Source of the DNA: Acidimicrobiia bacterium
GTDB lineage: Bacteria; Actinomycetota; Acidimicrobiia; Spongiisociales; UBA11373
Length of the DNA: 64,000 bases
Assembly (NCBI GenBank): GCA_029263095.1
Contig: JAJCYA010000043.1
Span: forward strand, 2,470-66,469
Reading direction: 5' to 3'
Shown here: in pieces, positions 1 to 64,000 of the stretch
How positions within the stretch are numbered: the first letter of the stretch is position 1
How the letters are laid out: every line of letters begins with the position of its first letter
Notes under the pieces: model-generated
Told to the model about the DNA's origin: nothing
The model's input: the letters and a program-made list of their open reading frames with translations, nothing else
The model's database searches: none
Program-made: the position numbers and the translations under genes

Positions 1-206
1 ATCGCCTCCTCCTCTCCCTCGGCAACCAGAGAAGCATCTGGTGCACCCCTAAAAGACTTGAGCGAAGCCAGGTAGCCGATTGCCTCAAGGACCGAGGTCT
101 TACCGGTGCCGTTGTCTCCAATGAGAACGTTGACTCCTCTCCCCGGTTCGAAGCGGAGAGATCCGTACGCGCGGAACGCTCCCAGTTCGAGCCAGAGCAG
201 TCTCAT
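1..206 (-). CDS. recF: DNA replication and repair protein RecF, N-terminal fragment (gene continues beyond window start)
   Basis: Reverse-strand translation from ATG at 206: MRLLWLELGAFRAYGSLRFEPGEGVNVLIGDNGTGKTSVLEAIGYLASLKSFRG, with the RecF-type Walker A motif GDNGTGKT. Immediately downstream of dnaN, as in the conserved dnaA-dnaN-recF order. Not in the ORF track because it runs off the edge. Confidence 0.8.
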   Translation of the reverse strand, partial: MRLLWLELGAFRAYGSLRFEPGRGVNVLIGDNGTGKTSVLEAIGYLASLKSFRGAPDASLVAEGEEEA

Positions 207-213
207 GTCTCTT

Positions 214-1293
214 CTACAGGCGCACGGGCATCAGCAGATAGAGGAAGTCCTCTCCCTCACCGCCGCGAATGACACCCGGCTTCAGTGGATCGAGGACATC
301 GAGAACGACCTTCTCCTCTTCAACTGCGTTGACGCCATCGTTGAGGTACCGGCTGTTGAAGGCGATTGTCATCTCTTCGCCGTTGTATTCACCCTGCACG
401 TGCTCGGTCTCACCCCCGACGTCCTGGCGTGACACGCTCAACTCGACTCCTCCCGAAGAGAGGGTCATACGGATCGGTATGTGATCCTCGGCGACGAGAG
501 AAGCGCGATCTATAGCCTCCAGCAGCGAATCACGCCCAACCAGTAGTCGGCTCGGATAGGACTCGGGGATGAGCTGGCGGTAGTTGGGGAACGATCCCTC
601 GATGACCCGCGCCGCCAGAGTGCCGCGACTCGACGCGAATGCTGCCTCACGGCCCCCCACCGCAACTTGTAGCTCTGACGCACCAACACTGCGACCCAAT
701 TCCTTGAGTGCCCTGACCGGAACGAGACCCGAGAGGTCGGCGTCGACCGCCGGTACATCACGAACGGCCAGGCGATAGGAGTCGGTCGCAACCAGGCGAA
801 GCTTGCCCTCTTCATGCTCGAAGAAGACTCCCGTGAGAATCGGACGAGCGTCGTCGGTGCTCGCAGCGACCATCACCTGACCGAGGGCAGCCGCAAAGGC
901 ATCTCCATCGACACCCACAGCCTCGCTCAGGTCAGGCTCATCGAGCTTCGGAAACTCGTCGATCGAGAGCTCTCGGAAACGGAAGCGGGGACCGCCACCT
1001 GTGATCTCGATCTCTCCTTCCTTTGCCTCGAGGACCACAGCGCCCGGGGGGAGTTTTCGCACGGCTTCGGTGGCCAACCGCGAGGGCACGACCGTCTTGC
1101 CTTCCTCGATCGTTTCGACCTCGAGATCGGTTCTCACCGTCACCTCGAGATCGGTCCCGGTCACTCTCATCGTCTTGCCCGCCACTTCCAGCAAGACGCC
1201 TTGGAGGATCGGCAGCGGTGACCGGGTCCCTACTGCGCGGCCTGCTCGGCTCAAGACATCGGCGAGATCGTCTCGCTCAGCTCGGATACGCAC
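214..1293 (-). CDS. dnaN: DNA polymerase III beta subunit (sliding clamp)
   Basis: Track ORF 214..1380. Body matches the beta-clamp family (VRIRAERDDLADVL... LLMPVRL). The first 29 aa (MLSTPQSTTPTTTT...) lie over an AT-rich DnaA-box region, so the start is trimmed to the in-frame GTG at 1293 preceded by GAAGGGA. Confidence 0.9.
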   Translation of the reverse strand: MRIRAERDDLADVLSRAGRAVGTRSPLPILQGVLLEVAGKTMRVTGTDLEVTVRTDLEVETIEEGKTVVPSRLATEAVRKLPPGAVVLEAKEGEIEITGGGPRFRFRELSIDEFPKLDEPDLSEAVGVDGDAFAAALGQVMVAASTDDARPILTGVFFEHEEGKLRLVATDSYRLAVRDVPAVDADLSGLVPVRALKELGRSVGASELQVAVGGREAAFASSRGTLAARVIEGSFPNYRQLIPESYPSRLLVGRDSLLEAIDRASLVAEDHIPIRMTLSSGGVELSVSRQDVGGETEHVQGEYNGEEMTIAFNSRYLNDGVNAVEEEKVVLDVLDPLKPGVIRGGEGEDFLYLLMPVRL

Positions 1294-1491
1294 AGATGGT
1301 CCCTTCTCTTCTAACTGCTCTGTAATTGAAATAGATTGAGTAGTGGTAGTAGGGGTTGTGGATTGTGGAGTACTCAGCAAACCCCCTGGTCAGAGGGGGG
1401 GTGGAGGATTCACACCCTGTGGAGGGAACAACCCGGTTCTCCACATGGGGAGAGGAGAGTTGGGGGAAGTGGGGAGAAGTGATGGAGTTGT
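1294..1491. promoter_or_regulatory. putative oriC core: DnaA-box cluster plus AT-rich stretch in the dnaA-dnaN intergenic region
   Basis: AT-rich segment ctgtaattgaaatagattgagtag (~1318-1345). DnaA-box-like 9-mers: TGTGGATTG (1358-1366), TGTGGAGTA (1365-1373), CCCTCCACA (1418-1426 region), TTCTCCACA (1437-1445), TTGTTCACG (~1489-1497). All are 7-8/9 matches to TT(A/G)TCCACA. This is the canonical oriC position in Actinobacteria. Confidence 0.55.
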
Positions 1492-2859
1492 TCACGGGGT
1501 TCTCCTCAGACCCTGCATGAGGGCTGTGACACGATCGAACAGCATTTCGTCCTCGGTCATGAGGCGGCCGACCGTGTTGATACCGTGGAGAACAGTTGTG
1601 TGATCGCGGCCTCCAAAGATCGTTCCAATCTTGGGCAATGAAAGGTCGGTCATCTCCCTCACGATGTACATGGCGATCTGGCGGGCACGAGCCAGGGGCT
1701 GGTGGCGCCGCGGTCCCTCAAGGTCAGAAATGGAGAGACTGAAAGCCTCCGCGGTCGCGGCCAGAATCCGCCCGGGGCTCACCGGCGCCATGCTGTGAGC
1801 CGGACCGAGATCCTGAAGCACGTCCTCGGCCATCTCGAGATCGATGGGCTGATGAGTTAGTGCTGCGTATGCCGTCACCCGAGTGAGAGCACCCTCCAGT
1901 TCCCGGATGTTGTCCACGACTCGGGTGGCGATGAATTCGAGAACGGGCTCGGGTATTGGCTGGGGCGCAAATGCTGCATTGCGGCGGAGGATCGCAAGAC
2001 GGGTCTCGACGTCGGGCGGCTGGATATCGGTTGTGAGTCCCCACTCGAAACGGCTACGGATCCGCGCTTCGAGGTTGGTAAGACTCTTTGGCGGGCGGTC
2101 TGCCGAAAAGACGAGCTGCTTACCTGCCTCGTAGAGAGAGTTGAACGTGTGGAAGAATTCCTCCAGGATCTGTTCCTTCCCCTCGAGGAATTGAACATCG
2201 TCGAGAAGGAAGAGGTCAACGGTCCGATAGTGAGCCTTGAACTCGTCCATCCTCTTCTTGCGGATGGAGTCGATGAAGTTGTTGAAGAACTCCTCGGATG
2301 ACACGTAGGAGATCTCGAGGTGAGGGTGGAGCAGTGCCGAATGCTGGGCTACGGCGTGGAGGAGATGGGTCTTTCCTAGACCCGAGCCACCGTATACGAA
2401 CAAAGGGTTGTAGTTCCCGCCGGGCTGTTCGGCAATGGCCATGGCAGCAGCATGGGCAAAGCGATTGGAGGGACCCACGACAAAGTTTTCGAACGAGTAC
2501 TTGGGGACGAACCGCTGTTCGGTCGGGGAGCTTTCTACCTGCTGCGGCGCCGAACCGATCGGTTCTGGCTCCGAGTCCTCCTCGATGAGGGGCTCATAGG
2601 CCGGCTCATCCGGAGCCGATAGCTCGACGGAGAGGCCGGAACCAAAGGCTATTCCGACGGCATCTTCGACGAGGGGACGGAACTTTTCGTTGACCCAACG
2701 TAGATGGAACTCACTCGGTGCGGTTATGTGGATGACGTCGTCGGCTATCGATTCCGGACGGAGCCCATCAAGCCATGTCCTCCAGGTGACCGGCGTGACC
2801 CGTCCACGGAGCGTTTGCCGGAACTGTTCCCAGCTCTCGGCAGCCGGATTCGCTTCCAC
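1492..2859 (-). CDS. dnaA: chromosomal replication initiator protein DnaA
   Basis: 455 aa, AAA+ Walker A GGSGLGKTHLLHAV and a C-terminal DNA-binding domain. GTG start at 2859 (V-E-A-N-P...). Confidence 0.95.
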   Translation of the reverse strand: MEANPAAESWEQFRQTLRGRVTPVTWRTWLDGLRPESIADDVIHITAPSEFHLRWVNEKFRPLVEDAVGIAFGSGLSVELSAPDEPAYEPLIEEDSEPEPIGSAPQQVESSPTEQRFVPKYSFENFVVGPSNRFAHAAAMAIAEQPGGNYNPLFVYGGSGLGKTHLLHAVAQHSALLHPHLEISYVSSEEFFNNFIDSIRKKRMDEFKAHYRTVDLFLLDDVQFLEGKEQILEEFFHTFNSLYEAGKQLVFSADRPPKSLTNLEARIRSRFEWGLTTDIQPPDVETRLAILRRNAAFAPQPIPEPVLEFIATRVVDNIRELEGALTRVTAYAALTHQPIDLEMAEDVLQDLGPAHSMAPVSPGRILAATAEAFSLSISDLEGPRRHQPLARARQIAMYIVREMTDLSLPKIGTIFGGRDHTTVLHGINTVGRLMTEDEMLFDRVTALMQGLRRTP

Positions 2860-2892
2860 GTCTTGCCTCGCAGTGCCCTCGAACTACTACTT

Positions 2893-2930
2893 CTCTTCTC
2901 CACAGGGGTATCCACACCTGTGGAAAAACC
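2893..2930. promoter_or_regulatory. DnaA-box cluster immediately upstream of dnaA (autoregulatory or second origin module)
   Basis: ttctcTTCTCCACAggggTATCCACAcCTGTGGAAAAa contains three DnaA-box-like 9-mers: TTCTCCACA, GTATCCACA, and TTTTCCACA on the opposite strand. The latter two form an inverted pair, CCACAGG...CCTGTGG. Confidence 0.5.
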
Positions 2931-3251
2931 CCACGTTCCCCATCGGGACCCTCAGTTGGGCCAACCAGATCCCCGTCCGCTCGATGTGGGAAGTAGACAG
3001 CGGATCAACCCGGTAGCAGACGAGTATATGGAGCGCCTGCCGCGGCCTTCAAGTACGGCAAATCCGGACTTAGCTCCGACTCACATTGACGGATCAGAGC
3101 TATGGAACCCTTAAGAAGTAAGGGCTATCTCGGGTCTCGACCAGAGCGGATGCGGTGCTGGAGAGGCAGATTTGTGTGCGGTTGGCCTTGACCTATCTTT
3201 CGCGACTCAAATCCTTTTCTCGCGATTAGCCGTAACGAGGGCTTCTTCCTT

Positions 3252-3280
3252 TGACAAGCCCCACGACCCTCCGTAACCTC
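3252..3280 (+). promoter_or_regulatory. candidate rpmH promoter (-35 TTGACA, 17 bp spacer, -10 TAACCT)
   Basis: TTGACAagccccacgaccctccgTAACCT about 40 bp upstream of the rpmH ATG. Spacing is canonical. No experimental support. Confidence 0.3.
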
Positions 3281-3320
3281 CCGCTCCGACGCACTCCCCC
3301 TCTCTTCGGGACGTCTCTTC

Positions 3321-3455
3321 ATGAAACGCACGTATCAGCCGAATGTTCGACGCCGCAAGCGCAAGCACGGCTTTCGGGCCCGAATGCGGACCCGAGCCGG
3401 TCGCGACCTGCTCAAACGTCGTCGTCGCAAAGGCCGTCGCCGCGTCTCGGCGTAG
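3321..3455 (+). CDS. rpmH: 50S ribosomal protein L34
   Basis: Hand translation: [44 protein letters not shown] (44 aa), the textbook L34 sequence. Absent from the ORF track because it is under 60 aa. Confidence 0.92.
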
Positions 3456-3777
3456 GGGTCGCCCCTACGCGTCCCTGCGGAGTCGGTCCGACATCGGGAG
3501 GGTGCGCCGGGTTGGAATCCGACATCGGGTTGGCGGTATCACCGTTTTCGCCGCAGCCGGTGTGTCGGGGAGGTGTCGCGCCGCTTTCGTCGCAGGACGG
3601 GCGGTGGGGCCGGCGGTGCAGCGCAATCGCGCTAAGCGTCGCCTGCGTGAGGCACTCGCCTGTGTTCCCACCCGGGTCGGCCGAGACTATTTGGTGATCG
3701 CCACTTCGGCGGTCACAGAGGCTCCCTTTGGGGATCTCGTCGGTTGGCTGACTCGAGCCGTGACCGAGGAGGAGTGA
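3343..3777 (+). CDS. rnpA: ribonuclease P protein component RnpA (true start probably downstream of the rpmH stop)
   Basis: Contains the RnpA signature ...[14 protein letters not shown]...[14 protein letters not shown] (RNR-KRRLRE motif). The only in-frame ATG (3343) lies inside rpmH. The conserved region begins ~3460, so a non-ATG start between 3457 and 3500 is likely. Confidence 0.7.
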
Positions 3778-3779
3778 GC

Positions 3780-4067
3780 GTGGCAGAGGAGAAGAGGACC
3801 CTGAGGCCCTACCAACCGGGTTGGTGGCTGCAGCGGCTCATCCTCGCCTACCGGACTTTGGTCTCCCCCATCTTGGGTCGTCGTTGTATCTACTTGCCGA
3901 CCTGTTCGGAGTATGCATTCGACGCCATAGGGGAATGGGGGGCACCTCGTGGCACGTGGATGGCCGTAAAGCGGGTCGGCCGATGCAATCCGCTAAGGGA
4001 AGGTGGACTAGATCCGGTACCCAAACGCACCGGTGAAGCCACGAACGTCGAGGTGGAGGCACACTGA
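3780..4067 (+). CDS. yidD: membrane protein insertion efficiency factor YidD
   Basis: LRPYQPGWWLQRLILAYRTLVSPILGRRCIYLPTCSEYAFDAIGEWGAPRGTWMAVKRVGRCNPL, with the YidD C-x-YxPTCSxY motif. GTG at 3780 preceded by GAGGAGGAG, 3 nt after the rnpA stop. Confidence 0.8.
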   Translation: MAEEKRTLRPYQPGWWLQRLILAYRTLVSPILGRRCIYLPTCSEYAFDAIGEWGAPRGTWMAVKRVGRCNPLREGGLDPVPKRTGEATNVEVEAH

Positions 4068-5017
4068 TGTCTGCGATCTGGAATGGGATCCAGGAGGTTC
4101 TCGGCGGAATCCTGTCGTTCTTCTATGGGCTCATACCAAATTTTGGTATAGCAATCATTCTGTTGACTGTGACGATTGGGCTGTTGCTCTTTCGGCTCAC
4201 TCTCAAACAGACCCGTTCGATGAAGGCGATGCAGGAGATTCAGCCTGAGATCAAGCGGATCCAACGCGAACTCAAACAGGATAAGCAGGCCCAGCAGGCC
4301 GCGATGATGGAGCTCTACAAGGAGAAGGGCGTTAACCCGGCTGCCGGGTGCCTGCCGCTCCTGATGCAGATGCCCATCTGGTTCGCCTTGTTCAGCGTGT
4401 TGAGGTCCTTTGGGAACTCTCAATTGGCGGAGCGCCTGAAGTGGGTGACATCGGGAAGTGAACTCGAGGCGGCCGTCCGTGCCCACAGCGCGACGACCCC
4501 CACGTTGGACTTCCTCGGAATGGATCTCACCCGAACACCGAGCGCCGTCGGTTTCGGCGAGACGGTCGATGGCGCACAGATCGCCGGCGACTTTGTGGCG
4601 GCAATCCCCTACTTCATAACGATTCTCATCGTGATGGGTACGGCCTACTACCAGCAGAAGCAGACGATGTCCCGCAGTAACAGCCAGAATCAAGCACCAC
4701 AGCCGGGGCAAGCCGTAATGAAGATTTTTCCATTCTTCTTCGGCTTTATCTCCTTCAACATGCCGGCCGGTCTGGTGATGTACTTCGCAGCCAGCCAGAT
4801 CTTCCGGATTGGACAACAGGCCCTGATTATCAGCCTCGACGAGAAACACGCCGCAGAGGCGGTCGTCGAGGCAAAGGAAGCCAAGAAGGTCAAGCCAGCA
4901 GCTGAACCGATCAAAGAGGGAGATGACGTTGCCGGAGGATCCACCGCGGGTTCCGGTCCCAAGCGACGCCCCCAAGGGTCGAAGAAGAAGCGCGGCAAGA
5001 AGCGGAGGAGAAGGTAA
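4067..5017 (+). CDS. yidC: membrane protein insertase YidC (short actinobacterial form)
   Basis: 316 aa, multiple TM helices and a Lys/Arg-rich C-terminal tail. ATG overlaps the yidD stop (TGATG). Conserved position in the rpmH-rnpA-yidD-yidC-jag cluster. Confidence 0.85.
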   Translation: MSAIWNGIQEVLGGILSFFYGLIPNFGIAIILLTVTIGLLLFRLTLKQTRSMKAMQEIQPEIKRIQRELKQDKQAQQAAMMELYKEKGVNPAAGCLPLLMQMPIWFALFSVLRSFGNSQLAERLKWVTSGSELEAAVRAHSATTPTLDFLGMDLTRTPSAVGFGETVDGAQIAGDFVAAIPYFITILIVMGTAYYQQKQTMSRSNSQNQAPQPGQAVMKIFPFFFGFISFNMPAGLVMYFAASQIFRIGQQALIISLDEKHAAEAVVEAKEAKKVKPAAEPIKEGDDVAGGSTAGSGPKRRPQGSKKKRGKKRRRR

Positions 5018-5908
5018 GTGTCGCCAGTCGAATGGGTTGAGGTTAGGGGCAAGGACATCGAGGTTGCCGTTGCCGCTGCGCTGGAGGAGCTTGGGTTGGC
5101 CAATGCCGAGGCCGCCGAAGTGGAGGTGCTGCAGGAGCCTGAGAAGGGATTCCTCGGAATGGGTGGCAGGGACGCAATCGTCAGGGTCAAGCCGAGGAAG
5201 ACGGCCGGCAAGAGACGTCGGCGAGGCGGTCGGGGGCGTAGCAACGGAGGAGGCTCCGGTTCCAAGGGGGAACCGAAGAAGACCCCGCCCGCGGCAGGTG
5301 CTGGAGCGAGGAAGGCGGCTCAGAAGGGCCAGAAGGCTCAGAAGGCCCAGAAGGAGCAGCCACGCCAACAGCAGCGTCCTCCGCGACAGCCGAGGCACCG
5401 CAACACCGAAGCAGGGAAACAGAAGGAGCAGAAGGTGGAAGTCGAAGTCGATCGGGGCGAACAGGCCGAGATGGTCAAGGACTTCCTCACGGGACTCCTC
5501 GACGCATTCGGTCTCGAGGGCAATGTGGAGTGCACGGTCGAGGACGACATCGTTCTGGCCAATGTGACTGGAGAACAGACCGAAGCCCTGGTGGGACCAA
5601 AGGGAGCCATCCTCCAGGCCACTCTGGAGTTGTCTCGAACCATTGTGCAACGCAAGTCCCAGGCTGGTGCCCGCATCAGGCTCGATATCGGTGGCTATAC
5701 CGAACGGCGCCGGGAGGCTCTCCGGATCTATACCGGCCGATTGGTCGAGAAGGTCACCGCGGAGGGCGGCGAGGTAATGCTGGAACCGATGAACGCGGCC
5801 GATCGCAAGGTTGTTCACGACGCTGCTGCCGATCTGGGGGGAGTACGGACCTTCTCAGAGGGAGAGGAACCGCGCCGATCTGTTGTGATCGCCCGCCTCG
5901 ACTCCTAG
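5018..5908 (+). CDS. jag: Jag/KhpB-family RNA-binding protein (Jag-N, KH and R3H domains)
   Basis: N-terminal Jag_N-like segment, a basic low-complexity linker, and a C-terminal KH/R3H region (GPKGAILQATLELSR...RKVVHDAAADLGGV). Conserved position after yidC. Confidence 0.8.
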   Translation: MSPVEWVEVRGKDIEVAVAAALEELGLANAEAAEVEVLQEPEKGFLGMGGRDAIVRVKPRKTAGKRRRRGGRGRSNGGGSGSKGEPKKTPPAAGAGARKAAQKGQKAQKAQKEQPRQQQRPPRQPRHRNTEAGKQKEQKVEVEVDRGEQAEMVKDFLTGLLDAFGLEGNVECTVEDDIVLANVTGEQTEALVGPKGAILQATLELSRTIVQRKSQAGARIRLDIGGYTERRREALRIYTGRLVEKVTAEGGEVMLEPMNAADRKVVHDAAADLGGVRTFSEGEEPRRSVVIARLDS

Positions 5909-5935
5909 CACCGAAGGCACAAACTTTCGCAAGTC

Positions 5936-5983
5936 GAAGGGGCCCGCAAGGGCCCCTTCGTCGTGTTTCACGTGAAACACGAC
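5936..5983 (+). terminator. two tandem hairpins downstream of jag (GC-rich stem-loop plus a perfect 24-bp palindrome)
   Basis: 5936-5959: GAAGGGGCCC-GCAA-GGGCCCCTTC, a perfect 10-bp stem with a GNRA-like loop. 5960-5983: GTCGTGTTTCACGTGAAACACGAC, a perfect 24-bp palindrome with some T-content. Confidence 0.5.
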
Positions 5984-6172
5984 AGGGTCTACGAGAGGAG
6001 CAAACCGGATAGGGGCGGCCGGATCGGTCTGGAACGGTGGCGGGTTGCGGCTACTCCGGTGCCTATCACCTCCATCGCCACACCCGCTCCCCTCGTATAG
6101 GAGAGGGGGGTGCTATTCGCCCAACGTATCTCAATCCCGCTCGATAGAACACACCTGAGGCATAATCGGCTC

Positions 6173-6820
6173 ATGGATTCGGTCGACATGGCACGACGAG
6201 CAGCCGATTGGGCGGGCTACCCCCTCACCGAAGGAGCCGCAGAGGTATTGGAGATATACGCCCTGTGGTTGGAGGCCGAAGCCATCCCTGCCGGCGGCCT
6301 GGGACCGAGGGAAGGAGATCGGATCTGGTCTAGGCACGTAGCCGACAGCATCCTGTTTGCCGCTGGTTGGCCCGATGGTGCTCCCAAGGAGGTTCTCGAT
6401 GTGGGAAGCGGAGTGGGGCTCCCCGGAATCCCGCTGGGAGTCTTGTGGCCAGACGCAGAGATCACGCTCCTCGATCGCGGCGGACGCCGGATACGCCTAC
6501 TGCAACGGATTGTCCGGGTACTGGGGCTCAGCAACGTCCATGTCTTCCAAGGAGACGCCTTCGATGTAGCAGACGAGTGGTCCGGGGTGGTCTATAGGGG
6601 TTCGGTAAAGCCTCCGGAATCGGTCGGTTTGAGTGCTCGCTTGCTAGATACCCCCGGAACAGCGGTCCTTGGCCTCAGTAGGAAGTCGCAGCCTCCCGAC
6701 CGAACTCGTGACCTCGTTTCGGTCGCCCAAGCGATGGGTCTCGACACCGAAATAGTGGGGGTCCCATCGACAATCCTTGACGCACCCGCCTGGTTACTTA
6801 TCATGCGCGCTGGTGAGTAA
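6173..6820 (+). CDS. rsmG: 16S rRNA (guanine527-N7)-methyltransferase RsmG (GidB)
   Basis: SAM-binding motif LDVGSGVGLPGIPLG. Track ORF begins at 6110. The ATG at 6173 (MDSVDMARRA...) gives a typical length and sits 8 bp after a CATAAT -10-like hexamer, consistent with a leaderless mRNA. Confidence 0.85.
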   Translation: MDSVDMARRAADWAGYPLTEGAAEVLEIYALWLEAEAIPAGGLGPREGDRIWSRHVADSILFAAGWPDGAPKEVLDVGSGVGLPGIPLGVLWPDAEITLLDRGGRRIRLLQRIVRVLGLSNVHVFQGDAFDVADEWSGVVYRGSVKPPESVGLSARLLDTPGTAVLGLSRKSQPPDRTRDLVSVAQAMGLDTEIVGVPSTILDAPAWLLIMRAGE

Positions 6821-7601
6821 GTCTTCAGACCGCGTAGTTGTCGCGGTCGCCAACCAAAAGGGTGGCGTGGGCAAGTCCACGACCACAATCAACATGGGTG
6901 CCGCGCTGGCCGCGATGGGTGAGCGGGTACTCATCGTGGATGGAGACCCCCAGTCCAACGCCACCTCGGGGCTGGGGGTGGACCGGCACGATGTGGCGGT
7001 CAACACCTACGACCTCATCCTTGGCCAGGGAGACATAGACGATGGGATTGAGCCGACCAGTGTAAAGGACCTGTTCGTCGTGGCCTCGTCGATTGATCTT
7101 GCGGCCGCTGAGATAGAACTCGTCGCCAGGATGTCGCGCGAGCACCTGCTGCGGCAGGCAGTCGACTCGATGGAGACCGACTTTGATGTCGTGTTGGTCG
7201 ACTGTCCCCCCAGCCTCGGTCTAATCACGGTCAATGCGTTGACCGCTGCCGACGAGGTACTCATTCCGATTCAGACCGAATACTACGCATTGGAGGGGCT
7301 GACGCAGCTGTTGCGGTCGATCGAAGCGATCCAATCACACCTAAACCCTCGACTACGAATCGAAGGAGCGGTGCTCACGATGTACGATCGGCGTACCACG
7401 CTGGCCGCTGAGGTGAGCGCGCAGGTTCGGGAGCACTTCGGGGATGTCACATATCGAACGGTCATCCCACGGACGGTACGACTCGCCGAGGCGCCCTCCT
7501 ATGGAGAACCGATCGAGTCATTCGATCCTAAGAGCAGAGGAGCGGTTGCCTATAGATCGCTCGCTACCGAATGGAGGAAGAGACATGGCCGCAGCACGTA
7601 A
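6813..7601 (+). CDS. parA: chromosome partitioning ATPase ParA/Soj
   Basis: Deviant Walker A VVVAVANQKGGVGKSTTT. GTG at 6813 overlaps the rsmG stop. A TTG at 6777 is an alternative start. Confidence 0.9.
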   Translation: MSKSSDRVVVAVANQKGGVGKSTTTINMGAALAAMGERVLIVDGDPQSNATSGLGVDRHDVAVNTYDLILGQGDIDDGIEPTSVKDLFVVASSIDLAAAEIELVARMSREHLLRQAVDSMETDFDVVLVDCPPSLGLITVNALTAADEVLIPIQTEYYALEGLTQLLRSIEAIQSHLNPRLRIEGAVLTMYDRRTTLAAEVSAQVREHFGDVTYRTVIPRTVRLAEAPSYGEPIESFDPKSRGAVAYRSLATEWRKRHGRST

Positions 7602-8460
7602 GTCCGGCTTGGGCCGCGGACTCGACGCTCTGCTGGCGGTTCAGAAGACCGAAGGCGGCGTCGGGACAATCCCGGTCGACCACATCGATCCGAATCCCCG
7701 TCAGCCTCGTTCCCGCTTTGACGAGGAGGCCCTCGAGGCTCTTGCGGCATCGATTCGCGAGGTGGGGGTGTTGCAGCCGATTGTCGTCGGACCCGCCGAC
7801 CCGGACGGACGCCACATGTTGGTCGCCGGTGAGCGGCGACTCCGAGCGAGCAGGCTCGCCGGGCTCGACGAGATCCCGGCCGTCGTTCGTGAGAGCGACG
7901 AGGCAACTCAGCTCGCAGAAGCACTCATCGAGAACATTCAGCGTGAGGATCTTGGTCCGCTGGAAGAGGCCGAAGCCTTTAGTGCCCTTATGGAAGATTT
8001 TGACATGAGGCATGAGGACGTCGCCCAGCGAGTAGGCAAGAGCAGATCGGCAATCACCAATGCGGTCAGGTTGCTCAACCTGCCGGGTCAAATACAAGGA
8101 CTCCTTGCCGAGGGTCTGCTCTCTGCCGGAGCGGGCAGAGCGCTACTCGGGCTGGAGGACGTCTCCTATGCGGTGGCAGTGGCGGAGAGGGCAGCAGCCG
8201 AGGAATGGTCGGTGCGCCAGGTAGAAGAAGCCGTGCGGGAAAGGCGCGACGCGCGGGAGGCTCCTGAGGCAGCGTCGAAAGAGCGGCGCTCCGAAAAGGA
8301 GAGGCCGGCGCAGATCATCGCCCTCGAGGAGCGTATGGCAGAAACATTGGGGACCAATGTCCAGATCAGATACGGATCTCGCGGCGGCGGCAAGATGGTC
8401 ATCAGGTTCGGATCACTCGATGATCTCGAACGTATCTACCGCGGCTTGATGGGGGAGTAG
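7585..8460 (+). CDS. parB: chromosome partitioning protein ParB/Spo0J
   Basis: Box motifs GLGRGLDALL and VLQPIVV, an HTH, and a C-terminal dimerisation domain. ATG at 7585 is preceded by GGAGGAAGAG and overlaps the parA 3' end by 17 nt. Confidence 0.9.
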   Translation: MAAARKSGLGRGLDALLAVQKTEGGVGTIPVDHIDPNPRQPRSRFDEEALEALAASIREVGVLQPIVVGPADPDGRHMLVAGERRLRASRLAGLDEIPAVVRESDEATQLAEALIENIQREDLGPLEEAEAFSALMEDFDMRHEDVAQRVGKSRSAITNAVRLLNLPGQIQGLLAEGLLSAGAGRALLGLEDVSYAVAVAERAAAEEWSVRQVEEAVRERRDAREAPEAASKERRSEKERPAQIIALEERMAETLGTNVQIRYGSRGGGKMVIRFGSLDDLERIYRGLMGE

Positions 8461-8515
8461 GGGTCGGCGACTGCGCGATCTCCCAACAAATGGCAAGACG
8501 AGGTGAGTTGATCGC

Positions 8516-9493
8516 CTAACGTCGTGCTCTTTCGGCGGCTTGGGAGCCCAACCAGCGTTCCAGCGAGTCGATGGCGAGTCTGCCCAATTCGGCGTCCAGA
8601 GGGGTGGTGGCGATGACGACGGCCGGTGCTCGCGTCTCGCGCAGGATCGGCATGACCCTCCCCTGCGGTTCGAGACCAAGGGCGGAGGAGAGACCTCTGG
8701 CAATAGCCAGCCCGGCAGCGCTGTGGCTTAGGGGAGATGAAAACGAATAGATCCCCGGCGTGTCCGTGGCAGGGGATGCGAGGGCAACGACGATGTCAAC
8801 AGCGCTTTCGTTGGCATGGAGGGCTCGAAGCCGCTCGGCAGGACGGGTGTCCGATGATCGTGATGTGATCGGATGGGCTCCAAGGTCGCGTAGACGGGAG
8901 GCGGCGGCCACCCCGGCTATCCACGCCGTCTGGGCTTCGTCGACAGATCGGCAGAAGGGGTCGATGAAGATGCGATGACCGGCCAGCGTGGAGGGAAGGG
9001 AGGCCAACCAGGCACGTTCTCTAATCTCGTGACGTCCCATCTTCGAGGTCTCGCGAGACATGAGGCTCAACTCGCCGATTACCGCTGGTCCTGAGATACC
9101 GTCCTCAGCCATCTGGCGGTTGTGCTGGAAGTCGAGCAGCGCACGGAGAGTATCGGGTCCGAAGATCCCGTCGACGTCACCGGCATCGAATCCGATGGCA
9201 TTCAGATTCCGTTGCAGCTCAGCAACATCGTCGCCGTGAAGCATCGGCATTCGGTAGTAGAGCTGACGGTCTCCGAGCACGAAGCCGGCATCTACGAGGG
9301 TCCTCCAGGTCTCCCGTCCGATGAGTCCATCGGAGGCGAGCCGCTGAGCCTCTTGAAACTGCCTCACCGCCGCCTCGGTGGCCGGTCCGAACTCGCCGGA
9401 TGCGTCGGGGTCGGTGCCAAAACCCAACGCTGAGAGCCGGTCCTGGATGTCCCGGACCGGCTCTCCCTGATCTCCACGTCGATAGAGCGCCAT
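8516..9493 (-). CDS. cwlM: CwlM-like protein: two N-terminal peptidoglycan-binding (PG_binding_1) repeats plus an amidase_3-like C-terminal domain
   Basis: The repeated LYRRGDQGEPVRDIQDRLSALGF... / LHGDDVAELQRNLNAIGF... motif is the PG-binding domain. Position between parB and trxA-trxB matches M. tuberculosis cwlM (Rv3915). The C-terminal catalytic motif looks partly degenerate. Confidence 0.6.
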   Translation of the reverse strand: MALYRRGDQGEPVRDIQDRLSALGFGTDPDASGEFGPATEAAVRQFQEAQRLASDGLIGRETWRTLVDAGFVLGDRQLYYRMPMLHGDDVAELQRNLNAIGFDAGDVDGIFGPDTLRALLDFQHNRQMAEDGISGPAVIGELSLMSRETSKMGRHEIRERAWLASLPSTLAGHRIFIDPFCRSVDEAQTAWIAGVAAASRLRDLGAHPITSRSSDTRPAERLRALHANESAVDIVVALASPATDTPGIYSFSSPLSHSAAGLAIARGLSSALGLEPQGRVMPILRETRAPAVVIATTPLDAELGRLAIDSLERWLGSQAAERARR

Positions 9494-9522
9494 GATCGGC
9501 GTCTATCGTCGCACAGCTCGAC

Positions 9523-9849
9523 TCAGTTGATGAACTCGTCGATCTCTGCGAGAAGTGCGTGCTTGGGGCGTGCCCCGACGATGCGCTTCTTTTCGACGCC
9601 GTCCTTGTAGACGATCAGCGTCGGAATACTCATGACGTCGTACTCCATAGCCGTCTGCGGATTCTCGTCGACGTTGAGCTTTGCGACGCTCATCTTTGAG
9701 GCGTACTCGCCGGCTATCTCGTCGACGATGGGCTCGACCATGCGGCACGGTCCGCACCATTCGGCCCAGAAGTCGACCAATACGGGCTTGTCGCCGTTGA
9801 TGAGGTCGTTGAATGCCGCATCCGTTGCGGTGACGGTGTTCTCAGCCAT
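9523..9849 (-). CDS. trxA: thioredoxin
   Basis: 108 aa with the WCGPC active site (VLVDFWAEWCGPCRM). Confidence 0.92.
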   Translation of the reverse strand: MAENTVTATDAAFNDLINGDKPVLVDFWAEWCGPCRMVEPIVDEIAGEYASKMSVAKLNVDENPQTAMEYDVMSIPTLIVYKDGVEKKRIVGARPKHALLAEIDEFIN

Positions 9850-9925
9850 TGTGGTCCGGCCGCCTAGCGGCCTTCACCTCCTCAGTACTCAATTCCAACC
9901 GGTATGAACCCACTGGGGTCGTCCT

Positions 9926-10843
9926 TCATTCCTGCGATTCGAGCCAGCGCTCGGCATCCAACGCCGCCTGGCATCCCATCCCCGCAGCGGTTATCGCCTG
10001 GCGATAGGTGAAGTCCACAACATCGCCGGCCCCAAAGACGCCGGTGATCGATGTAGAAGTGTTCTCGTAGGTCTCGAGGTAGCCCTTGTCATTGAGGGCG
10101 AGTTGACCATCGAAGATGGCGGTATTGGGAGTGTGTCCGATGGCGATGAACACACCCTCGGCGGCAAGCTCCTCGGTCTCATCGGTTTCGACGTTTCGCA
10201 GCAGCACACCGGTAACCGCGTCATCGCCGAGCACTTCTGCGACGACGCTATTCCAGCGGACCTCGATCTTGTCGTGGGCCAGAGCGCGTTCGGCCATGAT
10301 CTTCGAGGCTCGGAATTCGTCACGACGGTGGATGAGAGTCACCTTGGACGCAAACCTGGTGAGGAACAGTGCTTCTTCGAGGGCGGAGTCACCTCCACCG
10401 ACCACCACGATCTCGCGATCACGGAAGAAGAACCCATCACAAGTGGCACACGCCGACACGCCGTGTCCGCGCAGGTTCTCCTCGCCGGGCACACCGAGCC
10501 AACGTGCCGAGGCGCCTGTGGACACGATGACCGCTTCGGCTTCGTGAAGCTCGTCTCCCACCCAGACCTTGAACGGCCGCTCGGAGAGGTCGACCTTGCT
10601 CACGTCCGAACGAACGATGCGGGTTCCGAAACGTTCGGCCTGCTTGCGGAATAGGCCCATCATTTCGGGACCCATGATCCCGTCCGGGAATCCTGGAAAG
10701 TTCTCGACATCGGTGGTGAGCATCAACTGCCCACCAGCCTCCATTCCTTCGATCATCAGCGGCTCGAGCCCTGCCCGCGCCGCGTAGATGGCTGCGGTGA
10801 GCCCCGCGGGTCCTGATCCGACGATGATTACTCGTTCTGTCAT
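9926..10843 (-). CDS. trxB: thioredoxin-disulfide reductase
   Basis: 305 aa, FAD motif IIVGSGPAG, redox-active CATCDG, and the NADPH motif. Confidence 0.95.
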
Positions 10844-11154
10844 GCTTTGTCCTCGGTCTTGGTGCGGGTACGTCGCGACCAGAGCAACGCCCCTACCAGC
10901 ACGAATAATCCCCCGACGGCTCCGTAGGAGATCTCCATCGCTTGGGAACAGTCACATGCCTTGAACACCAGTTCCTCGAGGATCCGGAACAGCCCGAGCA
11001 TGAGGAAAATGAAGGCAACAACTACCAGCACCGCCGATACCAGGCCGAGGGCCACGAACATGATGACCCGAGCGACGCGATCGACGGTCAGCGCTCGGAT
11101 CCGAGTTGCCACCGACTCCAGGAAGTCGGCGACGCGTGTCGGGAATTCTTCCAC
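10840..11154 (-). CDS. small membrane protein (2 TM), translationally coupled to trxB (ATGA overlap)
   Basis: 104 aa with two hydrophobic helices ([27 protein letters not shown] ; [15 protein letters not shown]). Its stop overlaps the trxB start. Confidence 0.5.
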
Positions 11155-11192
11155 GACCTGAGGTTAGCGAGCGCTCGCCGGACCTTCCCTCA

Positions 11193-12119
11193 TCATGGAA
11201 TCACGATCAGATCTGCGCAGTCTGGAACACCCCAGACCTGGAATGGACCGACCTCGCCCCCGGTCAACTCGAAGTACACAACTACGGTGAGCTCGCCGTT
11301 CTCGTACTCGAAGAAGAAGCGCTGTGGTGGGGGATCGGAGCGGATCTCGGTGTCCTCGATCCAACAAGAGGTCTCTTCGATCGCATCCGCGGCCCTCGCA
11401 TTCACGGCTGCGGCGTCGCTCCTGATCACAGAAAGTTCGGCAGACAGTTGCGCAACCTGCTCCTCGCCTGTTGCCGAGGCAATCGATGTTGTGGTCGAGT
11501 CCTCCGCAGCTGCCTGCGTTGTCGTGGGGGCCGCCGCCGGTGCGGTCGTTGTGGTGGGACGTAGTGTCGTAGAGGAACCAAAGGCAGCTGCTTGGTCGGA
11601 ACCATCTCCACCTGGGATGAGGGCGTCGTCCGCATCCGCGCCGGCGACTGCCATGGATTCGACTTCAGGAGCCTCATCAGCTGTTGCGGCCCGTTGCTCG
11701 ACGGCCGCGGCGGCTGCAGTGGTCGTCGCTTCGGCCGGCAGTTCGATGGCCGCTGTGGCGTTGTCTCCATCGGTAGACAGGAGGCCGACGACCGGGACAA
11801 TGGCAACTAGACCCAGCAAGGCTGCGGCGGCAATACCGAGAGAGCCCCACGGGACACGGCGAACGGGCTGGGCTGTGCCCGGCTCAGGAGCCGCGACTCC
11901 GAGCGCGTCAGCCACCGCGGCTCGAAGTGTGGAACGTTCCTCAACCGAAAGCTCTGGCCGGGGAGCCCCCGACAATGCATCGAGAGCGATTCGATGTGCG
12001 GCGAGTTCAGCGGCAGCGATTGGGTCTGCTGCGATTTCGCGTTCGAGCGCTGCGGCTTCATCGGGATCGAGTCGTCCCTCGGCCAGCGCTGCGATTGCGT
12101 CACGGTCGTGTCTAGGCAT
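11193..12119 (-). CDS. anti-sigma factor (cytoplasmic N-domain, one TM, Ala/Thr-rich extracytoplasmic region); RsmA-like by position
   Basis: ATG at 12119 (MPRHDRDAIAALAEGRLDPDEAAALEREIA...) overlaps the sigma-gene stop by 8 nt (ATGCCTAG). Single TM LGIAAAALLGLVAIVPVVGLL. Same position as the anti-SigM gene of M. tuberculosis. Confidence 0.65.
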   Translation of the reverse strand: MPRHDRDAIAALAEGRLDPDEAAALEREIAADPIAAAELAAHRIALDALSGAPRPELSVEERSTLRAAVADALGVAAPEPGTAQPVRRVPWGSLGIAAAALLGLVAIVPVVGLLSTDGDNATAAIELPAEATTTAAAAAVEQRAATADEAPEVESMAVAGADADDALIPGGDGSDQAAAFGSSTTLRPTTTTAPAAAPTTTQAAAEDSTTTSIASATGEEQVAQLSAELSVIRSDAAAVNARAADAIEETSCWIEDTEIRSDPPPQRFFFEYENGELTVVVYFELTGGEVGPFQVWGVPDCADLIVIP

Positions 12120-12693
12120 TTGTCTCTTCACTCTGACTCTTGTGGTCACCTCTCAGGTTCCCGAGACTGTCGGCCAGGAGACGTCTCCCCCTGAACACCC
12201 TGGACTTGACGGTGCCGATCGGGACCCCGAGAGCGTCCGAAACCGTTTCCAGTGACAGGCCCTCGAGGTCGGACAAGATCACCGCCGCTTTGAACTCCGC
12301 CGGCAGAGAATCGAGTGCTTCCTCAATCTCTGGTCGGACCTCTGCGGACTCGAATTCGTCGCCGGCAGTGGGATCAGTCGGATCGATTCCCTCCGGCAGC
12401 GGATCTGTCTTCCTGCGCTGCGTACGGCGAGCAACGTCATAGCAAGTGTTCACCGCAACTCGGTACAGCCAAGTACTAAACGCCGACCTTCCGGCGAACC
12501 GATCGGCCTTGCGGAATACGGCGATGAATGTCTCCTGCGTCGCGTCGAGCGCGGCCTCGCGGTCACGCAACATCCTGAGACAGATTGAGAACACTCGATC
12601 CTCGTGGGCTCGCATGAGGGAGTCGAATGCATCGACATCGCCGGCAAGGTACTGCTCGATGAGGGCCGCATCGTCGGCGGCACGGTCGGTCAC
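12112..12693 (-). CDS. ECF RNA polymerase sigma factor (SigM-like by synteny)
   Basis: Sigma-70 region 2 (LIEQYLAGDVDAFDSLMRAHEDRVFSICLRML...FSTWLYRVAVNT) and region 4 (LSDLEGLSLETVSDALGVPIGTVKSRVFRGRRLL). The track ORF starts at a TTG at 12900. GTG at 12693 (VTDRAADDAAL...) gives a canonical ~190-aa ECF sigma. Confidence 0.8.
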   Translation of the reverse strand: MTDRAADDAALIEQYLAGDVDAFDSLMRAHEDRVFSICLRMLRDREAALDATQETFIAVFRKADRFAGRSAFSTWLYRVAVNTCYDVARRTQRRKTDPLPEGIDPTDPTAGDEFESAEVRPEIEEALDSLPAEFKAAVILSDLEGLSLETVSDALGVPIGTVKSRVFRGRRLLADSLGNLRGDHKSQSEETNA

Positions 12694-12736
12694 CGAAGGG
12701 ACGGTACCGGCTTGGAGAGGGGTCGGCGAGGTCGTT

Positions 12737-12858
12737 GGCCTCGCTGTCTCTCGGCTGCGATTGGTAAGAGGGCCGTCGGCTGCGTCGTCTCCTGCGATGG
12801 CCTCGCTGTCGCTCGGCTGCAAGGGTCGTCGGCTGTCGCCGTCTCCCGCAATTCGCAA
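12737..12858. repeat. imperfect ~60-bp tandem duplication upstream of the ECF sigma gene
   Basis: Unit 1 (12737-12798): ggcctcgctgtctctcggctgcgattggtaagagggccgtcggctgcgtcgtctcctgcgat. Unit 2 (12799-~12858): ggcctcgctgtcgctcggctgcaagggtcgtcggctgtcgccgtctcccgcaat. About 85% identical. A 62-bp unit is not a multiple of three, so it is unlikely to be coding. Confidence 0.6.
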
Positions 12859-12889
12859 GATGCACAGCAGTACGCGTTGAGGTCTCCTG

Positions 12890-12917
12890 CCAATTGCCAA
12901 TTGCCAATTGCTAATTG
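12890..12917. repeat. tandem heptamer array (CCAATTG)x3 + CTAATTG between the degV stop and the ECF sigma gene
   Basis: Read directly: ccaattgccaattgccaattgctaattg. Each unit carries the palindromic core CAATTG. The last unit overlaps the degV stop codon. Confidence 0.8.
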
Positions 12918-13744
12918 CCTTCTCTGTACACCACTCCGATTACACCGGGGCCGGCGTGCGTGCCGACCACCGGTCCAAGTCTGGCGACGATTGGATCGCT
13001 GTGACCCCGTTCGTTGAGCGCCTCGAGGAATTCGTCGAGATCGGGAGCATCGCTGTGGACCACTCCAACTTCAGTGAGAGATTCGAGGGAGTCGAGATGA
13101 TCGAGCACGGCTCTGATCGCTTTGCGTCGTGTCCTCACCCGGCCGCCGGCGCTCACGATCCCGTCTGCGAATGTAATGAGGGGCTTTACGTCGAGAAGGT
13201 TGCCGAAGAAGGCTGCAGCCCCTCCGATTCGACCGCCGCGCTTGAGGAATTCGAGAGTGTCGAGAGAGGCGAACAGATTGGATGAGTCGACGGCTCGGCG
13301 CGCTGCTTCCTCTACCTCATCGATCGTGCCTCCCGCCTGGGCAGCCCTGGCAGCTGCCAGGACGCAGAGCCCGAGTGCCGCCGAGACGAGGCCACTATCG
13401 ATCACCCGGACTGGGATTCCCGATGTCAGTTGCTCCGCGGCCAGCGTGGCGGACTGGTGTGTTGCGCTGATACCGGCTGAGATCATGACTGCCACGATGC
13501 CGTCGGCTCCCGCATTGGACAGGTCGCGGTAGGCCCTCTGGAAGCGTCCGACCGACGGGGCTGCCGTCTCGGGGAGTTCCTCCGAAGTGGTGAGGCGGGC
13601 CCAGAAATCGTCGACGGACAACTCTTGCCTGTCGACGAAATCGTCGTCACCGAAACGGATGGTCAGAGGCACAACGGTGATGCGGTGACTCTCGAGGATC
13701 TCGTCGGGCAGATCACACGATGAATCGGTGACGATGCGGATCAT
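12911..13744 (-). CDS. DegV-family fatty-acid-binding protein
   Basis: 277 aa. MIRIVTDSSCDLPDEIL..., the internal GISATHQSA, and ...FLKRGGRIGGAAAF are typical DegV/DUF194 features. Confidence 0.85.
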   Translation of the reverse strand: MIRIVTDSSCDLPDEILESHRITVVPLTIRFGDDDFVDRQELSVDDFWARLTTSEELPETAAPSVGRFQRAYRDLSNAGADGIVAVMISAGISATHQSATLAAEQLTSGIPVRVIDSGLVSAALGLCVLAAARAAQAGGTIDEVEEAARRAVDSSNLFASLDTLEFLKRGGRIGGAAAFFGNLLDVKPLITFADGIVSAGGRVRTRRKAIRAVLDHLDSLESLTEVGVVHSDAPDLDEFLEALNERGHSDPIVARLGPVVGTHAGPGVIGVVYREGN

Positions 13745-13857
13745 GGATTCCCTCCCGGCAGGGAGCCTACCGGTCGACTCTCATGGGTCCGCGGCAGGCT
13801 CCGATCCAGCATCGGGGCCGAGCCACCTCGGCTCACCGTGGTACAGACCGTCTCTGG

Positions 13858-14478
13858 TCAGGAAGCCCGGCTGAGAACGGCGAGCGGCTCCTCGAGTAGG
13901 CCGAAGCCTTCCGACTCATAGAGGCCGATGGCCGAAGCATTGTCGGCCTGGGTGTTGAGCATGAGGGCACCCGCCCCCGCCTTCTTGGCCCAGCGCCCTG
14001 ATGTGCGCACCAATGAGCGCCCAATCCCTTGAGCCTGCCACCGGGGGTCGACTGCCAATCGCTGCAGATAGGCGACCGTCTGGCCTGCGCCAGTTACTGC
14101 GAACCCAGCCAGTCCCCCTTCGGGGTTTCTGACAACGTGGAGGACAGACGACGCCGTGGCGGCCATCGCCTCATCGAGTGCCCGACCATCGAACCGCCAG
14201 AACTCGTCGAAGGCAGCCGAATCGATCCGGAGCGCCTCTGGGATGTCGCTCGAATCACCTGTGAGCACCAGATGGCTGGGAGGTGGGATCCGGTGGAGAG
14301 AACGACGCATCAGGGTGAGATCTGCACACAGGTCGAACCCGGCTGCCTCCCAGGCGATGCGCGCCGACCGGGGCAGAGGAGGCGACAGCACGGCTGAGAT
14401 GCCCAGATCTAGGAGAGTTTCGGAGCAGTCGCCGATGAATGAGGACCCGCCGCCTCGCAAGAGGCGGAGATGGGCCAT
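13858..14478 (-). CDS. GNAT family N-acetyltransferase (start uncertain; may extend to ~14577)
   Basis: C-terminal 206 aa of track ORF 13858..15303 carries GNAT motif A (LQRLAVDPRWQAQGIGRSLV). Its upstream portion is antisense to the HDAC gene and so cannot be coding. Confidence 0.7.
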   Translation of the reverse strand: MAHLRLLRGGGSSFIGDCSETLLDLGISAVLSPPLPRSARIAWEAAGFDLCADLTLMRRSLHRIPPPSHLVLTGDSSDIPEALRIDSAAFDEFWRFDGRALDEAMAATASSVLHVVRNPEGGLAGFAVTGAGQTVAYLQRLAVDPRWQAQGIGRSLVRTSGRWAKKAGAGALMLNTQADNASAIGLYESEGFGLLEEPLAVLSRAS

Positions 14479-14694
14479 CGGGACGACGTCGTTCCACGGT
14501 CGAGATTCGGCGCGGGCCCAGCCGCGGCGGAGTACCACCTGCCCGGGCCACGACCCATCCAATCGAACCTTTGCCATGGCGGCGATGGTATCGGTGTCTT
14601 GGAAGGCGCCAGCCGCCGGCCACTTTTGGAGAGCTGTTGCCGTCCGGGACCGGTCGGCACCCATCATCCGGCGCCTCCTGCCAAAGTGGTTCCA

Positions 14695-15711
14695 ATGCGC
14701 GCCTTGCTCTACAGCCACGACGCCTGTCTGCTTCATGACAACGGCGCTGGACACCCCGAGCGGGCGGAGCGGATCCCTGCCGCCATCGCCGGCGTTCTTG
14801 GTTGCGGTGCCGAAATCGAGAGACGCGAGGCACCGGTCATCGACACCGAATCGATCTACTCGGTGCACGACCCTGCCTACGTCAACTCGATCGAGCAGGC
14901 CTGCGCTTTGGGGGCGCAGTCTCTCGACGCTGACACCGCGGTGGTCGAGGCCTCCTGGGAGGCCGCTCTTCGGTCGGCTGGGGCAGGTATCGCGGCAGTT
15001 GAGGCCCTTCGGGCTGGCGAGGCCGATTTCGCCTTCCTGGCCGTTCGCCCGCCTGGGCATCATGCTCTCCACTCTCGGGCCATGGGATTCTGTCTCTTCA
15101 ACAACATCGCTATCGCGGCCGAGGTGCTGACGGCGAGTGGAGAATCGGTGGCCGTTCTCGACTGGGACGTCCACCACGGCAACGGAACTCAGGAGGCCTT
15201 CTACGCCCGCGAGGACGTTCTCTATGTCTCTCTTCATCAGTTCCCGTTCTATCCCGGTACCGGCTGGGTCGACGAAGCAGGTACCGGCGCCGGGGTGGGA
15301 CACACCGTGAATATTCCCCTACCGGCTGGGAGTGGCGGCGATGAGATCCGACTCGCCGTCGAGTCCATCGTCGAACCCGTGCTCCGGGAGTTCGCACCCG
15401 GCTGGCTCCTGGTGAGTGCCGGCTACGACGGGCATGCGGCGGACCCGTTGGCTGAACTGCAATATGAGGCTGGCGATTTTGGGTGGCTGGGACAGCGGAT
15501 CGTCTCGCAGTACCCCGGTCGGTCCATCCTGTTCTTGGAGGGCGGCTACAACACCGACGCCATTGAGGATTCGGTTCAGGCCACATTGCGCGGTTGTGGC
15601 GGCGAGATCTTTGCCCCGTCGTCCGGATCGCGTTCTGCGGGTTCGACGCGGATGATTCAAATGGCAGCAGAGAGCGCCTCGAGGCATTGGATGGGGGTTC
15701 AAGGGGGCTGA
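14695..15711 (+). CDS. histone deacetylase-family (AcuC/acetoin-utilisation/acetylpolyamine amidohydrolase-like) Zn-dependent deacetylase
   Basis: ATG at 14695 (MRALLYSHDACLLHDNGAGHPERAERI...). HDAC signatures PPGHHA and DWDVHHGNGTQ, and a Gly-rich loop. Divergent from the GNAT gene. Confidence 0.85.
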   Translation: MRALLYSHDACLLHDNGAGHPERAERIPAAIAGVLGCGAEIERREAPVIDTESIYSVHDPAYVNSIEQACALGAQSLDADTAVVEASWEAALRSAGAGIAAVEALRAGEADFAFLAVRPPGHHALHSRAMGFCLFNNIAIAAEVLTASGESVAVLDWDVHHGNGTQEAFYAREDVLYVSLHQFPFYPGTGWVDEAGTGAGVGHTVNIPLPAGSGGDEIRLAVESIVEPVLREFAPGWLLVSAGYDGHAADPLAELQYEAGDFGWLGQRIVSQYPGRSILFLEGGYNTDAIEDSVQATLRGCGGEIFAPSSGSRSAGSTRMIQMAAESASRHWMGVQGG

Positions 15712-15749
15712 CAACACTGCCGATAGGTCCGGAGTCGACAAGGGACCCC

Positions 15750-16844
15750 GTGACCTCCAACCCTCCAACCTTTGAAGCGCTTCTTGGTGACGTTGTGACC
15801 AAGGGAGCATCCGATCTACATCTGAAGCCGGGGGCGGCTCCGATGCTGCGCATCGACGGGAACCTTCTTCCCATCGATGAACCAGCTCTCGACGACACCG
15901 ACGTCGAGCGCTACCTCGAAGAGATCATCCCTGACCGGCTCCGAGTGGAGTTCAAGGAGCACCACGAGGCAGACTTTGCATATGGTCTTCACTCAGGTGA
16001 GAGGTTTCGGATCAACGCCTTCCAGCAGCGGGGACGAGTCACGATTGCGATCCGGGCACTTCAAAAGCCCGATGGAGACATGGACTTGCTCGGTCTGCCT
16101 CCTGTAGTAGAACGCCTTGCCAGCGAGATGCGCGGATTGCTCCTCGTGACCGGACCAACCGGCTCGGGCAAGTCGACGACCCTGGCGGCGATCATCGATC
16201 TGATCAACAGGTCTCGCCGGGTGAACATCATGACGATCGAGGATCCAGTCGAGTTCGTCCACGAGGACAACCTCGCTCTTGTGAGCCAGCGCGAAGTCGG
16301 GGTCGATACCGCAGGTTTCGGCGAAGCGATGCGACGTGTTCTACGCCAGGATCCCGATGTGATCTTGGTGGGGGAGATGCGGGACGCTGAAACCATTGAT
16401 GCCGCTCTCAAGGCGGCAGAGACGGGTCATCTTGTGCTCTCGACGCTACACACGCTCGACGCCGCCGAGACGGTCAATCGTGTCCTCGAATTCTTCTCGG
16501 GGTCACGCCAAGCACAGGTCAGGCGGATGCTTGCCGGTACGTTGCGGGGGATAGTCAGCCAGCGGTTGCTGCCTCGTGCCACCGGGACCGGTCGGGTTCC
16601 TGCGGTTGAGGTTCTCGTCAACACGGATCGAATATCGGAAAGGATCGCCGACCCGACGTTGACTCATGAACTGAATGAGGTCATCTCCGAGGGTGCCTAC
16701 TACGGCATGGAGACCTTCGATCAATCACTTCTTCGACTGGCGGGAGCCGGCGTGGTGACATTCGCAGAGGCGATGCGCCATGCCACCAAGCCGTCGGATC
16801 TCAAACTGCGAGCCCAGCAGTTGGGAGTCGTGGCTACCACGTAG
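15750..16844 (+). CDS. pilT: type IV pilus twitching-motility ATPase PilT (orphan; no other pilus genes nearby)
   Basis: Walker A GPTGSGKSTTLAAII, Asp box ILVGEMRD, His box GHLVLSTLHT. GTG at 15750 (VTSNPPTFEALLGDVVTKGASDLHL) lies 39 nt after the HDAC stop. Track ORF begins at 15594, overlapping the HDAC gene. Confidence 0.85.
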   Translation: MTSNPPTFEALLGDVVTKGASDLHLKPGAAPMLRIDGNLLPIDEPALDDTDVERYLEEIIPDRLRVEFKEHHEADFAYGLHSGERFRINAFQQRGRVTIAIRALQKPDGDMDLLGLPPVVERLASEMRGLLLVTGPTGSGKSTTLAAIIDLINRSRRVNIMTIEDPVEFVHEDNLALVSQREVGVDTAGFGEAMRRVLRQDPDVILVGEMRDAETIDAALKAAETGHLVLSTLHTLDAAETVNRVLEFFSGSRQAQVRRMLAGTLRGIVSQRLLPRATGTGRVPAVEVLVNTDRISERIADPTLTHELNEVISEGAYYGMETFDQSLLRLAGAGVVTFAEAMRHATKPSDLKLRAQQLGVVATT

Positions 16845-16945
16845 CGACGAAGTCCTCAGCCTTCACTCTCCGTCTCCCAGTTACGAATGCTCAGCCGTTT
16901 CCGTTGGTGACTGGCGGCTGGTGATAGGCGACTTACCATCTGGGC

Positions 16946-18328
16946 ATGATCCCTCCTCGCCTTGAACGGCTGCTTGATGCGGACGGCGTCCCGATGCGGG
17001 TCGCTGTCGCCTTCGCCGATGCCGGTCACGATGTGTTCCTCGTCGGGGGGAGTGTTCGGGACGCTCTCATGGACTGGGAGAGGGATACCCCCGATTACGA
17101 CTTTGCGACTGCAGCGTCGCCCGATGAGATCGAATCGACTCTGGGTGGCATTGCCACATCGGTCGTCACAATCGGCAAGGAGTTCGGGACGATCGGCTGT
17201 TTGGTGGAGGGCGTTCCGGTCGAGATCACAACGTTCCGCAGCGAGGTGTATCGCGATGAGAGTCGCAAGCCTGCGGTGGAGTTCTCTACGAGCCTCGAGG
17301 AGGATCTGTCACGTCGCGATTTCTCGGTCAACGCCATGGCACTGCGGCTCCTACCGGAGCCCGAGATCATCGATCCATACGGCGGCCTCGTCGACCTGGG
17401 GGCCGGAGTGCTGCGGACCCCGCTTGCTGCAGAGGTCTCGTTCGGTGACGACCCATTGCGAATGCTTCGACTCTTCCGGTTTGCTTCCACACTCGGCTTC
17501 TCTCTGGACGCCGGCGCCCTAAAGGCCGCGGCGTTGATGAGTGACCGCCTGGCGATCATCAGTGCCGAGCGGATCCGAGACGAACTAGACCGGTTGCTGG
17601 TGGGGGAAGGGGTTGCGGCGGCTCTCGAAGGAATCGTCTCATCCGGACTCGCCGAAGTCTTCCTTCCCGAGCTACCGAGATTGGCGGTCGAGCAGGATCC
17701 AATCCATCGCCACAAGGATGTACTCGCCCACACGTTTGCAGTTGTGGCGCAATGCCCCAGGGACAGAATCACCCGATTGGCAGCCCTCTTTCATGATGTC
17801 GGCAAGCCAGCCACCCGTGAGTTCGGCTCAGACGGTGTGTCCTTCCATCATCACGAGGTCGTCGGGTCGCGGATGACCAAGACGAGGATGCGCGAGCTGC
17901 GCTACTCCAAGGATGATGTGGCGGCGGTGTCCCGGCTCGTGTTTCTCCATATGCGACCCCATACCTTCAAGATGGGATGGACCGATCGTGCCGTCCGTCG
18001 CTATGTCAGGGATGCCGGTGATCTCCTCCAGCGCCTCAACGACCTGGTGCGGAGTGACGTCACAACCCGCAACGAGAAGAGAGCCCGGCAGATTCAGCGC
18101 CGCATCGACGAACTCGAGGAGCGGATTGTGGATCTACGCCAGCGAGAGGAACTCGACGCGATTCGCCCCCCGATCGACGGTAATCGCGTCATGGAGCTTC
18201 TCGACCTTGCACCGGGGCCCAAGATCGGCGAAGCGATGGACTTCCTGCTCGAACACCGGCTCGACCACGGCCCTTACAGCGAAGAGGAGGCGGAGGTGCT
18301 GCTACGAGAGTGGGCCGAGGACCAGTAG
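16946..18328 (+). CDS. cca: CCA tRNA nucleotidyltransferase with HD domain
   Basis: 460 aa. Pol-beta nucleotidyltransferase head (FLVGGSVRDALM) and an HD domain (HRHKDVLAHTFAV...LAALFHDVGKP). Syntenic with mycobacterial pcnA. Confidence 0.85.
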   Translation: MIPPRLERLLDADGVPMRVAVAFADAGHDVFLVGGSVRDALMDWERDTPDYDFATAASPDEIESTLGGIATSVVTIGKEFGTIGCLVEGVPVEITTFRSEVYRDESRKPAVEFSTSLEEDLSRRDFSVNAMALRLLPEPEIIDPYGGLVDLGAGVLRTPLAAEVSFGDDPLRMLRLFRFASTLGFSLDAGALKAAALMSDRLAIISAERIRDELDRLLVGEGVAAALEGIVSSGLAEVFLPELPRLAVEQDPIHRHKDVLAHTFAVVAQCPRDRITRLAALFHDVGKPATREFGSDGVSFHHHEVVGSRMTKTRMRELRYSKDDVAAVSRLVFLHMRPHTFKMGWTDRAVRRYVRDAGDLLQRLNDLVRSDVTTRNEKRARQIQRRIDELEERIVDLRQREELDAIRPPIDGNRVMELLDLAPGPKIGEAMDFLLEHRLDHGPYSEEEAEVLLREWAEDQ

Positions 18329-18403
18329 CCCCGGTACTCGGATTCGTCTTCTTCCTCGTCTCGCACTGACGGCCGAACACGGACGAGGGACAGCTACGCT
18401 CTA

Positions 18404-18425
18404 CTCGCATATGCGCATAACTTCT
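18404..18425. promoter_or_regulatory. candidate ARG-box-like operator (overlapping palindromes) just upstream of argR
   Basis: ctCGCATATGCGCATAAct contains the perfect 10-bp palindrome CGCATATGCG, overlapping the 8-bp palindrome ATGCGCAT. It ends 6 bp before the argR ATG, suggesting autoregulation. Confidence 0.4.
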
Positions 18426-18430
18426 AGAAC

Positions 18431-18868
18431 ATGACGGCGGCGGGACGTAGGTCCGCCCTGCATCGAATCATTGAACAGAACCGCGTAGTGAGTCAGATTC
18501 AGGCAGCGTCGCTGCTGACTGCCGCTGGCTACCCGGTGACGCAGGCAACGGTGTCGCGCGACCTTGCCGCCATCGGTGCGACGAAGAGTCGCGACGAGCT
18601 GGGGAACGTGTACCGCATCAGCAGTGCACCGCCAGGGGAGCTCGGACCGACTCTTGATCAGTTCGTCCTCGATGTGGTGCCGTCGGACAATCTCGTTGTG
18701 GTGAAGACACCGCCCGCCGCCGCTCACTATGTGGCAAGCACGTTGGATGGAGCCGGACTTCCCGAGATAGCCGGTACCGTCGCCGGAGACGACACATTGC
18801 TCGTGGTTGCCGCTCCGGGTCATACCGGTCGGGAGGTGGCTGAGATGCTCACAGGAGGCACAGTATGA
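18431..18868 (+). CDS. argR: arginine repressor ArgR
   Basis: 145 aa. N-terminal winged-helix ([29 protein letters not shown]) and a C-terminal oligomerisation/arginine-binding domain ([12 protein letters not shown]). Confidence 0.85.
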
Positions 18869-20070
18869 AGAAGGTCGTACTCGCCTACTCGGGCGGTCTC
18901 GACACATCCATCATCCTCAAGTGGATAAAGGACGAGTACGACGCCGAGGTGATCGCATACACGGCCGATGTCGGACAGGGGGAGGAGGTGGAGGAGGCGC
19001 GGGTCAAGGCGCTCGAGACCGGAGCGGTGGAGGCGATTGCCGAGGACCTCACCCCCGAGTTTGTCGCCGATTACGTGTTTCCCGCATTGCGAGCGAATGC
19101 GATCTATGAGGGCTACTACCTGCTGGGGACGTCGCTGGCACGTCCGGTCATCTCAAAGGGTTTGGTCCGAGTAGCAGAGGAGACCGGTGCCGACGCCATC
19201 GCCCATGGAGCGACCGGCAAGGGCAACGACCAGGTTCGATTCGAACTGTCTGCCTATGCGCTCAAGCCCGACATCGAGGTGATAGCTCCCTGGAGAGAGT
19301 GGGAGTTCAAGGGTCGGGCCGATCTCCTGACCTACGCCGAGCAGCACGGAATAGACGTTCCGGTAACTACCGAATTCCCATATTCGACGGACGCCAATCT
19401 GCTCCACATCTCGTACGAGGGAGGCGTGTTGGAGGATCCGTGGGAGGCACCGCCCGCCGGGATGTTTCGGATGACCACCGATCCGCAGGCCGCCCCCGAC
19501 CAGGCCGAGGAGGTGACGGTCTCCTTTGAGTCGGGTACCCCGGTGGCGATCAACGGAGAACACCTCGATCCGGTCGCCCTGCTGACCAAGGCCAACCAGA
19601 TCGCGGGGGTCCACGGAGTGGGCCGCGTCGACATAGTGGAGAATCGGTTCATCGGGATGAAGAGCCGAGGCGTCTACGAGACCCCAGGTGGCACGCTGCT
19701 CTATCACGCTCACCGGGCGGTCGAGTCGATAACCCTCGATCGCGAGGTACAGCATCTGCGCGACGAGTTGGTGCCGCGTTACGCCGAGATGGTCTACAAC
19801 GGGTTCTGGTTCTCACCCGAGCGCGAAGCACTCCAGGCATTCATGGACGATGTGCAGCGCAGGGTCAACGGTGAGGCCAGGATCATGCTGTACAAGGGCT
19901 CGTCGACGGTTGTCGGCAGACGGAGTGACGGTCATGCCCTCTACGACCAGGCGACCGTCACCTTTGAGGCCGACGATGTCTACGACCAGGCCGATGCTGC
20001 CGGGTTTATCCGGTTGCAGGCGCTCAGGTTGCGGATGCTGGCGGAGAAGCGACTGGGAGAGGGCGAGTGA
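18865..20070 (+). CDS. argG: argininosuccinate synthase
   Basis: 401 aa. [11 protein letters not shown]-loop and a full-length match to the ArgG family. ATGA overlap with the argR stop. Confidence 0.95.
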
Positions 20071-21428
20071 CACTCTGGGGTGGACGATTTGGCGACGATC
20101 CGGATGCTTCCGTGTGGGCCTTTACGGCCTCTCCTACGGATCGCCGTTTGCTGGCGGTCGATGTGGCCGGTTCGATCGCCCACGCAACGGCGTTGGGCTC
20201 GGCAGGGATTCTTCCACCCGACGAGGTCGGTGAGATCCTGGCGGGGTTGGATTCGATTGTCACCGAGGTCCAGTCGGGTGAATTCGATTTCAACGAGACC
20301 GACGAGGATGTCCACACGGCAGTGGAGCGCAGGCTCGGTGAGCTGATCGGGCCTGTCGCCGGCAAGCTACATACGGGCCGGTCCCGCAACGATCAGATCG
20401 CTCTGGATATTCGGTTGTACCTCCTCGAATCGGTCGCCCGATTGGAGGCCGGAATCACTGGCTTCGCCGGTGTACTGGTAGATGTCGCCGAACGGGTGGG
20501 CGAGATGATCGTTCCGTCGTACACCCACCTCCAACAAGCCCAGGCGGTCCCGTTTGCGCACCACCTACTGGCTCACGCTTGGACCGTGTTGCGCGACCTC
20601 CAGCGATTCGGAGACCTGCGCACTCGGCTCGCGGTGTCGCCGCTGGGGGCCAGCGCTGGCGGCGGATCCCGGTTGCCGCTGCAACCGGCCGCTGCGGCAG
20701 CGGAATTGGGGTTGCAGGCCGTCTTTGTCAACTCGCTCGACGCGGTGTCGTCGCGAGATCAGGCGACCGAGTACGCCTGGTGTTGCACCCAGACGTTTGT
20801 GGACCTCTCGCGGCTGGCTGAGGAGATCGTCCTGTGGTCGTCGTCGGAGTTCGGTTGGATCACGCTCGCCGACAGGCACTCCACTGGATCGTCGGCTCTT
20901 CCCCACAAGAAGAACCCGGATCCGGCAGAACTGACTCGGGGCAAGGCGGCTTCTGCGGTTGGCAGACTTGCTGCACTGCTTTCGATGATGAAGGGGCTGC
21001 CCCTGTCCTACAACCGCGACATGCAGGAGGACAAGGAGCATCTGTTCTCACTCGGCGACGACCTGGAGGGAGCATTGGGTGCGATGTCGGCCTTGGTCGA
21101 GGGTGCCGAGTTCCATCCGATGGCGCCGGCGGGGAATGTCACCGCCTTGGATCTGGCAGAGGTGCTGGTGGAGAGAGGAGTCCCATTCCGCGAGGCCCAC
21201 GAGGCGGTCGGCCGGCTGGTGGCGGCGCGCCATGGTCAAGGCGCCACCCTGCTGGGAGTCGATTTGGATGATCTCACTGCGGTTCACGATGCCTTCCAAG
21301 CAGGCGATGAGTCGCTGACAGACCCGGTGGAATCGGTCCGGGCCCGACGCTCCCCAGGTGGGGGATCGTTTGAGAGTACGAATGAACAGATCGCGCATTT
21401 GCGTGAGGAGCTACGGGGGCGGCCCTAG
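20067..21428 (+). CDS. argH: argininosuccinate lyase
   Basis: 453 aa. N-terminal LWGGRF, the fumarate-lyase signature [12 protein letters not shown], and the ArgH family C-terminus. GTGA overlap with argG. Confidence 0.95.
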
Positions 21429-21522
21429 CCGGCGGGTCCGAGCAATCGTGACCATCCCGGTGATCAGAAGCGGCTTGTGTCCTCCTGTGATCCTTCTCGG
21501 CTGCGCCGACGAGGAGCCGGTC

Positions 21523-23364
21523 TCAGCTCCAGTCTGACTCGGCTCCACCCTTGCGGTTCGTCAGCTCGGTCTCGCCGTACTCGACCAGATTGCGGGCGCA
21601 GGATTTGCGCCATCCGGCGCTCTGGAGAGAGACGACCATGCTCTCCGAGTGATCGGCAAAGCCGCGCACGACCTCGTTCCAGGAGGGCAAGAGCGCACGA
21701 TTGATACCTTCCTCGAGCAGGGGATGGCGCGTGTGTAGCGGGCGGCCTCGCTGGCCCTTGAGACCGAATGAAGCGAGCAAGCCGGTGCGGAACGCCTCCC
21801 TGCGGTACTGGGGGACGTCGAGCAGCCGCTCAATCCGACGCAGCGCTGGTGTGGCCTCATCGGGTGAGGTGGACCAATCGGTCACCTCAGTCTTGATCGC
21901 CTTCGCCATGTTGGTGGCCGAGGTCTTGTAGTCGAGGACCGTGGCCTTCTGGAGTTCGATCTTGACCATCTCCTGATACTCGGCCTCGGTAGCGGCCAGT
22001 AGCTCGCTCCACCTCTCACGTTCGTCCTCGTCGAATCCTGCCCGTTGTGGCAGACCATCCCAAAGCGCCTGCATTACCGCCAGTCCGTCCAGGCAGCCCT
22101 TGGTCGTGCCCGCCACCTGTGAGAGGCGGTTGATCACGTATCGCGGGCTGAGTCCCGTCATGCCCTCATCGGGGTTCTCGTTGCGGGTTTTCTCGGCATC
22201 CTCCACCCCGCCGTGGGTGCCGTAGCGTCGGTCATAGAGGTGGAGCTTGCGGAGCAGGCCCTTTTGTCCGCCACCCGGGTGGATCAGGCGGGTGAGGACG
22301 GCGAAGGTTGCTGCGGTCTTGAGTGCTAGTTGGGAGACATCGCGTCGCCCGAGATCGGCTCCTGACAGCATCTTCTCGTAGATGCGAACCTCGTCGCGTA
22401 CCGACAACACGAAGGGGACCTTGATGACGACCAGCCGGTCGGCCATCGCCACCGCCTTGGGATTCTCGATGAGTTCCTCGTACTCGGCCAGGTTGCTCTG
22501 GGCAACGATCGCCTGATCCGAGTACATGGTCCCTGGGCCGCTTGTCTTTACCATTTGCTCCTGGCTGAGGCTGAGCAGTACAGCAAGGAACCGTTCGTCC
22601 ATCTTGAAGATTTCCAGAAGATCAGACATACCGCGGTGTGCTGCGTTGAGTTCTCCGTCGAATCGAAAACCCCGTCGGGCGGAACCGGGATCGTCGGCGT
22701 CTAGGGCGCTGACATCGACATCTCCCACCAGCCGCCGTAGGTCTTCAGAGCGAGGATCGGTGGCGACGAAGGTGCCGAATCCGCGGCCCTCGGCGACGCT
22801 GTAGAAGATTCGCTCGACGGGGACGCTCGCAACATCGTCCTTGTAGACGTGCTCCAGGAGCCAGCGTGCTTCGGGGTTGAGGTCGCCTTCGATGTGAACA
22901 CCGAGTTCACCTCGCATGTCCTCGGGAATCATGCGGAGCGGGTCCTCGTGCATCTGTGTGCCCTTTATGGCAAAGACCCGGCCGGCGTCGGTGTGGGTGT
23001 AGTCCTGGAGTCCCTGTTTGAGGGTGTTCACCAGGGTCGATTTGCCGGTTCCCGGCGGTCCGACCAGCAACAGGACTCGCTTGCGGACATCGAGTCTGCG
23101 CCCGGCGGCGCGGAAGTAGTCGGCGACCTGCTTGATGACGTGGTCGTGTCCGAAGAGTTCACCCGCAAACAGGTCGAAGATTTCCTCCCCGTCCGGGCCG
23201 GTGGATGTCCCGGCCGCTTCGATCGTGTCGGAGATGAGCGCGTGCGAGAGGCGAGCGAGAGAGGGGTCCTCCTGGACCATTCCGAGGTAATCGGCAAACG
23301 TCGTCTCTTCCGACACCTCACCTCGGCGCGACTTGATCCGTGCGAGGAGGTCTTTCGGGTCCAT
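21523..23364 (-). CDS. prkA: PrkA-family serine protein kinase (AAA+ ATPase N-domain + PrkA C-domain)
   Basis: 613 aa. Walker A LLVGPPGTGKST and the conserved PrkA/YeaG architecture. Confidence 0.85.
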   Translation of the reverse strand: MDPKDLLARIKSRRGEVSEETTFADYLGMVQEDPSLARLSHALISDTIEAAGTSTGPDGEEIFDLFAGELFGHDHVIKQVADYFRAAGRRLDVRKRVLLLVGPPGTGKSTLVNTLKQGLQDYTHTDAGRVFAIKGTQMHEDPLRMIPEDMRGELGVHIEGDLNPEARWLLEHVYKDDVASVPVERIFYSVAEGRGFGTFVATDPRSEDLRRLVGDVDVSALDADDPGSARRGFRFDGELNAAHRGMSDLLEIFKMDERFLAVLLSLSQEQMVKTSGPGTMYSDQAIVAQSNLAEYEELIENPKAVAMADRLVVIKVPFVLSVRDEVRIYEKMLSGADLGRRDVSQLALKTAATFAVLTRLIHPGGGQKGLLRKLHLYDRRYGTHGGVEDAEKTRNENPDEGMTGLSPRYVINRLSQVAGTTKGCLDGLAVMQALWDGLPQRAGFDEDERERWSELLAATEAEYQEMVKIELQKATVLDYKTSATNMAKAIKTEVTDWSTSPDEATPALRRIERLLDVPQYRREAFRTGLLASFGLKGQRGRPLHTRHPLLEEGINRALLPSWNEVVRGFADHSESMVVSLQSAGWRKSCARNLVEYGETELTNRKGGAESDWS

Positions 23365-23423
23365 GGTGCTCCCGGTGGTTTGTCTAAGCGTAGATAGGGG
23401 TTCGATCGTGTTGCTCTGGATGA

Positions 23424-23453
23424 GATGGGAGGCCGGCTACCCGGCCTCCCATC
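23424..23453. terminator. perfect 13-bp stem hairpin downstream of the membrane-protein gene and upstream of prkA
   Basis: GATGGGAGGCCGG-CTAC-CCGGCCTCCCATC followed by TACTTCGCTTCGG. Confidence 0.4.
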
Positions 23454-23476
23454 TACTTCGCTTCGGTGTCCAGTGG

Positions 23477-23986
23477 CTAGATGGGGAGGATTGAACCGCC
23501 AATGCTCTCGGCAAAGCCGAGGTATGCGATAAAGGCGCCTCCGATGAGCGTTACCCATCCCACCAGAGCCCGGAAGCCCTTGTTCGAGGGCACCAAGGCC
23601 GCGGAGATGAAGTGTGCGAAGAGCACGACCGCGAGGACGAGTGCGCCTAGGCCATAGTCCGTCAGTTCACCAAAGGCCTCGTTGTCGGCGGCGACGCCCA
23701 AAAGTGCGGACACCGAGAAGAACAGAGAGAACAGGCCGTAGGTACGGTCCTCCGTCGCCTCGTTCCACGCATTTGCCGTTGCCAGGACTCCGAACATGGC
23801 TCCGATAGCAAACAGCGACCATGCCGGCACTGCCGCCGGATTGAATGCGGCCCAAAGGCCGAGAATGATCGAGCCGGTCCCCATTGCGTACGCCGAGGTG
23901 CGTGCTTCGGTCACGCCGCCCCAATACCAGCCGTACGTCACGAGGATCGCTCCGAGAATTACGAATGCGAGTTCCAAAGTGCCCAA
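23477..23986 (-). CDS. hypothetical integral membrane protein (5-6 TM)
   Basis: 169 aa, predominantly hydrophobic helices. No family confidently recognised. Confidence 0.55.
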   Translation of the reverse strand: MGTLELAFVILGAILVTYGWYWGGVTEARTSAYAMGTGSIILGLWAAFNPAAVPAWSLFAIGAMFGVLATANAWNEATEDRTYGLFSLFFSVSALLGVAADNEAFGELTDYGLGALVLAVVLFAHFISAALVPSNKGFRALVGWVTLIGGAFIAYLGFAESIGGSILPI

Positions 23987-24129
23987 CCTCCTATTGGTTG
24001 CGTGGTCGTTCCCTTACATGTATTGGACCCAGAAAACGTAGATGTGGTGACACTCCAAGAACGCGAAATCTAAGCCTGTGGATAAGTCACCAACGAGACG
24101 ACACCCTGCCGAGCGATCCTCGCTGGTCG

Positions 24130-25563
24130 CTAGGAGCAGGTGTAGTCGCGCTCCTCAGCAGTGGCGGCTATCCGACAGGCCATGCGGGGGAAGATGGCTC
24201 GGTGTACCGGGAGCATGACCCACCAGTAGAGGCGACCCGACAACCCGCGGGGACGGAACCATGCCGACTGCACGAGATCGGAACCGTCGCCGGTCTGTAG
24301 TGCCTCCCACTCGATCCAGGCCTCGCCTGGGAGCTTGATTTCGGCCCGGAGGCGGAGAACCTTGCCGGGCTCTACCGATTCGACTCGCCAGAAGTCGATC
24401 GCCTCACCGGCCCGTACGTCCGTCGGGTGGCGCCGCCCGCGACGTAGTCCAACACCTCCGACGAGTTGGTCGGTGAAGCCGCGAATTCGCCACGCCCAAT
24501 CGAGCCAGTAGTAGCCGTTGTTGCCACCAATCCGGCTGAACGCCCAGAAGAGGTGGGAGGCGTCGGCTTCGGTAGGAATGACCTGCCGATCCAGATAGGT
24601 GGTCCTTCCGTTCTGGCGTGGGTCGGTGACGGGAGGTTCGGTACTCGGAGCTCCGGCATCCGACCACCTCGTTGTGACGCCGGCCGGGAGTCGTTCGAGC
24701 GCCTTGCGCACGGCGACCCGAAATGGTGTCGGTCCGACCCGCTGATCGGGGGACCGGACGACGATCTCGTTTCGGAGGCCCTCGACCAGCGGTCGTACCG
24801 CGGACGTGGGAAGAGGTGTGACCAGCCCGATCCACGTCGAGGAGAGTCGCGGAGTCAGGAAGGGGACGCCGACGACCCGCCTCCGCCTCAGACCCGCCTC
24901 CTCGGCGTAGATATGCATCATCTCTTCGTAGGAGTAGATATCGGGACCGCCGAGATCGATGATGCGGCCACCGTCGTGCTCGAGGGCGTCAACGAGAGCG
25001 TCGAGGACATCGGTTACGGCGACCGGCTGACAGGCGGTGCGTACCCACTTGGGTGTGGTCATCACCGGTAGGGCCTCGGTGAGGCCACGCAGCATCTCGA
25101 AAGAGAGAGAGCCGGACCCGATGATGATGCCCGCTCGCAATTCAGTTACCGGAGTTAGGCCCGATGCGAGGATCCGACCAACTTCGTGTCGGCTGGCGAG
25201 ATGCTTGGACCGCGCCGATGCCGGCTCTCCGAGCGTGCCCAGATAGACAATCCTTGCGGCACCTCCGTCTGAGGCGGCTTCGCTGAAGATGGCTGCAGCC
25301 GCCCGATCACGCTCGTCGTAATCCTTGCCGCTTGCCATCGAGTGGACGAGGTAATAGGCAGCGTCACAACCAGCAGCAGCTTCCTTGACCGATGCCGCGT
25401 CGAGCACATCGCCCGTGGTGACTTCGACCTGGTGACGCCACGGCTGAAGATCGAGGTTCTCGGGTGAGCGCGCCAAGCATCGGACCTCGTGCCTGGCCTC
25501 CAGCAGACGGGGTACAAGCCGACCTCCGATGTAACCGGTAGCCCCGGTGACGAGGATTCGCAT
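24130..25563 (-). CDS. NAD(P)-binding NmrA/SDR-like domain fused to a DUF2867-type C-terminal domain
   Basis: N-terminal Rossmann motif ILVTGATGYIGGRLVPRLL. ~480 aa, two-domain architecture typical of this family. Confidence 0.7.
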   Translation of the reverse strand: MRILVTGATGYIGGRLVPRLLEARHEVRCLARSPENLDLQPWRHQVEVTTGDVLDAASVKEAAAGCDAAYYLVHSMASGKDYDERDRAAAAIFSEAASDGGAARIVYLGTLGEPASARSKHLASRHEVGRILASGLTPVTELRAGIIIGSGSLSFEMLRGLTEALPVMTTPKWVRTACQPVAVTDVLDALVDALEHDGGRIIDLGGPDIYSYEEMMHIYAEEAGLRRRRVVGVPFLTPRLSSTWIGLVTPLPTSAVRPLVEGLRNEIVVRSPDQRVGPTPFRVAVRKALERLPAGVTTRWSDAGAPSTEPPVTDPRQNGRTTYLDRQVIPTEADASHLFWAFSRIGGNNGYYWLDWAWRIRGFTDQLVGGVGLRRGRRHPTDVRAGEAIDFWRVESVEPGKVLRLRAEIKLPGEAWIEWEALQTGDGSDLVQSAWFRPRGLSGRLYWWVMLPVHRAIFPRMACRIAATAEERDYTCS

Positions 25564-25701
25564 GCGTGGCGCGAGGCTAGGCCGGGAATGATTGTTACGG
25601 GTCGGCGCCGTCTGCCGGAACAGGAGGACATTGGTGTTCTCGCCTACTGCCTTCCTACGACCGACCTTCAGCGCTCAGGTACAAGTGCCGATGATCGCTC
25701 C

Positions 25702-26826
25702 GTGAGCAGTGACCAGAGCCCCATTCGGGTAACCCACCTCATCCACGATCTTGGACCCGGAGGGGCGGAACATGTCCTGATGGACTTGGCGAGCGTCGCC
25801 GCAGATGCCGGGATCGCAATGTCGGTGGTCTCGATGCTCCCGTTGACCTCGTCTGGATACGTCGGCCGACTGCGCGACGCAGGGGTGCGAGTCGAGAGCC
25901 TCTGTCTCACCGCCTGGTGGGATCCCCGCGGTGCCCGGCGGTTGCGTCGGATGCTCCCCGACCTGCGACCCGAGGTGCTCCACTCACACCTCAAGCATGC
26001 CGACGTTGTCGGCGGACGAGTAGCGGTTGCCGCATCGATTCCCCATGTCTCAACCCTTCATGTGATCGAGGACTCGGTGGGCCTACTGGCGGCTCGCAAG
26101 CGGAACCTTGCCACGAGGTCTCGTCTCCGAACTGCCGGGCGGACGGTCGCCGTGTCCGATGCCCTACGCGATTGGTACCTGGATGTTTCGGGTGCAGATC
26201 CGAACACCGTCGTGACCATTCGCAACGGGGTACCCGACCCGGGCAGCTTTGACTCGAACGAATTGGCTGCTGTGCGGTCCGAGTTCGGCATCGCTCCGGA
26301 CGCAGTACTGGCGGTCATGGTTGCGGTGATGCGCCCCGGTAAGGGCCACGACGTGCTGCTCGATGCCCTGCAACATCTGGAGGATCATCGCGTCGTGTTC
26401 CTGCTGGTTGGGGACGGAATCGACTACCCGCGTCTGCGGGAACGTGCGAGCGAAACCCATCGCGTGGTGTTCGCCGGGTTCCGCGACGATGTCGGTCGGA
26501 TACTTGCCGCGGCCGATCTAGTCGTGCATCCCAGCCTCGGCGATGCGCTCCCCACGGCATTGGCGCAAGCCTTGGCCGCGGGTCGGCCGATCATCGCTTC
26601 GGCGGTGGGTGGGATCCCCGAGATGGTCCCACCTGACGTGGGCCAGCTGGTGGACCCAGGAGATCCAGCTGCATTAGCGGCCGCCATCGATCGCCTCGCT
26701 GCCGACGACGACGGCCGCAGCCGGATGGGCGAGATGGCTCGCCGGCAGTATGACGAGGAGTTCTCAGCGACGATGTGGGCCCAGCGGCTCCGCTCCCTCT
26801 ACCGGGAGTTGCCCAATCAGAGGTGA
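25702..26826 (+). CDS. glycosyltransferase family 4 (GT-B fold)
   Basis: N-terminal IRVTHLIHDLGPGGAEHVL. C-terminal GT1/GT4 domain with the E-x7-E-like region GFRDDVGRILAAADLVVHPSLGDALPTALAQALAAGRPIIAS. GTG at 25702 chosen. An ATG at 25588 is the alternative. Confidence 0.8.
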   Translation: MSSDQSPIRVTHLIHDLGPGGAEHVLMDLASVAADAGIAMSVVSMLPLTSSGYVGRLRDAGVRVESLCLTAWWDPRGARRLRRMLPDLRPEVLHSHLKHADVVGGRVAVAASIPHVSTLHVIEDSVGLLAARKRNLATRSRLRTAGRTVAVSDALRDWYLDVSGADPNTVVTIRNGVPDPGSFDSNELAAVRSEFGIAPDAVLAVMVAVMRPGKGHDVLLDALQHLEDHRVVFLLVGDGIDYPRLRERASETHRVVFAGFRDDVGRILAAADLVVHPSLGDALPTALAQALAAGRPIIASAVGGIPEMVPPDVGQLVDPGDPAALAAAIDRLAADDDGRSRMGEMARRQYDEEFSATMWAQRLRSLYRELPNQR

Positions 26827-26865
26827 CGAGGGCTAACGTCGAATGCAGTCAACCGGCGAGGACTG

Positions 26866-27213
26866 GTGGCCGCCAACGTCACGATCGCACCCATAGGAAA
26901 CGGCAAGGTCGATGAATGGCGTGCCTTTGTCTCCGATCTCGCCGGAGCCCGACGGATCGAGTGGGCACAGTCGCAGCGCCGCCGCGGGATAACTCGTCAG
27001 GTGATCACACTGGCCGAGGGCGATCCGGCGCTGGCCGTCGTCTATACGGAAGCTGGCGATGTGGAGGCGGCTGCCGACCGGTTGGTCGAGTCCAATGATC
27101 CTTTCGACGCCTGGTACCGGGAGCAAATGGTCGAACTCCACGACGAGCCGATGGACACCGAAGTCGTGTTCGACTCGGCTCCGCGACCCGGCCCTTGGCG
27201 AGGGTGGCGCTGA
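26866..27213 (+). CDS. small hypothetical protein (115 aa), second gene of the GT4-lipoprotein-uppS operon
   Basis: GTG start. Its 3' end overlaps the lipoprotein gene by 19 nt. No recognisable domain. Confidence 0.45.
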   Translation: MAANVTIAPIGNGKVDEWRAFVSDLAGARRIEWAQSQRRRGITRQVITLAEGDPALAVVYTEAGDVEAAADRLVESNDPFDAWYREQMVELHDEPMDTEVVFDSAPRPGPWRGWR

Positions 27214-28871
27214 TGCGGCGGTTGGCACTGATCGCTGTGGTGCTGAGTCTGGTGATCGCGGCATGTGGTGACGACGACGCGGTGTCGATCTTCACCTCGA
27301 CTTCGAACGGGTCCAGCTCTTTCGCGACGACGGGCGATATTGAGCCCTATCCCGCTCCCGTTGTTGAAGAGTACGTGACTGGATGCGCCGGAGAAGCCGA
27401 CGAGGGTCTGTGTCGCTGCACTATCGCCGAGTTCCAGCAGCGACTTACCTTGATCGAGTTCCTCGAATTGGTCGATACCGATCTCGATACCAGCCCCGTA
27501 GTGCAGGACGTGATACAGCTTTGCCTCACAGATGGATTCAGCGATTCGACGACCACCACGGTCGTCGCCGCCTCGACCACCACCATGGTCGTCGCTGCCT
27601 CGACCACAACGACCGCTCCCGAGTTTGAAGCGATCACCGACATCGAGACGATCACCCGCCTGACGATTGACGACCTGGAACAGTGGTGGTCGGCCGAGCT
27701 GCCGACGGTGTTTGGCACTGAGTACGAATCGGTGAGCGAATTCGGCCCCTACTTCATCTCGCAGGGTGATATTCCATTCTGCGGCGGTCCGCTCAAGCGA
27801 GACCAGTTCGAGGGCAACGCGTTCTACTGCTGGATCGACGACACGGTGCAGTGGGACGCCGAGGGCCTCATGGCGCCACTGTTTCAGGAATTTGGCGATT
27901 TTACCGTCGCTCTCGTACTCGCCCACGAGTGGGGGCATGCCGTCCAGGCCAGGTTCGGTTTTGACGACGTCAACCAGCCGACGATCGTGAGTGAACTCCA
28001 GGCGGACTGCTTGGCCGGCTCATGGACCGGCCGGATCGCTCGCGAGGAGAGTGACCTTCTACGCCTGGAGACCGGCGATCTTGAGGAGGCGATGGCCGGC
28101 TTCCTGCTGATAGGTGACGAGATCGGTACCGCCCCCGGAGGGGCCAACGCCCACGGTGGTTCATTCGATCGTCTCAACGCGTTCTTCGAGGGTTTCAACG
28201 AGGGCACCCCCGAGTGTGCAACTTATGAGGATTCGCCTCCGGACATCGTGTTCATCCCAGTCCTGATCAGCGAGGACCCGAACGAGAACCTCCTCGATCT
28301 TCCGCTCGCCACTGTGGCGCCGCAGCTTGTTGAGGCTCTCGAGGTGTTTTGGGCGATCGTCTATCCCGAGGTCTTCAGCTCCCCTTGGATTCCCGTGTCC
28401 GACACGATTCCGTATAGGCCGTCGGCGGGAGCGTTTCCGTCGTGTGGAGGATCCACCTTCGACCAGGCGTTCTATGAGGGCAATGCCTTCTACTGCTCGG
28501 CCGACGACTACGTGGCTTGGGATGACGAGGGGCTGTTCCCCGATCTCTACGGCGAGATCGGTGACTTTGCCATCGGGTTGGTGCTCGCCAACGAGTGGGG
28601 TCGGGCCGTCCAAAACCGAGCAGGGCTCCCGATCGAAACCGTGGCCGCCCAGCTCCAGGTGGACTGCCTCACAGGGGTGTGGACTGCCGCGCTCATCCCA
28701 GACGACAACCCCACAGCCATCCGCTTGTCGGCGGGTGATCTGGAGGAGGGAATCGCCGGCTTCCTGACCCTGCCGGCGAATCCGGGCGAGGGTGGCTACG
28801 TGTCGGCGTTCGACCGCTTTGAATCGTTCAAGGAAGGCTTCTTCCTCGGCACAGACGCGTGTGAACTCTGA
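27195..28871 (+). CDS. lipoprotein with two tandem YpfJ-like putative neutral Zn-metallopeptidase domains (first HEWGH intact, second NEWGR degenerate)
   Basis: Signal peptide plus lipobox (LVIAAC). Domain 1: AFYCWIDDTV...GDFTVALVLAHEWGHAVQ...ELQADCLAGSW...GDLEEA...IGDE...HG-S-DR. Domain 2 is the same pattern but reads LANEWGRAVQ. Thr-rich linker between the lipobox and domain 1. Confidence 0.75.
   Translation: MARVALMRRLALIAVVLSLVIAACGDDDAVSIFTSTSNGSSSFATTGDIEPYPAPVVEEYVTGCAGEADEGLCRCTIAEFQQRLTLIEFLELVDTDLDTSPVVQDVIQLCLTDGFSDSTTTTVVAASTTTMVVAASTTTTAPEFEAITDIETITRLTIDDLEQWWSAELPTVFGTEYESVSEFGPYFISQGDIPFCGGPLKRDQFEGNAFYCWIDDTVQWDAEGLMAPLFQEFGDFTVALVLAHEWGHAVQARFGFDDVNQPTIVSELQADCLAGSWTGRIAREESDLLRLETGDLEEAMAGFLLIGDEIGTAPGGANAHGGSFDRLNAFFEGFNEGTPECATYEDSPPDIVFIPVLISEDPNENLLDLPLATVAPQLVEALEVFWAIVYPEVFSSPWIPVSDTIPYRPSAGAFPSCGGSTFDQAFYEGNAFYCSADDYVAWDDEGLFPDLYGEIGDFAIGLVLANEWGRAVQNRAGLPIETVAAQLQVDCLTGVWTAALIPDDNPTAIRLSAGDLEEGIAGFLTLPANPGEGGYVSAFDRFESFKEGFFLGTDACEL
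27561..27614 (+). repeat. 27-bp in-frame tandem duplication inside the lipoprotein linker (VVAASTTT x2)
   Basis: gtcgtcgccgcctcgaccaccaccatg / gtcgtcgctgcctcgaccacaacgacc. Confidence 0.7.
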
Positions 28872-29641
28872 TGAATGCTCGTGACCTCATCCGCCGGCCG
28901 CTGTATCGGGTGTATGAGCAGCGTCTCCTTCGATCTCTGGATCGAATGCCCCACCACATCGGGGTGATTCATGATGGGCATCGTCGGTTTGCGAGAGAAT
29001 CCGGGCTTCCCGACTATGAAGCCTCCTATCGGGCGGGGATGGACAAGTTCGTGGAGTTCCTCGGCTGGTGCAAGGACTTCGAGATCCCGGCCGTGACTTG
29101 CTGGCTCTTGTCGCAGGAGAACCTCAACCGACCGGATGACGAGCTCAAGCCGTACTACCGGGTACTCATGGAGCTCTTCGACCGGCTGCCCGGCGATGTT
29201 CCCGACGCCCGAATCCGCGTCGTTGGAAGCCTCCACCTACTACCGGAGGATCTTCGCCAATCGGCGGAGCAGCTCGTCGAGCGATGCGGGTCGGGTTCAC
29301 GGCGGATCACGATCGCGCTCGCATACGGTGGACGCCAAGAGATTGTGGATGCGGTACGCGATCTGGTCGGCAAGCTGCGGGCGGAAGGGCTGGACGGTGC
29401 CGACCTCACTTCGGGAATCGATGCCGATACTCTCTCGGCTCACCTCTACACCGCAGACCTGCCGGATCCGGATCTGGTAATCCGAACCAGCGGCGAGAGC
29501 CGGTTGTCGGGGTTCCTGCTGTGGCAGGCGGCGTATGCCGAATACTCGTTCGTCGATGTCTTTTGGCCCGAGTTCCGTCGGGTCGACTTCCTGCGGGCAC
29601 TACGCGAATACACCCTGCGCGAACGCCGCTTCGGCCGCTAA
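28871..29641 (+). CDS. uppS: isoprenyl transferase (undecaprenyl/decaprenyl diphosphate synthase family, cis-prenyltransferase)
   Basis: 256 aa. Signature PHHIGVIHDGHRRFA (DGNRRWA-type) and ...RTSGESRLSGFLLWQAAYAEYSF. Start overlaps the lipoprotein stop. Confidence 0.9.
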   Translation: MNARDLIRRPLYRVYEQRLLRSLDRMPHHIGVIHDGHRRFARESGLPDYEASYRAGMDKFVEFLGWCKDFEIPAVTCWLLSQENLNRPDDELKPYYRVLMELFDRLPGDVPDARIRVVGSLHLLPEDLRQSAEQLVERCGSGSRRITIALAYGGRQEIVDAVRDLVGKLRAEGLDGADLTSGIDADTLSAHLYTADLPDPDLVIRTSGESRLSGFLLWQAAYAEYSFVDVFWPEFRRVDFLRALREYTLRERRFGR

Positions 29642-29825
29642 AGAAGTATCACTCCCCCCGGTCTTGACACCAATGGGGAGTAGTTCAGATCGGACAACTC
29701 TCCCCTTTGGGGGGAGTCAAACACCGCAGGTGTTTGGTGGGGGGTGCGACCCGTGCGGCGGAGTCGCGTCACCGACGCTATTCGTGGTGGTGGTGGCCCG
29801 GACCCGGGCCATCGTTAGCTCCCCG

Positions 29826-29975
29826 TCAACAGCCGGGTTCACCGTGGTTGCCGCAGCAGGTCGAACCGGTCCGGAGCTTTCTCCAATTGTTCTTGACCGA
29901 CTTGGTGACCTTGGTGACGGTTGGATCCTCGGATTGGCGCCAGTTGGCGAAGAAGCTGATGTCTTTGAAACCCAT
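29826..29975 (-). CDS. candidate small protein (49 aa) with Cys-rich C-terminus, absent from the ORF track
   Basis: Reverse-strand ATG..TGA: MGFKDISFFANWRQSEDPTVTKVTKSVKNNWRKLRTGSTCCGNHGEPGC. Third-codon-position GC is strongly elevated, as in the neighbouring genes. Lies 70 nt downstream of the histidine-phosphatase stop. No SD, but a TAGTCT -10-like hexamer sits 6 nt upstream, compatible with a leaderless mRNA. Confidence 0.35.
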   Translation of the reverse strand: MGFKDISFFANWRQSEDPTVTKVTKSVKNNWRKLRTGSTCCGNHGEPGC

Positions 29976-30044
29976 GTTGGGAGACTAGGGAATAGGCAGG
30001 CATCTCCTCCGCAATGGCGAGAGGGGTCGGATGGCTGCCACTAC

Positions 30045-30719
30045 CTATCTCGTCAGGTAGGCCGGCGCCAGATGGGCGACGCTGTTTGCTTCCCACAGAC
30101 TCATGACGTGCTCGCCCGCGAGAGGTGTCGTTTGGAGTCGGATGATCCCCCCATGATTGGACACGAACCGTTCCCATTCCCACGGGGTTGGGTCAAGACC
30201 GAGCATATGTCCCAGGATGACAGCGTTGGTCCCGCCGTGAGCGACGATGACAATCCGGTGGTGGGTTCCGACGTCGTGCCAAAGGTGCTGGGTGGAGAGC
30301 CGCTGCACTCCGCGGTGGCGAAGTAGGGCTTCGATTGCCTCAGTCACACGCACGTGGAAGTCGCGGAATGACTCCCCACCTGCGATCCCATCCCACCACT
30401 CGCTGAGCGGACGGTCTCGTGCCTCGCGAAAGGTGCGCTCCACAACGTGGCTCGGTGTGTCGTCAAAGGGAACCCGGATCTCGACGAGATCGGCAATGGT
30501 GATGGCGGTCTTGCCGATGGAGTGCTCCAGTGGCTCGGCCGTTTCCACCGCGCGCCGTGCCGGAGAAACCAGAATGTCGTCGATACCGTCGAGCGCCGCC
30601 AACCTCGCCGCCACCGCGCGCGCTTGTGCAACGCCCAGAGGTGTCAGGCTCGGATCAGGAAGGGTTCTCCCGTCATCGATCCATGCGGGCTCACCGTGCC
30701 GAACAAGAATGATCTCCAT
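30045..30719 (-). CDS. histidine phosphatase (phosphoglycerate-mutase-like) family protein
   Basis: N-terminal ILVRHGEP catalytic motif. ATG at 30719 (MEIILVRHGE...). Track start 30728 is a TTG. Confidence 0.8.
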   Translation of the reverse strand: MEIILVRHGEPAWIDDGRTLPDPSLTPLGVAQARAVAARLAALDGIDDILVSPARRAVETAEPLEHSIGKTAITIADLVEIRVPFDDTPSHVVERTFREARDRPLSEWWDGIAGGESFRDFHVRVTEAIEALLRHRGVQRLSTQHLWHDVGTHHRIVIVAHGGTNAVILGHMLGLDPTPWEWERFVSNHGGIIRLQTTPLAGEHVMSLWEANSVAHLAPAYLTR

Positions 30720-30943
30720 GTCAGCCAATCGACTCGATACGGCGGATTATGGAAACAATCGTAGAGGTCCGCGCACGAGCGAGCGGCCAGCCCGCAGGTT
30801 GGCCGCCCGTCTCGAGGGAGGAAACGCCGTCTTCGACGACACTACGAACATCGTCATCTGGCGAGATCGCTTGAGCGTTTCTGGAGTGCCGCCGACGGAT
30901 CAGTTCGCCTCCTGGTCCGGCTTCTGCAATACAGTGTCTTTCC

Positions 30944-31558
30944 GTGAACATCACTGTGTCCCGATCTCCGTTGCGTCTGTTGACATTTGCACTGCTCGCG
31001 GTACCGGCGGTTCTGCTTGCGGTGGATATGACGGTCTCGCACCGGTGGATCCGCGCCCCTGAGTCGTCGGAGGTCGTTGTCGGGCAGACGTCGGACGAAT
31101 CGGGGGAGATGGTCGACCTGACCAAGGACGTACTCACCGACGTTGGACGGGCCGAACGTCGCCGTGACCTCCTCTTCGGCGGTGCTCTGTTCGTTGGTGG
31201 CGCGGCAGCGATGGCTTGGGCTCTCAAGGAACTCGCACGGCCGACGAGATTCCTGATCGCGGATGATGATGGGCTGCTCATCAAGGTCGATGGGGTTCGC
31301 CGCGCGCCGCGCCGCATTGCCTGGTCCGGTATCGCGGAAGTACGGTCTGGCCTGATCGAGGACGACGGTGTCGAGACACCCGTTCTGTCGATTCGCCTCG
31401 TCGATCCTGAAGCGGTTCCCCGCCTCCCGGCAGGAGGTCTCTCCGACCCGCCTTGGCTGCATCTGTTCTCCGACGAATGGGACAAGCCGGCTCATCGTGT
31501 CGCTGCGCTGCTGGAGCACCAGGTCGGAAAGGGCCAACCTGTCGGGGAGCCGGAGTGA
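30944..31558 (+). CDS. membrane protein with two TM helices followed by a bacterial PH (bPH_2-like) domain
   Basis: TM1 [16 protein letters not shown] and TM2 [19 protein letters not shown], then a ~100-aa soluble domain. GTG start. Stop overlaps the nfo GTG (GTGA). Confidence 0.5.
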
Positions 31559-32325
31559 GGATTGGCGCTCACGTTTCGAGTGAGGCGCCTCTTGAAGAGG
31601 CAGCGGCGCGCCAAGCAGATCTGATTCAGATCTTTCTGTCGAGCCCACAATCGTGGAAGAAGCCACTACCTCGTGACGACGCAGACCAGCTGATCGAAGC
31701 CGATACGCCAATCTACGTCCATGCGTCGTACCTGGTGAACGTCGGCTCGTCCAACAATCGAATTCGGATCCCGAGCCGCAAGATCATCGGGGACACCCTT
31801 ACGGCAGCGGCGGCGGTGGGGGCTGCCGGGGTGATTGTTCACGGTGGTCACGTCGATGACGATGAGGACCTGGAGGTCGGGTTCGAACGCTGGCGTAAGG
31901 CGCTTGACAGCGTGGATCTGGTCGTTCCTCTTCTCATCGAGAACACGGCTGGCGGTGGCAATGCCATCGTCCGCCAACTCGACAACTACGGACGGCTCTG
32001 GGAGAGGATCGGCGAGTACGGGGTTGGGGTCTGTTTGGACACATGCCACGCTTGGGCGGCCGACGAGGACCTGGCCACCGTTGTCGAACGGATCACGGAG
32101 ATGACCGGTGGTATCGACCTGGTCCACTGCAACGACTCACGTGATCCGCTCGGGAGCAACCGCGACCGGCACGCCAACCTGGGGGCTGGTGAGATTCCGC
32201 TCGATCTGTTGGTCGATCTCGTTCGCTCTGCCGGTGCCCCGGTCGTTGTCGAGACACCCGGAGGTGTCGAAGACCAGACCGCCGACATCGCACTACTACG
32301 ACAACGGCTGGCGACGAGCAAATAG
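31555..32325 (+). CDS. nfo: deoxyribonuclease IV / endonuclease IV-like (xylose-isomerase-like TIM barrel) AP endonuclease
   Basis: VRIGAHVSS...[13 protein letters not shown]...IVHGGH...[14 protein letters not shown]...IDLVHCNDS. The His/Asp/Glu metal ligands of the Nfo family are present. GTG at 31555. Confidence 0.75.
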
Positions 32326-32384
32326 CGACCGGCGATCAGCGACCGGCAGGGATCACTAACGGGTCATAGGGGTCTGCGGGCTTC

Positions 32385-32945
32385 TCAACACACGCCGCTC
32401 AGCAGGGCTGCCGCCCACTCTCTGGCATCGTCGCTGTCGAGGCCGGACATGGTCGCGGTGTAGGTCCGACCCTGAGCGTCGGAATGTGCCTCCATGATGA
32501 GGACCGCGTCTTGGATCTCGGTGTAGAACCCGGCATCGCACAGCGCGATGTCGGTAGACCCGCTGACGACACCAGCTCCGCTCATGCTCGCCTCGAAGCC
32601 GGTCCGGTCACCGGTACGCCAGGCGAGGGCTATTCCGTTGGTCGTGCCGAAGTAGGTGCAAGCGCTGCGGTCGTTGTTTGCCGCAAGGAAGGTATACGCA
32701 TTCCCCGCAATGGCCTGAACCGCGGCCTCGGGCCATATTTCCAAGCAATCGGTCGGTCCGGCGGCTGAGGTTGCAGGGACGGTCGAGCTGGTCGTCGGAC
32801 TGGTCGGGACTGTGGTGTTGCCTCCGCTCTGAGCGGTCGAGTCCCCAGGTGTTTCGAGGGTGGGAGGAACCAAGTCGGTCGTGTTGTCATCTCCGCAGGC
32901 GCCGATCACCAATAGGAGAGCCAGCAGGATCCAGAAGCGATACAT
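32385..32945 (-). CDS. hypothetical lipoprotein
   Basis: Signal peptide plus lipobox (LLVIGAC), a Thr/Ser-rich linker, and a C-terminal globular part with four Cys. Confidence 0.55.
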   Translation of the reverse strand: MYRFWILLALLLVIGACGDDNTTDLVPPTLETPGDSTAQSGGNTTVPTSPTTSSTVPATSAAGPTDCLEIWPEAAVQAIAGNAYTFLAANNDRSACTYFGTTNGIALAWRTGDRTGFEASMSGAGVVSGSTDIALCDAGFYTEIQDAVLIMEAHSDAQGRTYTATMSGLDSDDAREWAAALLSGVC

Positions 32946-33068
32946 CGTGTCAGTACCCCCTATCGGAAGGAGCGAGAAGCGTATCAGGCCCTTCCCGGCG
33001 CTGGCAGGGCCGGCGACCGGCTTGAGACCGATCTCACCTGAGACGACAGAGGGTGAGTGAGTCTCTGG

Positions 33069-34178
33069 CTACAGGCCGAGATACTCCGCAAGGGCTTCAT
33101 CGGTGCGATCCTCGCCGGCTGCGAACGCCTCGACGAACTCGTGAGCGTCGCCGTCACGGAATTGGACCGGTGGGCTCTTCATGAAGTATGACGAGGGGGC
33201 CAGCAGCGGGCCGCCGATCCCGTTGTCGAGTGCGATCTTCACGCAGCGAACCGCATCGATGACCACTCCCGCCGAGTTGGGGGAATCCCACACCTCGAGC
33301 TTGAGTTCGGCGTTCAGCGGCACATCGCCGAACGACTTGCCCTCGAGACGGATGTAGGCCCATTTGCGGTCGGTCAGCCACGCTACGTAGTCCGAGGGGC
33401 CGATGTGGACGTCATCCTCACCGATGCCATTATCGAGCTGTGAGGTGACCGACTGCGTTTTCGAGATCTTCTTGGACTCGAGACGCTCCCGTTCGAGCAT
33501 GTTCTTGAAGTCCATGTTTCCGCCGACGTTGAGCTGATAGGTGCGCTCCAACTCGACTCCGCGGTCCTCAAAGAGCCGCGCCAGCAGCCGATGGATAATC
33601 GTGGCACCCACCTGTGACTTGATGTCATCACCGACGATCGGCACCCCGGCGTCATAGAACCGACGAGCCCATTCGGGGTTGGAGGCGATAAACACCGGGA
33701 TGGCATTGATGAAGCCGACACCGGCTTCGAGCGCTGCCTCGGCGTAGAAGCGAATTGCATCTTCAGAACCCACGGGGAGGTAGGCGACGAGAACATCGGC
33801 CTTGCTCTCCTTGAGGGTGGCGACGACGTCTACCGGTTCGGCGGCAGATTCCTCGACGGTGAGTCGGTAGTACTTGCCGAGCCCATCGTGTGTCGGACCT
33901 CGCAACACTTGGACTCCGAGGTCGGGCACGTCACAAAACTCGTAGGTGTTGTTGACGCCGGCCCACATGGCCTTGCTGAGGTCTTGGCCGACCTTGGCCG
34001 CATCCACGTCGAAGGCAGCGACGAACTCGATATCACGGATGTGGTAGCCGCCGAGATCCACGTGCATGAGGCCAGGTACTGAGGTGCCCGGCTCGGCGTC
34101 GTCGTAGTAGTGGATGCCTTGGATGAGTGAGTTGGCGCAGTTGCCGACCCCGGCGATTGCTACTCGTACTTTGCTCAT
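33069..34178 (-). CDS. ino1: myo-inositol-1-phosphate synthase
   Basis: 369 aa. N-terminal Rossmann [18 protein letters not shown]. Matches the actinobacterial/archaeal INO1 family throughout. Confidence 0.9.
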
Positions 34179-34190
34179 TGTCTTCCCTCT

Positions 34191-34709
34191 CTATGAAGCC
34201 TTGGCGCCGTTGGCGTCGTCCCGCTCGGACTCGATGAGTTCGTCCAACCAGGCCACATCGGCCTCGGCGGAGCGGACCCCGTGCTGCATGAGCGACGAGG
34301 TGTACCGGTCGACCCGATCGGCGGTCTTGCGGATCGAGCTACGGGTGTTGGTGATCCGTTCCCTGAGGACCGCCTTACGCCGTTCCAGGAAGCCGATCCG
34401 AGTGTTCGGCTCCATGTACTTGAAGAACGCGAGTCGGACTCGGAAGGCGGTGGTGTTCTCGACTTCCGATGACTCGTCTTCAAGGATCTCCTGGAAGTAC
34501 TCCTTGCCCTCCGCGGTGATCATGTACTCCTTGCGTCGACCCGAACCGGGCCGTACCTCGATGTGACCTGCTTTCTCCAAGCGGCGCAGCGCCGGGTACA
34601 CCGACCCGAACGAGATACGCCAGAAACCGAAGTCGAGGAGTCGCTGTCGCAACTCGTATCCGTGCATCGGTCCTTCGCGGAGCAGTCCAAGAATGGCCAT
34701 GTCGAGCAT
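34191..34709 (-). CDS. PadR-family transcriptional regulator (upstream of ino1, as Rv0047c-Rv0046c in M. tuberculosis)
   Basis: MLDMAILGLLREGPMHGYELRQRL...SVYPALRRLEKAGHIE is the PadR winged helix. ATG at 34709 chosen. Track ORF extends to 34784. Confidence 0.8.
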   Translation of the reverse strand: MLDMAILGLLREGPMHGYELRQRLLDFGFWRISFGSVYPALRRLEKAGHIEVRPGSGRRKEYMITAEGKEYFQEILEDESSEVENTTAFRVRLAFFKYMEPNTRIGFLERRKAVLRERITNTRSSIRKTADRVDRYTSSLMQHGVRSAEADVAWLDELIESERDDANGAKAS

Positions 34710-34776
34710 ATGAAGGTTCGTTATAGCGGATCGATATATCGAAACGCAAGTAGAAGCCAGCATTTCTTTCGCGTTC

Positions 34777-34974
34777 TGTCTCACTCCCCCCTTGTGGGTT
34801 AGTCAATCGGCGGAGCCGATTGGTGGGGGGTGAGACAGGCGCGGCGTAGCCGGGTGGCACGTGTTGTGGGGGAGTGATATTCCTATCCGATCCTTCCCCC
34901 CTTGTGGGGGAAGTCCGTGAGGAGCGCAGCGACGAGGGGGATGGGGGGTCTCTTCAGCTTCCCACCATCCCCCC
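34777..34974. repeat. cluster of three C6/G6-type hairpins in the PadR-ino1 leader, including a nested 19-bp palindrome
   Basis: H1 34777-34836: GTCTCACTCCCCCC...GGGGGGTGAGAC, enclosing CAATCGGC-GGA-GCCGATTG (34804-34822). H2 34893-34913: CTTCCCCC-cttgt-GGGGGAAG. H3 34936-34974: GGGGGATGGGGGG...CCCACCATCCCCCC. The 13-mer CCCCCCTTGTGGG occurs twice. Confidence 0.5.
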
Positions 34975-35023
34975 AGTCTTGGTATCAGGGGAGTTGCCTA
35001 CAAGGTGCCGAGCGTCTGGTGCC

Positions 35024-35509
35024 TCAGTACGCCCCGCCCAACTTGGTGTGGTCCCAGGAGGTGATGCGTTCCGGCTCGACGACCACGGCGGTGTTCTTGG
35101 GGGCAAACCGACCAAAGGCCTGTTCGAGTGCGTCGGGGTCCATCTCGATCGGTGCGGGGCCGACCATCGGGTATCTGCCCGCCAGCCTGCCGTAGAGGGC
35201 GAGTAGGTACTCGGGGTCGTCGTCACCGTCGATGAGCCGTGCGGTGCCCCTGATCATCACCGCTTGCAGTTGGGCGTAGGCGACACCCCGTTCGACGAGC
35301 ACGGTGATGCGGGGGTCACGCGCCAGATTGACGATCTTTTGACTCTTGGTGAACGAGCGGAAGACGATCTTGCCGTCCTCCATCACGTACCACATAGGTG
35401 CGGTGTGAGGATGGCCGTCACTGCCGATCGTGGTGATGATGAGGGTCATCTCCTCGGCGAGGAATGAATCCATCTCCTCGGATGTGAATGAGATGTCTTT
35501 GCGGGCCAC
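35024..35509 (-). CDS. pyridoxamine 5'-phosphate oxidase-like / F420-dependent PPOX-class flavin-binding protein
   Basis: 161 aa with a split-barrel FMN-binding fold pattern (LIITTIGSDGHPHTAPMWYV...RITVLV). Confidence 0.7.
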   Translation of the reverse strand: MARKDISFTSEEMDSFLAEEMTLIITTIGSDGHPHTAPMWYVMEDGKIVFRSFTKSQKIVNLARDPRITVLVERGVAYAQLQAVMIRGTARLIDGDDDPEYLLALYGRLAGRYPMVGPAPIEMDPDALEQAFGRFAPKNTAVVVEPERITSWDHTKLGGAY

Positions 35510-35603
35510 TGGGCTCCTTCCGGGCGCCGTCGACAGTAGCCATCAGGACGTTCGCGAGATCGAGCCGACCCGCTCTACACTCTGCGCAACCCGGAAAGAC
35601 ACT

Positions 35604-35642
35604 CATGAGCGCAGGCAAGGATCGACGGCTTGAGACCCGTTG
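35604..35642 (+). CDS. candidate 12-aa leader peptide (MSAGKDRRLETR) upstream of the pyr-operon attenuator
   Basis: ATG at 35604, 6 nt after GGAAAG. Stop at 35640-35642, 25 nt before the terminator hairpin. Purely sequence-based. Confidence 0.2.
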
Positions 35643-35667
35643 AGCGCCCCGTTGCTCGTTGCCTCTT

Positions 35668-35696
35668 GGCCCCCCTCGTGGGGGCCCTTCTTTTTG
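35668..35696 (+). terminator. intrinsic terminator/attenuator hairpin 5 nt upstream of the pyrC start
   Basis: GGCCCCC-CTCGT-GGGGGCC followed by CTTCTTTTTG, a classic rho-independent structure. Located in the 5' leader of the pyr operon, not after a gene. Confidence 0.55.
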
Positions 35697-35700
35697 CCTC

Positions 35701-36771
35701 ATGACGACTATTCGCCTCCCCGGACTTGTCGACATCCACGTCCACATGCGTCAGCCGGGGGCGGAACACAAGGAGACGTGGGAGACGGGCACGGCTGCCG
35801 CTCTCGCGGGTGGCTTTGCGACGGTGTTCGCCATGCCCAATACCTCGCCCGCCGTCGTAGACGAGAGAACACTCGATCTGGCGCTCGAGACCGCAAGTAG
35901 CGGAGCGCGCTGCGACTACGCCCATTTCCTCGGAGCCGGTCTCGGCAACGTCGATTCTGTCGCCAAGTCGGCCGGCCGTGCTGCCGGCCTCAAGATGTAC
36001 CTCGGTGAGACCTTTGGTGATCTCCGTCTGGACGATCCCGGGCTCTGGGCGGCTCACTTGGAGCGGTGGCCGGATGACGGCGTGGTGGCGGTTCACGCCG
36101 AGGGGCCGTCCCTGGAAACCGTTGTTGGCCTTGCGGAATCGATGGAGCGGGCCATTCATGTCTGCCACGTGGCCGGCGCCGCCGACATCTCTCTGATTGC
36201 CGGCGCCAAGGAGCGAGGCGTTGCCGTCACATGTGAAGCCAGTCCGCATCACCTGTTCCTCGATCGGACCTCAGATCTCTCGTTCGGGCGTGCCGAGGTG
36301 CGACCCCGTCTGGGCACCCCCGAGGACCGACGAGCACTGTGGGATCACCTCGATGTGATCGACTGCTTTGCGACGGACCACGCACCTCACACACTCGCCG
36401 AGAAGGACGGAGCCAATCCTCCCCCCGGATTCCCCGGCCTGGAGACGGCGCTCCCACTGCTGCTCACCGCGGTTCACGAAGGGCAACTCACCCTTGACGA
36501 TGTGATCGAACGCCTGCACCTACGTCCGATCGAGATCTTCGGACTGCCGGTGGATCCCGACACGTGGGTCGAGGTCGATGTCGACGAGGAGTTCGAGATT
36601 GCCGCCTCCGGGATGAGCCGTTGTGGGTGGACGCCGTTCGCAGGCGCCCCGGTGCGGGGGATGGTCAACACCGTGGTGATCCGTGGGGCGACTGCATACG
36701 AGAAGGACCTGACTGTCGCGGCTGCCGGAACGGGCCGTGATCTACGATCGGAAGAGAGAAGGACCGAATGA
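35701..36771 (+). CDS. pyrC: dihydroorotase (or DHOase-like amidohydrolase) of the pyr operon
   Basis: ATG at 35701 ([20 protein letters not shown]...). Metal-ligand motifs DIHVH and DHAPH, and a Gly-rich region. Overlaps the pyrB start (ATGA). Confidence 0.8.
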
Positions 36772-37760
36772 CGATGACGCAGGAGGAGGAGAAGGTGAGG
36801 GCGACACACATACCCTTCGGGGATCAGCGGGATGCGCCCTTCTACGGGAGGGACATCGTCTCGGTGCGGCAATTCACCGACGACGACTTGACCTACATCT
36901 TCGATGTCGCCCATGAGATGCAACAGATGGTGGCGCGGATCGGCGCATTCGACCTTCTCAAGGGCAAGCTGCTCGCAAACCTCTTCTACGAACCCTCGAC
37001 GCGGACGTCCTCGTCGTTTACCGCTGCCATGGAACGGCTTGGTGGCAGTGTGATACCGATCAATGAGGTGACGTACTCCTCTGTGTCGAAGGGCGAATCA
37101 CTTCCAGACACTGTTCGGTCACTAGAGGCATATGCCGACGTCATCGTGTTGCGTCATCCCGAGAAGGGAGCCACCGCCCTCGCCGCTCAGTACACGAAGA
37201 AGCCGATCATCAATGCCGGCGACGGAGTGGGCGAGCATCCGACGCAGGCATTGCTCGACCTCTTCACGATCCTCGAGGAGTTGGGTGAAGTAGACGGCCT
37301 CACCGTCACCATGGTCGGGGATCTCAAATACGGCCGGACGGTGCACTCACTGGCGCGCCTCCTGTCGCGCTACGACGTGACTCTCAACTACGTCTCACCC
37401 GACATTCTCAGAATGCCGGAGTCGATCGTGGCCGAGATCGAGAACGGCGGAACCCCACAGATCGTCCACACCAACCTCGACGACGTCATTGCCGACAGCG
37501 ACGTGGTGTACGTGACGAGGGTCCAAAAGGAGCGGTTCGAGAATCCGGCCGACTACGACGCCGTTTCCGGCGCCTACGTCATCACACCCGAGACCATGAA
37601 GGTGGCCAAGGATCGGATGGCGCTCCTACACCCCTTGCCGCGAGTCAATGAGATCAGCATTGACGTAGACGACGATCCTCGTGCCGCCTACTTTCGTCAG
37701 ATGGAGTACGGCATGTATGTCCGGATGGCACTGCTGGCGTTGGTGCTCGGCAAGGCGTGA
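36768..37760 (+). CDS. pyrB: aspartate carbamoyltransferase catalytic subunit
   Basis: STRTS ([12 protein letters not shown]), HPTQALLD and HPLP motifs, 330 aa. An ornithine carbamoyltransferase is less likely given the pyr context. Confidence 0.85.
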
Positions 37761-39133
37761 CCACACCCTTCTTCCATCAGCTCGCGGAGCGGGTGACGGC
37801 GACCGGATCGCTGCTGTGCGTTGGTCTCGATCCTAGGGTTGAGACGCCTCGTCAGGCACTCGACCACTGCAAAGCCATCATCGCGGCGACGGCGCCACAG
37901 ATCGCCGTCTTCAAGCCCAACAGCGCCTTCTTCGAAGCCTTGGGGTCGCCCGGAATCGAGGCACTGGTGGAGGTCATCGCCGCCGTGCCCGAAGAGATTC
38001 CGGTGCTGCTCGATGCCAAGCGGGGCGACATCTCCTCGACCGCAGCCGCCTATGCCACGGCGGTGTTTGATCGTCTCGGCGCCGGCGCGGTGACGGTGAG
38101 CCCTTATCTCGGCAGGGACTCGATCGAGCCGTTTCTGGAGCATGAGGGCCGCGGGGTGTTCGTGTTGTGTCGGACCTCGAATCCGGGCGGCCGCGATCTA
38201 CAAGAGAAGGAACTCGGATCGGGCGAACCCGTATATGTGGAGGTAGCCCGAATCGCCGCCGGATGGGCGGGGGCGGACCGCCTGGGATTGGTGGTCGGTG
38301 CCACTGTCCCCGATGCCGTTGCCCGGGTCCGCAGTGTTGCTCCCGACCACTGGATTCTGGCCCCGGGCGTCGGTGCCCAGGGCGGTTCACTGGAGGAAAC
38401 CGTGGCCGCTGGGTTGCGGGAAGATGGGGCAGGCCTGCTGTTGCCGGTGTCGCGCTCTGTCGCCGCCGCCTCAGATCCGGCGGTCGCGGTGGCAGATCTG
38501 AACGCCGCCGTCGGGCAAGCCGGCAGGACCGTGAGTCGTACCGGGGCCGCGCCGGAGACGAGCCTTGCAGTAGAACTGTTCGATGCCGGATGTGTCCGTC
38601 TTGGCGACTTCGAGTTGAAGTCTGGAACACGGTCGCCGATCTACCTCGACCTGCGGACGCTGGCGGGTCATCCCCGCCTGTTGCGGAGGATTGCCGCTTG
38701 TTACATCCCTCTGCTCGGCGAGTCGGACCGCATCGCAGGTGTCCCGCTCGCCGGACTGCCGATAGCGACCGCAGTATCGCTGGAGTCGGAGATCCCGCTG
38801 GTGTACCCCCGCCCCGAGGCGAAGGCCCACGGCACCCGTTCGACAGTGGAGGGACCCTTCAGTACCGGTGACAGCGTGGTGGCCGTGGACGATGTTGCTA
38901 CCAGTGGAGTAAGCGTTCTCGAGGCGGCAGCACAATTGCGCGACGCCGGGCTCGTTCTCGAAGCAGCGGTGGTGCTCATCGACCGCCAGGGCGGTGCCGG
39001 AGCTGCATTGGAGAAGGAGGGCATCGAGCTGCGAGCGGTGATGAGCCTGATCGATATGGTGGGATTGCTGTTGGAGGCAGATCGCATCAGCGACTCCGAA
39101 GCTGCCCGGGTGTACGAGTTCCTTGGGGCCTGA
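37757..39133 (+). CDS. pyrF: bifunctional orotidine-5'-phosphate decarboxylase (type 2) / orotate phosphoribosyltransferase fusion
   Basis: N-terminal ~270 aa: LLCVGLDPR...[13 protein letters not shown]...LLDAKRGDI (type 2 PyrF). C-terminal ~180 aa: [17 protein letters not shown]...[13 protein letters not shown] (PRPP-binding motif of PyrE). Confidence 0.85.
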
Positions 39134-39135
39134 GG

Positions 39136-40122
39136 GTGTACCGAACCCTGCGCAGCATCGCGTTCCGCTTTGATCCCGAGCGGGTTCACACGGCCGCGAT
39201 CCAGTCCTATCGCTTGCCTCGACCATGGCAGAGACGATCGCCCGGCCACTCTCAGGTGCTGATGGGACTCGAGTTCCCCAACGTGGTCGGTCTGGCGGCT
39301 GGCTACGACAAGGATGCCCGCGCATGGCGGGGGCTGGCGGCGCTCGGCTTCGGCCACATCGAGGTGGGCACGGTCACCCTGCAGCCGCAGGCGGGCAACC
39401 CGCGTCCCCGTATCTTCCGTTTACCGGCCGACAGGGCCCTCATCAACCGGATGGGCTTTCCCAGCGAGGGGGCAGAAGCGGTGGCGGCAAGGCTCGCCGG
39501 TCGGCGCCCCGGCGGTCTGGTGCTCGGCGTCTCGATCGGTCCCAACGGGTTTGGTGAAGCGGAGCAGGCGGCTCGGGACTACGAGCAGTTGATCGACCGA
39601 TTCGCGCCACTTGCCGACTACCTGGCGATCAATGTGAGTTCGCCCAATACTCCCGGCCTACGCACGCTCGAAACGGGTGCCGATCTGAAGGAGCTGCTGC
39701 AACGAATCGTGGCGAGAAGAGATAGGCAGGCTGCGGCAACCGGTGCGCCTACCCCTCTGGTGGTCAAGCTGTCACCCGACATCGGTTCCGACGATCTGAC
39801 CACCACGATCGACTCGATAGAGTCGGCGGGAATCGATGGGATCGTCGTCACCAACACGACGACGGATCGGCCTGGTGTGACGACTACGGAGAGCGGTGGG
39901 CTGAGCGGTGCACCGCTGACGCCGCTCAGCCTGCGTGTACTCCAAGAAGTCAGGGATCTGACGGCCCTCCCTCTCATCGCATCCGGCGGGATCATGTCGA
40001 TGACCGATGCCCGAGTGCGACTCGAAGCCGGAGCTGCCCTGGTTCAGATCTACACCGGCTTTGTGTATCAGGGCCCGACTCTCGTCAGGTCGATCGCAGC
40101 CTTGTCGCCGGTTGACGCCTGA
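39136..40122 (+). CDS. pyrD: dihydroorotate dehydrogenase (quinone), class 2
   Basis: GLEFPNVVGLAAGYDKD...GFGHIEVGTVT...LAINVSSPNTPGLR...ASGGI. 328 aa with GTG start. Confidence 0.9.
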   Translation: MYRTLRSIAFRFDPERVHTAAIQSYRLPRPWQRRSPGHSQVLMGLEFPNVVGLAAGYDKDARAWRGLAALGFGHIEVGTVTLQPQAGNPRPRIFRLPADRALINRMGFPSEGAEAVAARLAGRRPGGLVLGVSIGPNGFGEAEQAARDYEQLIDRFAPLADYLAINVSSPNTPGLRTLETGADLKELLQRIVARRDRQAAATGAPTPLVVKLSPDIGSDDLTTTIDSIESAGIDGIVVTNTTTDRPGVTTTESGGLSGAPLTPLSLRVLQEVRDLTALPLIASGGIMSMTDARVRLEAGAALVQIYTGFVYQGPTLVRSIAALSPVDA

Positions 40123-40166
40123 CCCACGCCACCTCGGTGGGCCACCCCGACGGGTAGCCTCCGCGG

Positions 40167-42134
40167 ATGCCTCGGCTTCTGCTCTTTGGCGTTCTTGTTG
40201 TGGTTGTGAGCGCTTGCACCGGCGCAGAGTCGGTCTCGACCACCACCACTGTGGCGCCGCCGGAGACGACAACGACATCGACCATTCCCACGCCTTCGCG
40301 CCAGGGGATGGTTCCGGCACCCGACCTCGTCCGCAGTGCTGCCGCCGCTCGTGAGATCACCCAATTCGAGGCCGACCTGTACCTGTCGCTGGCCATGTTC
40401 TCGGTCCCAGACGCGATTCCCTTTGAGTATCTGGTACCTATCGCAGAGGCGGGCGCGGCGCAGTGGGATCACTCGGCGACGACGCGGCTCATCGAGCGAT
40501 GGGACGAACTCGACAGCGGTAGTCAGGAGGAGCTGTTGGATGCGGTTGATGGGTTGGCCGACCTGATCGAAGGCGACGCTCAGGGTTGTATCCCAATCAC
40601 ATCAGTGGATGCGGTGATCTGCGTGGGAGAAAGCATCTCGCACGACCAAGCCTTGGATCTTCCGCTGGGAGATGCTGCGGCGATCGTTCGTCCCTGGGTG
40701 CGGGAGGCGATGGAGGATTCCTGGCCCATGTTCGAGTCATTGTTCGGAGCTGAGCCCCAAGTGGTCGAGGTCTTTCTGTCCGATCTGACGGCGACGGGTG
40801 GGTACACCTTTGGGGCGGAGACCGGCGTGTGTCATCTATACGTGGATGTGTTGGCTCTCGAGGCGACCGACGACGGCCTGGTACACGCGGGTGATTCGAA
40901 CATCCCCGATGGTGTTCCCCTCCGTGCCCAGGTGCATGCGGCAGTCGCTCACCAGTTGTTCCACTGCTTCCAACGGGTAGCCCTGGCCGACTTCGACACG
41001 GCTCTGTGGGAGGGGACCGCGGTTTGGGCCGAGCACCACATCTACCCGACATCCAACACTGAGCTTCCCTGGATGGAAACCTGGATTTCGGATCCCGATA
41101 CGGCGTTCTCTGATCGCCTGTATGACGCGTCGTTCGTCTTCCTATATGCCGATCTCATGGGGGACGGAGAAGGTGCGGTGGCGGAAGTTCTCGAGGGCAA
41201 CGCGATCGCCCGACTCGATGCGGGATTCGAGGAGTTCTGGCATGAGATATCGGTCGCGGCGTGGAATCAGGGTCCGGTGGGCGCGTTGGTCGATGATGGC
41301 GGTGCTGCGCTCACCGCGACCGTCGGCGACCTCGATTCTGCGCCGATCGCGCCCGAGATCCAGGGAGAGATGAAGTTCTCGCTACCGCTCTACAGCCGTG
41401 ACACTCAGGCATTCGAATTCTTGAGCCCAGCCGATATGGAAGCCGCAGATCTGACCCGTCTGTGGCTCGACCTGTCGCGAGTGCCGAGTGATGTAAAGGT
41501 GTCGGCGATCGCCGAGACCGCTGAAGGCTGGTTGGATCCGGTTCTGCTGACCGGCGCCGAATGGGAGTTTTGCTGGGCGGCGATAGGTGCCTGTAGTGAT
41601 GTCGAACCGACGACGGTGCACACCTTTGCCCGAATAGTTCTGATCGCCACCAACGTCGACAACGGCGTTGAGACCTTCTCTATCCCGTGGCACACCTTCA
41701 ACCCGCACTTGACCGGAACTTGGGTGAGGGTGCAGGGGCCGATCTCTACGGTCGGCACCTCCCCGTTCTGGGTGATTGGAACCGAGCTCGGATTCGACGA
41801 GACGGCGCGGCTGATGACCGAAACCACCAGTGATTGGTCGCTTGCCAACGCCGAGACGGGTTGGGAGTGCACCCTTGCGGGTGAGTACTCGATCGGCGCC
41901 GACCCGGAGTACGGCGCTCCCGAATTGGGCAACGTGAGCGGCACGATCACTGTTGTCGGTCCCAGTGCGGGGGAGACGTTCACCAACGACTGCCTGCTCG
42001 GTGGCGTTGCGGCGAGCGGGGTTCATACTCCGATCGCTGAGGGCGGTGAGACGGTCGGATTCGAGATTCGCGATTACGACACCCTGTGGGTGTACGCCTT
42101 CGAGCGTTTCTACGTGTACGAACGGATCAGCTGA
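40167..42134 (+). CDS. large hypothetical lipoprotein (655 aa)
   Basis: Signal peptide plus lipobox (VVVVSAC), a Thr-rich linker, and no recognisable catalytic motif. One HQLFH segment is not a convincing HExxH. Confidence 0.55.
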   Translation: MPRLLLFGVLVVVVSACTGAESVSTTTTVAPPETTTTSTIPTPSRQGMVPAPDLVRSAAAAREITQFEADLYLSLAMFSVPDAIPFEYLVPIAEAGAAQWDHSATTRLIERWDELDSGSQEELLDAVDGLADLIEGDAQGCIPITSVDAVICVGESISHDQALDLPLGDAAAIVRPWVREAMEDSWPMFESLFGAEPQVVEVFLSDLTATGGYTFGAETGVCHLYVDVLALEATDDGLVHAGDSNIPDGVPLRAQVHAAVAHQLFHCFQRVALADFDTALWEGTAVWAEHHIYPTSNTELPWMETWISDPDTAFSDRLYDASFVFLYADLMGDGEGAVAEVLEGNAIARLDAGFEEFWHEISVAAWNQGPVGALVDDGGAALTATVGDLDSAPIAPEIQGEMKFSLPLYSRDTQAFEFLSPADMEAADLTRLWLDLSRVPSDVKVSAIAETAEGWLDPVLLTGAEWEFCWAAIGACSDVEPTTVHTFARIVLIATNVDNGVETFSIPWHTFNPHLTGTWVRVQGPISTVGTSPFWVIGTELGFDETARLMTETTSDWSLANAETGWECTLAGEYSIGADPEYGAPELGNVSGTITVVGPSAGETFTNDCLLGGVAASGVHTPIAEGGETVGFEIRDYDTLWVYAFERFYVYERIS

Positions 42135-42296
42135 CGGCCCGAGCAGTCCGTTCAGGCCGCCCTAGACTCGTGGACAACTCGTCGGACCGCCGACTATGCG
42201 GCGGATCCCACATGCGGGTCGTAGAAGCAACGCATATGTGTCGCATATGTATGAAGTCCCCCAACCCATCGTGGTGGGGAGAAAGAGAGATTCACA

Positions 42297-43135
42297 TGCG
42301 CGATCAGATGACTGCCCCCAAGGTGCGCGCTGCCAAGGGTGGTCCCAAGCTCCGGATGATCACCGCCTACGACGCCCCTTCGGCTCGGATCGTCGATGCC
42401 GCCGGGGCCGACATCATCCTGGTGGGGGATTCCCTCTCCAATGTGGTGCTGGGTCGAGAGACCACTCTCGACGTGGGCATGGATGAGATGGTTCACCACA
42501 CCAAGGCCGTTGCCGCCACCAATCCCAGTGCCTTTGTCGTCGGAGATATGCCGTGGCTCTCGTATCACGTGACCATCGAGGACACGGTGCGCAACGCCGG
42601 GAGATTCATTCGAGAGGGTGGAGCGGGTTCGGTCAAGTTGGAGGGGGGCCGCAAGCGCCTCCCGATGATCGACGCCGTGATCGATGCCGAAATCCCGGTC
42701 ATGGGGCACCTCGGATTGACCCCGCAATCCGTCCACGCGATGGGTGGATATCAGGTGCAGGGCAAGCAGGTCGATGCAGCCCGCGAGTTGCTGGACGACG
42801 CCAAGGCGCTGGACGAGGCGGGTGTGTTCTCCATTGTTCTGGAGGGAGTGCCCGACGTGCTTGCTGAACTCATCACCAAAGAGGTCTCGGCACCGACCAT
42901 CGGAATCGGGGCCGGACCGAAGTGTGACGGGCAAGTGATCGTCTTTCACGACCTGCTGGGACTCACCAGTGGCCACGTTGCCAAATTCGTGCGCCAATAT
43001 GCGGACCTCAACAAGGTGGCGACCGAGGCCGTTGCCGCCTGGTTCGGCGACGTACAGAAGGGTGACTTCCCATCGGACGACGAGACCTATCACATGCCGG
43101 AGGAGGCCGTGCGCGCATTGCTGTCCGAGGGCTGA
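42297..43135 (+). CDS. panB: 3-methyl-2-oxobutanoate hydroxymethyltransferase (ketopantoate hydroxymethyltransferase)
   Basis: ATG at 42297 after GGGGAGAAAGAGAG. ITAYDAPSARIVDAAGADIILVGDSL...MPWLSY...KLEGG...GHLGLTPQS are PanB signatures. Track ORF begins earlier at 42086. Confidence 0.9.
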
Positions 43136-43149
43136 TCGTTCTGGCGATC

Positions 43150-43647
43150 GTGGTGCTCGCGGCGTGTGGTGGCGAGACGTCGGTGACCGAAGGCCAGACG
43201 ACTTCGCCCACTACGACCCCTAGGGGTTCCACGGCGGCGCCAGAGTCGCCGAATGGTTTGGCGGACTTTCCACGCTTCGACATGCTTGTGGCCGGCCAAC
43301 CGTGGACGGTCGCCGTTGCCGATACGCCTCTGCTTCGATCGCGGGGCCTCATGGGAGTAACCGATCTCGGCGCTGTGGATGGAATGCTCTTCGTCTTCGT
43401 CGGCGAGTCAGTCACCGATCCGGTGCACGTTGCGTTCCACATGCAAGACACGCTCATCCCACTCGACATCTGGTACTTCGACTACGACGGCAAATTGGTA
43501 GATATGCTCACGATGGAGCCGTGCGAGGAGATTCCGTGCCCGACCTATCTGGCGAGCGATCCCTTCCATTACGCCCTGGAGACCGAAGTAGGGAGGATCG
43601 ATCCGACCGGTGTGGTCGAGATGGACTTCTACGGATTCGAGGACTGA
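43150..43647 (+). CDS. DUF192 (COG1430) domain protein with lipoprotein-like N-terminus
   Basis: LAACGG lipobox-like motif then TVAVADTPLLRSRGLMGV... characteristic of DUF192. GTG at 43150. The hydrophobic signal region extends upstream in-frame without a canonical start, so the start is uncertain. Confidence 0.6.
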   Translation: MVLAACGGETSVTEGQTTSPTTTPRGSTAAPESPNGLADFPRFDMLVAGQPWTVAVADTPLLRSRGLMGVTDLGAVDGMLFVFVGESVTDPVHVAFHMQDTLIPLDIWYFDYDGKLVDMLTMEPCEEIPCPTYLASDPFHYALETEVGRIDPTGVVEMDFYGFED

Positions 43648-43779
43648 GGTCCTCGGGTAGTCATCTCTAAGCCCGACTTCCGCGACTCGCACTCTTCGCG
43701 ATACACTTCCGTCCTTCCCCGACTGCCCCCCACGGGGCCTCTCGCCAGATGCGAGTGTCCAAAGGAGGTGGAGCGCCTT

Positions 43780-44064
43780 ATGCGCGCCTACGAACTGATG
43801 ACGATCTTTCGGCCTGAGATGGCCGAGGCGGACGTGAAGAAAGAGGTGGACCGGGTCGAGAAGGCCCTCACCGATCGCGGCGCCGAGATCACCCTGTCCG
43901 ACTTCTGGGGCAAGCGTCGTTTTGCCTATGAGATCAACCATCTCAACGAGGGCTACTACGCCGTAACCCAATTCAACGCCGAGCCCGAGGCTCTCACCGA
44001 CGTCGACCGGGCCTTGGGCCTGTCCGACCAGGTGATCCGCCACAAGTTCGTTCGGCCCGAGTAG
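43780..44064 (+). CDS. rpsF: 30S ribosomal protein S6
   Basis: ATG at 43780 preceded by AAAGGAGGTGG. MRAYELMTIFRPEM... is the canonical S6 N-terminus. Confidence 0.9.
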   Translation: MRAYELMTIFRPEMAEADVKKEVDRVEKALTDRGAEITLSDFWGKRRFAYEINHLNEGYYAVTQFNAEPEALTDVDRALGLSDQVIRHKFVRPE

Positions 44065-44123
44065 ATCCGTGTCACACCCCACCCTCAACATGTGTGTCAT
44101 CAACCGAAAGAAGTGATTGAGCG

Positions 44124-44573
44124 ATGCCTGCCAATTCAGTGACCCTCATCGGCAATCTGGTCGACGACCCCGAGCTTCGGTTTACGCCGTCGGGTGTTGC
44201 CCTGGCCAAGGTCCGTTTCGCCGTCAACCGGCGGTATCAGGATCGCAGCGGCGAATGGCAAGAGGACACCAGCTTCTTCGGCGGCACGTTGTGGCGTGAT
44301 GCCGCTGAGAACTGTGCCGAGTCGCTTACAAAGGGCACTCGCGTGATCGTGACCGGGCGCCTCGAGCAGCGTTCCTGGGAGACCCAGGATGGCGACAAGC
44401 GCTCGGTGGTCGAGGTGGCGATCGATGAGATTGGCCCCTCGCTGCGATGGGCAACAGCGGCCGTGACTCGCTCGCCCCGCTCCGGCGATTCGTTTGGTGG
44501 AGGTTCGCAGCCGAGCACGCCCGCCGCCCCGGTGGCGCGCGATGACTTCGGTCCCGACGAGGCACCCTTCTAG
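44124..44573 (+). CDS. ssb: single-stranded DNA-binding protein
   Basis: OB-fold N-domain (VTLIGNLVDDPELRFTPSGVALAKVRFAVNRR...), a Gly-rich tail, and the acidic C-terminal DFGPDEAPF. Confidence 0.92.
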   Translation: MPANSVTLIGNLVDDPELRFTPSGVALAKVRFAVNRRYQDRSGEWQEDTSFFGGTLWRDAAENCAESLTKGTRVIVTGRLEQRSWETQDGDKRSVVEVAIDEIGPSLRWATAAVTRSPRSGDSFGGGSQPSTPAAPVARDDFGPDEAPF

Positions 44574-44606
44574 ATACTTTCCCGACTTCCCCGAGAGGAC
44601 TGTCAA

Positions 44607-44888
44607 ATGTCTCCAAGACGCAAGAACAAGAAGCCAAGGGCAGGGACCCGACGGCGCGCTCCCGAGCGCGGCCGGCGGAGACCCAAGAAGAAGACCTGCT
44701 ACTTCTGCGATCAGAATCAGAACTATGTCGACTACAAGGACGTGGGCCAGCTTCGGAAGTTCATGTCGGATCGCGCCAAGATCCGCTCTTCGCGGGTCAC
44801 GGGCAATTGCCCGCAGTGCCAGCGAAAGGTGGCGACGGCCATCAAGAACGCCCGCGAGATGGCGCTCCTGCCGTACATCAAACGATGA
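44607..44888 (+). CDS. rpsR: 30S ribosomal protein S18
   Basis: [15 protein letters not shown]...[41 protein letters not shown]. Confidence 0.92.
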
Positions 44889-45331
44889 AGATCATCCTTA
44901 CCACCGATGTCGACGGGCTGGGTCACAAGGGTGATGTCGTCGAAGTCGCCGACGGCTACGCCCGCAACTACCTGGTTCCGCATTCGAAGGCGATCAAGGC
45001 GACGCGCGGCGCGCTCAAGGAGGCGGAGGCCATGCGCCGGTCCCGTGAGGAAGCCGAGCGGGTGGCAAAGGCCGCCGCCAGTCAGATCGCCGAAGCACTC
45101 GCCGACAGCCGCGTAGTGGTGGCAGCTCGTTCCGCTGACGAGGGCAAGCTCTTTGGATCGATTGGTGCCCGCAACGTCGCCGAGGCGATTGCCTCATATA
45201 CGGGCGTACAGGTCGAGCCACAGGTCGTCCTACTGACGGGTCCGATCAAAGAGATTGGGCTGCACCAGGTAACGCTCAAACCGCATCCGGAAGTCGAGTT
45301 CCAGCTCACGCTGGACGTGATTCCTGGCTGA
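44885..45331 (+). CDS. rplI: 50S ribosomal protein L9
   Basis: ATG at 44885 overlapping the rpsR stop (ATGA). [32 protein letters not shown] is the canonical L9 N-domain. Track ORF starts earlier at 44807. Confidence 0.9.
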
Positions 45332-45365
45332 GGGAGCCTGCTGGATTATTGACTCCTAGGAGGAC

Positions 45366-46724
45366 ATGACAACTCAACTCGAGGGCCCGAGGACCATCCC
45401 CTCTGGGGTGCCACCACACAACGTGGAGGCCGAGGAGAGCGTTCTCGGCGCGGTCATGTTGTCTGCCGACGCGGCAGCCGTAGCTCTCGAGCAGCTTCGC
45501 CCAGAGGACTTCTACCGACCGCCGCACCAGTCGGTCTTCGAGGCGATCACGGCACTCTTTGACGGCAATCAGGCGATCGATGCGATCACTGTTAGTGATT
45601 GGCTGCGGCGCAACGACGACCTCGAGCGGGTGGGCGGGATTTCCTTCCTCAACCACCTCATGGACACGGTGCCCGCCACGTCGAACGTCGGCTACTACGT
45701 GGACATCGTGGACGAGACGGCGTCGCGTCGCCGGCTGATGAGAGCAGGTTCGACGGTGGCGCAGATCGCAATGCAGAGCGAGCGTGCGATCGATGAGGTA
45801 CTCGATTCGGCTGAAGCGGAAGTCTTTGCCGTTGCAGACCGTCATGTCGGAGAGGGTCTCTCTCGCCTCGGCCCGATCCTGCAGGACACCCTCGAGAAGA
45901 TCGAGGAGATCGGCACCCGTGGGGGAGACATCACCGGCGTCCCCACCGGCTTCAAGGATCTCGACAAGAAGCTCGCAGGGCTGCATCCCGCCAACCTGGT
46001 GGTGATCGCGGCTCGACCCTCGATGGGGAAGAGCGCGCTGGCGCTCAATATCGCCCAAAACGTCGCTGAGATCGGCAAGCCCATTGCCGTCTTCACATTG
46101 GAAATGAGCCGCGAGGAGGTGGTCCAGAGGCTGCTGTCTTCGATGGCCTCAGTTGACTCGCACAAACTCCGGACCGGTCAACTCGGACCCGAGATGTGGC
46201 AGAAGCTTGCCAGGGAATCCTCTCGCCTTTATGAGATGCCTTTCTACGTGGATGACTCACCGGATCTGACGGTCACTGCGATTCGCGCCAAGTGCCGTCG
46301 GTTGAAGCGCAAGTCGGATCTCGGTCTCGTGGTCGTTGACTACCTGCAGCTCATGCAGGGTCCGACCCGCAGCGATAACCGTCAGCAGGAGATTGCTGAG
46401 ATCAGCCGTTCCCTGAAGAACCTCGCTCGCGAGCTTCATGTGCCGGTGATTGCCGTGTCACAGTTGAACAGGCAGTTGGAGCAGAGGGAGAACAAGCGTC
46501 CCCGGCTCGGCGACCTGAGGGAATCGGGCGCCATCGAGCAGGACGCCGACATTGTGATGTTCATCTACCGAGATGAGTACTACAACGCGGAGAATCCAGA
46601 GACCCGCGGTATTGCCGAGGTCAGTGTCGCCAAGCACCGCGCCGGAGCCACCGGGACCGTCATGATGACGTTTGCGGCGGAGTTCACCCGGTTCCGCAAC
46701 TTCACCCGTTCGGACCCGATCTAG
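45366..46724 (+). CDS. dnaB: replicative DNA helicase DnaB (no intein)
   Basis: 452 aa. N-terminal domain, Walker A ARPSMGKSALAL, and RecA-like C-domain motifs. Length excludes an intein insertion. Confidence 0.95.
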   Translation: MTTQLEGPRTIPSGVPPHNVEAEESVLGAVMLSADAAAVALEQLRPEDFYRPPHQSVFEAITALFDGNQAIDAITVSDWLRRNDDLERVGGISFLNHLMDTVPATSNVGYYVDIVDETASRRRLMRAGSTVAQIAMQSERAIDEVLDSAEAEVFAVADRHVGEGLSRLGPILQDTLEKIEEIGTRGGDITGVPTGFKDLDKKLAGLHPANLVVIAARPSMGKSALALNIAQNVAEIGKPIAVFTLEMSREEVVQRLLSSMASVDSHKLRTGQLGPEMWQKLARESSRLYEMPFYVDDSPDLTVTAIRAKCRRLKRKSDLGLVVVDYLQLMQGPTRSDNRQQEIAEISRSLKNLARELHVPVIAVSQLNRQLEQRENKRPRLGDLRESGAIEQDADIVMFIYRDEYYNAENPETRGIAEVSVAKHRAGATGTVMMTFAAEFTRFRNFTRSDPI

Positions 46725-46872
46725 AGAGTCGGCCTATTTGGGGATGGGATTCTTCTGGGGACCCGCTCGCAGCTGCACCAGAGCCAAGTAGACGTCGTTC
46801 GGGGGACTACGTATCTCGTTAGGGGCCGTTTGGCCCCTGCCTCGAACCCGGTCCGATCCGTACTGTCGCAAC

Positions 46873-47343
46873 ATGACGACCCGAGCCATGGCCATTCGGT
46901 CCCTCGAAGAGCGCCCCGACGCGGCGGGGAGGCTGGCTGAATGGTTCGTGGCTGAGTGGCCCGACTACCACCGCGGTAGGTCGCTACCCGATGTTGCCTC
47001 GCGCTTTCGACTCGTACCCGATGTACAACAGACGCTCATCGCTGAGATCGACGGGGAGGTCGTCGGCACGGTCGCCCTGCGCGGGCCATGGGAGGTCGTT
47101 CCCGACATCCCGCCGCCCTGGATTGGGGGCTTGTACGTCGTTCCGCAACATCGCGGTGCGGGCATAGGAATGGCTCTCGTGGAAGCGGCCATTGCCGAGG
47201 CGGCCGGTGAAGGGCATGCCGATGTCCACATCTCGGTTCGGGTGGACCCTGCGTCGTACGTCCTGAGGGGTTGGCGGATAGTCGGAACCGTGTTCGCCGG
47301 CGATGAGAACGTGACGGTTCTGCGGATCGAGACCGGCATCTGA
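46873..47343 (+). CDS. GNAT family N-acetyltransferase
   Basis: 156 aa. Motif A VVPQHRGAGIGMALVEAAI. Confidence 0.7.
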   Translation: MTTRAMAIRSLEERPDAAGRLAEWFVAEWPDYHRGRSLPDVASRFRLVPDVQQTLIAEIDGEVVGTVALRGPWEVVPDIPPPWIGGLYVVPQHRGAGIGMALVEAAIAEAAGEGHADVHISVRVDPASYVLRGWRIVGTVFAGDENVTVLRIETGI

Positions 47344-47364
47344 ACCCGAAACGGCCGGAACCGA

Positions 47365-48366
47365 CTATTGAACGAGGCTGATCCGAGCGGCCAGCTCCTC
47401 GACCGCATCCTGGGAGGCGCGGCCGACGTCGTTGTCGGCCCGGGATCGGTAGCCGCGCTCCATCACCAACTTCTCGGCCAGGGTGACCAGGCCCACGAAG
47501 ACGATCCCGAGCAGAGCAGAGATGATGATCGATGCGTACAACTTCTCGGGTCCGCTGACGTAGTAGTAGGAGAACGTGAGCAGCGAACGACCCAGGCCGT
47601 CTCCGAGTCCGGCGGGCAGCTCTCCGATGATGGCGCCGATGACGCTGGCCGTCGCTGAGATCTTGAGTGCAGTGAATACGTACGGCAGAGAGGCAGGGAT
47701 TCGGAGTTTGGTGAGGATCTGAGTCTCGCTCGCCGCGTACGACCGCATCAACTCGACCGCCTTCGGGTCGGGTGAGCGAAGTCCTCGCAGCGAGTTGATT
47801 GTGACCGGGAAGAAGGTCAGGTACGCCGAAATGACCGCCACCGAGAACCCGATGTTGTCCAGGAAGAAGGCATTCACCAGGAAAGGAGGCCATGCTCCCG
47901 ATCCGCCCCAGATGACGATCATCGGCGCCAACGCGATCAGAGGAATCGTTTGCGAAGCCACTACGAAAGGCATCAACCCGCGCTCCACCAGGCGGGATCG
48001 GGCAAACAGTGCTCCTAATCCGAAGCCGGCCGTCGAGCCGAGAAGGAAGCCGACTGCGGCGCGATGCCAGGTGATGAGCGCGTTCTTGAGCAGCAGCACG
48101 ACCAGCAGGTCTGCGTTGCGGGCGGTGCTCACCGGACGGAAGAGCGACGACACGATGTCGGCGACGTGAGGCATCGAGGTGTCATCGGTCCGTACCGGGA
48201 GTCCGAAGTCGGTAAACGGGATCGTTCCTCCGGTTGCCTCGCCGATTGCCTTGTAGGCCTCCCACAGCAGAACGAGACCAAACAGGATTCCGCCGAAGAC
48301 GAGCGATTTGATAATCCAGCGGGGTAGTCGGCGCGGTGGGAGGAGGATGGGGGCGGCGACCGTCAC
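47365..48366 (-). CDS. ABC transporter permease, NitT/TauT (SsuC/ThiP-like) family; orphan, with no adjacent ATPase or binding protein
   Basis: 333 aa, 6 TM, with the EAA-type binding-protein-dependent transport motif region (LRGLRSPDPKAVELMRSYAASETQILTKLRIPASLPYVF). Confidence 0.8.
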   Translation of the reverse strand: MTVAAPILLPPRRLPRWIIKSLVFGGILFGLVLLWEAYKAIGEATGGTIPFTDFGLPVRTDDTSMPHVADIVSSLFRPVSTARNADLLVVLLLKNALITWHRAAVGFLLGSTAGFGLGALFARSRLVERGLMPFVVASQTIPLIALAPMIVIWGGSGAWPPFLVNAFFLDNIGFSVAVISAYLTFFPVTINSLRGLRSPDPKAVELMRSYAASETQILTKLRIPASLPYVFTALKISATASVIGAIIGELPAGLGDGLGRSLLTFSYYYVSGPEKLYASIIISALLGIVFVGLVTLAEKLVMERGYRSRADNDVGRASQDAVEELAARISLVQ

Positions 48367-48650
48367 GGCGGGGATGCTAGATGTGGCGGACGGCGCTCGC
48401 AGGGGTTGCTACCCATAGTGTGTCCAATTGGCGCCGGAGAGAGATTCGGCACCCTGTCCGACACCTGGTGATGCTCGGTGGCGACTCGCAGGAATGCCAA
48501 AGCATCGTTCCAGTCGGCGGTGGTACGGAAGGGAATCAGGAGGCGGTCGATGACCATCGCTATCGCGTTGAAGGTGCCCCACAGGTTGTCGATGGCTGTT
48601 GCCCACATCTGGTGATCGAACGTGGGCCAACCACGAGCGTCGAAGAGCAA
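48363..48650 (-). pseudogene. possible gene remnant / frameshifted ORF fragment upstream of the orphan permease
   Basis: All three minus-strand frames carry 73-95-aa ORF fragments across 48363-48814. The fragment MLFDARGWPTFDHQMWATAIDNLWGTFNAIAMVIDRLLIPFRTTADWNDALAFLRVATEHHQ has high third-position GC for ~60 codons, which then decays. Its stop overlaps the permease start. Confidence 0.3.
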
Positions 48651-48850
48651 CGGCCGGGTCGCCCCATCATTGAGGTCCCCACCAGGCGGAGGAAGTAGGT
48701 GGTGGCTGCCTTTGTCCCGGTGCCAGTGTTGGCACGAGCGTGGACTATTCCGTCGTCGACCCAGACGGTGACAGCTCTGGTGAGAATGGCACTACTTGGT
48801 GCTGCCATCGCCAAGCGGTGTCACACGGCCCGGCGGATCGACGTCAAGGG

Positions 48851-51379
48851 TTAGTCGCGGATCCTACCCCTGATGACCAGGACGACCTCAAGCGGCGTTC
48901 CACCCCTTGGATCGGTTGGGTGGAACTCGATGGTGATGTCACCAGCCTCGAATTCGGCAATCGTGAAGGTCGTCGTCACATTGGCACTCCAGGAGTCGTA
49001 CCGGTGATCGTCGTACGCGATGCACCCCGGACTCGCCGACCTGTCCCTCTGCCTGGCATGGAAGGAGACGGTCACGGTGACCTCCTCACCCCACATGTCC
49101 GTTGCGGTCCGAGTGTGCGCTCCCGGTCCGGGCCCGATGGTGTCTGGGAGGCAGCGTGTCCTCTCCTGCATCTCGAAGTCCACACCGTTGATCCCGACGG
49201 TATACCGATCCACCGAGGAGCCCAAGCCACCTGCCGTCCACACTGTGTAGGCCACGTCGTGTCCATCGGTCCACCCGGTGCCACGGAAGTAGGTGGCGCC
49301 GGGGTGCTCGGGGAGTCCCGGCGCCACGTCGGCGAAGGCGGCGCTATTGCCCGCTTCGTCCTCGACTTCGAGGACCACCGAGTACCGAGTCAGCAGGCAC
49401 AACCCGTCCAGCCGGAAGGAGTAGGTCTGCCTGAATCCTCCCGAGGCAAAACTCGGATCAGCGCCAGAGAGGCACGGCTCTCCCAGCAGGGACGCGGCCA
49501 GGCGGACGGGTCGGTCGAATTCGGCTGTGACTCGGAGCCCATCTTGCCCGTCGGCGTCAACGCCACTGGTGAGAGTGTCGATCCTGATCTGCGACGGAAG
49601 TCCTTCGGCCTCCTCAGGGAGCGGCTCAAACACGATGGGGGTTCCGGTTTGCCACCGGTCGCCGCCCCTGTCCGAGCCTTCCACGAAGAAGGCATGGACT
49701 ATCAGCAGCGGTCCCTGCTCGGCTTCCGTGGAGAGATTCACCTCGAAGGTCTGAAAGCCACGAGGCGAGGTTGGATCAAGGGAAAGAGCGAACTCACCTC
49801 GGTCGCCTCCAGGGGTGACGAAGGATCCGGTGGTGGGAATCCGAATCTGTCTGCCGCCGTAGTCGCACAGGGTGGGGTCGCCAGGCACGGCTAGAAACTC
49901 CCGAATGGTCATGTCGCTGGGCGGGATGGTCAGGCTGCGCAACTCCGATGCACATGACAGTCGGACCGTGTAGGAATCCGCCGCGAGGGCTCTGCCGGAG
50001 AGATTCTGGACGGCTTTGGCGGTGACGATTGCAGTAAGGCGGTTTGGCGTGGTGATCCACCGGCGCTCGCGCTCCACCACGACCGACCCGTCGAACGACC
50101 GGTCGGCAGATTCGAGCCACCAGATGCATACGAGGTAGGTCGAACCCTCCTCCAGGTCGATGACGTTGATGATCCGTTGCCGGTTGTACGCCGGATCGTA
50201 TGGCCACGACGGACTCGCCTCGTCGTAGGCGGTCTCGGAACCCCAGTCGAGCAGAATCCCGCTCTCTTCGGCGGGGAGCACCTCTCCGAAGCGGCCGTCC
50301 GCTTCAACCTCGGCACACGTCGTGGGGTCGCTGTGGTGGACGAGGCTGAGAGTCGCTGCCTGGGTGGCCTTTACCGGGATGAATGCTCGGATGGCGTTGT
50401 CGTCGAGCGGGTTCAACACCACCGGTGGCCGCGGCCCTTCTCTGATGTCGACGTTGTAGGTCTTCGAGGCAGTGACACCGGCGAAGCTGGTGGCATCCAC
50501 TTCGACGGCATATTGAGTCCAGGGGCCATCGGAGGGCACCAGGATGAAGCACTCTCGTGGCCACGGACTGGTGGCGAGCCGGCTCTCGGCCGCGTTGTCG
50601 GCGAACCGGAGGAACTCGGGGTGGTCGAAGTCGGCGTTGGAGACGGTCAGGGTGGTGGGAGGGCCGGCCCGGCTCGGAACCGGGTGGTACGTGATCTCGA
50701 ACTCGGCCGGGTGGTTTGCCCACAGGAACAGCGGTCGATCGCCCTCACCTGGCGTTCCGCAGGCCGATCCAGTCCCGGAGGCGTCCTTCAGTGTTGCGCC
50801 CAGCCGGAAATCGCCGAGCGATTCGAGGCCGCCGCCGAGCGGGGCCAGCACCGTACCTCCGACCCCGGCCGGACAGCCGGGTAGACCTGTGTCGTCGGCG
50901 CAGAAGTCGAGGAACCGAAATTGGGGGAATTCGAGGAACTCGAAGAAGAGATCTCCGGTAAAGAGTCCCTCGAATAGGGGATCGATCTCGACCGGCGCAA
51001 ACGGGTCCTCGCGCAGCGGAGCGACCGTCAGTTCGGTGCTGTCGCCAGAGCTGGCATCAGTGGTGCCATCACCGCCCTCCGTGGTTCCGCCACCGCTACT
51101 ACCTCTGGCAGCACCGCTGGCGACAAAGCTGCCGGAGTCGACCGGCACGTACCCGGCCTGAGCGGACTCGGGTGGCTGCACGAGATCGACCGGTGCATCT
51201 GAGTCGGTATCGGTGATCGGACTGGCGGCGAAGACCTCAATGGGGTCCCCCAGGGCTCCGGGAAGCCGTGGCTCTCCTCCGCCCTGATCGGTAAAGGAGT
51301 CGGCGGCGACGAGCCCGATCACCAGACTGGCGACAAACACCAGACCGGAGGTAAAACCGAGGAGCGTGTTGCGGTTCAT
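48851..51379 (-). CDS. large hypothetical secreted/membrane-anchored protein (~843 aa)
   Basis: N-terminal signal anchor LLGFTSGLVFVASLVIGLVAA. No recognisable catalytic motifs. The ATG at 51379 gives an ATGA overlap with the upstream gene's stop. Track start 51388 is the alternative. Confidence 0.6.
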   Translation of the reverse strand: MNRNTLLGFTSGLVFVASLVIGLVAADSFTDQGGGEPRLPGALGDPIEVFAASPITDTDSDAPVDLVQPPESAQAGYVPVDSGSFVASGAARGSSGGGTTEGGDGTTDASSGDSTELTVAPLREDPFAPVEIDPLFEGLFTGDLFFEFLEFPQFRFLDFCADDTGLPGCPAGVGGTVLAPLGGGLESLGDFRLGATLKDASGTGSACGTPGEGDRPLFLWANHPAEFEITYHPVPSRAGPPTTLTVSNADFDHPEFLRFADNAAESRLATSPWPRECFILVPSDGPWTQYAVEVDATSFAGVTASKTYNVDIREGPRPPVVLNPLDDNAIRAFIPVKATQAATLSLVHHSDPTTCAEVEADGRFGEVLPAEESGILLDWGSETAYDEASPSWPYDPAYNRQRIINVIDLEEGSTYLVCIWWLESADRSFDGSVVVERERRWITTPNRLTAIVTAKAVQNLSGRALAADSYTVRLSCASELRSLTIPPSDMTIREFLAVPGDPTLCDYGGRQIRIPTTGSFVTPGGDRGEFALSLDPTSPRGFQTFEVNLSTEAEQGPLLIVHAFFVEGSDRGGDRWQTGTPIVFEPLPEEAEGLPSQIRIDTLTSGVDADGQDGLRVTAEFDRPVRLAASLLGEPCLSGADPSFASGGFRQTYSFRLDGLCLLTRYSVVLEVEDEAGNSAAFADVAPGLPEHPGATYFRGTGWTDGHDVAYTVWTAGGLGSSVDRYTVGINGVDFEMQERTRCLPDTIGPGPGAHTRTATDMWGEEVTVTVSFHARQRDRSASPGCIAYDDHRYDSWSANVTTTFTIAEFEAGDITIEFHPTDPRGGTPLEVVLVIRGRIRD

Positions 51380-52305
51380 CCGAAACACTCTCCGATCTCG
51401 ATGGCCGTGACGTTGACCGCCACCGACGACTCGTTGCCCGAGGTGTCACGGGCCGTCATGGTCACCGTGAAGGTGTGATCGAACGGCGCCACCGAAACCG
51501 CTTCCCAAGTATCTGCCGGGTAGGGGCCCACCGTGGCCGTGTAGGTGTTGCCGCCGGCAGCCATTCCCACGTTGTGGGTTCCGAGGGCGTCGGTCCAACT
51601 GGCGGTGACGCTGGCGATGCCACCGTCGTCTGTGACGACGGCCAAGACGGTCGACTGGCGCGGCTCGGGCGGCGAGCAAGTGATGTTGAAGGCTCCACCG
51701 TCCAACTCCCAGATCGTCCCCGGACTGGCCTGCTGTTGCCCGATCGAGGGCGGGGTGGTGTCGGCGGCGACCGTGGTATTGGTGGGTGGCGGAGCCTGGG
51801 TGGTGGCTGTGGTCTCGGTCGTGGTCGGTGCTTCAGTGGTCACCGTTGTCTCGGGCGCTTCGGTGGTAGCGGTCGTCTCGGGTGTCGCGGTGGTGACGGT
51901 TGTCACTGCGGCGGCGACGGCTTCGACCGGAACGTTGCAGGCGAAGACCGGCAGATCGGTGGTGTCGCCGTCGGGGAGCACCTGGTGCGCTCGCATCCAC
52001 ACCCGAGTATTGGGAGCGTTCGGCGATCGGATCTCGGCCCAATCCCCCGATGCATCGCGCCCGGTGATGAAAACGCGATCACCCCGGGTAACCGTTCCTA
52101 GAGCGTCCCCGTCGGGGCAGTCGAAATAGGAGGCGACCGCCGCGTCGGCGAGAACGGCGGGCTCACCGACCAGGCTCGCCGCCCCGGTGAGACCGAGAAG
52201 TGCGCCGACGATCAGTCCGGCGATGACGGAGCCTCCCAGCAGGGTGGCGATGAGGTTCGCCGCGGCACCGCGTTCACTCACTTGTTCCCTCTCATGTCGA
52301 TTCAC
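51376..52305 (-). CDS. membrane-anchored protein with a bacterial SH3-like domain, Thr-rich linker and a C-terminal Ig-like region
   Basis: Cytoplasmic N-terminus, TM LIATLLGGSVIAGLIVGALLGLTG, then ASYFDCPDGDALGTVTRGDRVFITGRDASGDWAEIRSP...VWM resembling SH3b. TTVTTATPETTATTEAPETTVTTEAPTTTETTATT linker. Confidence 0.55.
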   Translation of the reverse strand: MNRHEREQVSERGAAANLIATLLGGSVIAGLIVGALLGLTGAASLVGEPAVLADAAVASYFDCPDGDALGTVTRGDRVFITGRDASGDWAEIRSPNAPNTRVWMRAHQVLPDGDTTDLPVFACNVPVEAVAAAVTTVTTATPETTATTEAPETTVTTEAPTTTETTATTQAPPPTNTTVAADTTPPSIGQQQASPGTIWELDGGAFNITCSPPEPRQSTVLAVVTDDGGIASVTASWTDALGTHNVGMAAGGNTYTATVGPYPADTWEAVSVAPFDHTFTVTMTARDTSGNESSVAVNVTAIEIGECFG

Positions 52306-52423
52306 CCGGTCGATGCATGAGCACGTCCAGATGGTTGACAGGTTCGACGAGTATCGCAGAACCGCCCTGATCGTGTAGGTGGCCCGGTCTCTGTTGGTTC
52401 TCCCCGTGGTCTAGGTTCATCCG

Positions 52424-53347
52424 ATGCGATTTGCGCTTCAGGCCGGCGGCGGAACGTACGCCGAGATACTCGACTGGGCCAGATTGGCCGAGGCCCACGG
52501 TCTGTCGGGTTTCGCCATCCCGGACCACTACGTTCGCGGTGGCGCCTACAACCTCGACAGTGAGGAGTCCGCGCTGGACGCCCTCGCCGTCATGTCCGGC
52601 TTGGCTCGCGACACCGAGTCGATAGAACTCTTCTTGTTGGTTTCCCCTGTTACTTGGCGCCATCCGGCCGTTCTCGCCAAAACCTATGCCACCATCGACG
52701 ACATGTCCGGTGGGCGGTTCACGCTTGGAGTGGGGACCGGCTGGCTCGAGAGGGAGCACCGGCTGTTTGGTCTCCCATTCCCTGAGACCGGGACGAGGTT
52801 CGCGATGCTCGAGGAGGCACTCCAGTATCTCCGCGCCGCCTTCTCCGATCCGCCTCAGTCGTTCCACGGTGAGCACTACGCCTTCGAGGCATTCGACATG
52901 AATCCGCGTCCCGACCTCAAGATCCTGGTGGGAGGAACCGGAGCAGTGAGGACACCCACTCTCGCCGGGCGCTACTGCAACGAACTCAACGCCTATCCGG
53001 CATCCGAAGAGGACTACGCAGCGAAGGTGCAAATCGCCCGGGACGCGGCGGCGGATGCAGGTCGCGACCCCGACGCTCTTCTCATCTCATCATCGGGGGT
53101 GCTCATTGCCGGTGATACAGATGAGGAGTACCGGGAACGCCTGGAGCGTTTTGCCGAGTCGATCGGGTCGCCGATGGAGGAGGTGGAGGAGGGGCTTCGG
53201 TTGCGCAATTCACCCCGGGGGACCTGGACGGAGGTGCGCGAGATACTCGCGGGCATGGAACGAGCCGGAATGGACCGGTTCTGGATCCAAGCCTGGGGCG
53301 ACAAGCCGGCCGACATCGGACGGGCACTCGATCGTCTCCGGCAGTAG
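52424..53347 (+). CDS. LLM-class (luciferase-like) flavin/F420-dependent oxidoreductase
   Basis: 307 aa with TIM-barrel LLM signatures (GFAIPDHY...LGVGTGW). Confidence 0.8.
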   Translation: MRFALQAGGGTYAEILDWARLAEAHGLSGFAIPDHYVRGGAYNLDSEESALDALAVMSGLARDTESIELFLLVSPVTWRHPAVLAKTYATIDDMSGGRFTLGVGTGWLEREHRLFGLPFPETGTRFAMLEEALQYLRAAFSDPPQSFHGEHYAFEAFDMNPRPDLKILVGGTGAVRTPTLAGRYCNELNAYPASEEDYAAKVQIARDAAADAGRDPDALLISSSGVLIAGDTDEEYRERLERFAESIGSPMEEVEEGLRLRNSPRGTWTEVREILAGMERAGMDRFWIQAWGDKPADIGRALDRLRQ

Positions 53348-53370
53348 CCGGGGCTGAGTGGCTACCTAAG

Positions 53371-53405
53371 CCACCTTGAGTGGCTGAAGTAGCCACTCAA
53401 GGTGG
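53371..53405 (+). other. perfect 15-bp-stem hairpin immediately after the LLM gene (no U-tract)
   Basis: CCACCTTGAGTGGCT-GAAGT-AGCCACTCAAGGTGG. Preceded by a partial copy, TGAGTGGCTACCTAAGCCACC, allowing alternative pairing. Confidence 0.5.
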
Positions 53406-53516
53406 TCGTTCCTGTTGCCGATAACGATTTCAGTTAGGGCGACCGCACGTCCCACTCCACTGGAACTGGAGGCACCCCTTCCTCCTACTCCTCCTACGGC
53501 GGTCATCCGGACTACA

Positions 53517-53558
53517 GCAGCCCCCGCCACGCACCCGGCGGGGGCTGCCTATTTCTCC
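53517..53558 (+). terminator. rho-independent terminator on the plus strand ~170 bp after the LLM stop
   Basis: GCAGCCCCCGCC-acgcaccc-GGCGGGGGCTGC followed by CTATTTCTCC. Confidence 0.5.
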
Positions 53559-53609
53559 AGCGGACGACTGGCCGTGGGTCGACGCTCGGCGTGGCCGAAT
53601 GGCACCTGG

Positions 53610-54479
53610 TTACGCGCCGCTGGCCGCCCGGTCGGCCAACGCCACCGCACCCATGAGTCCCGCCTCCTGGCCGAAACGGGGGAGAACCACCGCGGGGGTC
53701 TCCACGTAGCCACCGAGCACCTCGTCGAGGCGGGCTGCGACTCGATCAAAGAGGCCGGTCCGTTCCAGGACGCCGCCGCCGATGGCGATTACCTCCGGCG
53801 AGAGGACCGTCGTGATTTCGGCGAGTCCGTGGGCGAGGTAGTGGGTCTCGAGATCCCAAGCGGGGTCGTCGTCACCCAATTGGTCCGCAGGCTTGCCTGC
53901 CCGGCTACTGATCGCCGGCCCCGACGCCAGTCCTTCGAGACAGTCTGCGTGATGGGGGCAGGTGCTGCGGAGATCGTCATCGGGATGACGCGGTACCGAG
54001 ATATGGCCCATCTCGGGGTGACCTAGGCCGTGAAGTGGGGCACCGTCGATGATCACTCCGCCTCCGATCCCGGTGCCCACCGTCACATAGAGAGAGACCC
54101 GCGCCCCACGACCGGCACCCCAGCGCCACTCGCCGAGAGCCGCGCCGTTTACATCGGTGTCGAAGGCGGTCGGAGGGGGTGCGTCGAACTGGGCCGTTAG
54201 GTCCCCGCGGATATCAATACCGCTCCAACCCGGCTTGGGGGTGTCTCTGATCGACCCGGCAGCGAGGTCGAGTGGTCCAAAGGTGGCAATCCCCAAACCC
54301 TCCAACTCGTGTTGTGCAAGCCACTCAGCGATCGGTTGCAGCGCTTCGGCTGGACTGCCGGTGGTGGCGACGCGGAACCGGTCGAGAATCTGGGGCGCTC
54401 CACTGCCTGAGCAGCGCGCCACTGCTGCCAAGAACTTCGTTCCGCCGCCTTCCACTCCTCCCAGGAGTCGGTCCGTCAT
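53610..54479 (-). CDS. ROK-family sugar kinase (glucokinase/fructokinase-like)
   Basis: N-terminal ATP motif LLGGVEGGGTKF and the Zn-binding CxHxxCLE (CPHHADCLE). Confidence 0.85.
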   Translation of the reverse strand: MTDRLLGGVEGGGTKFLAAVARCSGSGAPQILDRFRVATTGSPAEALQPIAEWLAQHELEGLGIATFGPLDLAAGSIRDTPKPGWSGIDIRGDLTAQFDAPPPTAFDTDVNGAALGEWRWGAGRGARVSLYVTVGTGIGGGVIIDGAPLHGLGHPEMGHISVPRHPDDDLRSTCPHHADCLEGLASGPAISSRAGKPADQLGDDDPAWDLETHYLAHGLAEITTVLSPEVIAIGGGVLERTGLFDRVAARLDEVLGGYVETPAVVLPRFGQEAGLMGAVALADRAASGA

Positions 54480-54528
54480 TCGATCATCTTCTCATGTGTG
54501 AGGGTCGTCGAGACCGCGGCCTACGCTC

Positions 54529-55260
54529 TTGGTCATGATCGAGATCACACCGCGCATTCATCGACTCGGAACGAGCCACCACAACTTCTACATCTTTGTC
54601 GAAGGGGGGAAGGCGACCGTGATAGATGCCGGGTGCTCGAAGGAGTGGCCCAAGCTGATCGCAGGACTGGCGTCGATCGGACTCGGCTCGGAGGACGTCG
54701 AAGCGATCTTGGTCACCCACGCTCATGCCGACCACATCGGGTTTGGCCGCCAAGCTCAGAAGAACGGTGTGAGAGTCGAAGTCCACGGCGACGAAGAGTC
54801 GCGCGCTCTCGGCACCTACGAGGGCAAGGCCGCGATCAGCCCCACCGAACTACCACTGTGGAGGCCGGGCACCTGGAGTTTCCTCATCGCTCTCATGAGG
54901 GTCGGCGTTGCCAAGCAGCCACGGCTCAAATCGGTAGAAACATTCGGGGATGGAGAGGTGCTGGATCTGCCGGGCAAGCCGCGTGTGGTCCACACACCGG
55001 GTCACACCGAGGGACACAGTGCGTTCTTCTTCCCGGAGGCCCGGGTGGTCTTCACCGGTGATGCCCTCGCCACTCGCGATTTGCTTGGCAAGAGCCGCCT
55101 GGAGCTTCAGGTCATGCCGGACGCATTCCACAATGACCCCGCCCGCAATCGGGAGTCGCTCGGTCGACTCACCTCGCTCCGAGCCGATCTGGTACTCCCC
55201 GGCCACGGGCACCCCTTCGAGGGCACACCTGCCAAAGCGGTGGCGCAAGCTCTGGCTTGA
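54529..55260 (+). CDS. MBL-fold metallo-hydrolase
   Basis: HxHxDH motif (THAHADHIG) and downstream His/Asp ligands (HTPGHTEGH). Confidence 0.8.
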   Translation: MVMIEITPRIHRLGTSHHNFYIFVEGGKATVIDAGCSKEWPKLIAGLASIGLGSEDVEAILVTHAHADHIGFGRQAQKNGVRVEVHGDEESRALGTYEGKAAISPTELPLWRPGTWSFLIALMRVGVAKQPRLKSVETFGDGEVLDLPGKPRVVHTPGHTEGHSAFFFPEARVVFTGDALATRDLLGKSRLELQVMPDAFHNDPARNRESLGRLTSLRADLVLPGHGHPFEGTPAKAVAQALA

Positions 55261-55285
55261 GCCTTTGGTTCTGAGTCCGAACGCG

Positions 55286-55316
55286 TTCGGGGCGCCCCCT
55301 CATGGGGCGCCCCGAA
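55286..55316. terminator. perfect 13-bp-stem GC hairpin between the convergent MBL-hydrolase and ABC substrate-binding genes
   Basis: TTCGGGGCGCCCC-CTCAT-GGGGCGCCCCGAA. T-containing tract follows on the plus strand. Confidence 0.5.
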
Positions 55317-55337
55317 TCATTGCGCGATTTGTGTTGG

Positions 55338-56435
55338 CTAGTTGCCGCCCTCGTTGAGGGTGATCGCCGTCGGTACGTAACTGTTGCCCGTGGTGTCGAG
55401 GCCCTCATCGTTGAGCGTGTTCACCGCCCGTCCGGCGAGGTCGGTGCGAAACGCCCCGCTTCCCGGATCTGCTGTGATCACTCCCTCACTGGTGGCAACG
55501 TCGACCGTCTGATCCCACAGATCCTGATCGACCACACCAATACCGGCCGGCGATGGCCAGATCAGCTTGTTGATCTCGTTGAGCTGCCACGCCTGATGGC
55601 TGGCTCCCAAAGCGGGACCGTTGGCGAGGACGATGTCCACGCACTCCTGGAAGTTGTCACGACAGAAGATCCAGCCACGGAACGACGCGCGGAGGAATGC
55701 CCTGGCTGTGTCCTCATTGCCGTCCTCGGCCAGCCAGACGGCACTGACCCATATGGCGTCCTGAAGCATTGCCGTGCCGACGTCGTTGAAGTCGATGACG
55801 TTGAGATCACTCGGCTGGTACAGCGCACCCGTGTCCGGGTTTACCGCCTCGAGCACCTGGGCGTACTCGTTGTACGTCATCGCCTGCGCTGCATCGACCT
55901 CACGGTTGAGCAGCAGCGACATGTCGAATGGCTGCTGGATGAGGTTCACGTCTGCGACATCGAATCGATTGATGGCAGCCGTGAGCTCGAACTCGTTGCC
56001 AAAGCCCCAAGTTCCTACGGTCTTGCCGGCCCAATCACCCGGTGCCGAGATGCCCGAATCGGCCCATGAGACCTCGAGCGTGCCCGATCGCTGGAACACC
56101 TGGCCGATGTTCACCAGGCCGGCGCCTTCCTCGTTCGACACGAGTGCCTTTGGTACCCAGGCAAGGCCGAATTGGGCCTGACCGGAGGCGACCACCTGCT
56201 GTGGCACGATGTCAACGGCGCCTTCGAGAATCGTGACATCCAGTCCCTCATCCTCGTAGAAGCCCTGATCGACGGCTGCAAAGTACCCAGCGAACTGGGA
56301 CTGTGTCACCCACTGCAGCTGCAGGTTTATGGGCGTGAGTTCTCCCCCTCCAGCGTCATCGTCACCACATGCAGTAGCTACGAGCGCCAGAGCGGCCAAC
56401 ATTGCTACCAGCGTCCTAAAACGCGTTCCCTTCAC
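55338..56435 (-). CDS. ABC transporter substrate-binding lipoprotein, NMT1/THI5-like (ThiY/HMP-binding-like) family
   Basis: Signal peptide plus lipobox (LALVATAC), 365 aa, with an overall NMT1/SsuA-like periplasmic-binding pattern. Confidence 0.75.
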   Translation of the reverse strand: MKGTRFRTLVAMLAALALVATACGDDDAGGGELTPINLQLQWVTQSQFAGYFAAVDQGFYEDEGLDVTILEGAVDIVPQQVVASGQAQFGLAWVPKALVSNEEGAGLVNIGQVFQRSGTLEVSWADSGISAPGDWAGKTVGTWGFGNEFELTAAINRFDVADVNLIQQPFDMSLLLNREVDAAQAMTYNEYAQVLEAVNPDTGALYQPSDLNVIDFNDVGTAMLQDAIWVSAVWLAEDGNEDTARAFLRASFRGWIFCRDNFQECVDIVLANGPALGASHQAWQLNEINKLIWPSPAGIGVVDQDLWDQTVDVATSEGVITADPGSGAFRTDLAGRAVNTLNDEGLDTTGNSYVPTAITLNEGGN

Positions 56436-56519
56436 GATTTGCTCTCCCTCTCTGTCGAGCCGGTCCGGCTTGTGAGCAGGGAGAGTAAAGGACCGAGAGG
56501 AACCGTGCTGAGTGGGGGC

Positions 56520-57332
56520 CTAGGTGCCTGCGACGTTACGGATCGATGAATGCCAGGGCATTACCGCCCGCTCGATGAGAGTGACGATGAGATAGAAGAT
56601 GATCCCGCTGAAGGAGGCAACCAGGATCGCCGCCCAAGCTTCGGCAAAGTGAAACAGCGCCGCCTGCTGCGATATGTAGATCCCCAGCGCGTCGCGCGAT
56701 CCCCCGAAATACTCGCTCACGATGGCGGCGATCACGCTCAGGCTGGTTCCAACCTTTAGCGCACTAAACAGATACGGCAGAGCGTTGGGAACTCTCACTT
56801 TGAGCAACAGCTCGCGGGGGGTCGATGCATACGACCGCATCAACTCCAGCTGCCGGGTGTCGATCTCTGTGAGCCCGCGCACCATGTTGATCATCACAGG
56901 GAAGAACACGATGACGGCCACGATGGCCATCTTCGCCATCGGGTTGGTGATACCGAACCAGTTGTTCATGATTGGCGCCAAGGCGATGATCGGCGTCGCA
57001 TTCACGGCAATGGCGAAGGGCATGAGGCCGTCCTTGACGACGGTCCAGCGGGCGGTGGTTAGGGCGATGAGCACTCCGGCGACTGCACCGATGACGAACC
57101 CACCCACCGCTTCCTTCATGGTGAACCATCCGGCGGGGACCACCACCGAGAACTCCTCTACGAATGTAGATGCGATCCGACTCGGCTTGGGCAGCAGGAA
57201 ACCCTGGATGTCGAAGACGATCACGATCAGCTCCCACAGAGCGATTCCGCCGAGGAAGATGAGCGTGGCGGGGAGGTAGCGACGGGCTGCGATCCTCAGG
57301 GCGCTCGGCGGCCTTGCAGCCGCAGTTGTCAT
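56520..57332 (-). CDS. ABC transporter permease, NitT/TauT family
   Basis: 270 aa, 6 TM. Closely resembles the permease at 47365..48366. Confidence 0.85.
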   Translation of the reverse strand: MTTAAARPPSALRIAARRYLPATLIFLGGIALWELIVIVFDIQGFLLPKPSRIASTFVEEFSVVVPAGWFTMKEAVGGFVIGAVAGVLIALTTARWTVVKDGLMPFAIAVNATPIIALAPIMNNWFGITNPMAKMAIVAVIVFFPVMINMVRGLTEIDTRQLELMRSYASTPRELLLKVRVPNALPYLFSALKVGTSLSVIAAIVSEYFGGSRDALGIYISQQAALFHFAEAWAAILVASFSGIIFYLIVTLIERAVMPWHSSIRNVAGT

Positions 57333-58105
57333 TGCCCTTCGACCCCGCGCAACGCCTCGCGCACTTCGGTGAGCTTCTCGTAGAAGCGGTCCGATTCCCT
57401 TGTGTCCTCATCACGGGGTTGGGGGAGATCGATATCGATGACGTCGGCGATTCGCCCCGGTCGCGGTGACATGACCACGACTCTTGTGCTGATAAACACG
57501 GCCTCGGGGATCGAGTGGGTGACGAATACGATCGTGGTACCGGTCTGCGACCAGATGTCGAGCACCTCGGCCTGCATTCGCTCCCGGGTCATCTCATCGA
57601 GCGCGCCAAAGGGCTCATCCATGAGCAGGATCGAAGGCTCGAACGAAAGCGCCCGCGCGATGGCAACCCGTTGCTGCATTCCTCCGGACAACTGCCACGG
57701 ATAGTGGCTCTTGAATTCGGAGAGGCCAACCAGATCGAGCATGGCGTCAGCTCGATCCTCCCTCTCCGTCTTGCTGCGACCCATGACCTCGAGCGGAAGC
57801 TGGACGTTCTTGGCTACGGAGCGCCACTCGTACAGCGTGGCCTGTTGGAACACCATCCCGTACTCGCGATCGAGTCTGGCCTGGTGGGCCGGCTTGTCGG
57901 CGACCGTCACCTTGCCACCGGACGGTTCGAGGAGATCACCGATGAGACGCAGCAGCGTGCTCTTGCCACATCCGGACGGGCCGATGAGTGAGAGGAACTC
58001 GCCGGGTTCGATGTGAAGGTCGATCCCTTGCAGCGCATCGACCTGATCGGAGGAGCCCTCATTGAAGATCTTGGCGACACCCTCTATGGCAACGGCAGTG
58101 CTCAT
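57329..58105 (-). CDS. ABC transporter ATP-binding protein, NitT/TauT (SsuB/ThiZ-like) family
   Basis: Walker A GPSGCGKST, signature LSGGMQQRVAIARAL, Walker B LLMDEPFGALD. Confidence 0.9.
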   Translation of the reverse strand: MSTAVAIEGVAKIFNEGSSDQVDALQGIDLHIEPGEFLSLIGPSGCGKSTLLRLIGDLLEPSGGKVTVADKPAHQARLDREYGMVFQQATLYEWRSVAKNVQLPLEVMGRSKTEREDRADAMLDLVGLSEFKSHYPWQLSGGMQQRVAIARALSFEPSILLMDEPFGALDEMTRERMQAEVLDIWSQTGTTIVFVTHSIPEAVFISTRVVVMSPRPGRIADVIDIDLPQPRDEDTRESDRFYEKLTEVREALRGVEGQ

Positions 58106-58161
58106 TGGTGGGGGAGATTACCCCGGAGGCCCTTGCGACGCTCCCAGGCGAGAGATCGGGC

Positions 58162-58584
58162 TCACTCGTCTGGAACAAGGCGCCTGCCGAGGCTCACGAC
58201 GTCGTCGCGGGAGAACCCGACCTGCTCGTAGAAGGCTATGGCATCCTCGTTGGAACCCCTCACCTGAGTATTGATCTTGGGGCATCCGAGCCGAGCTAGG
58301 CGCTCCTCGGCTGCCTGCATCATTGTCCGGCCGATTCCGTCTCCCCGGAGATCGGGGTGGACGGCCAGGTAGTTGACCCACCCTCGGTGGCCGTCATACC
58401 CGGCCATTGCCACAGCCACGATCCGACCATCGACCTCTCCGATCAGGAACCCGTCTGGATCGTGGGAAGCCTTACGGTCGATGTCGCGGTCGGGATCGTT
58501 CCAAGGTCGCAGCAGATCGCACGCCTGCCACAGCGCGACAACTTCGTGACGGTCGGCTTCATCGAAGGTCCGAACTTGAAGCAT
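58162..58584 (-). CDS. GNAT family N-acetyltransferase
   Basis: 140 aa. Motif A VHPDLRGDGIGRTMMQAAEERL. Confidence 0.75.
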   Translation of the reverse strand: MLQVRTFDEADRHEVVALWQACDLLRPWNDPDRDIDRKASHDPDGFLIGEVDGRIVAVAMAGYDGHRGWVNYLAVHPDLRGDGIGRTMMQAAEERLARLGCPKINTQVRGSNEDAIAFYEQVGFSRDDVVSLGRRLVPDE

Positions 58585-58586
58585 CG

Positions 58587-58877
58587 TTAGAGCCCTTTTC
58601 CAAGGGTCAACTCACTTCCGCCGTCGTCGCCTCGTGCCGGCTGCGACCGCTTCCAGCGGCCCTTGCTAAAACCCTGGTGGTACTCGAGCCGGGCGTTGAC
58701 GAACTCGTGCCCCGAATGGAGACGGTTCGATCGCTTCACCATGTGGACAAGGACTCCGAGTGTGATCGCGCCGAGGATGAACCCGCTCACGACGGTGGTT
58801 GCAGGACCCTTTTGTGCAAAGAGCCACCACGCCCATCCTGCGGCGAGCCCCCATGTGAAGACGATGAACCGGATCAC
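58587..58877 (-). CDS. small membrane protein (2 TM, Trp-rich; PLD-N/cardiolipin-synthase-N-terminal-like)
   Basis: VIRFIVFTWGLAAGWAWWLFAQKGPATTVVSGFILGAITLGVLVHMVKRSNRL... GTG start chosen after GGCGAGG. Stop abuts the GNAT start. Confidence 0.4.
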   Translation of the reverse strand: MIRFIVFTWGLAAGWAWWLFAQKGPATTVVSGFILGAITLGVLVHMVKRSNRLHSGHEFVNARLEYHQGFSKGRWKRSQPARGDDGGSELTLGKGL

Positions 58878-58950
58878 GATGCGAGCCTCGCCTGATTCAG
58901 TTGGATGGACGAATCGGTCGGCACTGTCCAGAGTTTGACCACCGGATCGG

Positions 58951-59544
58951 CTACTCCTCGCTGCTCGCCTGGAGCGCAAACACATTAAGTGCCACGGTGA
59001 AGAGGTCCTCGTCGGTGAACTGGCTGATCGCCCCATCGAGCCACAATGTTGCCAACCCGTGGACCGTCGCCCAAGCGCCAATGGCGAGGTGCAACGGATC
59101 CGGGTTCTCATACGCAGACAGGTCCATATCATCGACCGCTCTCATGAGCACACCGAACGCTCCATGGCTTGTTTCGTGCAGTTCGGGATCGGTGCTGTCG
59201 TGGAGTTCGGCTCGGAACATCACTTCGAAGTAAGCCCGGTGTTCTAGGGCGAAGCGGAGGTATTCGATGCCGATGGCGTCGAACCCTGGACGCCCTTGTC
59301 CCGCCTCGTCGAGTGCGGTTTGCATGCCGCTGCCGAACAGTTCGAAACCCCGCTCGGCGAAGGCGGTGAGTAGACCGAGCTTGTCTCCGAAGTGGTGTCC
59401 CGGTGCGCTGTGTGACACTCCCGCCCGTCGAGCGGCTTCCCGGAGGCTCACCGCCCCCACGCCCTTTTCGTCGATGATGGCGCCGACCGCATCGAGTAGG
59501 GCGTTCCTCAGGTCTCCGTGGTGATACGTGTCGCTTGAAGACAT
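58951..59544 (-). CDS. TetR/AcrR-family transcriptional regulator
   Basis: N-terminal HTH (YHHGDLRNALLDAVGAIIDEKGVGAVSLREAARRAGVSHSAPGHHF). Divergent from the MMPL gene. Confidence 0.8.
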   Translation of the reverse strand: MSSSDTYHHGDLRNALLDAVGAIIDEKGVGAVSLREAARRAGVSHSAPGHHFGDKLGLLTAFAERGFELFGSGMQTALDEAGQGRPGFDAIGIEYLRFALEHRAYFEVMFRAELHDSTDPELHETSHGAFGVLMRAVDDMDLSAYENPDPLHLAIGAWATVHGLATLWLDGAISQFTDEDLFTVALNVFALQASSEE

Positions 59545-59556
59545 ACAGACCATCAT

Positions 59557-59629
59557 AACTTGACAACGTCAACATTGCCGGGCATCATCTTGTCACTGTC
59601 AACTAGTCAGTGTCAAGACTGGAGCTTCA
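59557..59629. promoter_or_regulatory. divergent TetR/MMPL promoter region with repeated GTCAA-containing operator-like motifs
   Basis: TTGACAACGTCAA has inverted arms TTGAC/GTCAA. Direct repeat GTCACTGTCAA-cta-GTCAGTGTCAA. Repeated CATCAT(A/C).CTTG(A/T)CA. Confidence 0.4.
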
Positions 59630-62311
59630 ATGGACACCACGGATCGAGCGGGACGACTGACGGGATGGATCGCACAGCGTTCGACTCTCGTCATCGGCAT
59701 GAGCATCGTCATCACCGGACTGTTTGCGATCCCCTTTCTGGCGATGGAGCCCGATGATGCGGCCTCGCAGGAGCCGAGTGGCGTGGTCTTTGAGGCCCGC
59801 GACAAGATCGAAGACGAATTCGGCTCATCCGTCTTCACGACATTCCTCATTGTTGAGGATCGTCAAGGCGATCTCTTGCGAGCGGGCCCGTTGCGGGCGC
59901 TGCTTGCGGCCGAGGCAGACCTACGGGTCGATCCGGAGGTCGGACCGACCCTGTTCACGTATTTCGACAACGATGAGCGCACCGATGTCGTTGGGATCCA
60001 GTCGATTGCAGACCTGATTGATGCCCGGGTTCCCGGCGGTTTGGTCGCTGCCTCCGATGCTGATGTGAAACGGGTGGCGGCCCAACTAGTCGCCGAACGC
60101 GGGCCGACCGAATTAGGCCTGTCAGCTCAAACGACGACCGATCCCGACGGAATGCTGGTCTCCCCGGCGGCCCTCGTGCCCGTGATATCGGACGACACGA
60201 TTCTCGGATTCGGGGGAGGAGGGGTGCGTCTCGGGACCGACACCGCCTCCGAGGAGTACAGCCGCGATGTGCTCGAGGTGATCCGCACCGGTGAAACCGA
60301 GTACCGGGCCTGGGGGGTGGCGATCGACGTCAATCTCACTTCCTCCGAGCAGGGTGAGGTGGCGGGACCCTTCATCGGGTTCACAATCCTCGCCGTTCTG
60401 CTCATCGTCGGACTCACGTTCCGCAGCTATTGGGTTCTGGCAGTCACTGGTGCCGCCCTGTCGGCGCTCATCATCTGGCTCCAGGGAATCACGAACCTCC
60501 TCGGATTGAAGGACAGCTTGATCCTGTCGCTCATAGTCCCGATCGCGATGATTTCGTTCGGGGTGGACTTCGCGTTTCACGCCCTGGGGAGATACCGGGA
60601 ATCCAGAATGGAGGGCAGGCCACCGCGTGCGTCGTTCACAGTTGGCATCGCGGCCGTGCTGGGCGCCCTCACCCTGGCGTTGGCGTCCGACAGCGCCGCA
60701 TTCCTGTCGAATACTTCTGCCGGTATCGAGTCAATCGTCCAGTTCGGGATTGGGGCCGCAATTGCTCTCGTGGCTGCGTTTCTCCTGCTCGGGATTGTGA
60801 CTCCACTGGTGGTCATGAGAATCGAGGAGAAGGTGGGCTCGCCTGTGAAGAGCCGCGGACGACGGATCCTGTCGCTCAATGGCGCCGGTTTCGCCGCAGG
60901 CTTTGCGATGACGTCGGTCCTGCTCAGTGTGTTCATCCTCCCCGCTGGCGGTGTTGTGGCATTGGCCGTCTACATCGTTCTGTTCCTGGCGCTTCCGTAC
61001 CGCCTCGCCAAGCCGGGAGTTGGCAATAGGGCCACCGCCGGCCGGGAGCCGGGACGACCGACCCTCCTGATCGGCAGAATCATCACGAGGATCGTTTCGG
61101 TCCGTCGCTTCGTGCTTCCCGTGATTGCGGTTGTGACAATCCTTGCCATGACCCTGATGGTTCGGGTGCCCAGCGAATTCGACGTGAAGGACTTCTTTGC
61201 GGCCGACACCGACTTTGTTGTGAGCCTCGACAAGCTCGATGAGCATGGGGGGGAACAGGCCGGCGAACGTGCGGACATCCTGATCGAGGCCGATATGTCC
61301 GATCCCACGGCCTTGGCGGCCGTCGATCGATTCGCTGAGGAGGTACGCAGTCTCGATACACGACGATTCGGCCGAACCGACGACGGCGAAATCAACCTAC
61401 GCCCGGGGGTCCTCGAAGTGATCGATGAGGTGTGGGCCAGTCCTGTTGCTCAAGGAGCGGTTGCTCAGGTGACGGGTCTGACACTCACCGATACCGATGG
61501 CGATGGTCTGCCTGACGATTCAGAGCAACTCGATGCTCTCTACGGGTTCGTGTTGGAGGCAGGTGTCCCCTTCGACTTGCAGAACCTGGTGCTCACCCCG
61601 GACGACGTTCATGGTCGGTTGTCGGAGCAGTTCGACACCAGGATGCAGCTCGGGATCCCCGGTTCTCGCGAGGTCGACAACATCGTGGCCGCCCGCGAGG
61701 ACCTCCAGCCACTGATCGACGACCTCGTGGCGGAGCTACGAGACGTTGCTCCCGATGCCGCTGTGACGCTCACGGGCGGTCCGATTGCCCGCCAGGAGTC
61801 ACTCGACGCGATTCAGAGAACGCTCCAGATCAGCCTCCCGATCTCTGTTCTGCTTTGTCTGCTCATTGCCGGTCTGTTCATGAGATCGTTCCGGTATGGG
61901 TTGGCGTCGATCATTCCGATCCTGATCGTTGTCTCGTGGCTGTACGCCTTCATGTATCTGTTCGGATACGCGATCAACATGGTGACGGCAACGATTGGCG
62001 CGATCTCGATTGGCATCGGAATCGACTTCGCCATCCACTTCGCGATGCGATACCGGGAGGAACTCGCCCGAACCGGGAGTAGAGATGCAGCCGTTCGTGC
62101 CGCCGGTGAAGGCACCGGCGTGGCGCTGGTGGCGTCGGCGGCCTCGTCGATCGTTGGATTCGCCATCTTGGCGCTGGCGCCGATGCCGCTGTTTGCCTCG
62201 TACGGGCTTCTCACGGCCGTGATGATCGCGATGGCGCTTACGGCGTCGTTGCTGGTGCTGCCTTCGGTGTTGGTGATCATGACGCGAGACGGTGAGCCCG
62301 CGGCCGGCTGA
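59630..62311 (+). CDS. MMPL-family (RND superfamily) membrane transporter
   Basis: 893 aa. Two bundles of ~6 TM, each followed by a large soluble domain. Typical MmpL topology, paired with the divergent TetR. Confidence 0.85.
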   Translation: MDTTDRAGRLTGWIAQRSTLVIGMSIVITGLFAIPFLAMEPDDAASQEPSGVVFEARDKIEDEFGSSVFTTFLIVEDRQGDLLRAGPLRALLAAEADLRVDPEVGPTLFTYFDNDERTDVVGIQSIADLIDARVPGGLVAASDADVKRVAAQLVAERGPTELGLSAQTTTDPDGMLVSPAALVPVISDDTILGFGGGGVRLGTDTASEEYSRDVLEVIRTGETEYRAWGVAIDVNLTSSEQGEVAGPFIGFTILAVLLIVGLTFRSYWVLAVTGAALSALIIWLQGITNLLGLKDSLILSLIVPIAMISFGVDFAFHALGRYRESRMEGRPPRASFTVGIAAVLGALTLALASDSAAFLSNTSAGIESIVQFGIGAAIALVAAFLLLGIVTPLVVMRIEEKVGSPVKSRGRRILSLNGAGFAAGFAMTSVLLSVFILPAGGVVALAVYIVLFLALPYRLAKPGVGNRATAGREPGRPTLLIGRIITRIVSVRRFVLPVIAVVTILAMTLMVRVPSEFDVKDFFAADTDFVVSLDKLDEHGGEQAGERADILIEADMSDPTALAAVDRFAEEVRSLDTRRFGRTDDGEINLRPGVLEVIDEVWASPVAQGAVAQVTGLTLTDTDGDGLPDDSEQLDALYGFVLEAGVPFDLQNLVLTPDDVHGRLSEQFDTRMQLGIPGSREVDNIVAAREDLQPLIDDLVAELRDVAPDAAVTLTGGPIARQESLDAIQRTLQISLPISVLLCLLIAGLFMRSFRYGLASIIPILIVVSWLYAFMYLFGYAINMVTATIGAISIGIGIDFAIHFAMRYREELARTGSRDAAVRAAGEGTGVALVASAASSIVGFAILALAPMPLFASYGLLTAVMIAMALTASLLVLPSVLVIMTRDGEPAAG

Positions 62312-62459
62312 TCCGGATCCGTAGCTCCAACGCCGGGAGCTACGGGCTGTGGACTTCAGGTTCGAGTCGCAAGATTCCGAAGAAACCGATAAACCTTTCA
62401 TTGGCTTCGAGCGAGTTACCTTCGAGATGACCCTTCAACCCAAGAGGGAACGCAGATCG

Positions 62460-62993
62460 ATGGTGCGGAGCGACACGGAGAGGGCCAGGGGTCCTCGGCC
62501 GGTTCGGGCCGTGCCTGATTTCGAGTCGTTCTATAGAGGTGAGTACCGCGCCGTTGTCGGCTTGGCTTATGCCCTCTCTGGTAGTCGGATCGCAGCCGAG
62601 GACATCACCCAGGACGCATTCCTCGCTGCCCACAAGGAGTGGGACCGGGTTGCCTCCTACGACAGACCCGAGGCGTGGGTACGGCGGGTGGTGTCGAATC
62701 TGTCCGTGTCCTTCATGAGGACCAAGACGCGCGAGGCAGGAGCCATCATTCGGCTCAAATCGCGTGATGCCTACCTGCCGGTGATGCCCGAGGAGGATGC
62801 TCACTTCTGGAAGGCGGTTCGTGGTCTCCCCAGACGGCAGGCTCAGGTGATCGCTCTTCACTATCTGGAGGATCGGCCAGTAGCCGACATCGCCCTCATC
62901 CTCGGCTGTGCCGAGAACACGGTGAAAGTGCATCTCCATAAGGGGCGCCAGCGGCTGGCGCGCAAACTGGATGAGAGGGAGGAACGGTCATGA
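62460..62993 (+). CDS. ECF RNA polymerase sigma factor
   Basis: Region 2 (FESFYRGEYRAVVGLAYALSGSRIAAEDITQDAFLAAHKEWDRV...PEAWVRRVVSN) and region 4 (LPRRQAQVIALHYLEDRPVADIALILGCAENTVKVHLHKGRQRL). ATG at 62460 chosen. Track ORF starts at 62349. Confidence 0.8.
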   Translation: MVRSDTERARGPRPVRAVPDFESFYRGEYRAVVGLAYALSGSRIAAEDITQDAFLAAHKEWDRVASYDRPEAWVRRVVSNLSVSFMRTKTREAGAIIRLKSRDAYLPVMPEEDAHFWKAVRGLPRRQAQVIALHYLEDRPVADIALILGCAENTVKVHLHKGRQRLARKLDEREERS

Positions 62994-64000
62994 GCCTCGA
63001 ATCGCGCGCTGCTAGAGCATCACGATCCCTACGACGGACCGTCTCCGATCTCGCACCCGTCGGAATGCCTGCCGTGGTCCGTCGTCAGCGTCTCTCGACG
63101 TTCGCGAGCCTTGCTGCAGCTGCCGCCATGGTGCTTGTCTTTGCCGGCATCGCCTCGGCGATGCCGAGCTTCTTTGAACCCGAGCAGGTGGCCGCCACCG
63201 ATCCCTCGCTCCCTGAGCCGGACGGGAGTCCCACAGTCATCGAACCGGACGATCAGGAATCGAACGGCGAGCTCGTGGAGATGGAACAGAACTTCGACGT
63301 CGTTCCGGTGCGGCAGATGGTCTCCGAGTCCGATCTTCCCTCTCCGTGGACCAAGTTCTACGGAGATGCCTTGCCCGGAACCACGGTGATCGCGGTGTCC
63401 GATTGGGGAAGCGCCGATCTGGTGGTCGATGAACGAGGAGAGTTCTCGCTCAAGCTCGAGTTCGAACCGCTCCCCCCGGCCGGCCTCGAGTTCCCGATTC
63501 TGCTGACCGTCGGCAGCGCGGCCTACGAGTTCCACTTCACGTCTCTGTGGGATCCCGGCAACGTCGACATCACTGCTCATCAGTTGTACGGGATCAGTGA
63601 CGACATAGAGGCATACGAGAAGTTCTTTGGCACTGCACCTCCGGGGCTCGTGATCAGCGCCGAGTCGCCCTATGGCTCCGCAACGACCACATCAGGGGAT
63701 TCCGGCAAATGGAACCTCAAGCTGTGGTTTGACGATCTCCCGATAGGTGAGCCATTCGACGTGATTGTTCGCATCGCAGATGAAGTCTTCACCTTTGGTT
63801 TCGTGTCTGTCTACGAACCACCGCCGCTGCCGATATCGGTTTCTCAGGCCAACAGCACCTCCGACTCCTCGAGTCCGTGGGTGAAGTTCATTGTTGATGG
63901 TCCGGTGGGGACTGTTGTTGATATTTCGAGTTCGTATGGGTCGGTGAGTCGGACGATGACGGGTACCAATGAGTACGTGAAGTTGTGGTTCTCGTCGTTG
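62990..64000 (+). CDS. anti-sigma factor with one TM and repeated extracytoplasmic ~75-aa modules (partial, runs off window end)
   Basis: Hand translation from ATG 62990 (ATGA overlap with the sigma stop): MSLESRAARASRSLRRTVSDLAPVGMPAVVRRQRLSTFASLAAAAAMVLVFAGIASA... Followed by repeats of the pattern SPW-KF...PGT-V...GS...LKL-F. Not in the ORF track because no stop falls inside the window. Confidence 0.6.
   Translation, partial: MSLESRAARASRSLRRTVSDLAPVGMPAVVRRQRLSTFASLAAAAAMVLVFAGIASAMPSFFEPEQVAATDPSLPEPDGSPTVIEPDDQESNGELVEMEQNFDVVPVRQMVSESDLPSPWTKFYGDALPGTTVIAVSDWGSADLVVDERGEFSLKLEFEPLPPAGLEFPILLTVGSAAYEFHFTSLWDPGNVDITAHQLYGISDDIEAYEKFFGTAPPGLVISAESPYGSATTTSGDSGKWNLKLWFDDLPIGEPFDVIVRIADEVFTFGFVSVYEPPPLPISVSQANSTSDSSSPWVKFIVDGPVGTVVDISSSYGSVSRTMTGTNEYVKLWFSSL

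Follow-up and report, generated by a model that had tools for sequence, protein, structure and literature searches.

What two kinds of tandem repeat are doing between a degV gene and the gene for a SigM-like ECF sigma factor is the question raised by this locus from an Acidimicrobiia bacterium, where a heptamer array and an imperfect duplication of about 60 bp follow one another in a single intergenic spacer. Either they control the sigma gene, or they are products of mutation that accumulated upstream of it. The initial annotation of this DNA proposed an additional DNA-binding regulator, a slipped-strand contingency locus or a recent duplication of the promoter. Among long simple sequence repeats (SSRs), the heptanucleotide class is the most abundant in the majority of prokaryotic genomes, with slippage as its proposed origin (Mrazek 2007, summarised in PMC4679880), while the repeats of Xanthomonas and Nostoc are intergenic, vary between close species and are sometimes arranged as inverted pairs (PMC4692102). 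By comparing the window (the whole stretch of DNA that was analysed, 64,000 nucleotides) with the corresponding loci of its relatives, we arrive at a reading that we hold to be fairly probable, namely that the degV-sigma spacer was inflated by slippage and local duplication, with no dedicated control element.

Results

Locus organization and predicted sigma promoter

The degV gene, the spacer and the sigma gene are all on the minus strand, so that the promoter region runs from right to left in window coordinates. The degV open reading frame (12911-13744, with the stop codon TAG at 12913-12911) encodes a DegV/FakB-type fatty-acid-binding protein (Pfam DegV, 3.5e-80; NCBIfam TIGR00762, 1.5e-81). 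The sigma gene (12112-12693) has a GTG start and a predicted leaderless mRNA, and its product matches Pfam Sigma70_r2 and r4_2, the top NCBIfam match being SigM (NF007225) with 172 bits, under the cut-off of 190; an exact-protein look-up of the 193-aa sequence returned no record. Between the two genes lies a spacer of 217 nt (12694-12910) that contains both repeat features. Two Logan contigs (SRR15505517) are identical to the window across the heptamer array and both copies of the duplication, and neither feature is therefore an assembly artefact. A scan of 12500-13100 for sigma-70 promoters and intrinsic terminators found none.

The sole TANNNT hexamer on either strand of 12694-12930 is TACCGT (12701-12706, minus strand), which occupies -13 to -8, 7 nt before the GTG at 12693, and is the predicted -10 (PMC3160421, PMC6448022). 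Leaderless genes of Actinobacteria are recognizable by a TANNNT some 12 nt ahead of the start codon (PMC3160421). Among 133 distinct upstream sequences of relatives, 87 have a TANNNT that starts at -17 to -12 (mode -13), and only one occurrence was seen elsewhere between -60 and -6. Positions -12 to -4 are C/T-rich in the relatives and thus hold no Shine-Dalgarno sequence; a conserved -35 was not found upstream of sigma across the 133 relatives, with an information content of <= 0.3 bit at -45 to -25. Given the conserved hexamer position and the lack of a Shine-Dalgarno sequence, the sigma mRNA is predicted to be leaderless, with TACCGT as its probable -10, and since this hexamer lies 7 nt from the GTG and no other TANNNT is present, the repeats would all lie upstream of the minimal core promoter. 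The check for ECF-type -35/-10 motifs relative to the repeats, called for at the outset, was negative: GGAAY-N14-19-CGT has 33 matches in the window, a total equal to chance, and none in 12694-12930, leaving the sigma gene without the GGAAY/CGT pair at 14-19-nt spacing that characterizes an autoregulated ECF promoter. TACCGT itself contains CGT, and the hexamer may be used by the ECF sigma factor.

The heptamer array at the degV stop codon

Repeat and sequence analysis placed the array at 12885-12919 (minus strand), where the coding strand reads GGCAATT (12919-12913) and AGCAATT (12912-12906), followed by GGCAATT, GGCAATT and GGCAGGA. Tandem Repeats Finder reported 12888-12919 with a period of 7, 4.6 copies and 92% matches, and CAATTGSCAATTG (<= 1 mismatch) occurs three times in the window, always within the array, against 0.02 expected and with a count of three reached in 0 of 100 shuffles. 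The 7-bp array, originally described in its CCAATTG form, is thus real, and so is its overlap with degV: it covers the last two codons and the stop before extending into the spacer, with the TAG straddling the junction of units 1 and 2 and unit 2 supplying the stop. With a GC content of 46% (vs 62% for the window), the array sits 192-226 nt upstream of the sigma start codon. A check for other such arrays, which the initial annotation had called for, was carried out with the array unit and a period-7 scan, and no second strong array emerged in the 64-kb window. As to the relation to the PadR-ino1 leader that the same annotation claimed, GCAATNNGCAAT-type pairs in the window are essentially confined to the degV-sigma spacer. 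The array shares with intergenic heptanucleotide SSRs at least three head-to-tail units, an above-chance length and a non-coding location, as well as a period-7 excess in the lineage, which was counted in loci around this gene cluster, and variation between close relatives.

Comparison of the spacer among relatives

Compared to the 217 nt of the window, the spacer measures 19-88 nt in most syntenic relatives, which makes the repeats dispensable; longer syntenic spacers are those of L082 (150 nt), L009 (128 nt) and three others of <= 119 nt. The duplication was found in the window genome alone, and the array is missing in most relatives, including all those with 19-69-nt spacers. Among the latter are L086 and L088, which are sister to the array-bearing group, have a sigma identity of 82-83% and carry a repeat-free spacer of 32 nt. 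The best sigma identity in genome and metagenome scans was 85%, and no closer strain was found.

Where arrays do occupy the orthologous position, units and copy numbers differ in every relative, and the unit sequence changes within the clade, to ATTAGGT/CTAATGA in L001, L002 and L085. Between the array and the -10 there are ~60 nt in some relatives and up to 190 nt in others, and its place relative to degV switches between the 3' and the 5' side. L001 and L002, which have 89% nucleotide identity, differ by exactly one GGTATTA unit. A slipped-strand origin, as initially suggested, fits this one-unit difference as well as the huge over-representation of period 7 in the clade. All eight members of the window's clade carry some array at this spacer, always beginning at the degV stop, and GCAAT-core heptads with an inverted partner are also found upstream of sigma in a second clade in which degV is inverted. 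Both observations speak against the repeats being neutral filler, and the recurrence of arrays at this spacer is more than pure neutrality obviously predicts. A modest, 1.9-fold enrichment of the k-mer ATTGC was seen in the 250 nt upstream of sigma.

Period-7 arrays in related Acidimicrobiia loci

The 935 kb of related Acidimicrobiia loci contained 54 period-7 arrays, whereas periods 4-6 and 8-12 gave 0, 0, 4, 1, 2, 0, 0 and 0 arrays, respectively; a laxer threshold raised period 7 to 83 arrays, with 3-4 at periods 5, 8, 10 and 11. We judged intergenic location by synteny mapping of coding HSPs, as a test based on the longest spanning ORF is uninformative in GC-rich DNA and GC3-based gene calling overlooked genes at 62% GC. 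By this measure 45 of 48 arrays fell outside the mapped coding HSPs, which take in 61% of the bases. The arrays are distributed over at least eight different spacers (e.g. upstream of GNAT, GNAT-degV, degV-sigma, antisigma-TM, trxA-cwlM, and after cwlM) and comprise more than 18 unit types, with single-linkage grouping of the units giving 18 groups. Intergenic 7-nt filler is hence a property of the clade's loci, whereas the window's own 64 kb holds just the one array, a point against the filler reading for this genome. One array, in L022, contains Ns, and arrays of this kind break or gap short-read assemblies.

A sigma-specific role for the array finds no support, considering its position far upstream of the start codon and the conserved -10, its absence from most relatives and the diversity of unit types. 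A reverse-complement array was present within 200 nt of 14 out of 49 arrays (~30%), vs 1 of 49 for a complement control, and this share of inverted partners is not explained by simple slippage.

Inverted partners and predicted RNA structure

The alternative that survives best, which we regard as possible but doubtful, is that the GCAAT-core heptads are a cis-element of degV/sigM, either an operator of tandem half-sites to which a protein would bind cooperatively, or a hairpin that insulates or terminates degV transcription, with slippage merely adjusting the copy number. It is retained as a minority reading because two separate clades have GCAAT-core heptads (GCAAY/RTTGC) upstream of sigma, the inversion of degV notwithstanding, and the ATTGC enrichment points the same way. 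In the window, two degenerate heptads in inverted orientation (GCAATTC and GCAAGAT; 12848-12861, plus strand, with the match at 12848-12859) are predicted to pair with the array in a 102-nt fold of -33.8 kcal/mol (z = -2.18). Hairpins between a first and a second array were predicted in 7 of 12 folded spacers; of all 12, four reached z-scores of -2.2 to -3.7. In the divergent clade, five of six genomes retain the arms CGCAATACGAC ... CATTGCGYATTGCGCC around an intervening 30-45 nt that cannot be aligned, and L013 has another heptad pair (GGCAGAC / GTCTGCC) in the same place. Furthermore, the heptamer repeats of Nostoc affected recO and recF promoter constructs (bioRxiv 10.1101/2022.06.06.494920).

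Against a cis-element stand, however, its absence from most relatives and all of the shortest spacers, the variable distance to the -10 and switch of degV side, the change of unit within the clade, and the presence of arrays of other units in unrelated spacers. The structural evidence is equally uneven. The inverted partner of the window array is weak (13/21 in a 3-unit test), as is the array alone as a self-hairpin (-7.1 kcal/mol as DNA), and the fold of the whole spacer is not significant (z = -0.89 sense, -1.57 antisense). The 12 folded spacers are heterogeneous, with a mean z of about -0.9. RNAalifold gave the divergent-clade hairpin -8.35 kcal/mol with a positive, i.e. penalising, covariation term, most pairs being invariant, and heptad position 6 differs between the arms with no compensation. 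Rfam had no match in the window at the gathering score, nor in 12600-13000 at E <= 1.

A broader version, which we consider rather unlikely, would make the Acidimicrobiia heptad arrays, typically a direct array and, after it, one of the reverse-complement unit, a functional intergenic class of hairpins or protein-binding insulators, terminators or regulators. The GCAAT pair upstream of sigM may then be a conserved example of this class, its arms having persisted through replacement of the loop and even of the unit sequence.

Position of the array relative to contingency loci

That the array is a contingency (phase-variation) locus, in which gained or lost heptamers would heritably and reversibly switch sigma expression or modify the C-terminus and stop of DegV, we consider very unlikely. 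Unit number does differ between L001 and L002, and owing to the overlap with the degV stop, the frame would shift if units changed 5' of the TAG. A break in the Logan assembly, with a 30-nt overlap at 12852-12823, could moreover reflect population heterogeneity. The geometry argues otherwise: the repeat is outside the promoter spacer, leader and ORF, well upstream of any interval between a -35 and a -10. The array has only ~4 units, and with the stop in unit 2, slippage would mostly act 3' of it. The Logan break lies outside the array, and the two contigs are identical to the window. The host, finally, is an environmental member of the Acidimicrobiia and not a host-adapted pathogen, with flanking genes of housekeeping types.

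The 54/62-nt tandem duplication

Repeat search and local alignment resolved the second feature into copy 1 (54 nt, 12794-12847, minus strand, GGGAGACGGCGACAGCCGACGACCCTTGCAGCCGAGCGACAGCGAGGCCATCGC) and copy 2 (62 nt, 12732-12793, minus strand), which has an 8-9-nt insertion (CTTACCAA...), followed by a partial third copy (ACCTCGCCGACCCCTCTCCA, about 12712-12731, minus strand) that was read from the sequence and compared with L081, L083 and L084, giving ~2.3 copies in total. The repeat search returned 26 nt at 92% with a spacing of 62, and blocks of 14-16 nt with a spacing of 53-54. In a gapped local alignment, 47 of 51 aligned bases were identical between copies 1 and 2, with 10 gap columns (92% identity ungapped, 77% with gaps), and the score of 60 compares with 14.9 +/- 3.0 (maximum 32) in 2000 shuffles, which bears out the imperfect tandem duplication of ~60 bp reported at the outset. 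A dispersed repeat or mobile element was also considered for the 62-nt unit and rejected, as blastn-short against the window and 80 genome loci returned the local pair only, and blastn against plasmids gave no match.

What was duplicated can be read from the relatives, in which a GGAGAC...GCCGAC..CCCT box is single-copy and located just upstream of the -10. The first half of copy 1 has its homologue in the box that L081, L083 and L085 carry once, and the partial third copy represents the GCCGACCC box at its ancestral position, 13 nt ahead of the -10, so that the window holds three copies of GGAGAC-N-GCCGAC-N-CCCT. One alignment of the spacers (A1) showed a block of ~95 nt specific to the window. 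As to the proposed recent duplication of the promoter, the part that stands is the copying of the promoter-upstream box; the -10 itself is single. The 54/62-nt feature is thus apparently a recent partial duplication of promoter-upstream DNA.

Tandem promoters or activator sites for sigma, created by this duplication, are marginally less probable still than phase variation. Such a reading would draw on the box adjoining the -10 in L081, L083, L084 and L085 and having been tripled in the window, but neither a -10 hexamer nor any other TANNNT was duplicated, and promoter scans found nothing sigma-70-like or ECF-like within the copies. The box is, in addition, unconserved beyond the close clade, as seen from the low information content at -45 to -25, and is missing in L001, L002 and L116.

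Translation of the repeats as an N-terminal extension of sigma from the TTG at 12900 can practically be dismissed. A frame of 262 aa is open between 12900 and the sigma stop, but the GTG at 12693 aligns with residue 1 (MTDRA...) of all relatives, which have GTG or ATG starts, and syntenic relatives, whose degV stop precedes this start by only 19-88 nt, have no room for a comparable extension. In the long ORF, the Pfam domains do not begin until after residue 95, and the 8-nt difference in length between the 54- and 62-nt units is no multiple of 3. The repeats are accordingly untranslated, as had been assumed, and some of the relatives that share this start have a degV-sigma spacer of as little as 19-32 nt.

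Discussion

Proposed expansion of the degV-sigma spacer

Returning to inflation by slippage and local duplication, the scenario we favor would have an ancestral spacer of a few tens of nucleotides grow to 217 nt via two ordinary mutational processes. One, replication slippage, would have made, and would keep, a 7-nt SSR at the degV stop codon, and we infer slippage as the array-forming mechanism from the patterns of unit number and period described above; the array would then be one case of the abundant, fast-turnover intergenic 7-nt arrays found throughout the clade. The other, a local tandem duplication, would have copied the GC-rich box of which there is normally one copy just ahead of the sigma promoter. 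The sigma gene would be driven by the minimal conserved promoter and expressed from a leaderless mRNA, with all that is needed for expression contained in ~30 nt. The repeats probably lack a specific regulatory role.

In its wider meaning, transcription of the SigM-like sigma gene seems to depend on a minimal leaderless promoter conserved class-wide, to which the repeats would be dispensable upstream additions, and a tempting over-interpretation of the repeats as a dedicated switch is thereby removed for this locus. Uncultured Acidimicrobiia join the cyanobacteria, Xanthomonas, Burkholderia and Beggiatoaceae as lineages with intergenic 7-nt arrays, roughly 30% of their own arrays having an inverted partner. 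Orthologous spacers distinguished solely by their arrays are numerous in this clade, which makes it a usable natural experiment on the preference for period 7 and on any role of such arrays.

Comparison with known systems

Several known systems resemble parts of this locus. MIRU/VNTR elements are tandem repeats of 40-100 bp in mycobacterial intergenic regions, and the 54/62-nt imperfect tandem copies between two co-directional actinobacterial genes are similar to them; unlike MIRU/VNTR units, which occur at several genome loci, the unit is not dispersed (window and 80 genome loci), and there is no small coupling ORF. It looks like an ordinary local duplication. Contingency loci are SSRs that host-adapted bacteria have within promoter spacers, leaders or ORFs, and the array shares with them an SSR beside a regulatory gene and a unit number that varies among relatives. 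In contrast to contingency loci, it is not between a -35 and a -10, the transcript is predicted to have no leader, the array enters a reading frame only with the last two degV codons, and the host is environmental. The omega repressor of plasmid pSM19035, a ribbon-helix-helix dimer, binds 7-bp WATCACW heptads that are directly repeated or inverted, and MetJ binds 8-bp metboxes, both cooperatively. Contiguous 7-bp direct and inverted units upstream of a gene recall these omega operator heptads and metboxes. Omega/ribbon-helix-helix operators, however, have a conserved heptad consensus overlapping the promoter at orthologous loci, whereas here the units are unconserved at orthologous loci, many unrelated ones occur within the same genomes, and the array is off the promoter at a variable distance.

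Closer parallels are found elsewhere. Leaderless actinobacterial promoters have, as here, a TANNNT ~7 nt from the start, no Shine-Dalgarno sequence and no conserved -35 (PMC3160421, PMC6448022), and the position of TACCGT is kept across the class as in those promoters, the transcription start being in our case predicted from sequence. The repeats themselves look like a new instance of the known intergenic heptanucleotide SSR class, combined with a local duplication. This class (PMC4679880, PMC4692102) comprises the long SSRs described by Mrazek et al. 2007, the STRR heptamers of cyanobacteria, the GGGAATC-type repeats of Xanthomonas and Nostoc and the TAACTGA repeats of Beggiatoaceae; these papers propose polymerase slippage as their origin, as we do here, and name no Acidimicrobiia, with three Actinobacteria being among the most repeat-rich genomes. 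The arrays of the window's clade agree with the class in their head-to-tail 7-nt units of 2 to ~10+ copies, intergenic and often near gene ends, in the excess of period 7 over other non-triplet periods, in their variation between relatives and in occasional inverted pairs. Some units in related loci, such as the (CCCCAGT)n of L082 and the (GTGGTCA)n of L070, presumably resemble the STRR1/STRR2 units. Where the clade departs from the class is in its many units, compared to one dominant unit in Beggiatoa or Xanthomonas; the window differs further in holding a single array in 64 kb, and its GGCAATT unit, AT-rich and nearly palindromic, is unlike those of the other members.

Gene context and predicted promoter

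The 217-nt spacer (12694-12910) that separates degV from the ECF sigma gene lies between two minus-strand genes, both identified by Pfam and NCBIfam: degV, running from 13744 to 12911 with its TAG stop at 12913-12911, and the ECF sigma open reading frame, which starts at GTG 12693 and ends at 12112. SigM was the best model for the latter but scored 172 bits, under the 190-bit cut-off, so that "SigM-like" is a fair name. The anti-sigma gene probably begins at ATG 12119, sharing 8 nt with the 3' end of sigma (12119-12112, minus strand), an arrangement suggestive of translational coupling; the anti-sigma product matched NCBIfam NF052375 weakly (29.8 bits, cut-off 100).

Scans of genome and metagenome collections yielded 160 loci with sigma-factor relatives (L001-L160), all of them from Acidimicrobiia-type MAGs, with a top identity of 85%. 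When 133 distinct upstream sequences were aligned by start codon, a TANNNT hexamer was found to start at -17 to -12 in 87 (mode -13), with a single occurrence elsewhere between -60 and -6, and in relatives it often read TAsCGT, 7 nt ahead of the start codon. Positions -12 to -4 were C/T-rich, and thus hold no Shine-Dalgarno sequence, and no conserved -35 was found among the 133 sequences. In the window, TACCGT at 12706-12701 (minus strand), 7 nt before the GTG, is the sole TANNNT on both strands of 12694-12930. Such placement is a recognised mark of leaderless genes in Actinobacteria (PMC3160421; PMC6448022). The ECF -35/-10 motifs that the initial annotation had proposed to locate relative to the repeats do not occur in the spacer as GGAAY-N14-19-CGT, and a simple sigma-70 promoter scan and a terminator scan gave no matches there. 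From the hexamer position, the leaderless signature and these empty scans, we infer that transcription would start at GTG 12693, leaving all repeats upstream of the core promoter. The upstream sequences further predict a class-wide leaderless sigM mRNA without a conserved ECF-type -35/-10.

Repeat features of the spacer

A heptamer array overlapping the degV stop had been reported and is present: Tandem Repeats Finder placed a period-7 array at 12888-12919 (4.6 copies, 92% matches), 192-226 nt upstream of the sigma start, which reads GGCAATT AGCAATT GGCAATT GGCAATT GGCAGGA on the coding strand, with the degV stop lying across the boundary between units 1 and 2. All three occurrences of the pattern CAATTGSCAATTG in the window fall within the array (0.02 expected), and the 64 kb holds no other strong period-7 array; a second, roughly reverse-complement array reads ATCTTGC GAATTGC. 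GGAGAC (three times) and GAGAGAC also recur through the spacer at 41-54-nt intervals (12887-12882, 12846-12841, 12792-12787 and 12750-12745, minus strand), and GGAGACY is the most frequent heptamer-array unit in related loci as well (L007, L116, L022, L023, L082). Two 27-nt-period tandem repeats elsewhere in the window (27546-27607 and 51830-51904; 2.0-2.6 copies, scores 71-103) probably lie within coding sequence, as their period is divisible by three.

The imperfect tandem duplication of about 60 bp, likewise described earlier, proved real. Copy 1 (12847-12794, 54 nt) and copy 2 (12793-12732, 62 nt), both on the minus strand, align with 47 of 51 bases identical and 10 gap columns, at a score of 60 versus 14.9 +/- 3.0 for shuffled sequences. 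A third, partial copy follows; counting it, the duplication ends ~19 nt upstream of the sigma start, and ~39 nt upstream with the two full copies only. In the spacer alignment of the window's clade (A1), the duplication appears as a ~95-nt block unique to the window. Its unit includes a GC-rich box, GGGAG-GGCG-CAGCCGCCGACCC, that stands in single copy directly upstream of the -10 in L081, L083, L084 and L085, and L082 holds the other half of the unit, GCCGAGCGCAGCGAGGCGATCGC, also in single copy. Two Logan contigs (SRR15505517) are identical to the window across the array and both copies, so these are not assembly artefacts. The same contigs are unjoined, the end of L161 and the start of L162 overlapping by exactly 30 nt (12852-12823) within copy 1, a split that may reflect a graph branch caused by strain heterogeneity, or low coverage.

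Spacers and period-7 arrays in related loci

Sigma expression needs neither repeat, since relatives have short, repeat-free spacers: L086 and L088 (82-83% sigma identity), sister to the array-bearing group, have a 32-nt spacer holding nothing except the -10, and spacers of 19-69 nt are found in many other relatives. Within the window's clade, 7-nt-periodic arrays run from the degV stop onward in 8/8 members, with unit and copy number varying between members (e.g. GGTATTA GGTATTA GGCAATG CGCAATA in L002; GATTAGC AACTGGC AACTG in L084), and most members carry a second array 15-20 nt on that is approximately the reverse complement of the first (CTAATGA CTAACGA ... in L002). Copy number, whose comparison among relatives had been suggested, therefore varies, and L001 and L002 (89% DNA identity) differ by exactly one GGTATTA unit, as slippage predicts.

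Scanning all loci and the window (935 kb) for self-matches at lag p over at least 18 of 21 positions, we detected 54 arrays at p = 7 and 0, 0, 4, 1, 2, 0, 0 and 0 at p = 4, 5, 6, 8, 9, 10, 11 and 12; a looser threshold raised the p = 7 count to 83, compared with 3-4 arrays at p = 5, 8, 10 and 11, with periods 6 and 9 inflated by coding triplet repeats. When the window's conserved genes were projected onto the loci, coding matches covered 61% of bases but 3 of 48 arrays. Array-bearing spacers were those upstream of GNAT, between GNAT and degV, degV and sigma, anti-sigma and the small membrane protein, and trxA and cwlM, and after cwlM, with arrays frequently tens of nucleotides or less from a gene end. 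Units were diverse (18 single-linkage groups, GGAGACY/CCAGTCY being the largest; mean array GC 57%). An array of reverse-complement units (at least 17 of 21 positions) lay within 200 nt of 14 of 49 arrays, versus 1 of 49 in a complement-only control, and for this inverted pairing slippage alone is an insufficient explanation.

Direct and reverse-complement arrays are often paired 10-100 nt apart (L082 122-152 and 248-279; L049 704-731 and 763-800; L085 595-632 and 624-694; L022 6518-6740 and 6749-6776; L009 2927-2959 and 2972-2999). In some related MAGs almost all intergenic spacers of the gene cluster hold an array, with up to ~10 copies, e.g. (GGTCATC)10, (GGGAGTC)9 and (CCAGTAG)8; array-rich loci include L082 (120-281, 1053-1207, 3737-3794), L023 (3250-3404, 5068-5132, 6249-6278), L085 (595-694), L065 (8326-8403) and L017 (2431-2493). 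Several units, e.g. (CCCCAGT)n and (GTGGTCA)n, we take to be like cyanobacterial STRR units. The (GAGCAAT)n array at L022 6518-6740, of at least 17 units, is broken by an N run and hence unspanned by the assembly; MAG assemblies probably understate how long such arrays really are. Upstream of sigma in L100 (1-130), a 21-nt super-period (GGCAAGA GGCAAGA GGCAACG), repeated at least six times and continuing past the contig end, equals three heptads, or about two helical turns.

Interpretation and alternatives

We consider it reasonably probable that the spacer was inflated by slippage in the heptamer array and by tandem duplication, at this site, of the box upstream of the promoter, that the conserved minimal leaderless promoter drives sigma, and that neither repeat serves a dedicated purpose in regulation, any effect being generic, such as degV-promoter spacing or a weak hairpin. 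The data show the spacer anatomy, the dispensability and unit-number change of the repeats in relatives, the excess of period 7 across the clade and the conservation of TANNNT; the slippage mechanism, the transcription start and neutrality are inferred.

That GCAAT-core heptads upstream of sigma form a functional element seems to us doubtful, despite their recurrence in a second clade in which degV is divergent (L008, L015, L091, L094/L095, L104). There, direct GCAATTC/GCAATAC and inverted GCATTGC/GTATTGC are kept in five genomes across 30-45 unalignable nucleotides, L013 has another heptad pair (GGCAGAC/GTCTGCC) in the same position, and short-spacer lineages set the GCAAT clades apart in a sigma-protein NJ tree, implying two gains or many losses. 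The two arrays pair in 7 of 12 predicted spacer folds, with z of -2.2 to -3.7 in four, but mean z is about -0.9 across the 12, RNAalifold found no covariation of use, and heptad position 6 is unequal between the arms and uncompensated; moreover, the element lies at variable distance from the -10 and is absent in most relatives. In the divergent-degV loci (L008, L013, L015, L091, L094, L104) the most conserved spacer block is CAGTCTCGCGCGCGTTT (columns 18-36 of their alignment, A2), which adjoins the degV start codon with 11 invariant bases and may belong to the leader or promoter of degV.

A slipped-strand contingency locus, as the initial annotation had offered, is unlikely: the array varies in unit number among relatives, but its geometry is wrong, its units are few and the organism is environmental. 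Tandem promoters created by duplication are also unlikely, and the recent promoter duplication proposed earlier stands only for the promoter-upstream box, which was copied, the -10 itself being single. Translation of the repeats from TTG 12900, already disfavoured, is unlikely despite the long open frame, which is not a gene, because alignments of sigma relatives begin at residue 1, at a GTG/ATG equivalent to GTG 12693, and only 19-88 nt separate the degV stop from the sigma start in syntenic relatives.

Comparison with known repeat systems

Of the interpretations first attached to these repeats, a slipped-strand origin and a duplication, here of promoter-upstream DNA, are retained. The array lacks the geometry of a contingency locus and the conservation and promoter overlap of an omega-type heptad operator; the spacer differs from an ECF promoter in its motifs, and the 54/62-nt unit from MIRU-like repeats in that a search of the window and 80 genome loci found no dispersed copies. 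According to the summary of Mrazek (2007) in PMC4679880, heptanucleotide repeats are the commonest long SSR class in most prokaryotes, polymerase slippage is their proposed cause, and three Actinobacteria are within the most repeat-rich genomes. The heptamers of Xanthomonas and Nostoc are intergenic, show length and sequence differences among closely related species, and include some inverted pairs (PMC4692102), and effects of heptamer repeats in Nostoc recO and recF promoter constructs were reported in a preprint (bioRxiv 10.1101/2022.06.06.494920). Because the window array shows all testable defining features of intergenic heptanucleotide SSRs, it is a further case of this known class, alongside an ordinary duplication. 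Of greater interest is a side result, the clade-wide occurrence of heptad arrays, often inverted-paired; these Acidimicrobiia arrays fit the published picture of heptanucleotide SSRs.

Follow-up and report, generated by a model that had tools for sequence, protein, structure and literature searches.

What could hold together four closely packed plus-strand ORFs that encode a GT4 glycosyltransferase, a 115-aa protein, a 552-aa lipoprotein and a cis-prenyltransferase, and do they work as a unit? The ORFs lie at 25702–29641 of a 64,000-nucleotide stretch (JAJCYA010000043.1:2470-66469, here referred to as the window) from an uncultured Acidimicrobiia bacterium. All four were confirmed, as originally predicted, and assigned by Pfam and NCBIfam. 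The genes are real; they belong to known families, and conservation extends to the pairing of the lipoprotein with the prenyl synthase. A literature search found no paper describing this pairing, in agreement with the original prediction, at which the combination of lipoprotein, prenyltransferase and GT4 was said to be undescribed.

The GT4 gene (25702–26826, plus strand), for which one gene caller chose the alternative start ATG 25588, is separated by a 39-nt gap from the small ORF (26866–27213, plus strand). The TGA stop of the small ORF (27211–13) overlaps the ATG of the lipoprotein gene at 27213 by one base. This ATG has GAGGG 8 nt upstream, the 552-aa database copy P0001 begins with it, and it is a better start than the upstream TTG 27195. 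A 19-nt overlap at this junction, as previously reported, holds only with TTG 27195; with ATG 27213 it becomes 1 nt and the product has 552 rather than 558 aa (27213–28871, plus strand). The 1-nt overlap reported at the last junction was found as described, with the TGA stop of the lipoprotein gene overlapping the ATG of the cis-prenyltransferase gene (28871–29641, plus strand). The small ORF/lipoprotein start/stop overlap is kept in 8 other loci, those where the conserved C-terminal tail of the small protein, PxPGPWRGW, was found, and the small ORF is probably translationally coupled to the lipoprotein gene. The cluster is bordered by a convergent gene downstream and a divergent gene upstream (24130–25563, minus strand). 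The 138-bp region in between (25564–25701), delimited by position only and corresponding to spacers of 77–200 nt in orthologous loci, presumably holds the promoters of both transcription units. Scans detected neither a promoter nor a terminator; the promoter scan used a sigma-70 consensus, whose negative outcome is uninformative for this phylum.

The N-terminus of the third product, MRRLALIAVVLSLVIAA-C (27213–27266, plus strand), has a positive n-region, a hydrophobic core and a lipobox of the type [LVI][ASTVI][GAS]C. At least 90% conservation among homologues was seen for Cys18 of the lipobox, with the consensus ...AxACGDD, which supports the previously proposed lipoprotein nature. It is followed by a four-helix domain with four conserved cysteines (27345–27536, plus strand), delimited from the AF2 helices (residues 48–108, pLDDT >90) and the alignment. 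This domain showed no family match, and it is missing in P0113 and P0117, where the cluster is still kept, and in a paralogue clade. The following Thr-rich linker, disordered in the AF2 model, carries the 27-bp in-frame tandem duplication noted before, and TRF located it at 27546–27607 (plus strand; period 27, 2.3 copies, 91% matches, score 103), encoding TTTVVAAS / TTTMVVAAS. Among 39 aligned homologues, the resulting 9-residue insertion is present only in the window protein; thus, the duplication is real but trivial.

The remainder of the lipoprotein matched PF04228 (Zn_peptidase, Pfam's putative neutral zinc metallopeptidase) in two stretches (87.4 bits, gathering threshold 23.2; 1.5e-24), so that the HMM search bore out a duplicated YpfJ-like domain. 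As its score against the YpfJ model NF050010 was 94.1 bits, under the 250-bit cut-off, the protein is a YpfJ relative within PF04228 and not a YpfJ equivalog. The two copies share 43% identity over 194 aa (E = 1e-45). Structure prediction with AF2, which had been suggested along with the original prediction, gave a confident two-domain model with a zincin fold, at which copy 1 spans residues 144–335 (27642–28217, plus strand) and copy 2 residues 365–550 (28305–28862, plus strand), each of about 190 aa rather than the ~150 aa first estimated.

Copy 1 encodes HEWGH at 27924–27938, and its active-site residues are H238-E239-W-G-H242, E261 and H314. It thus combines HExxH with the downstream Glu of ELQADC, whereas copy 2, with NEWGR at 28590–28604 (N460-E-W-G-R464) and Q480 in QLQVDC, has neither. 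Since NEWGR replaces HEWGH and Gln replaces the ELQADC Glu, all three presumed zinc ligands are lost in copy 2, and the earlier view of a dead second copy can be extended to the downstream position. All 39 homologues and 28/28 out-group proteins have HEWxH, ELQADC and AHG unchanged in copy 1. KPN_02809, a PF04228 homologue, no longer binds zinc or hydrolyses casein once the first His of its HExxH is mutated (PMC3269727). Copy 1 is most likely a working zinc peptidase, with a predicted catalytically competent gluzincin domain, while its identity to copy 1 and its ligand states mark copy 2 as a putative pseudo-peptidase domain.

Copy 2 keeps the fold, four cysteines and the GDLEE and F..R motifs. 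It has 29 invariant positions, and its mean pairwise identity is 57.3% versus 59.5% for copy 1. The three ligand positions read N, R and Q in the window clade and vary among subclades (T/H, H/T/V and E/S/Q); across the family, the ligands were lost stepwise. Such strong conservation, together with the retention in the window protein of Glu461, the Glu of the HExxH position, could mean that copy 2 is alive, binding metal through alternative residues or catalysing another reaction. We consider this very improbable, as N, R and Q are non-ligating, the subclades differ, no conserved replacement ligand set was found in copy 2 among the compared family members, and a single first-His change is enough to remove zinc binding and activity in KPN_02809 (PMC3269727). 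Copy 2 also lacks HExxH in 27 of the 28 distant two-domain relatives across Actinomycetota, so the window locus is not alone in having the live/dead tandem. The arrangement is old and widespread in Actinomycetota, with copy 2 nearly as conserved as copy 1.

Membership of the last gene product in the cis-prenyltransferase superfamily is secure (PF01255, 9.3e-63; generic cis-IPPS/UppS model TIGR00055, 189.9 bits, over the 109.55 cut-off). Its top NCBIfam model was NF011403 (296.3 bits, under the 348-bit equivalog cut-off), and its ranking of NCBIfam models was identical to that of Rv1086 itself. The best solved chains were those of Rv1086 (2vg1/2vfw, 199 bits), with the decaprenyl synthase Rv2361c at about 115 bits and UPPS/DPPS at about 115–130. 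Thus, of the initial annotation as UppS, the cis-prenyltransferase part stood, and a generic UppS identity was rejected on the 199 versus about 115 bits and the shared model ranking. We presume a short-chain Z-prenyl diphosphate synthase of the Rv1086 type; the E,Z-FPP made by Rv1086 is the substrate that Rv2361c elongates (PMC6450523).

The glycosyltransferase (Glyco_trans_1_4, 1.7e-30; Glyco_transf_4, 2.7e-18) has both expected parts of a CAZy GT4 enzyme with GT-B fold, an N-terminal Glyco_transf_4 and a C-terminal Glycos_transf_1. Its closest solved chains were BshA/MshA-like (55–71 bits). No NCBIfam cut-off of a characterised subfamily (MshA, BshA, PimA, TuaC and others) was reached, the best score being 135.6 versus 409 bits. 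The claim of a polyprenyl-phosphate-linked glycan or lipoglycan pathway was not upheld, as the GT4 matches no characterised subfamily; a polyprenyl-linked glycan pathway is a plausible reading.

The small ORF had no match in Pfam and NCBIfam at 0.01, and 86 conserved homologues. Against DUF6176 (PF19673) it scored 15.6 bits, the gathering threshold of 27 not being reached. Weak DUF6176 matches were present in 10 of 38 members of its family, and relatives from the profile search scored up to 46 bits. Profile comparison thus points to a divergent DUF6176-like cytoplasmic alpha+beta-barrel (ferredoxin-like) protein. Mutarotases and polyketide cyclases have this fold too, and relatives of the small protein carry fused SnoaL cyclase domains.

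The divergent upstream gene, recognised by its Pfam matches (DUF2867, 8.6e-32; NAD_binding_10, 3.7e-17) and its position in orthologous loci, encodes an NDUFA9/NmrA-like SDR NAD-binding domain fused to DUF2867, with NDUFA9-type atypical SDRs as its closest solved relatives. We compared 12 orthologous loci (lipoprotein identity 42–59%), 11 of them evaluable for the core. The lipoprotein, the cis-prenyltransferase gene downstream of it and the SDR-DUF2867 gene directly upstream and divergent were each present in 11/11. The invariant core is therefore the divergent SDR-DUF2867 gene followed by the lipoprotein and cis-prenyltransferase genes, in the same order and orientation. Accessory members are the GT4, found in 9/12 loci (missing in L004, L082 and L171), and the small protein, found in 10/12, so a GT4-based glycan pathway is not the invariant feature. 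The neighbourhood proposed at first is indeed conserved, so that it withstood the refuting condition set with the original prediction, but with a different membership from the GT4–small protein–lipoprotein–UppS unit.

It could be argued that there is no functional unit at all, only unrelated housekeeping genes that inherited synteny keeps side by side in a compact genome of high GC, in which neighbouring genes often overlap slightly. The window, L003 and L082 are syntenic far past the cluster (PrkA, a DUF308-like gene, orf204, Nfo, inositol-1-phosphate synthase and pyrimidine genes), so part of the conservation is plain inheritance. The variable presence of the GT4 and the small ORF, and the different compartments of a surface lipoprotein and cytoplasmic enzymes, point the same way. 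None of the 31 distant two-domain PF04228 relatives has the cis-prenyltransferase link; since those tandem proteins lack such neighbours, the link is specific to the clade and perhaps a historical accident. However, L085, L166, L167, L168 and L171 differ wholly from the window in both outer flanks, yet in all five the core is intact and co-oriented at 42–50% lipoprotein identity. An AtuA gene has been inserted inside the cluster in L166 and L168 without breaking it, and the start/stop overlap at the lipoprotein gene is conserved. On balance we regard the absence of a functional unit as rather unlikely, though it is the most serious competitor.

Perhaps what the cluster produces or modifies is instead a specialised isoprenoid (glyco)lipid of short chain length and not a general carrier lipid: the synthase would supply a C15 Z-prenyl unit, to be modified by AtuA, DUF1295 and SDR-DUF2867 and glycosylated by the GT4, and the lipoprotein would handle the product, or an associated protein, at the surface. 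Several neighbours come from families linked with isoprenoids or lipids: AtuA, named for acyclic terpene utilisation, and DUF1295, with a weak Steroid_dh match, recur beside the core, the synthase groups with a short-chain enzyme, and the small-protein fold occurs in mutarotases and polyketide cyclases and in SnoaL fusions. But AtuA is present in only 2/11 loci and DUF1295 in 3, the window has neither, both family names are annotations, and the examined loci yielded neither a terpene cyclase nor a lipid-specific enzyme. This makes such a pathway improbable.

We lean, by a modest degree, towards a lineage-specific and probably co-transcribed cluster of an uncultured Acidimicrobiia clade, in which envelope functions would be co-regulated. 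Its core of three would comprise the SDR-DUF2867 oxidoreductase, an extracytoplasmic lipid-anchored PF04228 metallopeptidase and the Rv1086-type short-chain Z-prenyl diphosphate synthase, with the GT4 and the DUF6176-like protein as frequent accessories and the AtuA-family and DUF1295 genes as occasional ones. The lipoprotein would be a pseudo-dimer from an old tandem duplication, in which copy 1 works as a thermolysin-like gluzincin (HExxH and, 19 residues past the second His, a Glu). Copy 2, having lost its metal ligands but still under purifying selection, may, by analogy with the inactive half of M16 peptidases, bind substrate for copy 1 or act as its scaffold, without catalysis of its own. 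The synthase would presumably provide, like mycobacterial Rv1086, a Z-configured short primer for a polyprenyl-phosphate carrier lipid. The linkage would then most likely be one of co-regulated carrier-lipid supply, cytoplasmic sugar transferase and surface protease, and the Thr-rich linker is a plausible target of polyprenyl-phosphate-dependent O-glycosylation. We infer the prenyl chain length, as well as any biochemical link between the cluster genes. The lipoprotein acts outside the membrane, its synthase, GT4 and small-protein neighbours belong to the cytoplasm, and direct biochemical coupling is not evident.

M16 pitrilysin-type proteins, such as insulin-degrading enzyme and the mitochondrial processing peptidase alpha/beta, pair an active half with a homologous inactive one, and the window lipoprotein is alike in principle, with a duplicated metallopeptidase fold of one zinc half and one conserved ligand-less partner. 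Fold and motif are unrelated, being inverzincin HxxEH in M16 and gluzincin HExxH here, and the likeness is an analogy only, with no evidence that the PF04228 pair encloses a chamber. Thermolysin-like gluzincins, M13 and M48 showed 9–17% identity to the lipoprotein, whose sequence matched no solved structure at the family level. The nearest known system for the lipoprotein is YpfJ/KPN_02809, as both copies match the PF04228 profile, and copy 1 shares with the KPN_02809 family HExxH, the downstream ELQADC Glu and the conserved Arg near the zinc to which the KPN_02809 paper points (PMC3269727). Enterobacterial YpfJ proteins, however, are single-domain proteins of about 285 aa, whereas the window protein is a 552-aa lipoprotein with a Cys-rich N-domain and a ligand-less second copy, and its copy 1 reads HEWGHA where the name of the NF050010 model implies HExGHH. 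The small ORF scores below threshold against the DUF6176/rhamnose-mutarotase-like dimeric alpha+beta barrels and adds to them a clade-specific PGPWRGW tail. In M. tuberculosis, Rv1086 adjoins a HlyIII gene, and this context differs from that of the window-type cluster, which has HlyIII nearby only in L168 and L171. The enzyme itself, a (2Z,6E)-farnesyl diphosphate synthase (PDB 2vg0/2vg1), aligns with the window synthase without gaps through the alpha3 region.

ORF calling revealed a cluster of four plus-strand ORFs at 25702-29641, with a divergent minus-strand gene (24130-25563) on one side and a convergent one (30045-30728, also minus strand) on the other. Annotation with Pfam and NCBIfam identified, in this order, a GT4 glycosyltransferase (25702-26826), a 115-aa ORF without a family (26866-27213), a lipoprotein with two stretches of PF04228, the YpfJ-type zinc metallopeptidase family (27213-28871), and a cis-prenyltransferase (28871-29641). 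The junctions were those of the original prediction, except that the lipoprotein start was refined: it is most likely the ATG at 27213, which has one base in common with the TGA of the small ORF, follows a GAGGG located 8 nt upstream, and is also the start of the database copy P0001 (552 aa, 100% identical). One base is likewise common to the lipoprotein stop and the cis-prenyltransferase ATG. As the GC content was uniform along the window (0.60-0.66), recent transfer is not indicated. A scan for promoters and terminators, which is uninformative for this phylum, detected none, and no Rfam family reached threshold in a scan of the whole window, which thus gave no RNA element.

The lipoprotein, already annotated in databases as "neutral zinc metallopeptidase", begins with a standard lipoprotein signal (MRRLALIAVVLSLVIAA-C), the Cys of which is at least 90% conserved. 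Its sequence found no match at E <= 1 among all PDB chains, and fold comparison was used instead. The AF2 model was confident (pLDDT 85.5, pTM 0.73). In it, a Cys-rich four-helix N-domain (48-108) and a disordered linker precede two alpha/beta domains that resemble each other (144-335 and 365-550), referred to here as copy 1 and copy 2, which showed 43% mutual identity (E = 1e-45). In copy 1, H238-E-W-G-H242, E261 (in ELQADC) and H314 were invariant in 39 of 39 homologues, and the His-to-Glu spacing of 19 residues is like that of thermolysin. To our knowledge, KPN_02809 is the sole member of the large PF04228 family to have been characterised and shown to be a peptidase. This protein hydrolyses casein, and mutation of its first His leads to the loss of both zinc and activity (PMC3269727). 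The 27-bp in-frame duplication that had been noted in the Thr-rich linker of the lipoprotein is real; it inserts 9 residues in the window sequence only, among 39 aligned homologues, and since it is restricted to one sequence and lies inside a disordered Thr-rich linker, we regard it as a trivial linker expansion.

The second site is dead, as predicted: copy 2 of the window protein reads N460-E-W-G-R464 with Q480, and all three presumed zinc ligands are replaced. Compared sequence by sequence, the homologues showed a graded loss of ligands in copy 2, with copy 1 never varying. A clade of shorter paralogues (P0104, P0107 and P0112) has an intact HEWGH...E in copy 2, deep orthologues read HEWA[T/V]...E/S, intermediates TQWGH...Q, and the window's clade NEWGR...Q. 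More distant relatives from a scan of metagenome contigs (at most 39% identity among the matches listed) were used as an out-group only. HExxH was missing from copy 2 in 27 of 28 such two-domain relatives from other Actinomycetota among the matches listed (MAGs labelled Mycobacterium, Mycobacteriales, Kribbellaceae, Ilumatobacteraceae and others), and thus the live/dead tandem is old and widespread, not peculiar to the window locus. Since the conservation of copy 2 comes close to that of copy 1 (mean pairwise identity of 57.3% vs 59.5%), and its four cysteines are retained together with GDLEE and F..R, it is best seen as a maintained pseudo-enzyme domain. Like the inactive halves of M16 peptidases, to which we compare it by analogy, this domain may bind or scaffold without being catalytic itself. 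Our literature search found nothing relevant on tandem pseudo-protease lipoproteins, and no paper on a live/dead tandem with a decay series. A tandem of an invariant copy 1 and a conserved pseudo-enzyme copy 2, present in much of Actinomycetota, is new, and its stepwise loss of ligands offers a clean natural case in which the origin and the role of pseudo-proteases can be studied.

The best solved matches of the cis-prenyltransferase were two chains of Rv1086, the short-chain Z-FPP synthase of M. tuberculosis (199 bits), with long-chain UPPS and decaprenyl synthases at ~115-130 bits. Its NCBIfam models ranked in the order NF011403 then NF011409, as they do for Rv1086 itself, with NF011403 scoring 296 bits, under the equivalog cut-off of 348. 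Based on the solved-chain scores and this ranking, sub-cut-off as it is, we consider the cluster synthase an Rv1086-type paralogue, the putative product of which is presumed from sequence to be a short-chain Z-prenyl diphosphate. In M. tuberculosis, the decaprenyl synthase Rv2361c elongates the E,Z-FPP that Rv1086 supplies (PMC6450523). No second cis-prenyltransferase was found within the 64-kb window. In Acidimicrobiia, the route to the carrier lipid probably takes two enzymes, as in mycobacteria, with a Z-FPP primer and subsequent elongation. An HlyIII-family gene was also observed near the cluster in two orthologous loci (L168, 1-3; L171, 3589-4230). The HlyIII-like Rv1085c adjoins Rv1086 in M. 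tuberculosis, and the HlyIII gene near the cluster may be what is left of an older actinobacterial setting of the Z-prenyl synthase.

Genes surrounding the cluster at 21523-23364 and 33069-34178 (minus strand) and at 35659-40122 and 45366-46724 (plus strand) are ordinary housekeeping ones, namely a PrkA-type AAA kinase, myo-inositol-1-phosphate synthase, a pyrimidine biosynthesis run (amidohydrolase, OTCace, OMP decarboxylase/PRT fusion and DHODH) and DnaB. A 186-aa predicted lipoprotein (32385-32945, minus strand) shares the '...GACGDD' lipobox of the cluster lipoprotein and has a linker rich in Ser, Thr and Pro, with no Pfam match. Two large ORFs, of 655 aa (40167-42134, plus strand) and 845 aa (48851-51388, minus strand), had no Pfam match at 1e-5 and are putative genes. 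At 30944-32325 (plus strand), a 204-aa ORF without a Pfam match precedes endonuclease IV (Nfo). As listed, the two ORFs overlap by ~105 nt; the family match of Nfo begins at residue 35, and the true Nfo start is probably near 31555.

Twelve orthologous loci were compared (the window, L002-L005, L082, L083, L085, L166-L168 and L171), in which the lipoprotein showed 42%-59% identity to that of the window. The cis-prenyltransferase was downstream of the lipoprotein in all 11 evaluable loci, and the divergent gene at 24130-25563, encoding an SDR-DUF2867 protein, was upstream in 11/11 as well. The neighbourhood, on the conservation of which the original prediction had staked itself, is therefore kept in its core (SDR-DUF2867, lipoprotein and synthase) in every evaluable orthologous locus. 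Of the four-gene unit first proposed, the lipoprotein-synthase pairing was invariant; the GT4 (9 of 12 loci) and the small ORF (10 of 12) proved accessory, and SDR-DUF2867 belongs to the invariant set instead. Inherited synteny without functional meaning is the main rival explanation. It draws on L003, L082 and L083, which have wider synteny in common with the window, including the 204-aa ORF and Nfo downstream of the cluster, so that inferences from these three loci carry less weight. On the other hand, both outer flanks are unrelated to those of the window in L085, L166, L167, L168 and L171 and the core is still intact, so that we find this explanation unlikely. The core neighbours were absent from 31 of 31 distant two-domain relatives among the matches listed.

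Two divergent orthologous loci have an AtuA-family gene (PF07287, acyclic terpene utilisation family) between lipoprotein and synthase (L166, 4800-6560; L168, 8645-10402), and in three loci (L082, L085 and L168) a DUF1295 gene, with a weak steroid-reductase-like match, lies beside SDR-DUF2867. The next rival, that the cluster serves a specialised isoprenoid-lipid pathway, appears improbable to us.

The small-ORF profile search reached 930 representatives, many of which are ~240-aa tandem forms or SnoaL fusions, and sampled members of the family matched DUF6176. Its C-terminal tail, PxPGPWRGW (window 27172-27210), is disordered and strongly conserved at the protein level. The idea that the WRGWR tail is a mere by-product of the ribosome-binding site with which the downstream gene overlaps it was rejected, as its codons change synonymously and its distance to the stop varies from 0 to 9 codons between loci. 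The tail may act as a peptide for interaction or membrane contact. Motif search found it in 8 other loci, and in each of them the small-ORF stop overlaps the lipoprotein start (ATGA/GTGA), suggesting conserved translational coupling. No paper was found on such a small DUF6176-like partner.

Apart from the orthologues, the paralogue clade (L084, 7001-9374; L169, 7001-9351; L170, 4441-6838) has proteins of ~480 aa without the Cys-rich N-domain and with both HEWGH...E sites intact. A GT2 glycosyltransferase directly follows, and a divergent BipA precedes, in 3/3 loci, which is a second, different pairing of such a protein with a glycosyltransferase. Assignment of this GT2 as a polyprenol-phosphate sugar synthase was unsupported, with generic TuaG/EpsE-like matches only, far under cut-offs. 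In an unrelated Actinomycetota MAG (L044, 6893-8585), a decaprenyl/UppS-type cis-prenyltransferase, grouping, in contrast to the cluster synthase, with decaprenyl-type NCBIfam models, is followed after 74 nt by a single-domain PF04228 lipoprotein (AHEWGH, ELQADC); ORF translations read by eye on the adjoining opposite strand look like zinc-uptake (znuBCA-type) genes. A general PF04228-UppS link was rejected as weak, since this was the only such neighbour in ~140 non-orthologous loci among the matches listed, is of the Rv2361c type and lies beside the zinc-uptake-like genes; the adjacency is a probable coincidence. If Rv2575 is a PF04228 protein and DUF2867 a member of the Bet v 1/START-like clan, PF04228 proteins may recur beside START-like lipid-binding proteins. 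The M. tuberculosis START-like table of a 2026 START-domain review gives rv2575 as operonic with START-like Rv2574 (PMC13525633).

With moderate confidence, we read the cluster as a co-regulated envelope module, in which a surface pseudo-dimeric peptidase would be expressed with the enzyme priming carrier-lipid synthesis. A polyprenyl-linked glycan pathway is possible, and NCBIfam models and solved-chain comparison gave the GT4 no assignable specificity. Knowledge of actinobacterial lipoproteins makes the Thr-rich linker a plausible candidate for polyprenyl-phosphate-mannose-dependent O-glycosylation. All proteins belong to known families and existing knowledge is not overturned. In line with the original claim that the pairing is not a described system, our literature search found no paper describing a linkage to an Rv1086-type synthase and SDR-DUF2867. 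This strictly conserved link, which is new, gives, in one clade, a first genomic handle on PF04228 function.

Far more speculatively, and with very little expectation that it is so, the core (Rv1086-type C15 Z-prenyl synthase, zincin protease and NDUFA9-like SDR-DUF2867, with occasional DUF1295 and AtuA) might be an unrecognised actinobacterial system, in which a short-chain Z-prenyl lipid, or a molecule carrying one, would arise in the cytoplasm, and the half-dead tandem peptidase at the cell surface would recognise or process it, with copy 2 re-purposed as a lipid- or glycan-binding module. If true, such a bacterial system would parallel prenyl-dependent protease processing, though in its logic alone.

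Follow-up and report, generated by a model that had tools for sequence, protein, structure and literature searches.

A conserved small gene and its start

The locus lies on the minus strand of the window (the whole 64-kb stretch of DNA that we analysed), where the original prediction had placed a Cys-rich ORF of 49 codons. This ORF is present at 29826..29975 (-), encodes MGFKDISFFANWRQSEDPTVTKVTKSVKNNWRKLRTGSTCCGNHGEPGC and ends in TGA. The gene itself, however, appears to extend beyond this point, as 15 more codons lead on to the TAG at 29778..29780 (Table 1). From comparison with related sequences, we consider it very likely that the locus is the gene of a 65-residue selenoprotein, of which the 49-codon ORF is the front part. 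GC content by codon position in the ORF was 0.40/0.52/0.76, in agreement with the high third-position GC (GC3) predicted for it, and GC3 of the neighbouring genes was 0.66-0.76. The His_Phos_1 gene (30045..30728, -) stops 69 nt upstream of the ORF, one nucleotide closer than the predicted 70 nt. Two further ORFs, 29839..30183 (-) and 29707..29988 (+), were dismissed as genes because both share sequence with the conserved CDS or with the end of the His_Phos gene; GC3 of the former is just 0.50.

Table 1. Features of the locus, in window coordinates
Feature	Position	Strand	Remarks
Reported ORF	29826..29975	-	49 codons + TGA; the part ahead of the proposed Sec residue
Proposed complete CDS	29778..29975	-	65 codons + TAG; MGFKDISFFANWRQSEDPTVTKVTKSVKNNWRKLRTGSTCCGNHGEPGC-U-RGANDGPGPGHHHHE; requires translation through TGA
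In-frame UGA, proposed selenocysteine codon (residue 50)	29826..29828	-	immediately after Cys49, giving a putative Cys-Sec pair
Post-Sec tail RGANDGPGPGHHHHE	29781..29825	-	Gly/Pro/Asp linker and His4 run; overlaps the proposed SECIS hairpin
TAG, proposed true stop	29778..29780	-	
Proposed bacterial SECIS stem-loop UGGCCCG-GGUC-CGGGCCA	29794..29811	-	apical loop GGUC at 29801..29804
TAGTCT, -10-like TANNNT hexamer, candidate leaderless promoter	29982..29987	-	6 nt upstream of ATG

As had been noted, no Shine-Dalgarno sequence precedes the ORF and a TAGTCT hexamer stands 6 nt ahead of its ATG, although a consensus promoter scan returned no sigma-70 consensus match for this hexamer. The accompanying suggestion of a leaderless transcript gains support from relatives, because 7 of 8 Acidimicrobiia loci have a TANNNT hexamer ahead of the ATG, at a spacing of 6 nt in the window locus and in L001, L005, L006, L007 and L008 and of 5 nt in L002; L003 has AGGAGA in its place. 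This arrangement would fit a leaderless start at the ATG at 29975.

The proposal that this is a conserved protein-coding gene, whose homologues should show synonymous drift, was borne out. The first peptide search gave 4 close peptides, one search found homologues at 20 genomic loci in Acidimicrobiia and Chloroflexota, and the homologues in the same frame came to 36 other loci, which places the ORF well beyond chance. Pairwise dN/dS against relatives was 0.08-0.25 (dS 0.14-1.9), indicating that the ORF is under purifying selection, and in the last 21 codons each pairwise comparison gave 4-10 synonymous differences versus 0-2 nonsynonymous ones. At 50% identity, the family comprised 192 representative clusters (E<=1e-3), in nearly all of which the match reached the final residue of the matched protein; at 90% identity it comprised 2,715 clusters with members of ~50 aa, every one of them named "hypothetical protein". 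The hosts are Acidimicrobiia, other Actinomycetota, Chloroflexota and one Syntrophomonadaceae MAG.

Neither Pfam, nor NCBIfam release 20, nor the 119-family selenoprotein catalogue of 2026 lists the family. Pfam and NCBIfam searches with the 49-aa peptide, 84 family members and five full-length forms in which U was replaced by C gave nothing meaningful: the 84 truncated members had just four to five unrelated chance matches in NCBIfam (E ~0.09-0.25), and the five full-length forms, which included a URR-stop form, had no NCBIfam match at E<=10. A PDB profile search returned chance calponin-domain matches alone (E 0.38 and above), tblastn against PLSDB plasmids found no match, and a text search of the literature for the motif found nothing relevant to it.

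The in-frame TGA codon and the downstream hairpin

In all 36 of the TGA-form loci that were readable (35 plus L037), a TGA follows the ...PGC end of the ORF, whereas the next in-frame stops of these loci are a mixture of TAG, TAA and TGA. Eleven homologue clusters (P0050, P0066, P0122, P0276, P0283, P0284, P0285, P0296, P0297, P0265 and P0317) instead carry Cys at this position and run on into similar tails, such that "C-C-Q-V..." in the Cys-forms matches "C-U-Q-V-A..." in the TGA-forms. The Cys codon was confirmed at the DNA level in two loci, as TGT in L035 and as TGC in L036, the second of which has the same convergent UppS synteny as the window. The residue aligned with the TGA in the non-TGA homologues is always Cys, and this pairing is, at the level of the alignment, the classic Sec/Cys signature.

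The tails obtained by reading through the TGA stay in frame in all relatives; in the window the sequence runs ...CCGNHGEPGC-U-RGANDGPGPGHHHHE and ends at TAG. The Acidimicrobiia loci share the conserved tail RG(A/P)xDGPGPGHxH, tails rich in His and Asp follow the UGA in L001-L011, L032, L033 and L037 as well as the Cys of the Cys-forms, and in-frame tails of this composition persist in distant lineages. In the Dehalococcoidia loci, two conserved Arg/Lys/Gln codons separate the TGA from a second stop (TAA or TAG). Because the tails are short and of low complexity, their similarity is weaker evidence than that of a globular domain would be. Haft and Gwadz based the recognition of selenoprotein families on at least 10 examples, 100% TGA, similarity continuing through U and a SECIS element, and this family shows all of these. 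We conclude that the TGA at 29826..29828 is probably a selenocysteine codon, which would make the protein 65 aa long and give it a Cys-Sec pair as well as a His4 tail.

The first hairpin downstream of this TGA has a 7-bp stem and the loop GGUC, which starts 21 nt after the UGA, and a folding energy of -13.2 kcal/mol. The published bSECIS model (PMC13188914) specifies a loop of 3-9 nt with G in its first two positions, a stem of 4-16 bp, a spacing of 16-37 nt and an MFE <= -7.5, and the window hairpin lies within every one of these constraints. Of 30 distinct loci, 27 have a GC-rich hairpin with GU in its loop 16-23 nt beyond the UGA, where we counted hairpins with a stem of at least 5 bp and a GU-containing loop whose start is 19-26 nt away from the U of the UGA; the three exceptions had one mismatch (L006), a 4-bp stem (L013) or a loop without GU (L021). 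Among controls, 37 of 558 TGA stops (6.6%) and 5.8% of random TGAs passed the same test, and the window contains one TGA-plus-hairpin site of this type, that of the present gene. Where the hairpin lies inside the coding sequence, the distance from the U of the UGA to the start of the loop GU is either 22 or 25 nt, a step of 3 nt.

The stems differ between lineages (18 distinct stems among 19 lineages) and, in an alignment anchored on the loop, double compensatory changes occurred in all 6 stem pairs while the loop G and U were invariant. There were 31 double-change cells, compared with 9.2 in shuffles, and 0 of 500 shuffles reached the observed value; the percentage of paired positions in this test is partly due to its construction, because we selected the loop-anchored hairpins. 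Unsupervised alignment and folding of the raw 44-nt flanks (MAFFT and RNAalifold) yielded no base pairs, since the register differed between two lineage groups in the alignment, and the loop-anchored alignment was used instead. An Rfam scan of 29000..30800 gave chance matches only (mir-456 and Whalefall-1, E 0.3-0.75) and no SECIS model; Rfam has poor coverage of bacterial SECIS elements. A SECIS-like hairpin is not diagnostic by itself, because the Cys-form L035 still has one, which could be a relic.

Like the SECIS of E. coli fdhF, the window hairpin directly follows the UGA and has a small apical loop with G and then U, in this case GGUC, with ~22-25 nt between its G-U and the U of the UGA, and it agrees with the consensus bSECIS model. 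The fdhF loop is also GGUC, and its G23 and U24 are essential. The stem in the window, in contrast, has an unrelated sequence of higher GC content than that of fdhF-type elements, showed no bulged U and has no Rfam match.

The region had been described as a hairpin-rich terminator region. Hairpins are indeed present in the 3' region (z = -4.1), but we rejected the reading of the hairpin as an intrinsic (Rho-independent) terminator, as it lacks a T-tract, being followed by CCACCACCACCACGAA, and a terminator scan of 29550..30150 was negative. Because the GU-loop hairpin and its compensatory changes fit the published model, we read what had been called a terminator hairpin as a SECIS element, which it probably is.

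We regard as improbable the alternative that the gene encodes a plain 49-aa Cys-rich protein with the TGA as its true stop and the hairpin as a terminator or mRNA-stabilising element. This is the gene model of the original prediction, under which the downstream conservation would be at the RNA level only. The invariant TGA beside mixed second stops argues against it, even though TGA is the commonest stop in the genome (28 of the 54 stops, or 52%, among the likely genes of the window) and gene callers in every source database stop at PGC. So do the homologues with a Cys codon at the site and matching tails beyond it, the in-frame His-rich tails with spacing that changes in steps of 3 nt, and the two Arg/Lys/Gln codons kept before the second stop in Dehalococcoidia. 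A plain stop would suit the hairpin-rich 3' region and a window that shows no Sec machinery; however, the negative terminator scan and missing T-tract speak against termination here, and a terminator needs neither the invariant loop GU nor the fixed distance from the UGA.

Gene neighbourhoods and selenocysteine machinery

The gene is single-copy in the loci examined, where it lies in unrelated neighbourhoods of housekeeping type. Its neighbours vary by lineage (His_Phos_1 and UppS, Vut_1, sulfotransferase, DHH, LeuCD, CinA), and around ~37 loci we found only lineage-specific synteny and no family-wide partner gene. These surroundings bear on the suggestion that CCGNHGEPGC is a RiPP-like core. 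In such a precursor, a conserved N-terminal leader would precede the core CCGNHGEPGC(U) and the modifying enzymes would be encoded elsewhere, for which the short peptide, its Cys-rich C-terminus and the existence of a selenocysteine-containing bacteriocin class (Table 1 in PMC13188914) could be cited. We think this very unlikely: no radical-SAM, cyclodehydratase, YcaO or lanthipeptide-type gene recurs across the ~37 loci, and the idea is unsupported because no conserved maturase is nearby, nor does a conserved protease or exporter adjoin the gene. In addition, purifying selection acts over the whole length, with no pattern of variable core and conserved leader, and the NCBIfam RiPP models gave no match.

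We found no tRNA genes in the 64-kb window, and so no tRNA-Sec, no tRNA-Sec in 25 homologue loci, and no selA, selB or selD among the ~30 window proteins scanned in Pfam. Because the window is 64 kb of a genome, this absence neither supports nor refutes the proposed decoding, which presupposes Sec machinery elsewhere in the host genome. Within the Acidimicrobiia, the Sec machinery is universal in Actinomarina (bioRxiv 10.64898/2026.04.03.716425), and few bacteria are as rich in selenoproteins as Dehalococcoidia (PMC13326102); documented Sec use by other members of the family's host classes supports the proposal at the level of class.

That the UGA is instead recoded in another way, by hairpin-stimulated near-cognate insertion of Trp or Cys or through a lineage-specific genetic code, is scarcely credible. 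One source pipeline did render the TGA as W (P0095) and hairpins are able to stimulate read-through, but TGA is a normal stop here, ending 28 of 54 ordinary window genes, the loop sequence and spacing match the SelB-type SECIS model, the non-TGA homologues always have Cys at the aligned residue, and the host classes include documented Sec users.

The predicted protein and its place among known systems

For the selenoprotein reading, we propose that ATG 29975 is the start codon of a probably leaderless mRNA and that the ribosome does not terminate at UGA 29828..29826, where the stem-loop 21 nt downstream would recruit SelB loaded with Sec-tRNA(Sec) and GTP so that selenocysteine is inserted. 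Translation would then run on through RGANDGPGPGHHHHE to TAG 29780..29778. The product would be a small basic two-helix domain followed by a flexible end and, after the Sec, a His-rich tail. The AlphaFold2 model, at modest confidence (mean pLDDT 64.9), has a two-helix hairpin (residues 4-14 and 19-36), after which the CCGNHGEPGC segment is predicted to be unstructured.

The flexible end would carry two vicinal chalcogen pairs, Cys40-Cys41 and Cys49-Sec50 (CC-x7-CU), set apart by a conserved Gly/Pro turn, G-N/H-x-G-E/Q-P-G. The C-terminal Cys cluster had been proposed to bind metal; it is the most conserved part of the family and such a role is plausible, and extensions rich in His, at the N- or the C-terminus, are found repeatedly among the members. 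We suggest that the three thiols and one selenol, aided by His, may form a soft-metal-binding and/or redox-active centre, and that the protein may be either a small chaperone or buffer for metal or a Cys-Sec redox arm that stands on its own.

Mammalian thioredoxin reductase has a C-terminal Gly-Cys-Sec-Gly redox arm, and a selenenylsulfide can form between neighbouring Cys and Sec. The window protein would resemble it in having Gly-Cys-Sec in a flexible C-terminal stretch, near a dithiol (C40-C41) that could, by analogy, exchange with the Cys-Sec pair. In contrast to the reductase, with which it has no homology, this motif would be on a free-standing protein of ~7 kDa without a flavoprotein domain.

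Members of KCU-star/DUF466 (NF033934) end in Arg-Cys-Cys-COOH in E. coli (YbdD and YjiX) and in Lys-Cys-Sec-COOH in Campylobacter and Helicobacter. They too are small (~65 aa), basic and cytoplasmic, with a vicinal Cys-Cys or Cys-Sec as the functional end, and their Sec forms have likewise been cut short by annotation at the UGA. However, no sequence similarity between the two families was found (no Pfam or NCBIfam match at E<=10). Members of the present family carry an additional vicinal pair, CC, seven residues ahead of the proposed Cys-Sec pair, their Sec is usually followed by a tail, and no CstA-type transporter adjoins their genes.

In the UXX-star families 1 and 2 (NF041114 and NF041211; Haft and Tolstoy 2025), the Sec has been suggested to be a metal ligand, according to a review (PMC13188914). 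The Dehalococcoidia relatives resemble these families in ending U-R-R, U-R-K or U-R-Q plus stop, which would put the Sec third from the C-terminus and the SECIS in the 3' UTR. The HMMs of the UXX-star families gave no match, the motifs that the review lists are UxxT and GxGU whereas the present family has GCU, and the window protein has a 15-residue tail rather than UXX-stop.

SaoC, SaoL, SaoB, HgcA and MbdU also contain a vicinal Cys-Sec pair and were once database "dark matter" truncated at UGA; Haft and Gwadz read the pair in such CU-motif proteins as a heavy-metal-interacting site. Unlike them, the present family lacks a signal peptide and is not set in a SAO or Hgc neighbourhood, and it gave no HMM match to NF040734, NF040728, NF040727, NF040863 or NF045648.

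More tentatively, and with a probability that we put somewhat below even, these proteins may form a widespread, uncatalogued selenoprotein family that is nearly always in the Sec-form and in which three Cys, one Sec and the His-rich tail make up a dedicated soft-metal site or redox arm. It would extend over Acidimicrobiia, other Actinomycetota, Chloroflexota and some Firmicutes, and would act either as a chaperone or buffer for Ni, Cu, Hg or As, with a site whose chemistry would recall the nickel ligation by three Cys plus Sec in [NiFeSe] hydrogenase, or as a free-standing Gly-Cys-Sec redox arm like that of thioredoxin reductase. If this were true, a large share of the ~50-aa "hypothetical proteins" of the host phyla would in fact be selenoproteins with wrong gene models, and counts of the selenoproteome in abundant marine and soil lineages would be too low.

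For the locus itself, the gene model would shift from a 49-aa peptide to a 65-aa selenoprotein, and thousands of database entries that end ...PGC are probably cut off at a Sec codon. A terminal Cys followed by a stop codon and a conserved hairpin is, as this case illustrates, a useful flag for hidden selenoproteins. In the URR-stop forms, the SECIS would fall in the 3' UTR. The finding would add a selenoprotein family from abundant ocean and soil lineages. The family is nearly all Sec-form; most selenoprotein families have many Cys homologues. With CC and CU pairs across a fixed Gly/Pro turn and with His-rich tails, these proteins would offer a compact system for selenium chemistry, in which the contribution of selenium to metal binding or to thiol-selenol redox chemistry could be studied in a protein of ~7 kDa.

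The TGA codon that ends the small reading frame

Translation of the minus strand confirmed the position and frame of the 49-codon ORF at 29826..29975, whose codon-position GC (0.40/0.52/0.76 at positions 1/2/3) bears out the elevated GC3 originally claimed, flanking genes having 0.66-0.76. A word-index search recovered four metagenomic peptides with 66-80% identity to the window peptide, among which the C-terminal half NNWRKLRTGSTCCGNHG(E/Q)PGC was invariant, and a one-genome-per-species scan yielded 20 family loci from Acidimicrobiia MAGs and Chloroflexota (Dehalococcoidia, Anaerolineales, Tepidiformaceae). An exhaustive HMMER search (E<=1e-3) gave 192 representative clusters (50% identity), nearly all of about 45-60 aa and with a match running to the protein's last residue, and a profile search of 90% clusters gave 2,715 entries, all named "hypothetical protein" and none with a Pfam domain, with Thermoleophilia, Nitriliruptorales and Syntrophomonadaceae among the further named sources. 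In six gapless Acidimicrobiia versions dN/dS was 0.08-0.25 at dS 0.14-1.9, and each pair differed in the last 21 codons by 4-10 synonymous and 0-2 nonsynonymous changes. With reading-frame homologues in many lineages and dN/dS in this range, the ORF is a real, conserved gene, as had been proposed.

The codon after ...PGC was TGA in 35/35 loci of the initial set, and in one further locus (L037), and the next in-frame stop varied (TAG, TAA or TGA); among the window's likely genes, only 52% of stops were TGA. At the Acidimicrobiia loci the post-stop sequence (TGA CGG GG. ... GGCCCGGGTCCGGGCC AC. CAC ...) was conserved as strongly as the gene. Reading the TGA as selenocysteine (Sec, U) gave tails that were lineage-specific yet in frame: U-RG(A/P)xDGPGPGH.H... 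in Acidimicrobiia, U-QVA...(H/D-rich) in several Chloroflexota, U-VSAHPPREGGSSDHPHHHHHDHGEDHGHDDGTG at locus L033, and in Dehalococcoidia just two residues after the U (U-RR, U-RK or U-RQ) before the frame closes again at TAA or TAG. Five public entries (P0060, P0067, P0095, P0150 and P0275) show "PGCW..."; in P0095 (L037, 1153..1393), the one of the five checked at the DNA level, the W residues are TGA codons under the source pipeline's alternative genetic code, which thereby exposed the read-through tail.

Eleven homologue clusters had Cys at the TGA position and continued into the same kind of tail (for example ...PGCCVGPDGSGSDPHDHDHDH, ...PGCCQVDPSGGAGNHHHANPH and ...GCCIASQPEHGSHHHHDH). 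The Cys codon was TGT at locus L035 and TGC at L036, the latter having a convergent UppS neighbour in common with the window. Read-through of the UGA by some means other than Sec insertion is opposed on two counts: TGA serves this genome as an ordinary stop, and the residue aligned with it in non-TGA homologues was always Cys.

Features of the window
Feature	Position	Strand	Description
ORF, 49 codons	29826..29975	-	translation MGFKDISFFANWRQSEDPTVTKVTKSVKNNWRKLRTGSTCCGNHGEPGC, then TGA
Proposed full selenoprotein gene, 65 codons	29778..29975	-	read-through of TGA to TAG
Proposed post-Sec tail	ends at TAG 29778..29780	-	U-RGANDGPGPGHHHHE, from translation through TGA
Hairpin UGGCCCG-GGUC-CGGGCCA	29794..29811	-	-13.2 kcal/mol; loop starts 21 nt after UGA
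Further strong hairpins	29640..29777	-	between TAG and convergent uppS stop; e.g. AAACACCUGCGGUGUUU; long stem CUCCCCCC...GGGGGGAG
His_Phos_1 gene	30045..30728	-	upstream neighbour; gap to ORF 69 nt
Undecaprenyl-diphosphate synthase (UppS) gene	28871..29641	+	convergent with ORF
204-aa ORF	30944..31558	+	no Pfam match
DnaA homologue	1492..2859	-	
ParB homologue	7444..8460	+	
DnaB homologue	45366..46724	+	
642-aa ORF	3890..5818	-	no Pfam match at E<=1e-5
437-aa ORF	10942..12255	+	no Pfam match at E<=1e-5
655-aa ORF	40167..42134	+	no Pfam match at E<=1e-5
845-aa ORF	48851..51388	-	no Pfam match at E<=1e-5

A SECIS-like hairpin downstream of the TGA

Counting only hairpins with a stem of 5 bp or more (4 or more G-C pairs) and a 3-7 nt loop with GU starting 10-33 nt from the U of UGA, 27 of 30 distinct family flanks had one, its loop starting at 19-26 nt, compared with 37/558 (6.6%) long-ORF TGA stops in the family loci and 5.8% of random TGAs. 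Stem sequences varied by lineage (18 distinct among 19). When 15 diverse loci were aligned on the loop, each of the six stem pairs showed compensatory double changes, and double-change cells numbered 31 where shuffles gave 9.2 (0/500 shuffles reached 31); pairing was 96.7% in the anchored register versus 33-55% in slid registers, and the loop G and U were invariant. Where the hairpin lies inside coding sequence the distance from the U of UGA to the start of the loop GU was 22 or 25 nt, a 3-nt step; after URR-stop, the offsets were not multiples of three. These features agree with the consensus bacterial SECIS model, with its 3-9 nt loop, 4-16 bp stem, G in the first two loop positions, spacing of 16-37 nt and MFE <= -7.5 (PMC13188914). 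A stricter scan of the 64-kb window, for a TGA with 40 or more open codons before it (GC3 >=0.66) and a hairpin of 6 bp or more after it, returned one site only, the TGA of this ORF. At the Cys-form locus L035 (642..848) the SECIS-like hairpin persists as GGGUCCG-GUU-CGGACCC with the spacing typical of the family, suggesting a recent Sec-to-Cys conversion; at L036 the hairpin is lost.

The first downstream hairpin, previously taken for a terminator, had no T-tract in a terminator scan and is best read as a SECIS. Folding of the 191 nt at 29640..29830 gave z = -4.1, and no T-tract terminator was detected by scan between the TAG and the uppS stop; the hairpins there may act on both convergent genes as bidirectional terminators.

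Four observations contradict a plain 49-aa protein for which the TGA is a true stop: the TGA is invariant, homologues have Cys in its place, the tails stay in frame and the loop is of SECIS type. New selenoprotein families have been defined by at least 10 examples, 100% TGA, similarity through U, homologues with Cys, and a SECIS (Haft and Gwadz; PMC13188914). This family shows all five, so that the ORF is best taken as the opening 49 codons of a selenoprotein gene 65 codons long. On these sequence grounds, the window very probably holds a hidden small selenoprotein gene.

Gene neighbourhoods and expression

Sec use has been documented within the class Acidimicrobiia, in Actinomarina (bioRxiv 10.64898/2026.04.03.716425), and is very common in Dehalococcoidia (PMC13326102). 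The 64-kb window, too small a sample to be informative on Sec machinery, held no tRNA genes, and SelA, SelB and SelD were absent among the approximately 30 window proteins scanned, which include DnaA, ParB, DnaB, ArgG/H, PyrB/F/D and PrkA. Given its DnaA, ParB and DnaB homologues, the window probably spans or adjoins the region of the chromosomal replication origin. The four large ORFs lacking a Pfam match had GC3 of 0.63-0.76.

The Acidimicrobiia gene order is AP_endonuc_2, a hypothetical gene, His_Phos_1 and the family gene, convergent with UppS; neighbours in other lineages are Vut_1, a sulfotransferase, DHH/DHHA1, LeuCD or CinA. The 204-aa ORF, which has homologues at all Acidimicrobiia loci, lies between the AP_endonuc_2 and His_Phos_1 genes in the window and at L006-L008 and L010, and its overlap with the called endonuclease start (about 100 nt) probably means that one or other start has been miscalled. 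In several Chloroflexota lineages (L029-L031, L012, L009) the family gene directly follows leuC and leuD (Fe-S dehydratase), its start overlapping the LeuD stop at L029-L031, with translational coupling at L029; this adjacency is not kept outside those lineages. The RiPP precursor that had been suggested is not supported, since neighbourhoods are lineage-specific and a conserved partner gene, sought at the family loci, was not found.

As originally described, TAGTCT lies 6 nt upstream of the ATG and a Shine-Dalgarno sequence is absent. A TANNNT hexamer precedes the ATG in 7/8 Acidimicrobiia loci (spacing 6 nt; 5 nt in L002), with AGGAGA in its place at the remaining one. This positional conservation suggests a leaderless mRNA, and in Acidimicrobiia a promoter of its own seems to drive the gene. 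The original prediction thus stands as to a real gene, with metal binding and a leaderless start plausible; its RiPP and terminator readings do not stand, and it missed the selenocysteine codon.

Relation to known selenoproteins and possible function

Pfam and NCBIfam searches with the window peptide and 84 family members, and a PDB profile search, gave chance matches only. A 2026 catalogue lists 119 prokaryotic selenoprotein families, of which KCU-star/DUF466, UXX-star 1 and 2, SaoC, MbdU, SaoL and HgcA are C-terminal or CU-motif families (PMC13188914). As in the window family, the working end of these small proteins is a Cys-Sec pair, and they are often metal-linked; the U-x-x-stop layout of UXX-star is common to the Dehalococcoidia relatives but absent from the window protein. 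Five full-length forms (U to C) matched no HMM of those families, nor any in NCBIfam or Pfam, so the likeness is functional and architectural and not one of membership. The best explanation is a large family uncatalogued in Pfam, NCBIfam or the 119-family list, with possible overlap with a 78-aa uncharacterised Actinomarina selenoprotein family, to which it might be related.

AlphaFold2 (113-sequence alignment) gave a modest model (pLDDT 65) in which residues 4-14 and 19-36 are predicted to be helical, while residues 37-49 are unstructured. Residues N11, K22, N29, C40, C41, G42, G45, G48 and C49 were invariant or nearly so in an 84-sequence alignment, and with the adjacent Sec50 they point to C-C-G-(N/H)-x-G-(E/Q)-(P/V)-G-C-U as the functional end, where a Gly/Pro turn would separate two vicinal chalcogen pairs. 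A Met-Cys start (MCGKEDD, MCDIDEN, MCEPGED and others) gives many Chloroflexota members one more Cys; other members have His-rich N-terminal extensions (e.g. MNDKDHEHSHHHKQPHQH...), and many have His/Asp-rich post-Sec tails. The window protein has neither the Met-Cys start nor the His-rich extension. From the conserved Cys/Sec pairs and the His-rich extensions and tails, the metal binding proposed for the Cys cluster is plausible, and we infer that the functional end would be a soft-metal-binding and/or thiol-selenol redox site. Of the possible functions, metal handling is tentatively favoured, and a redox role is only somewhat less likely.
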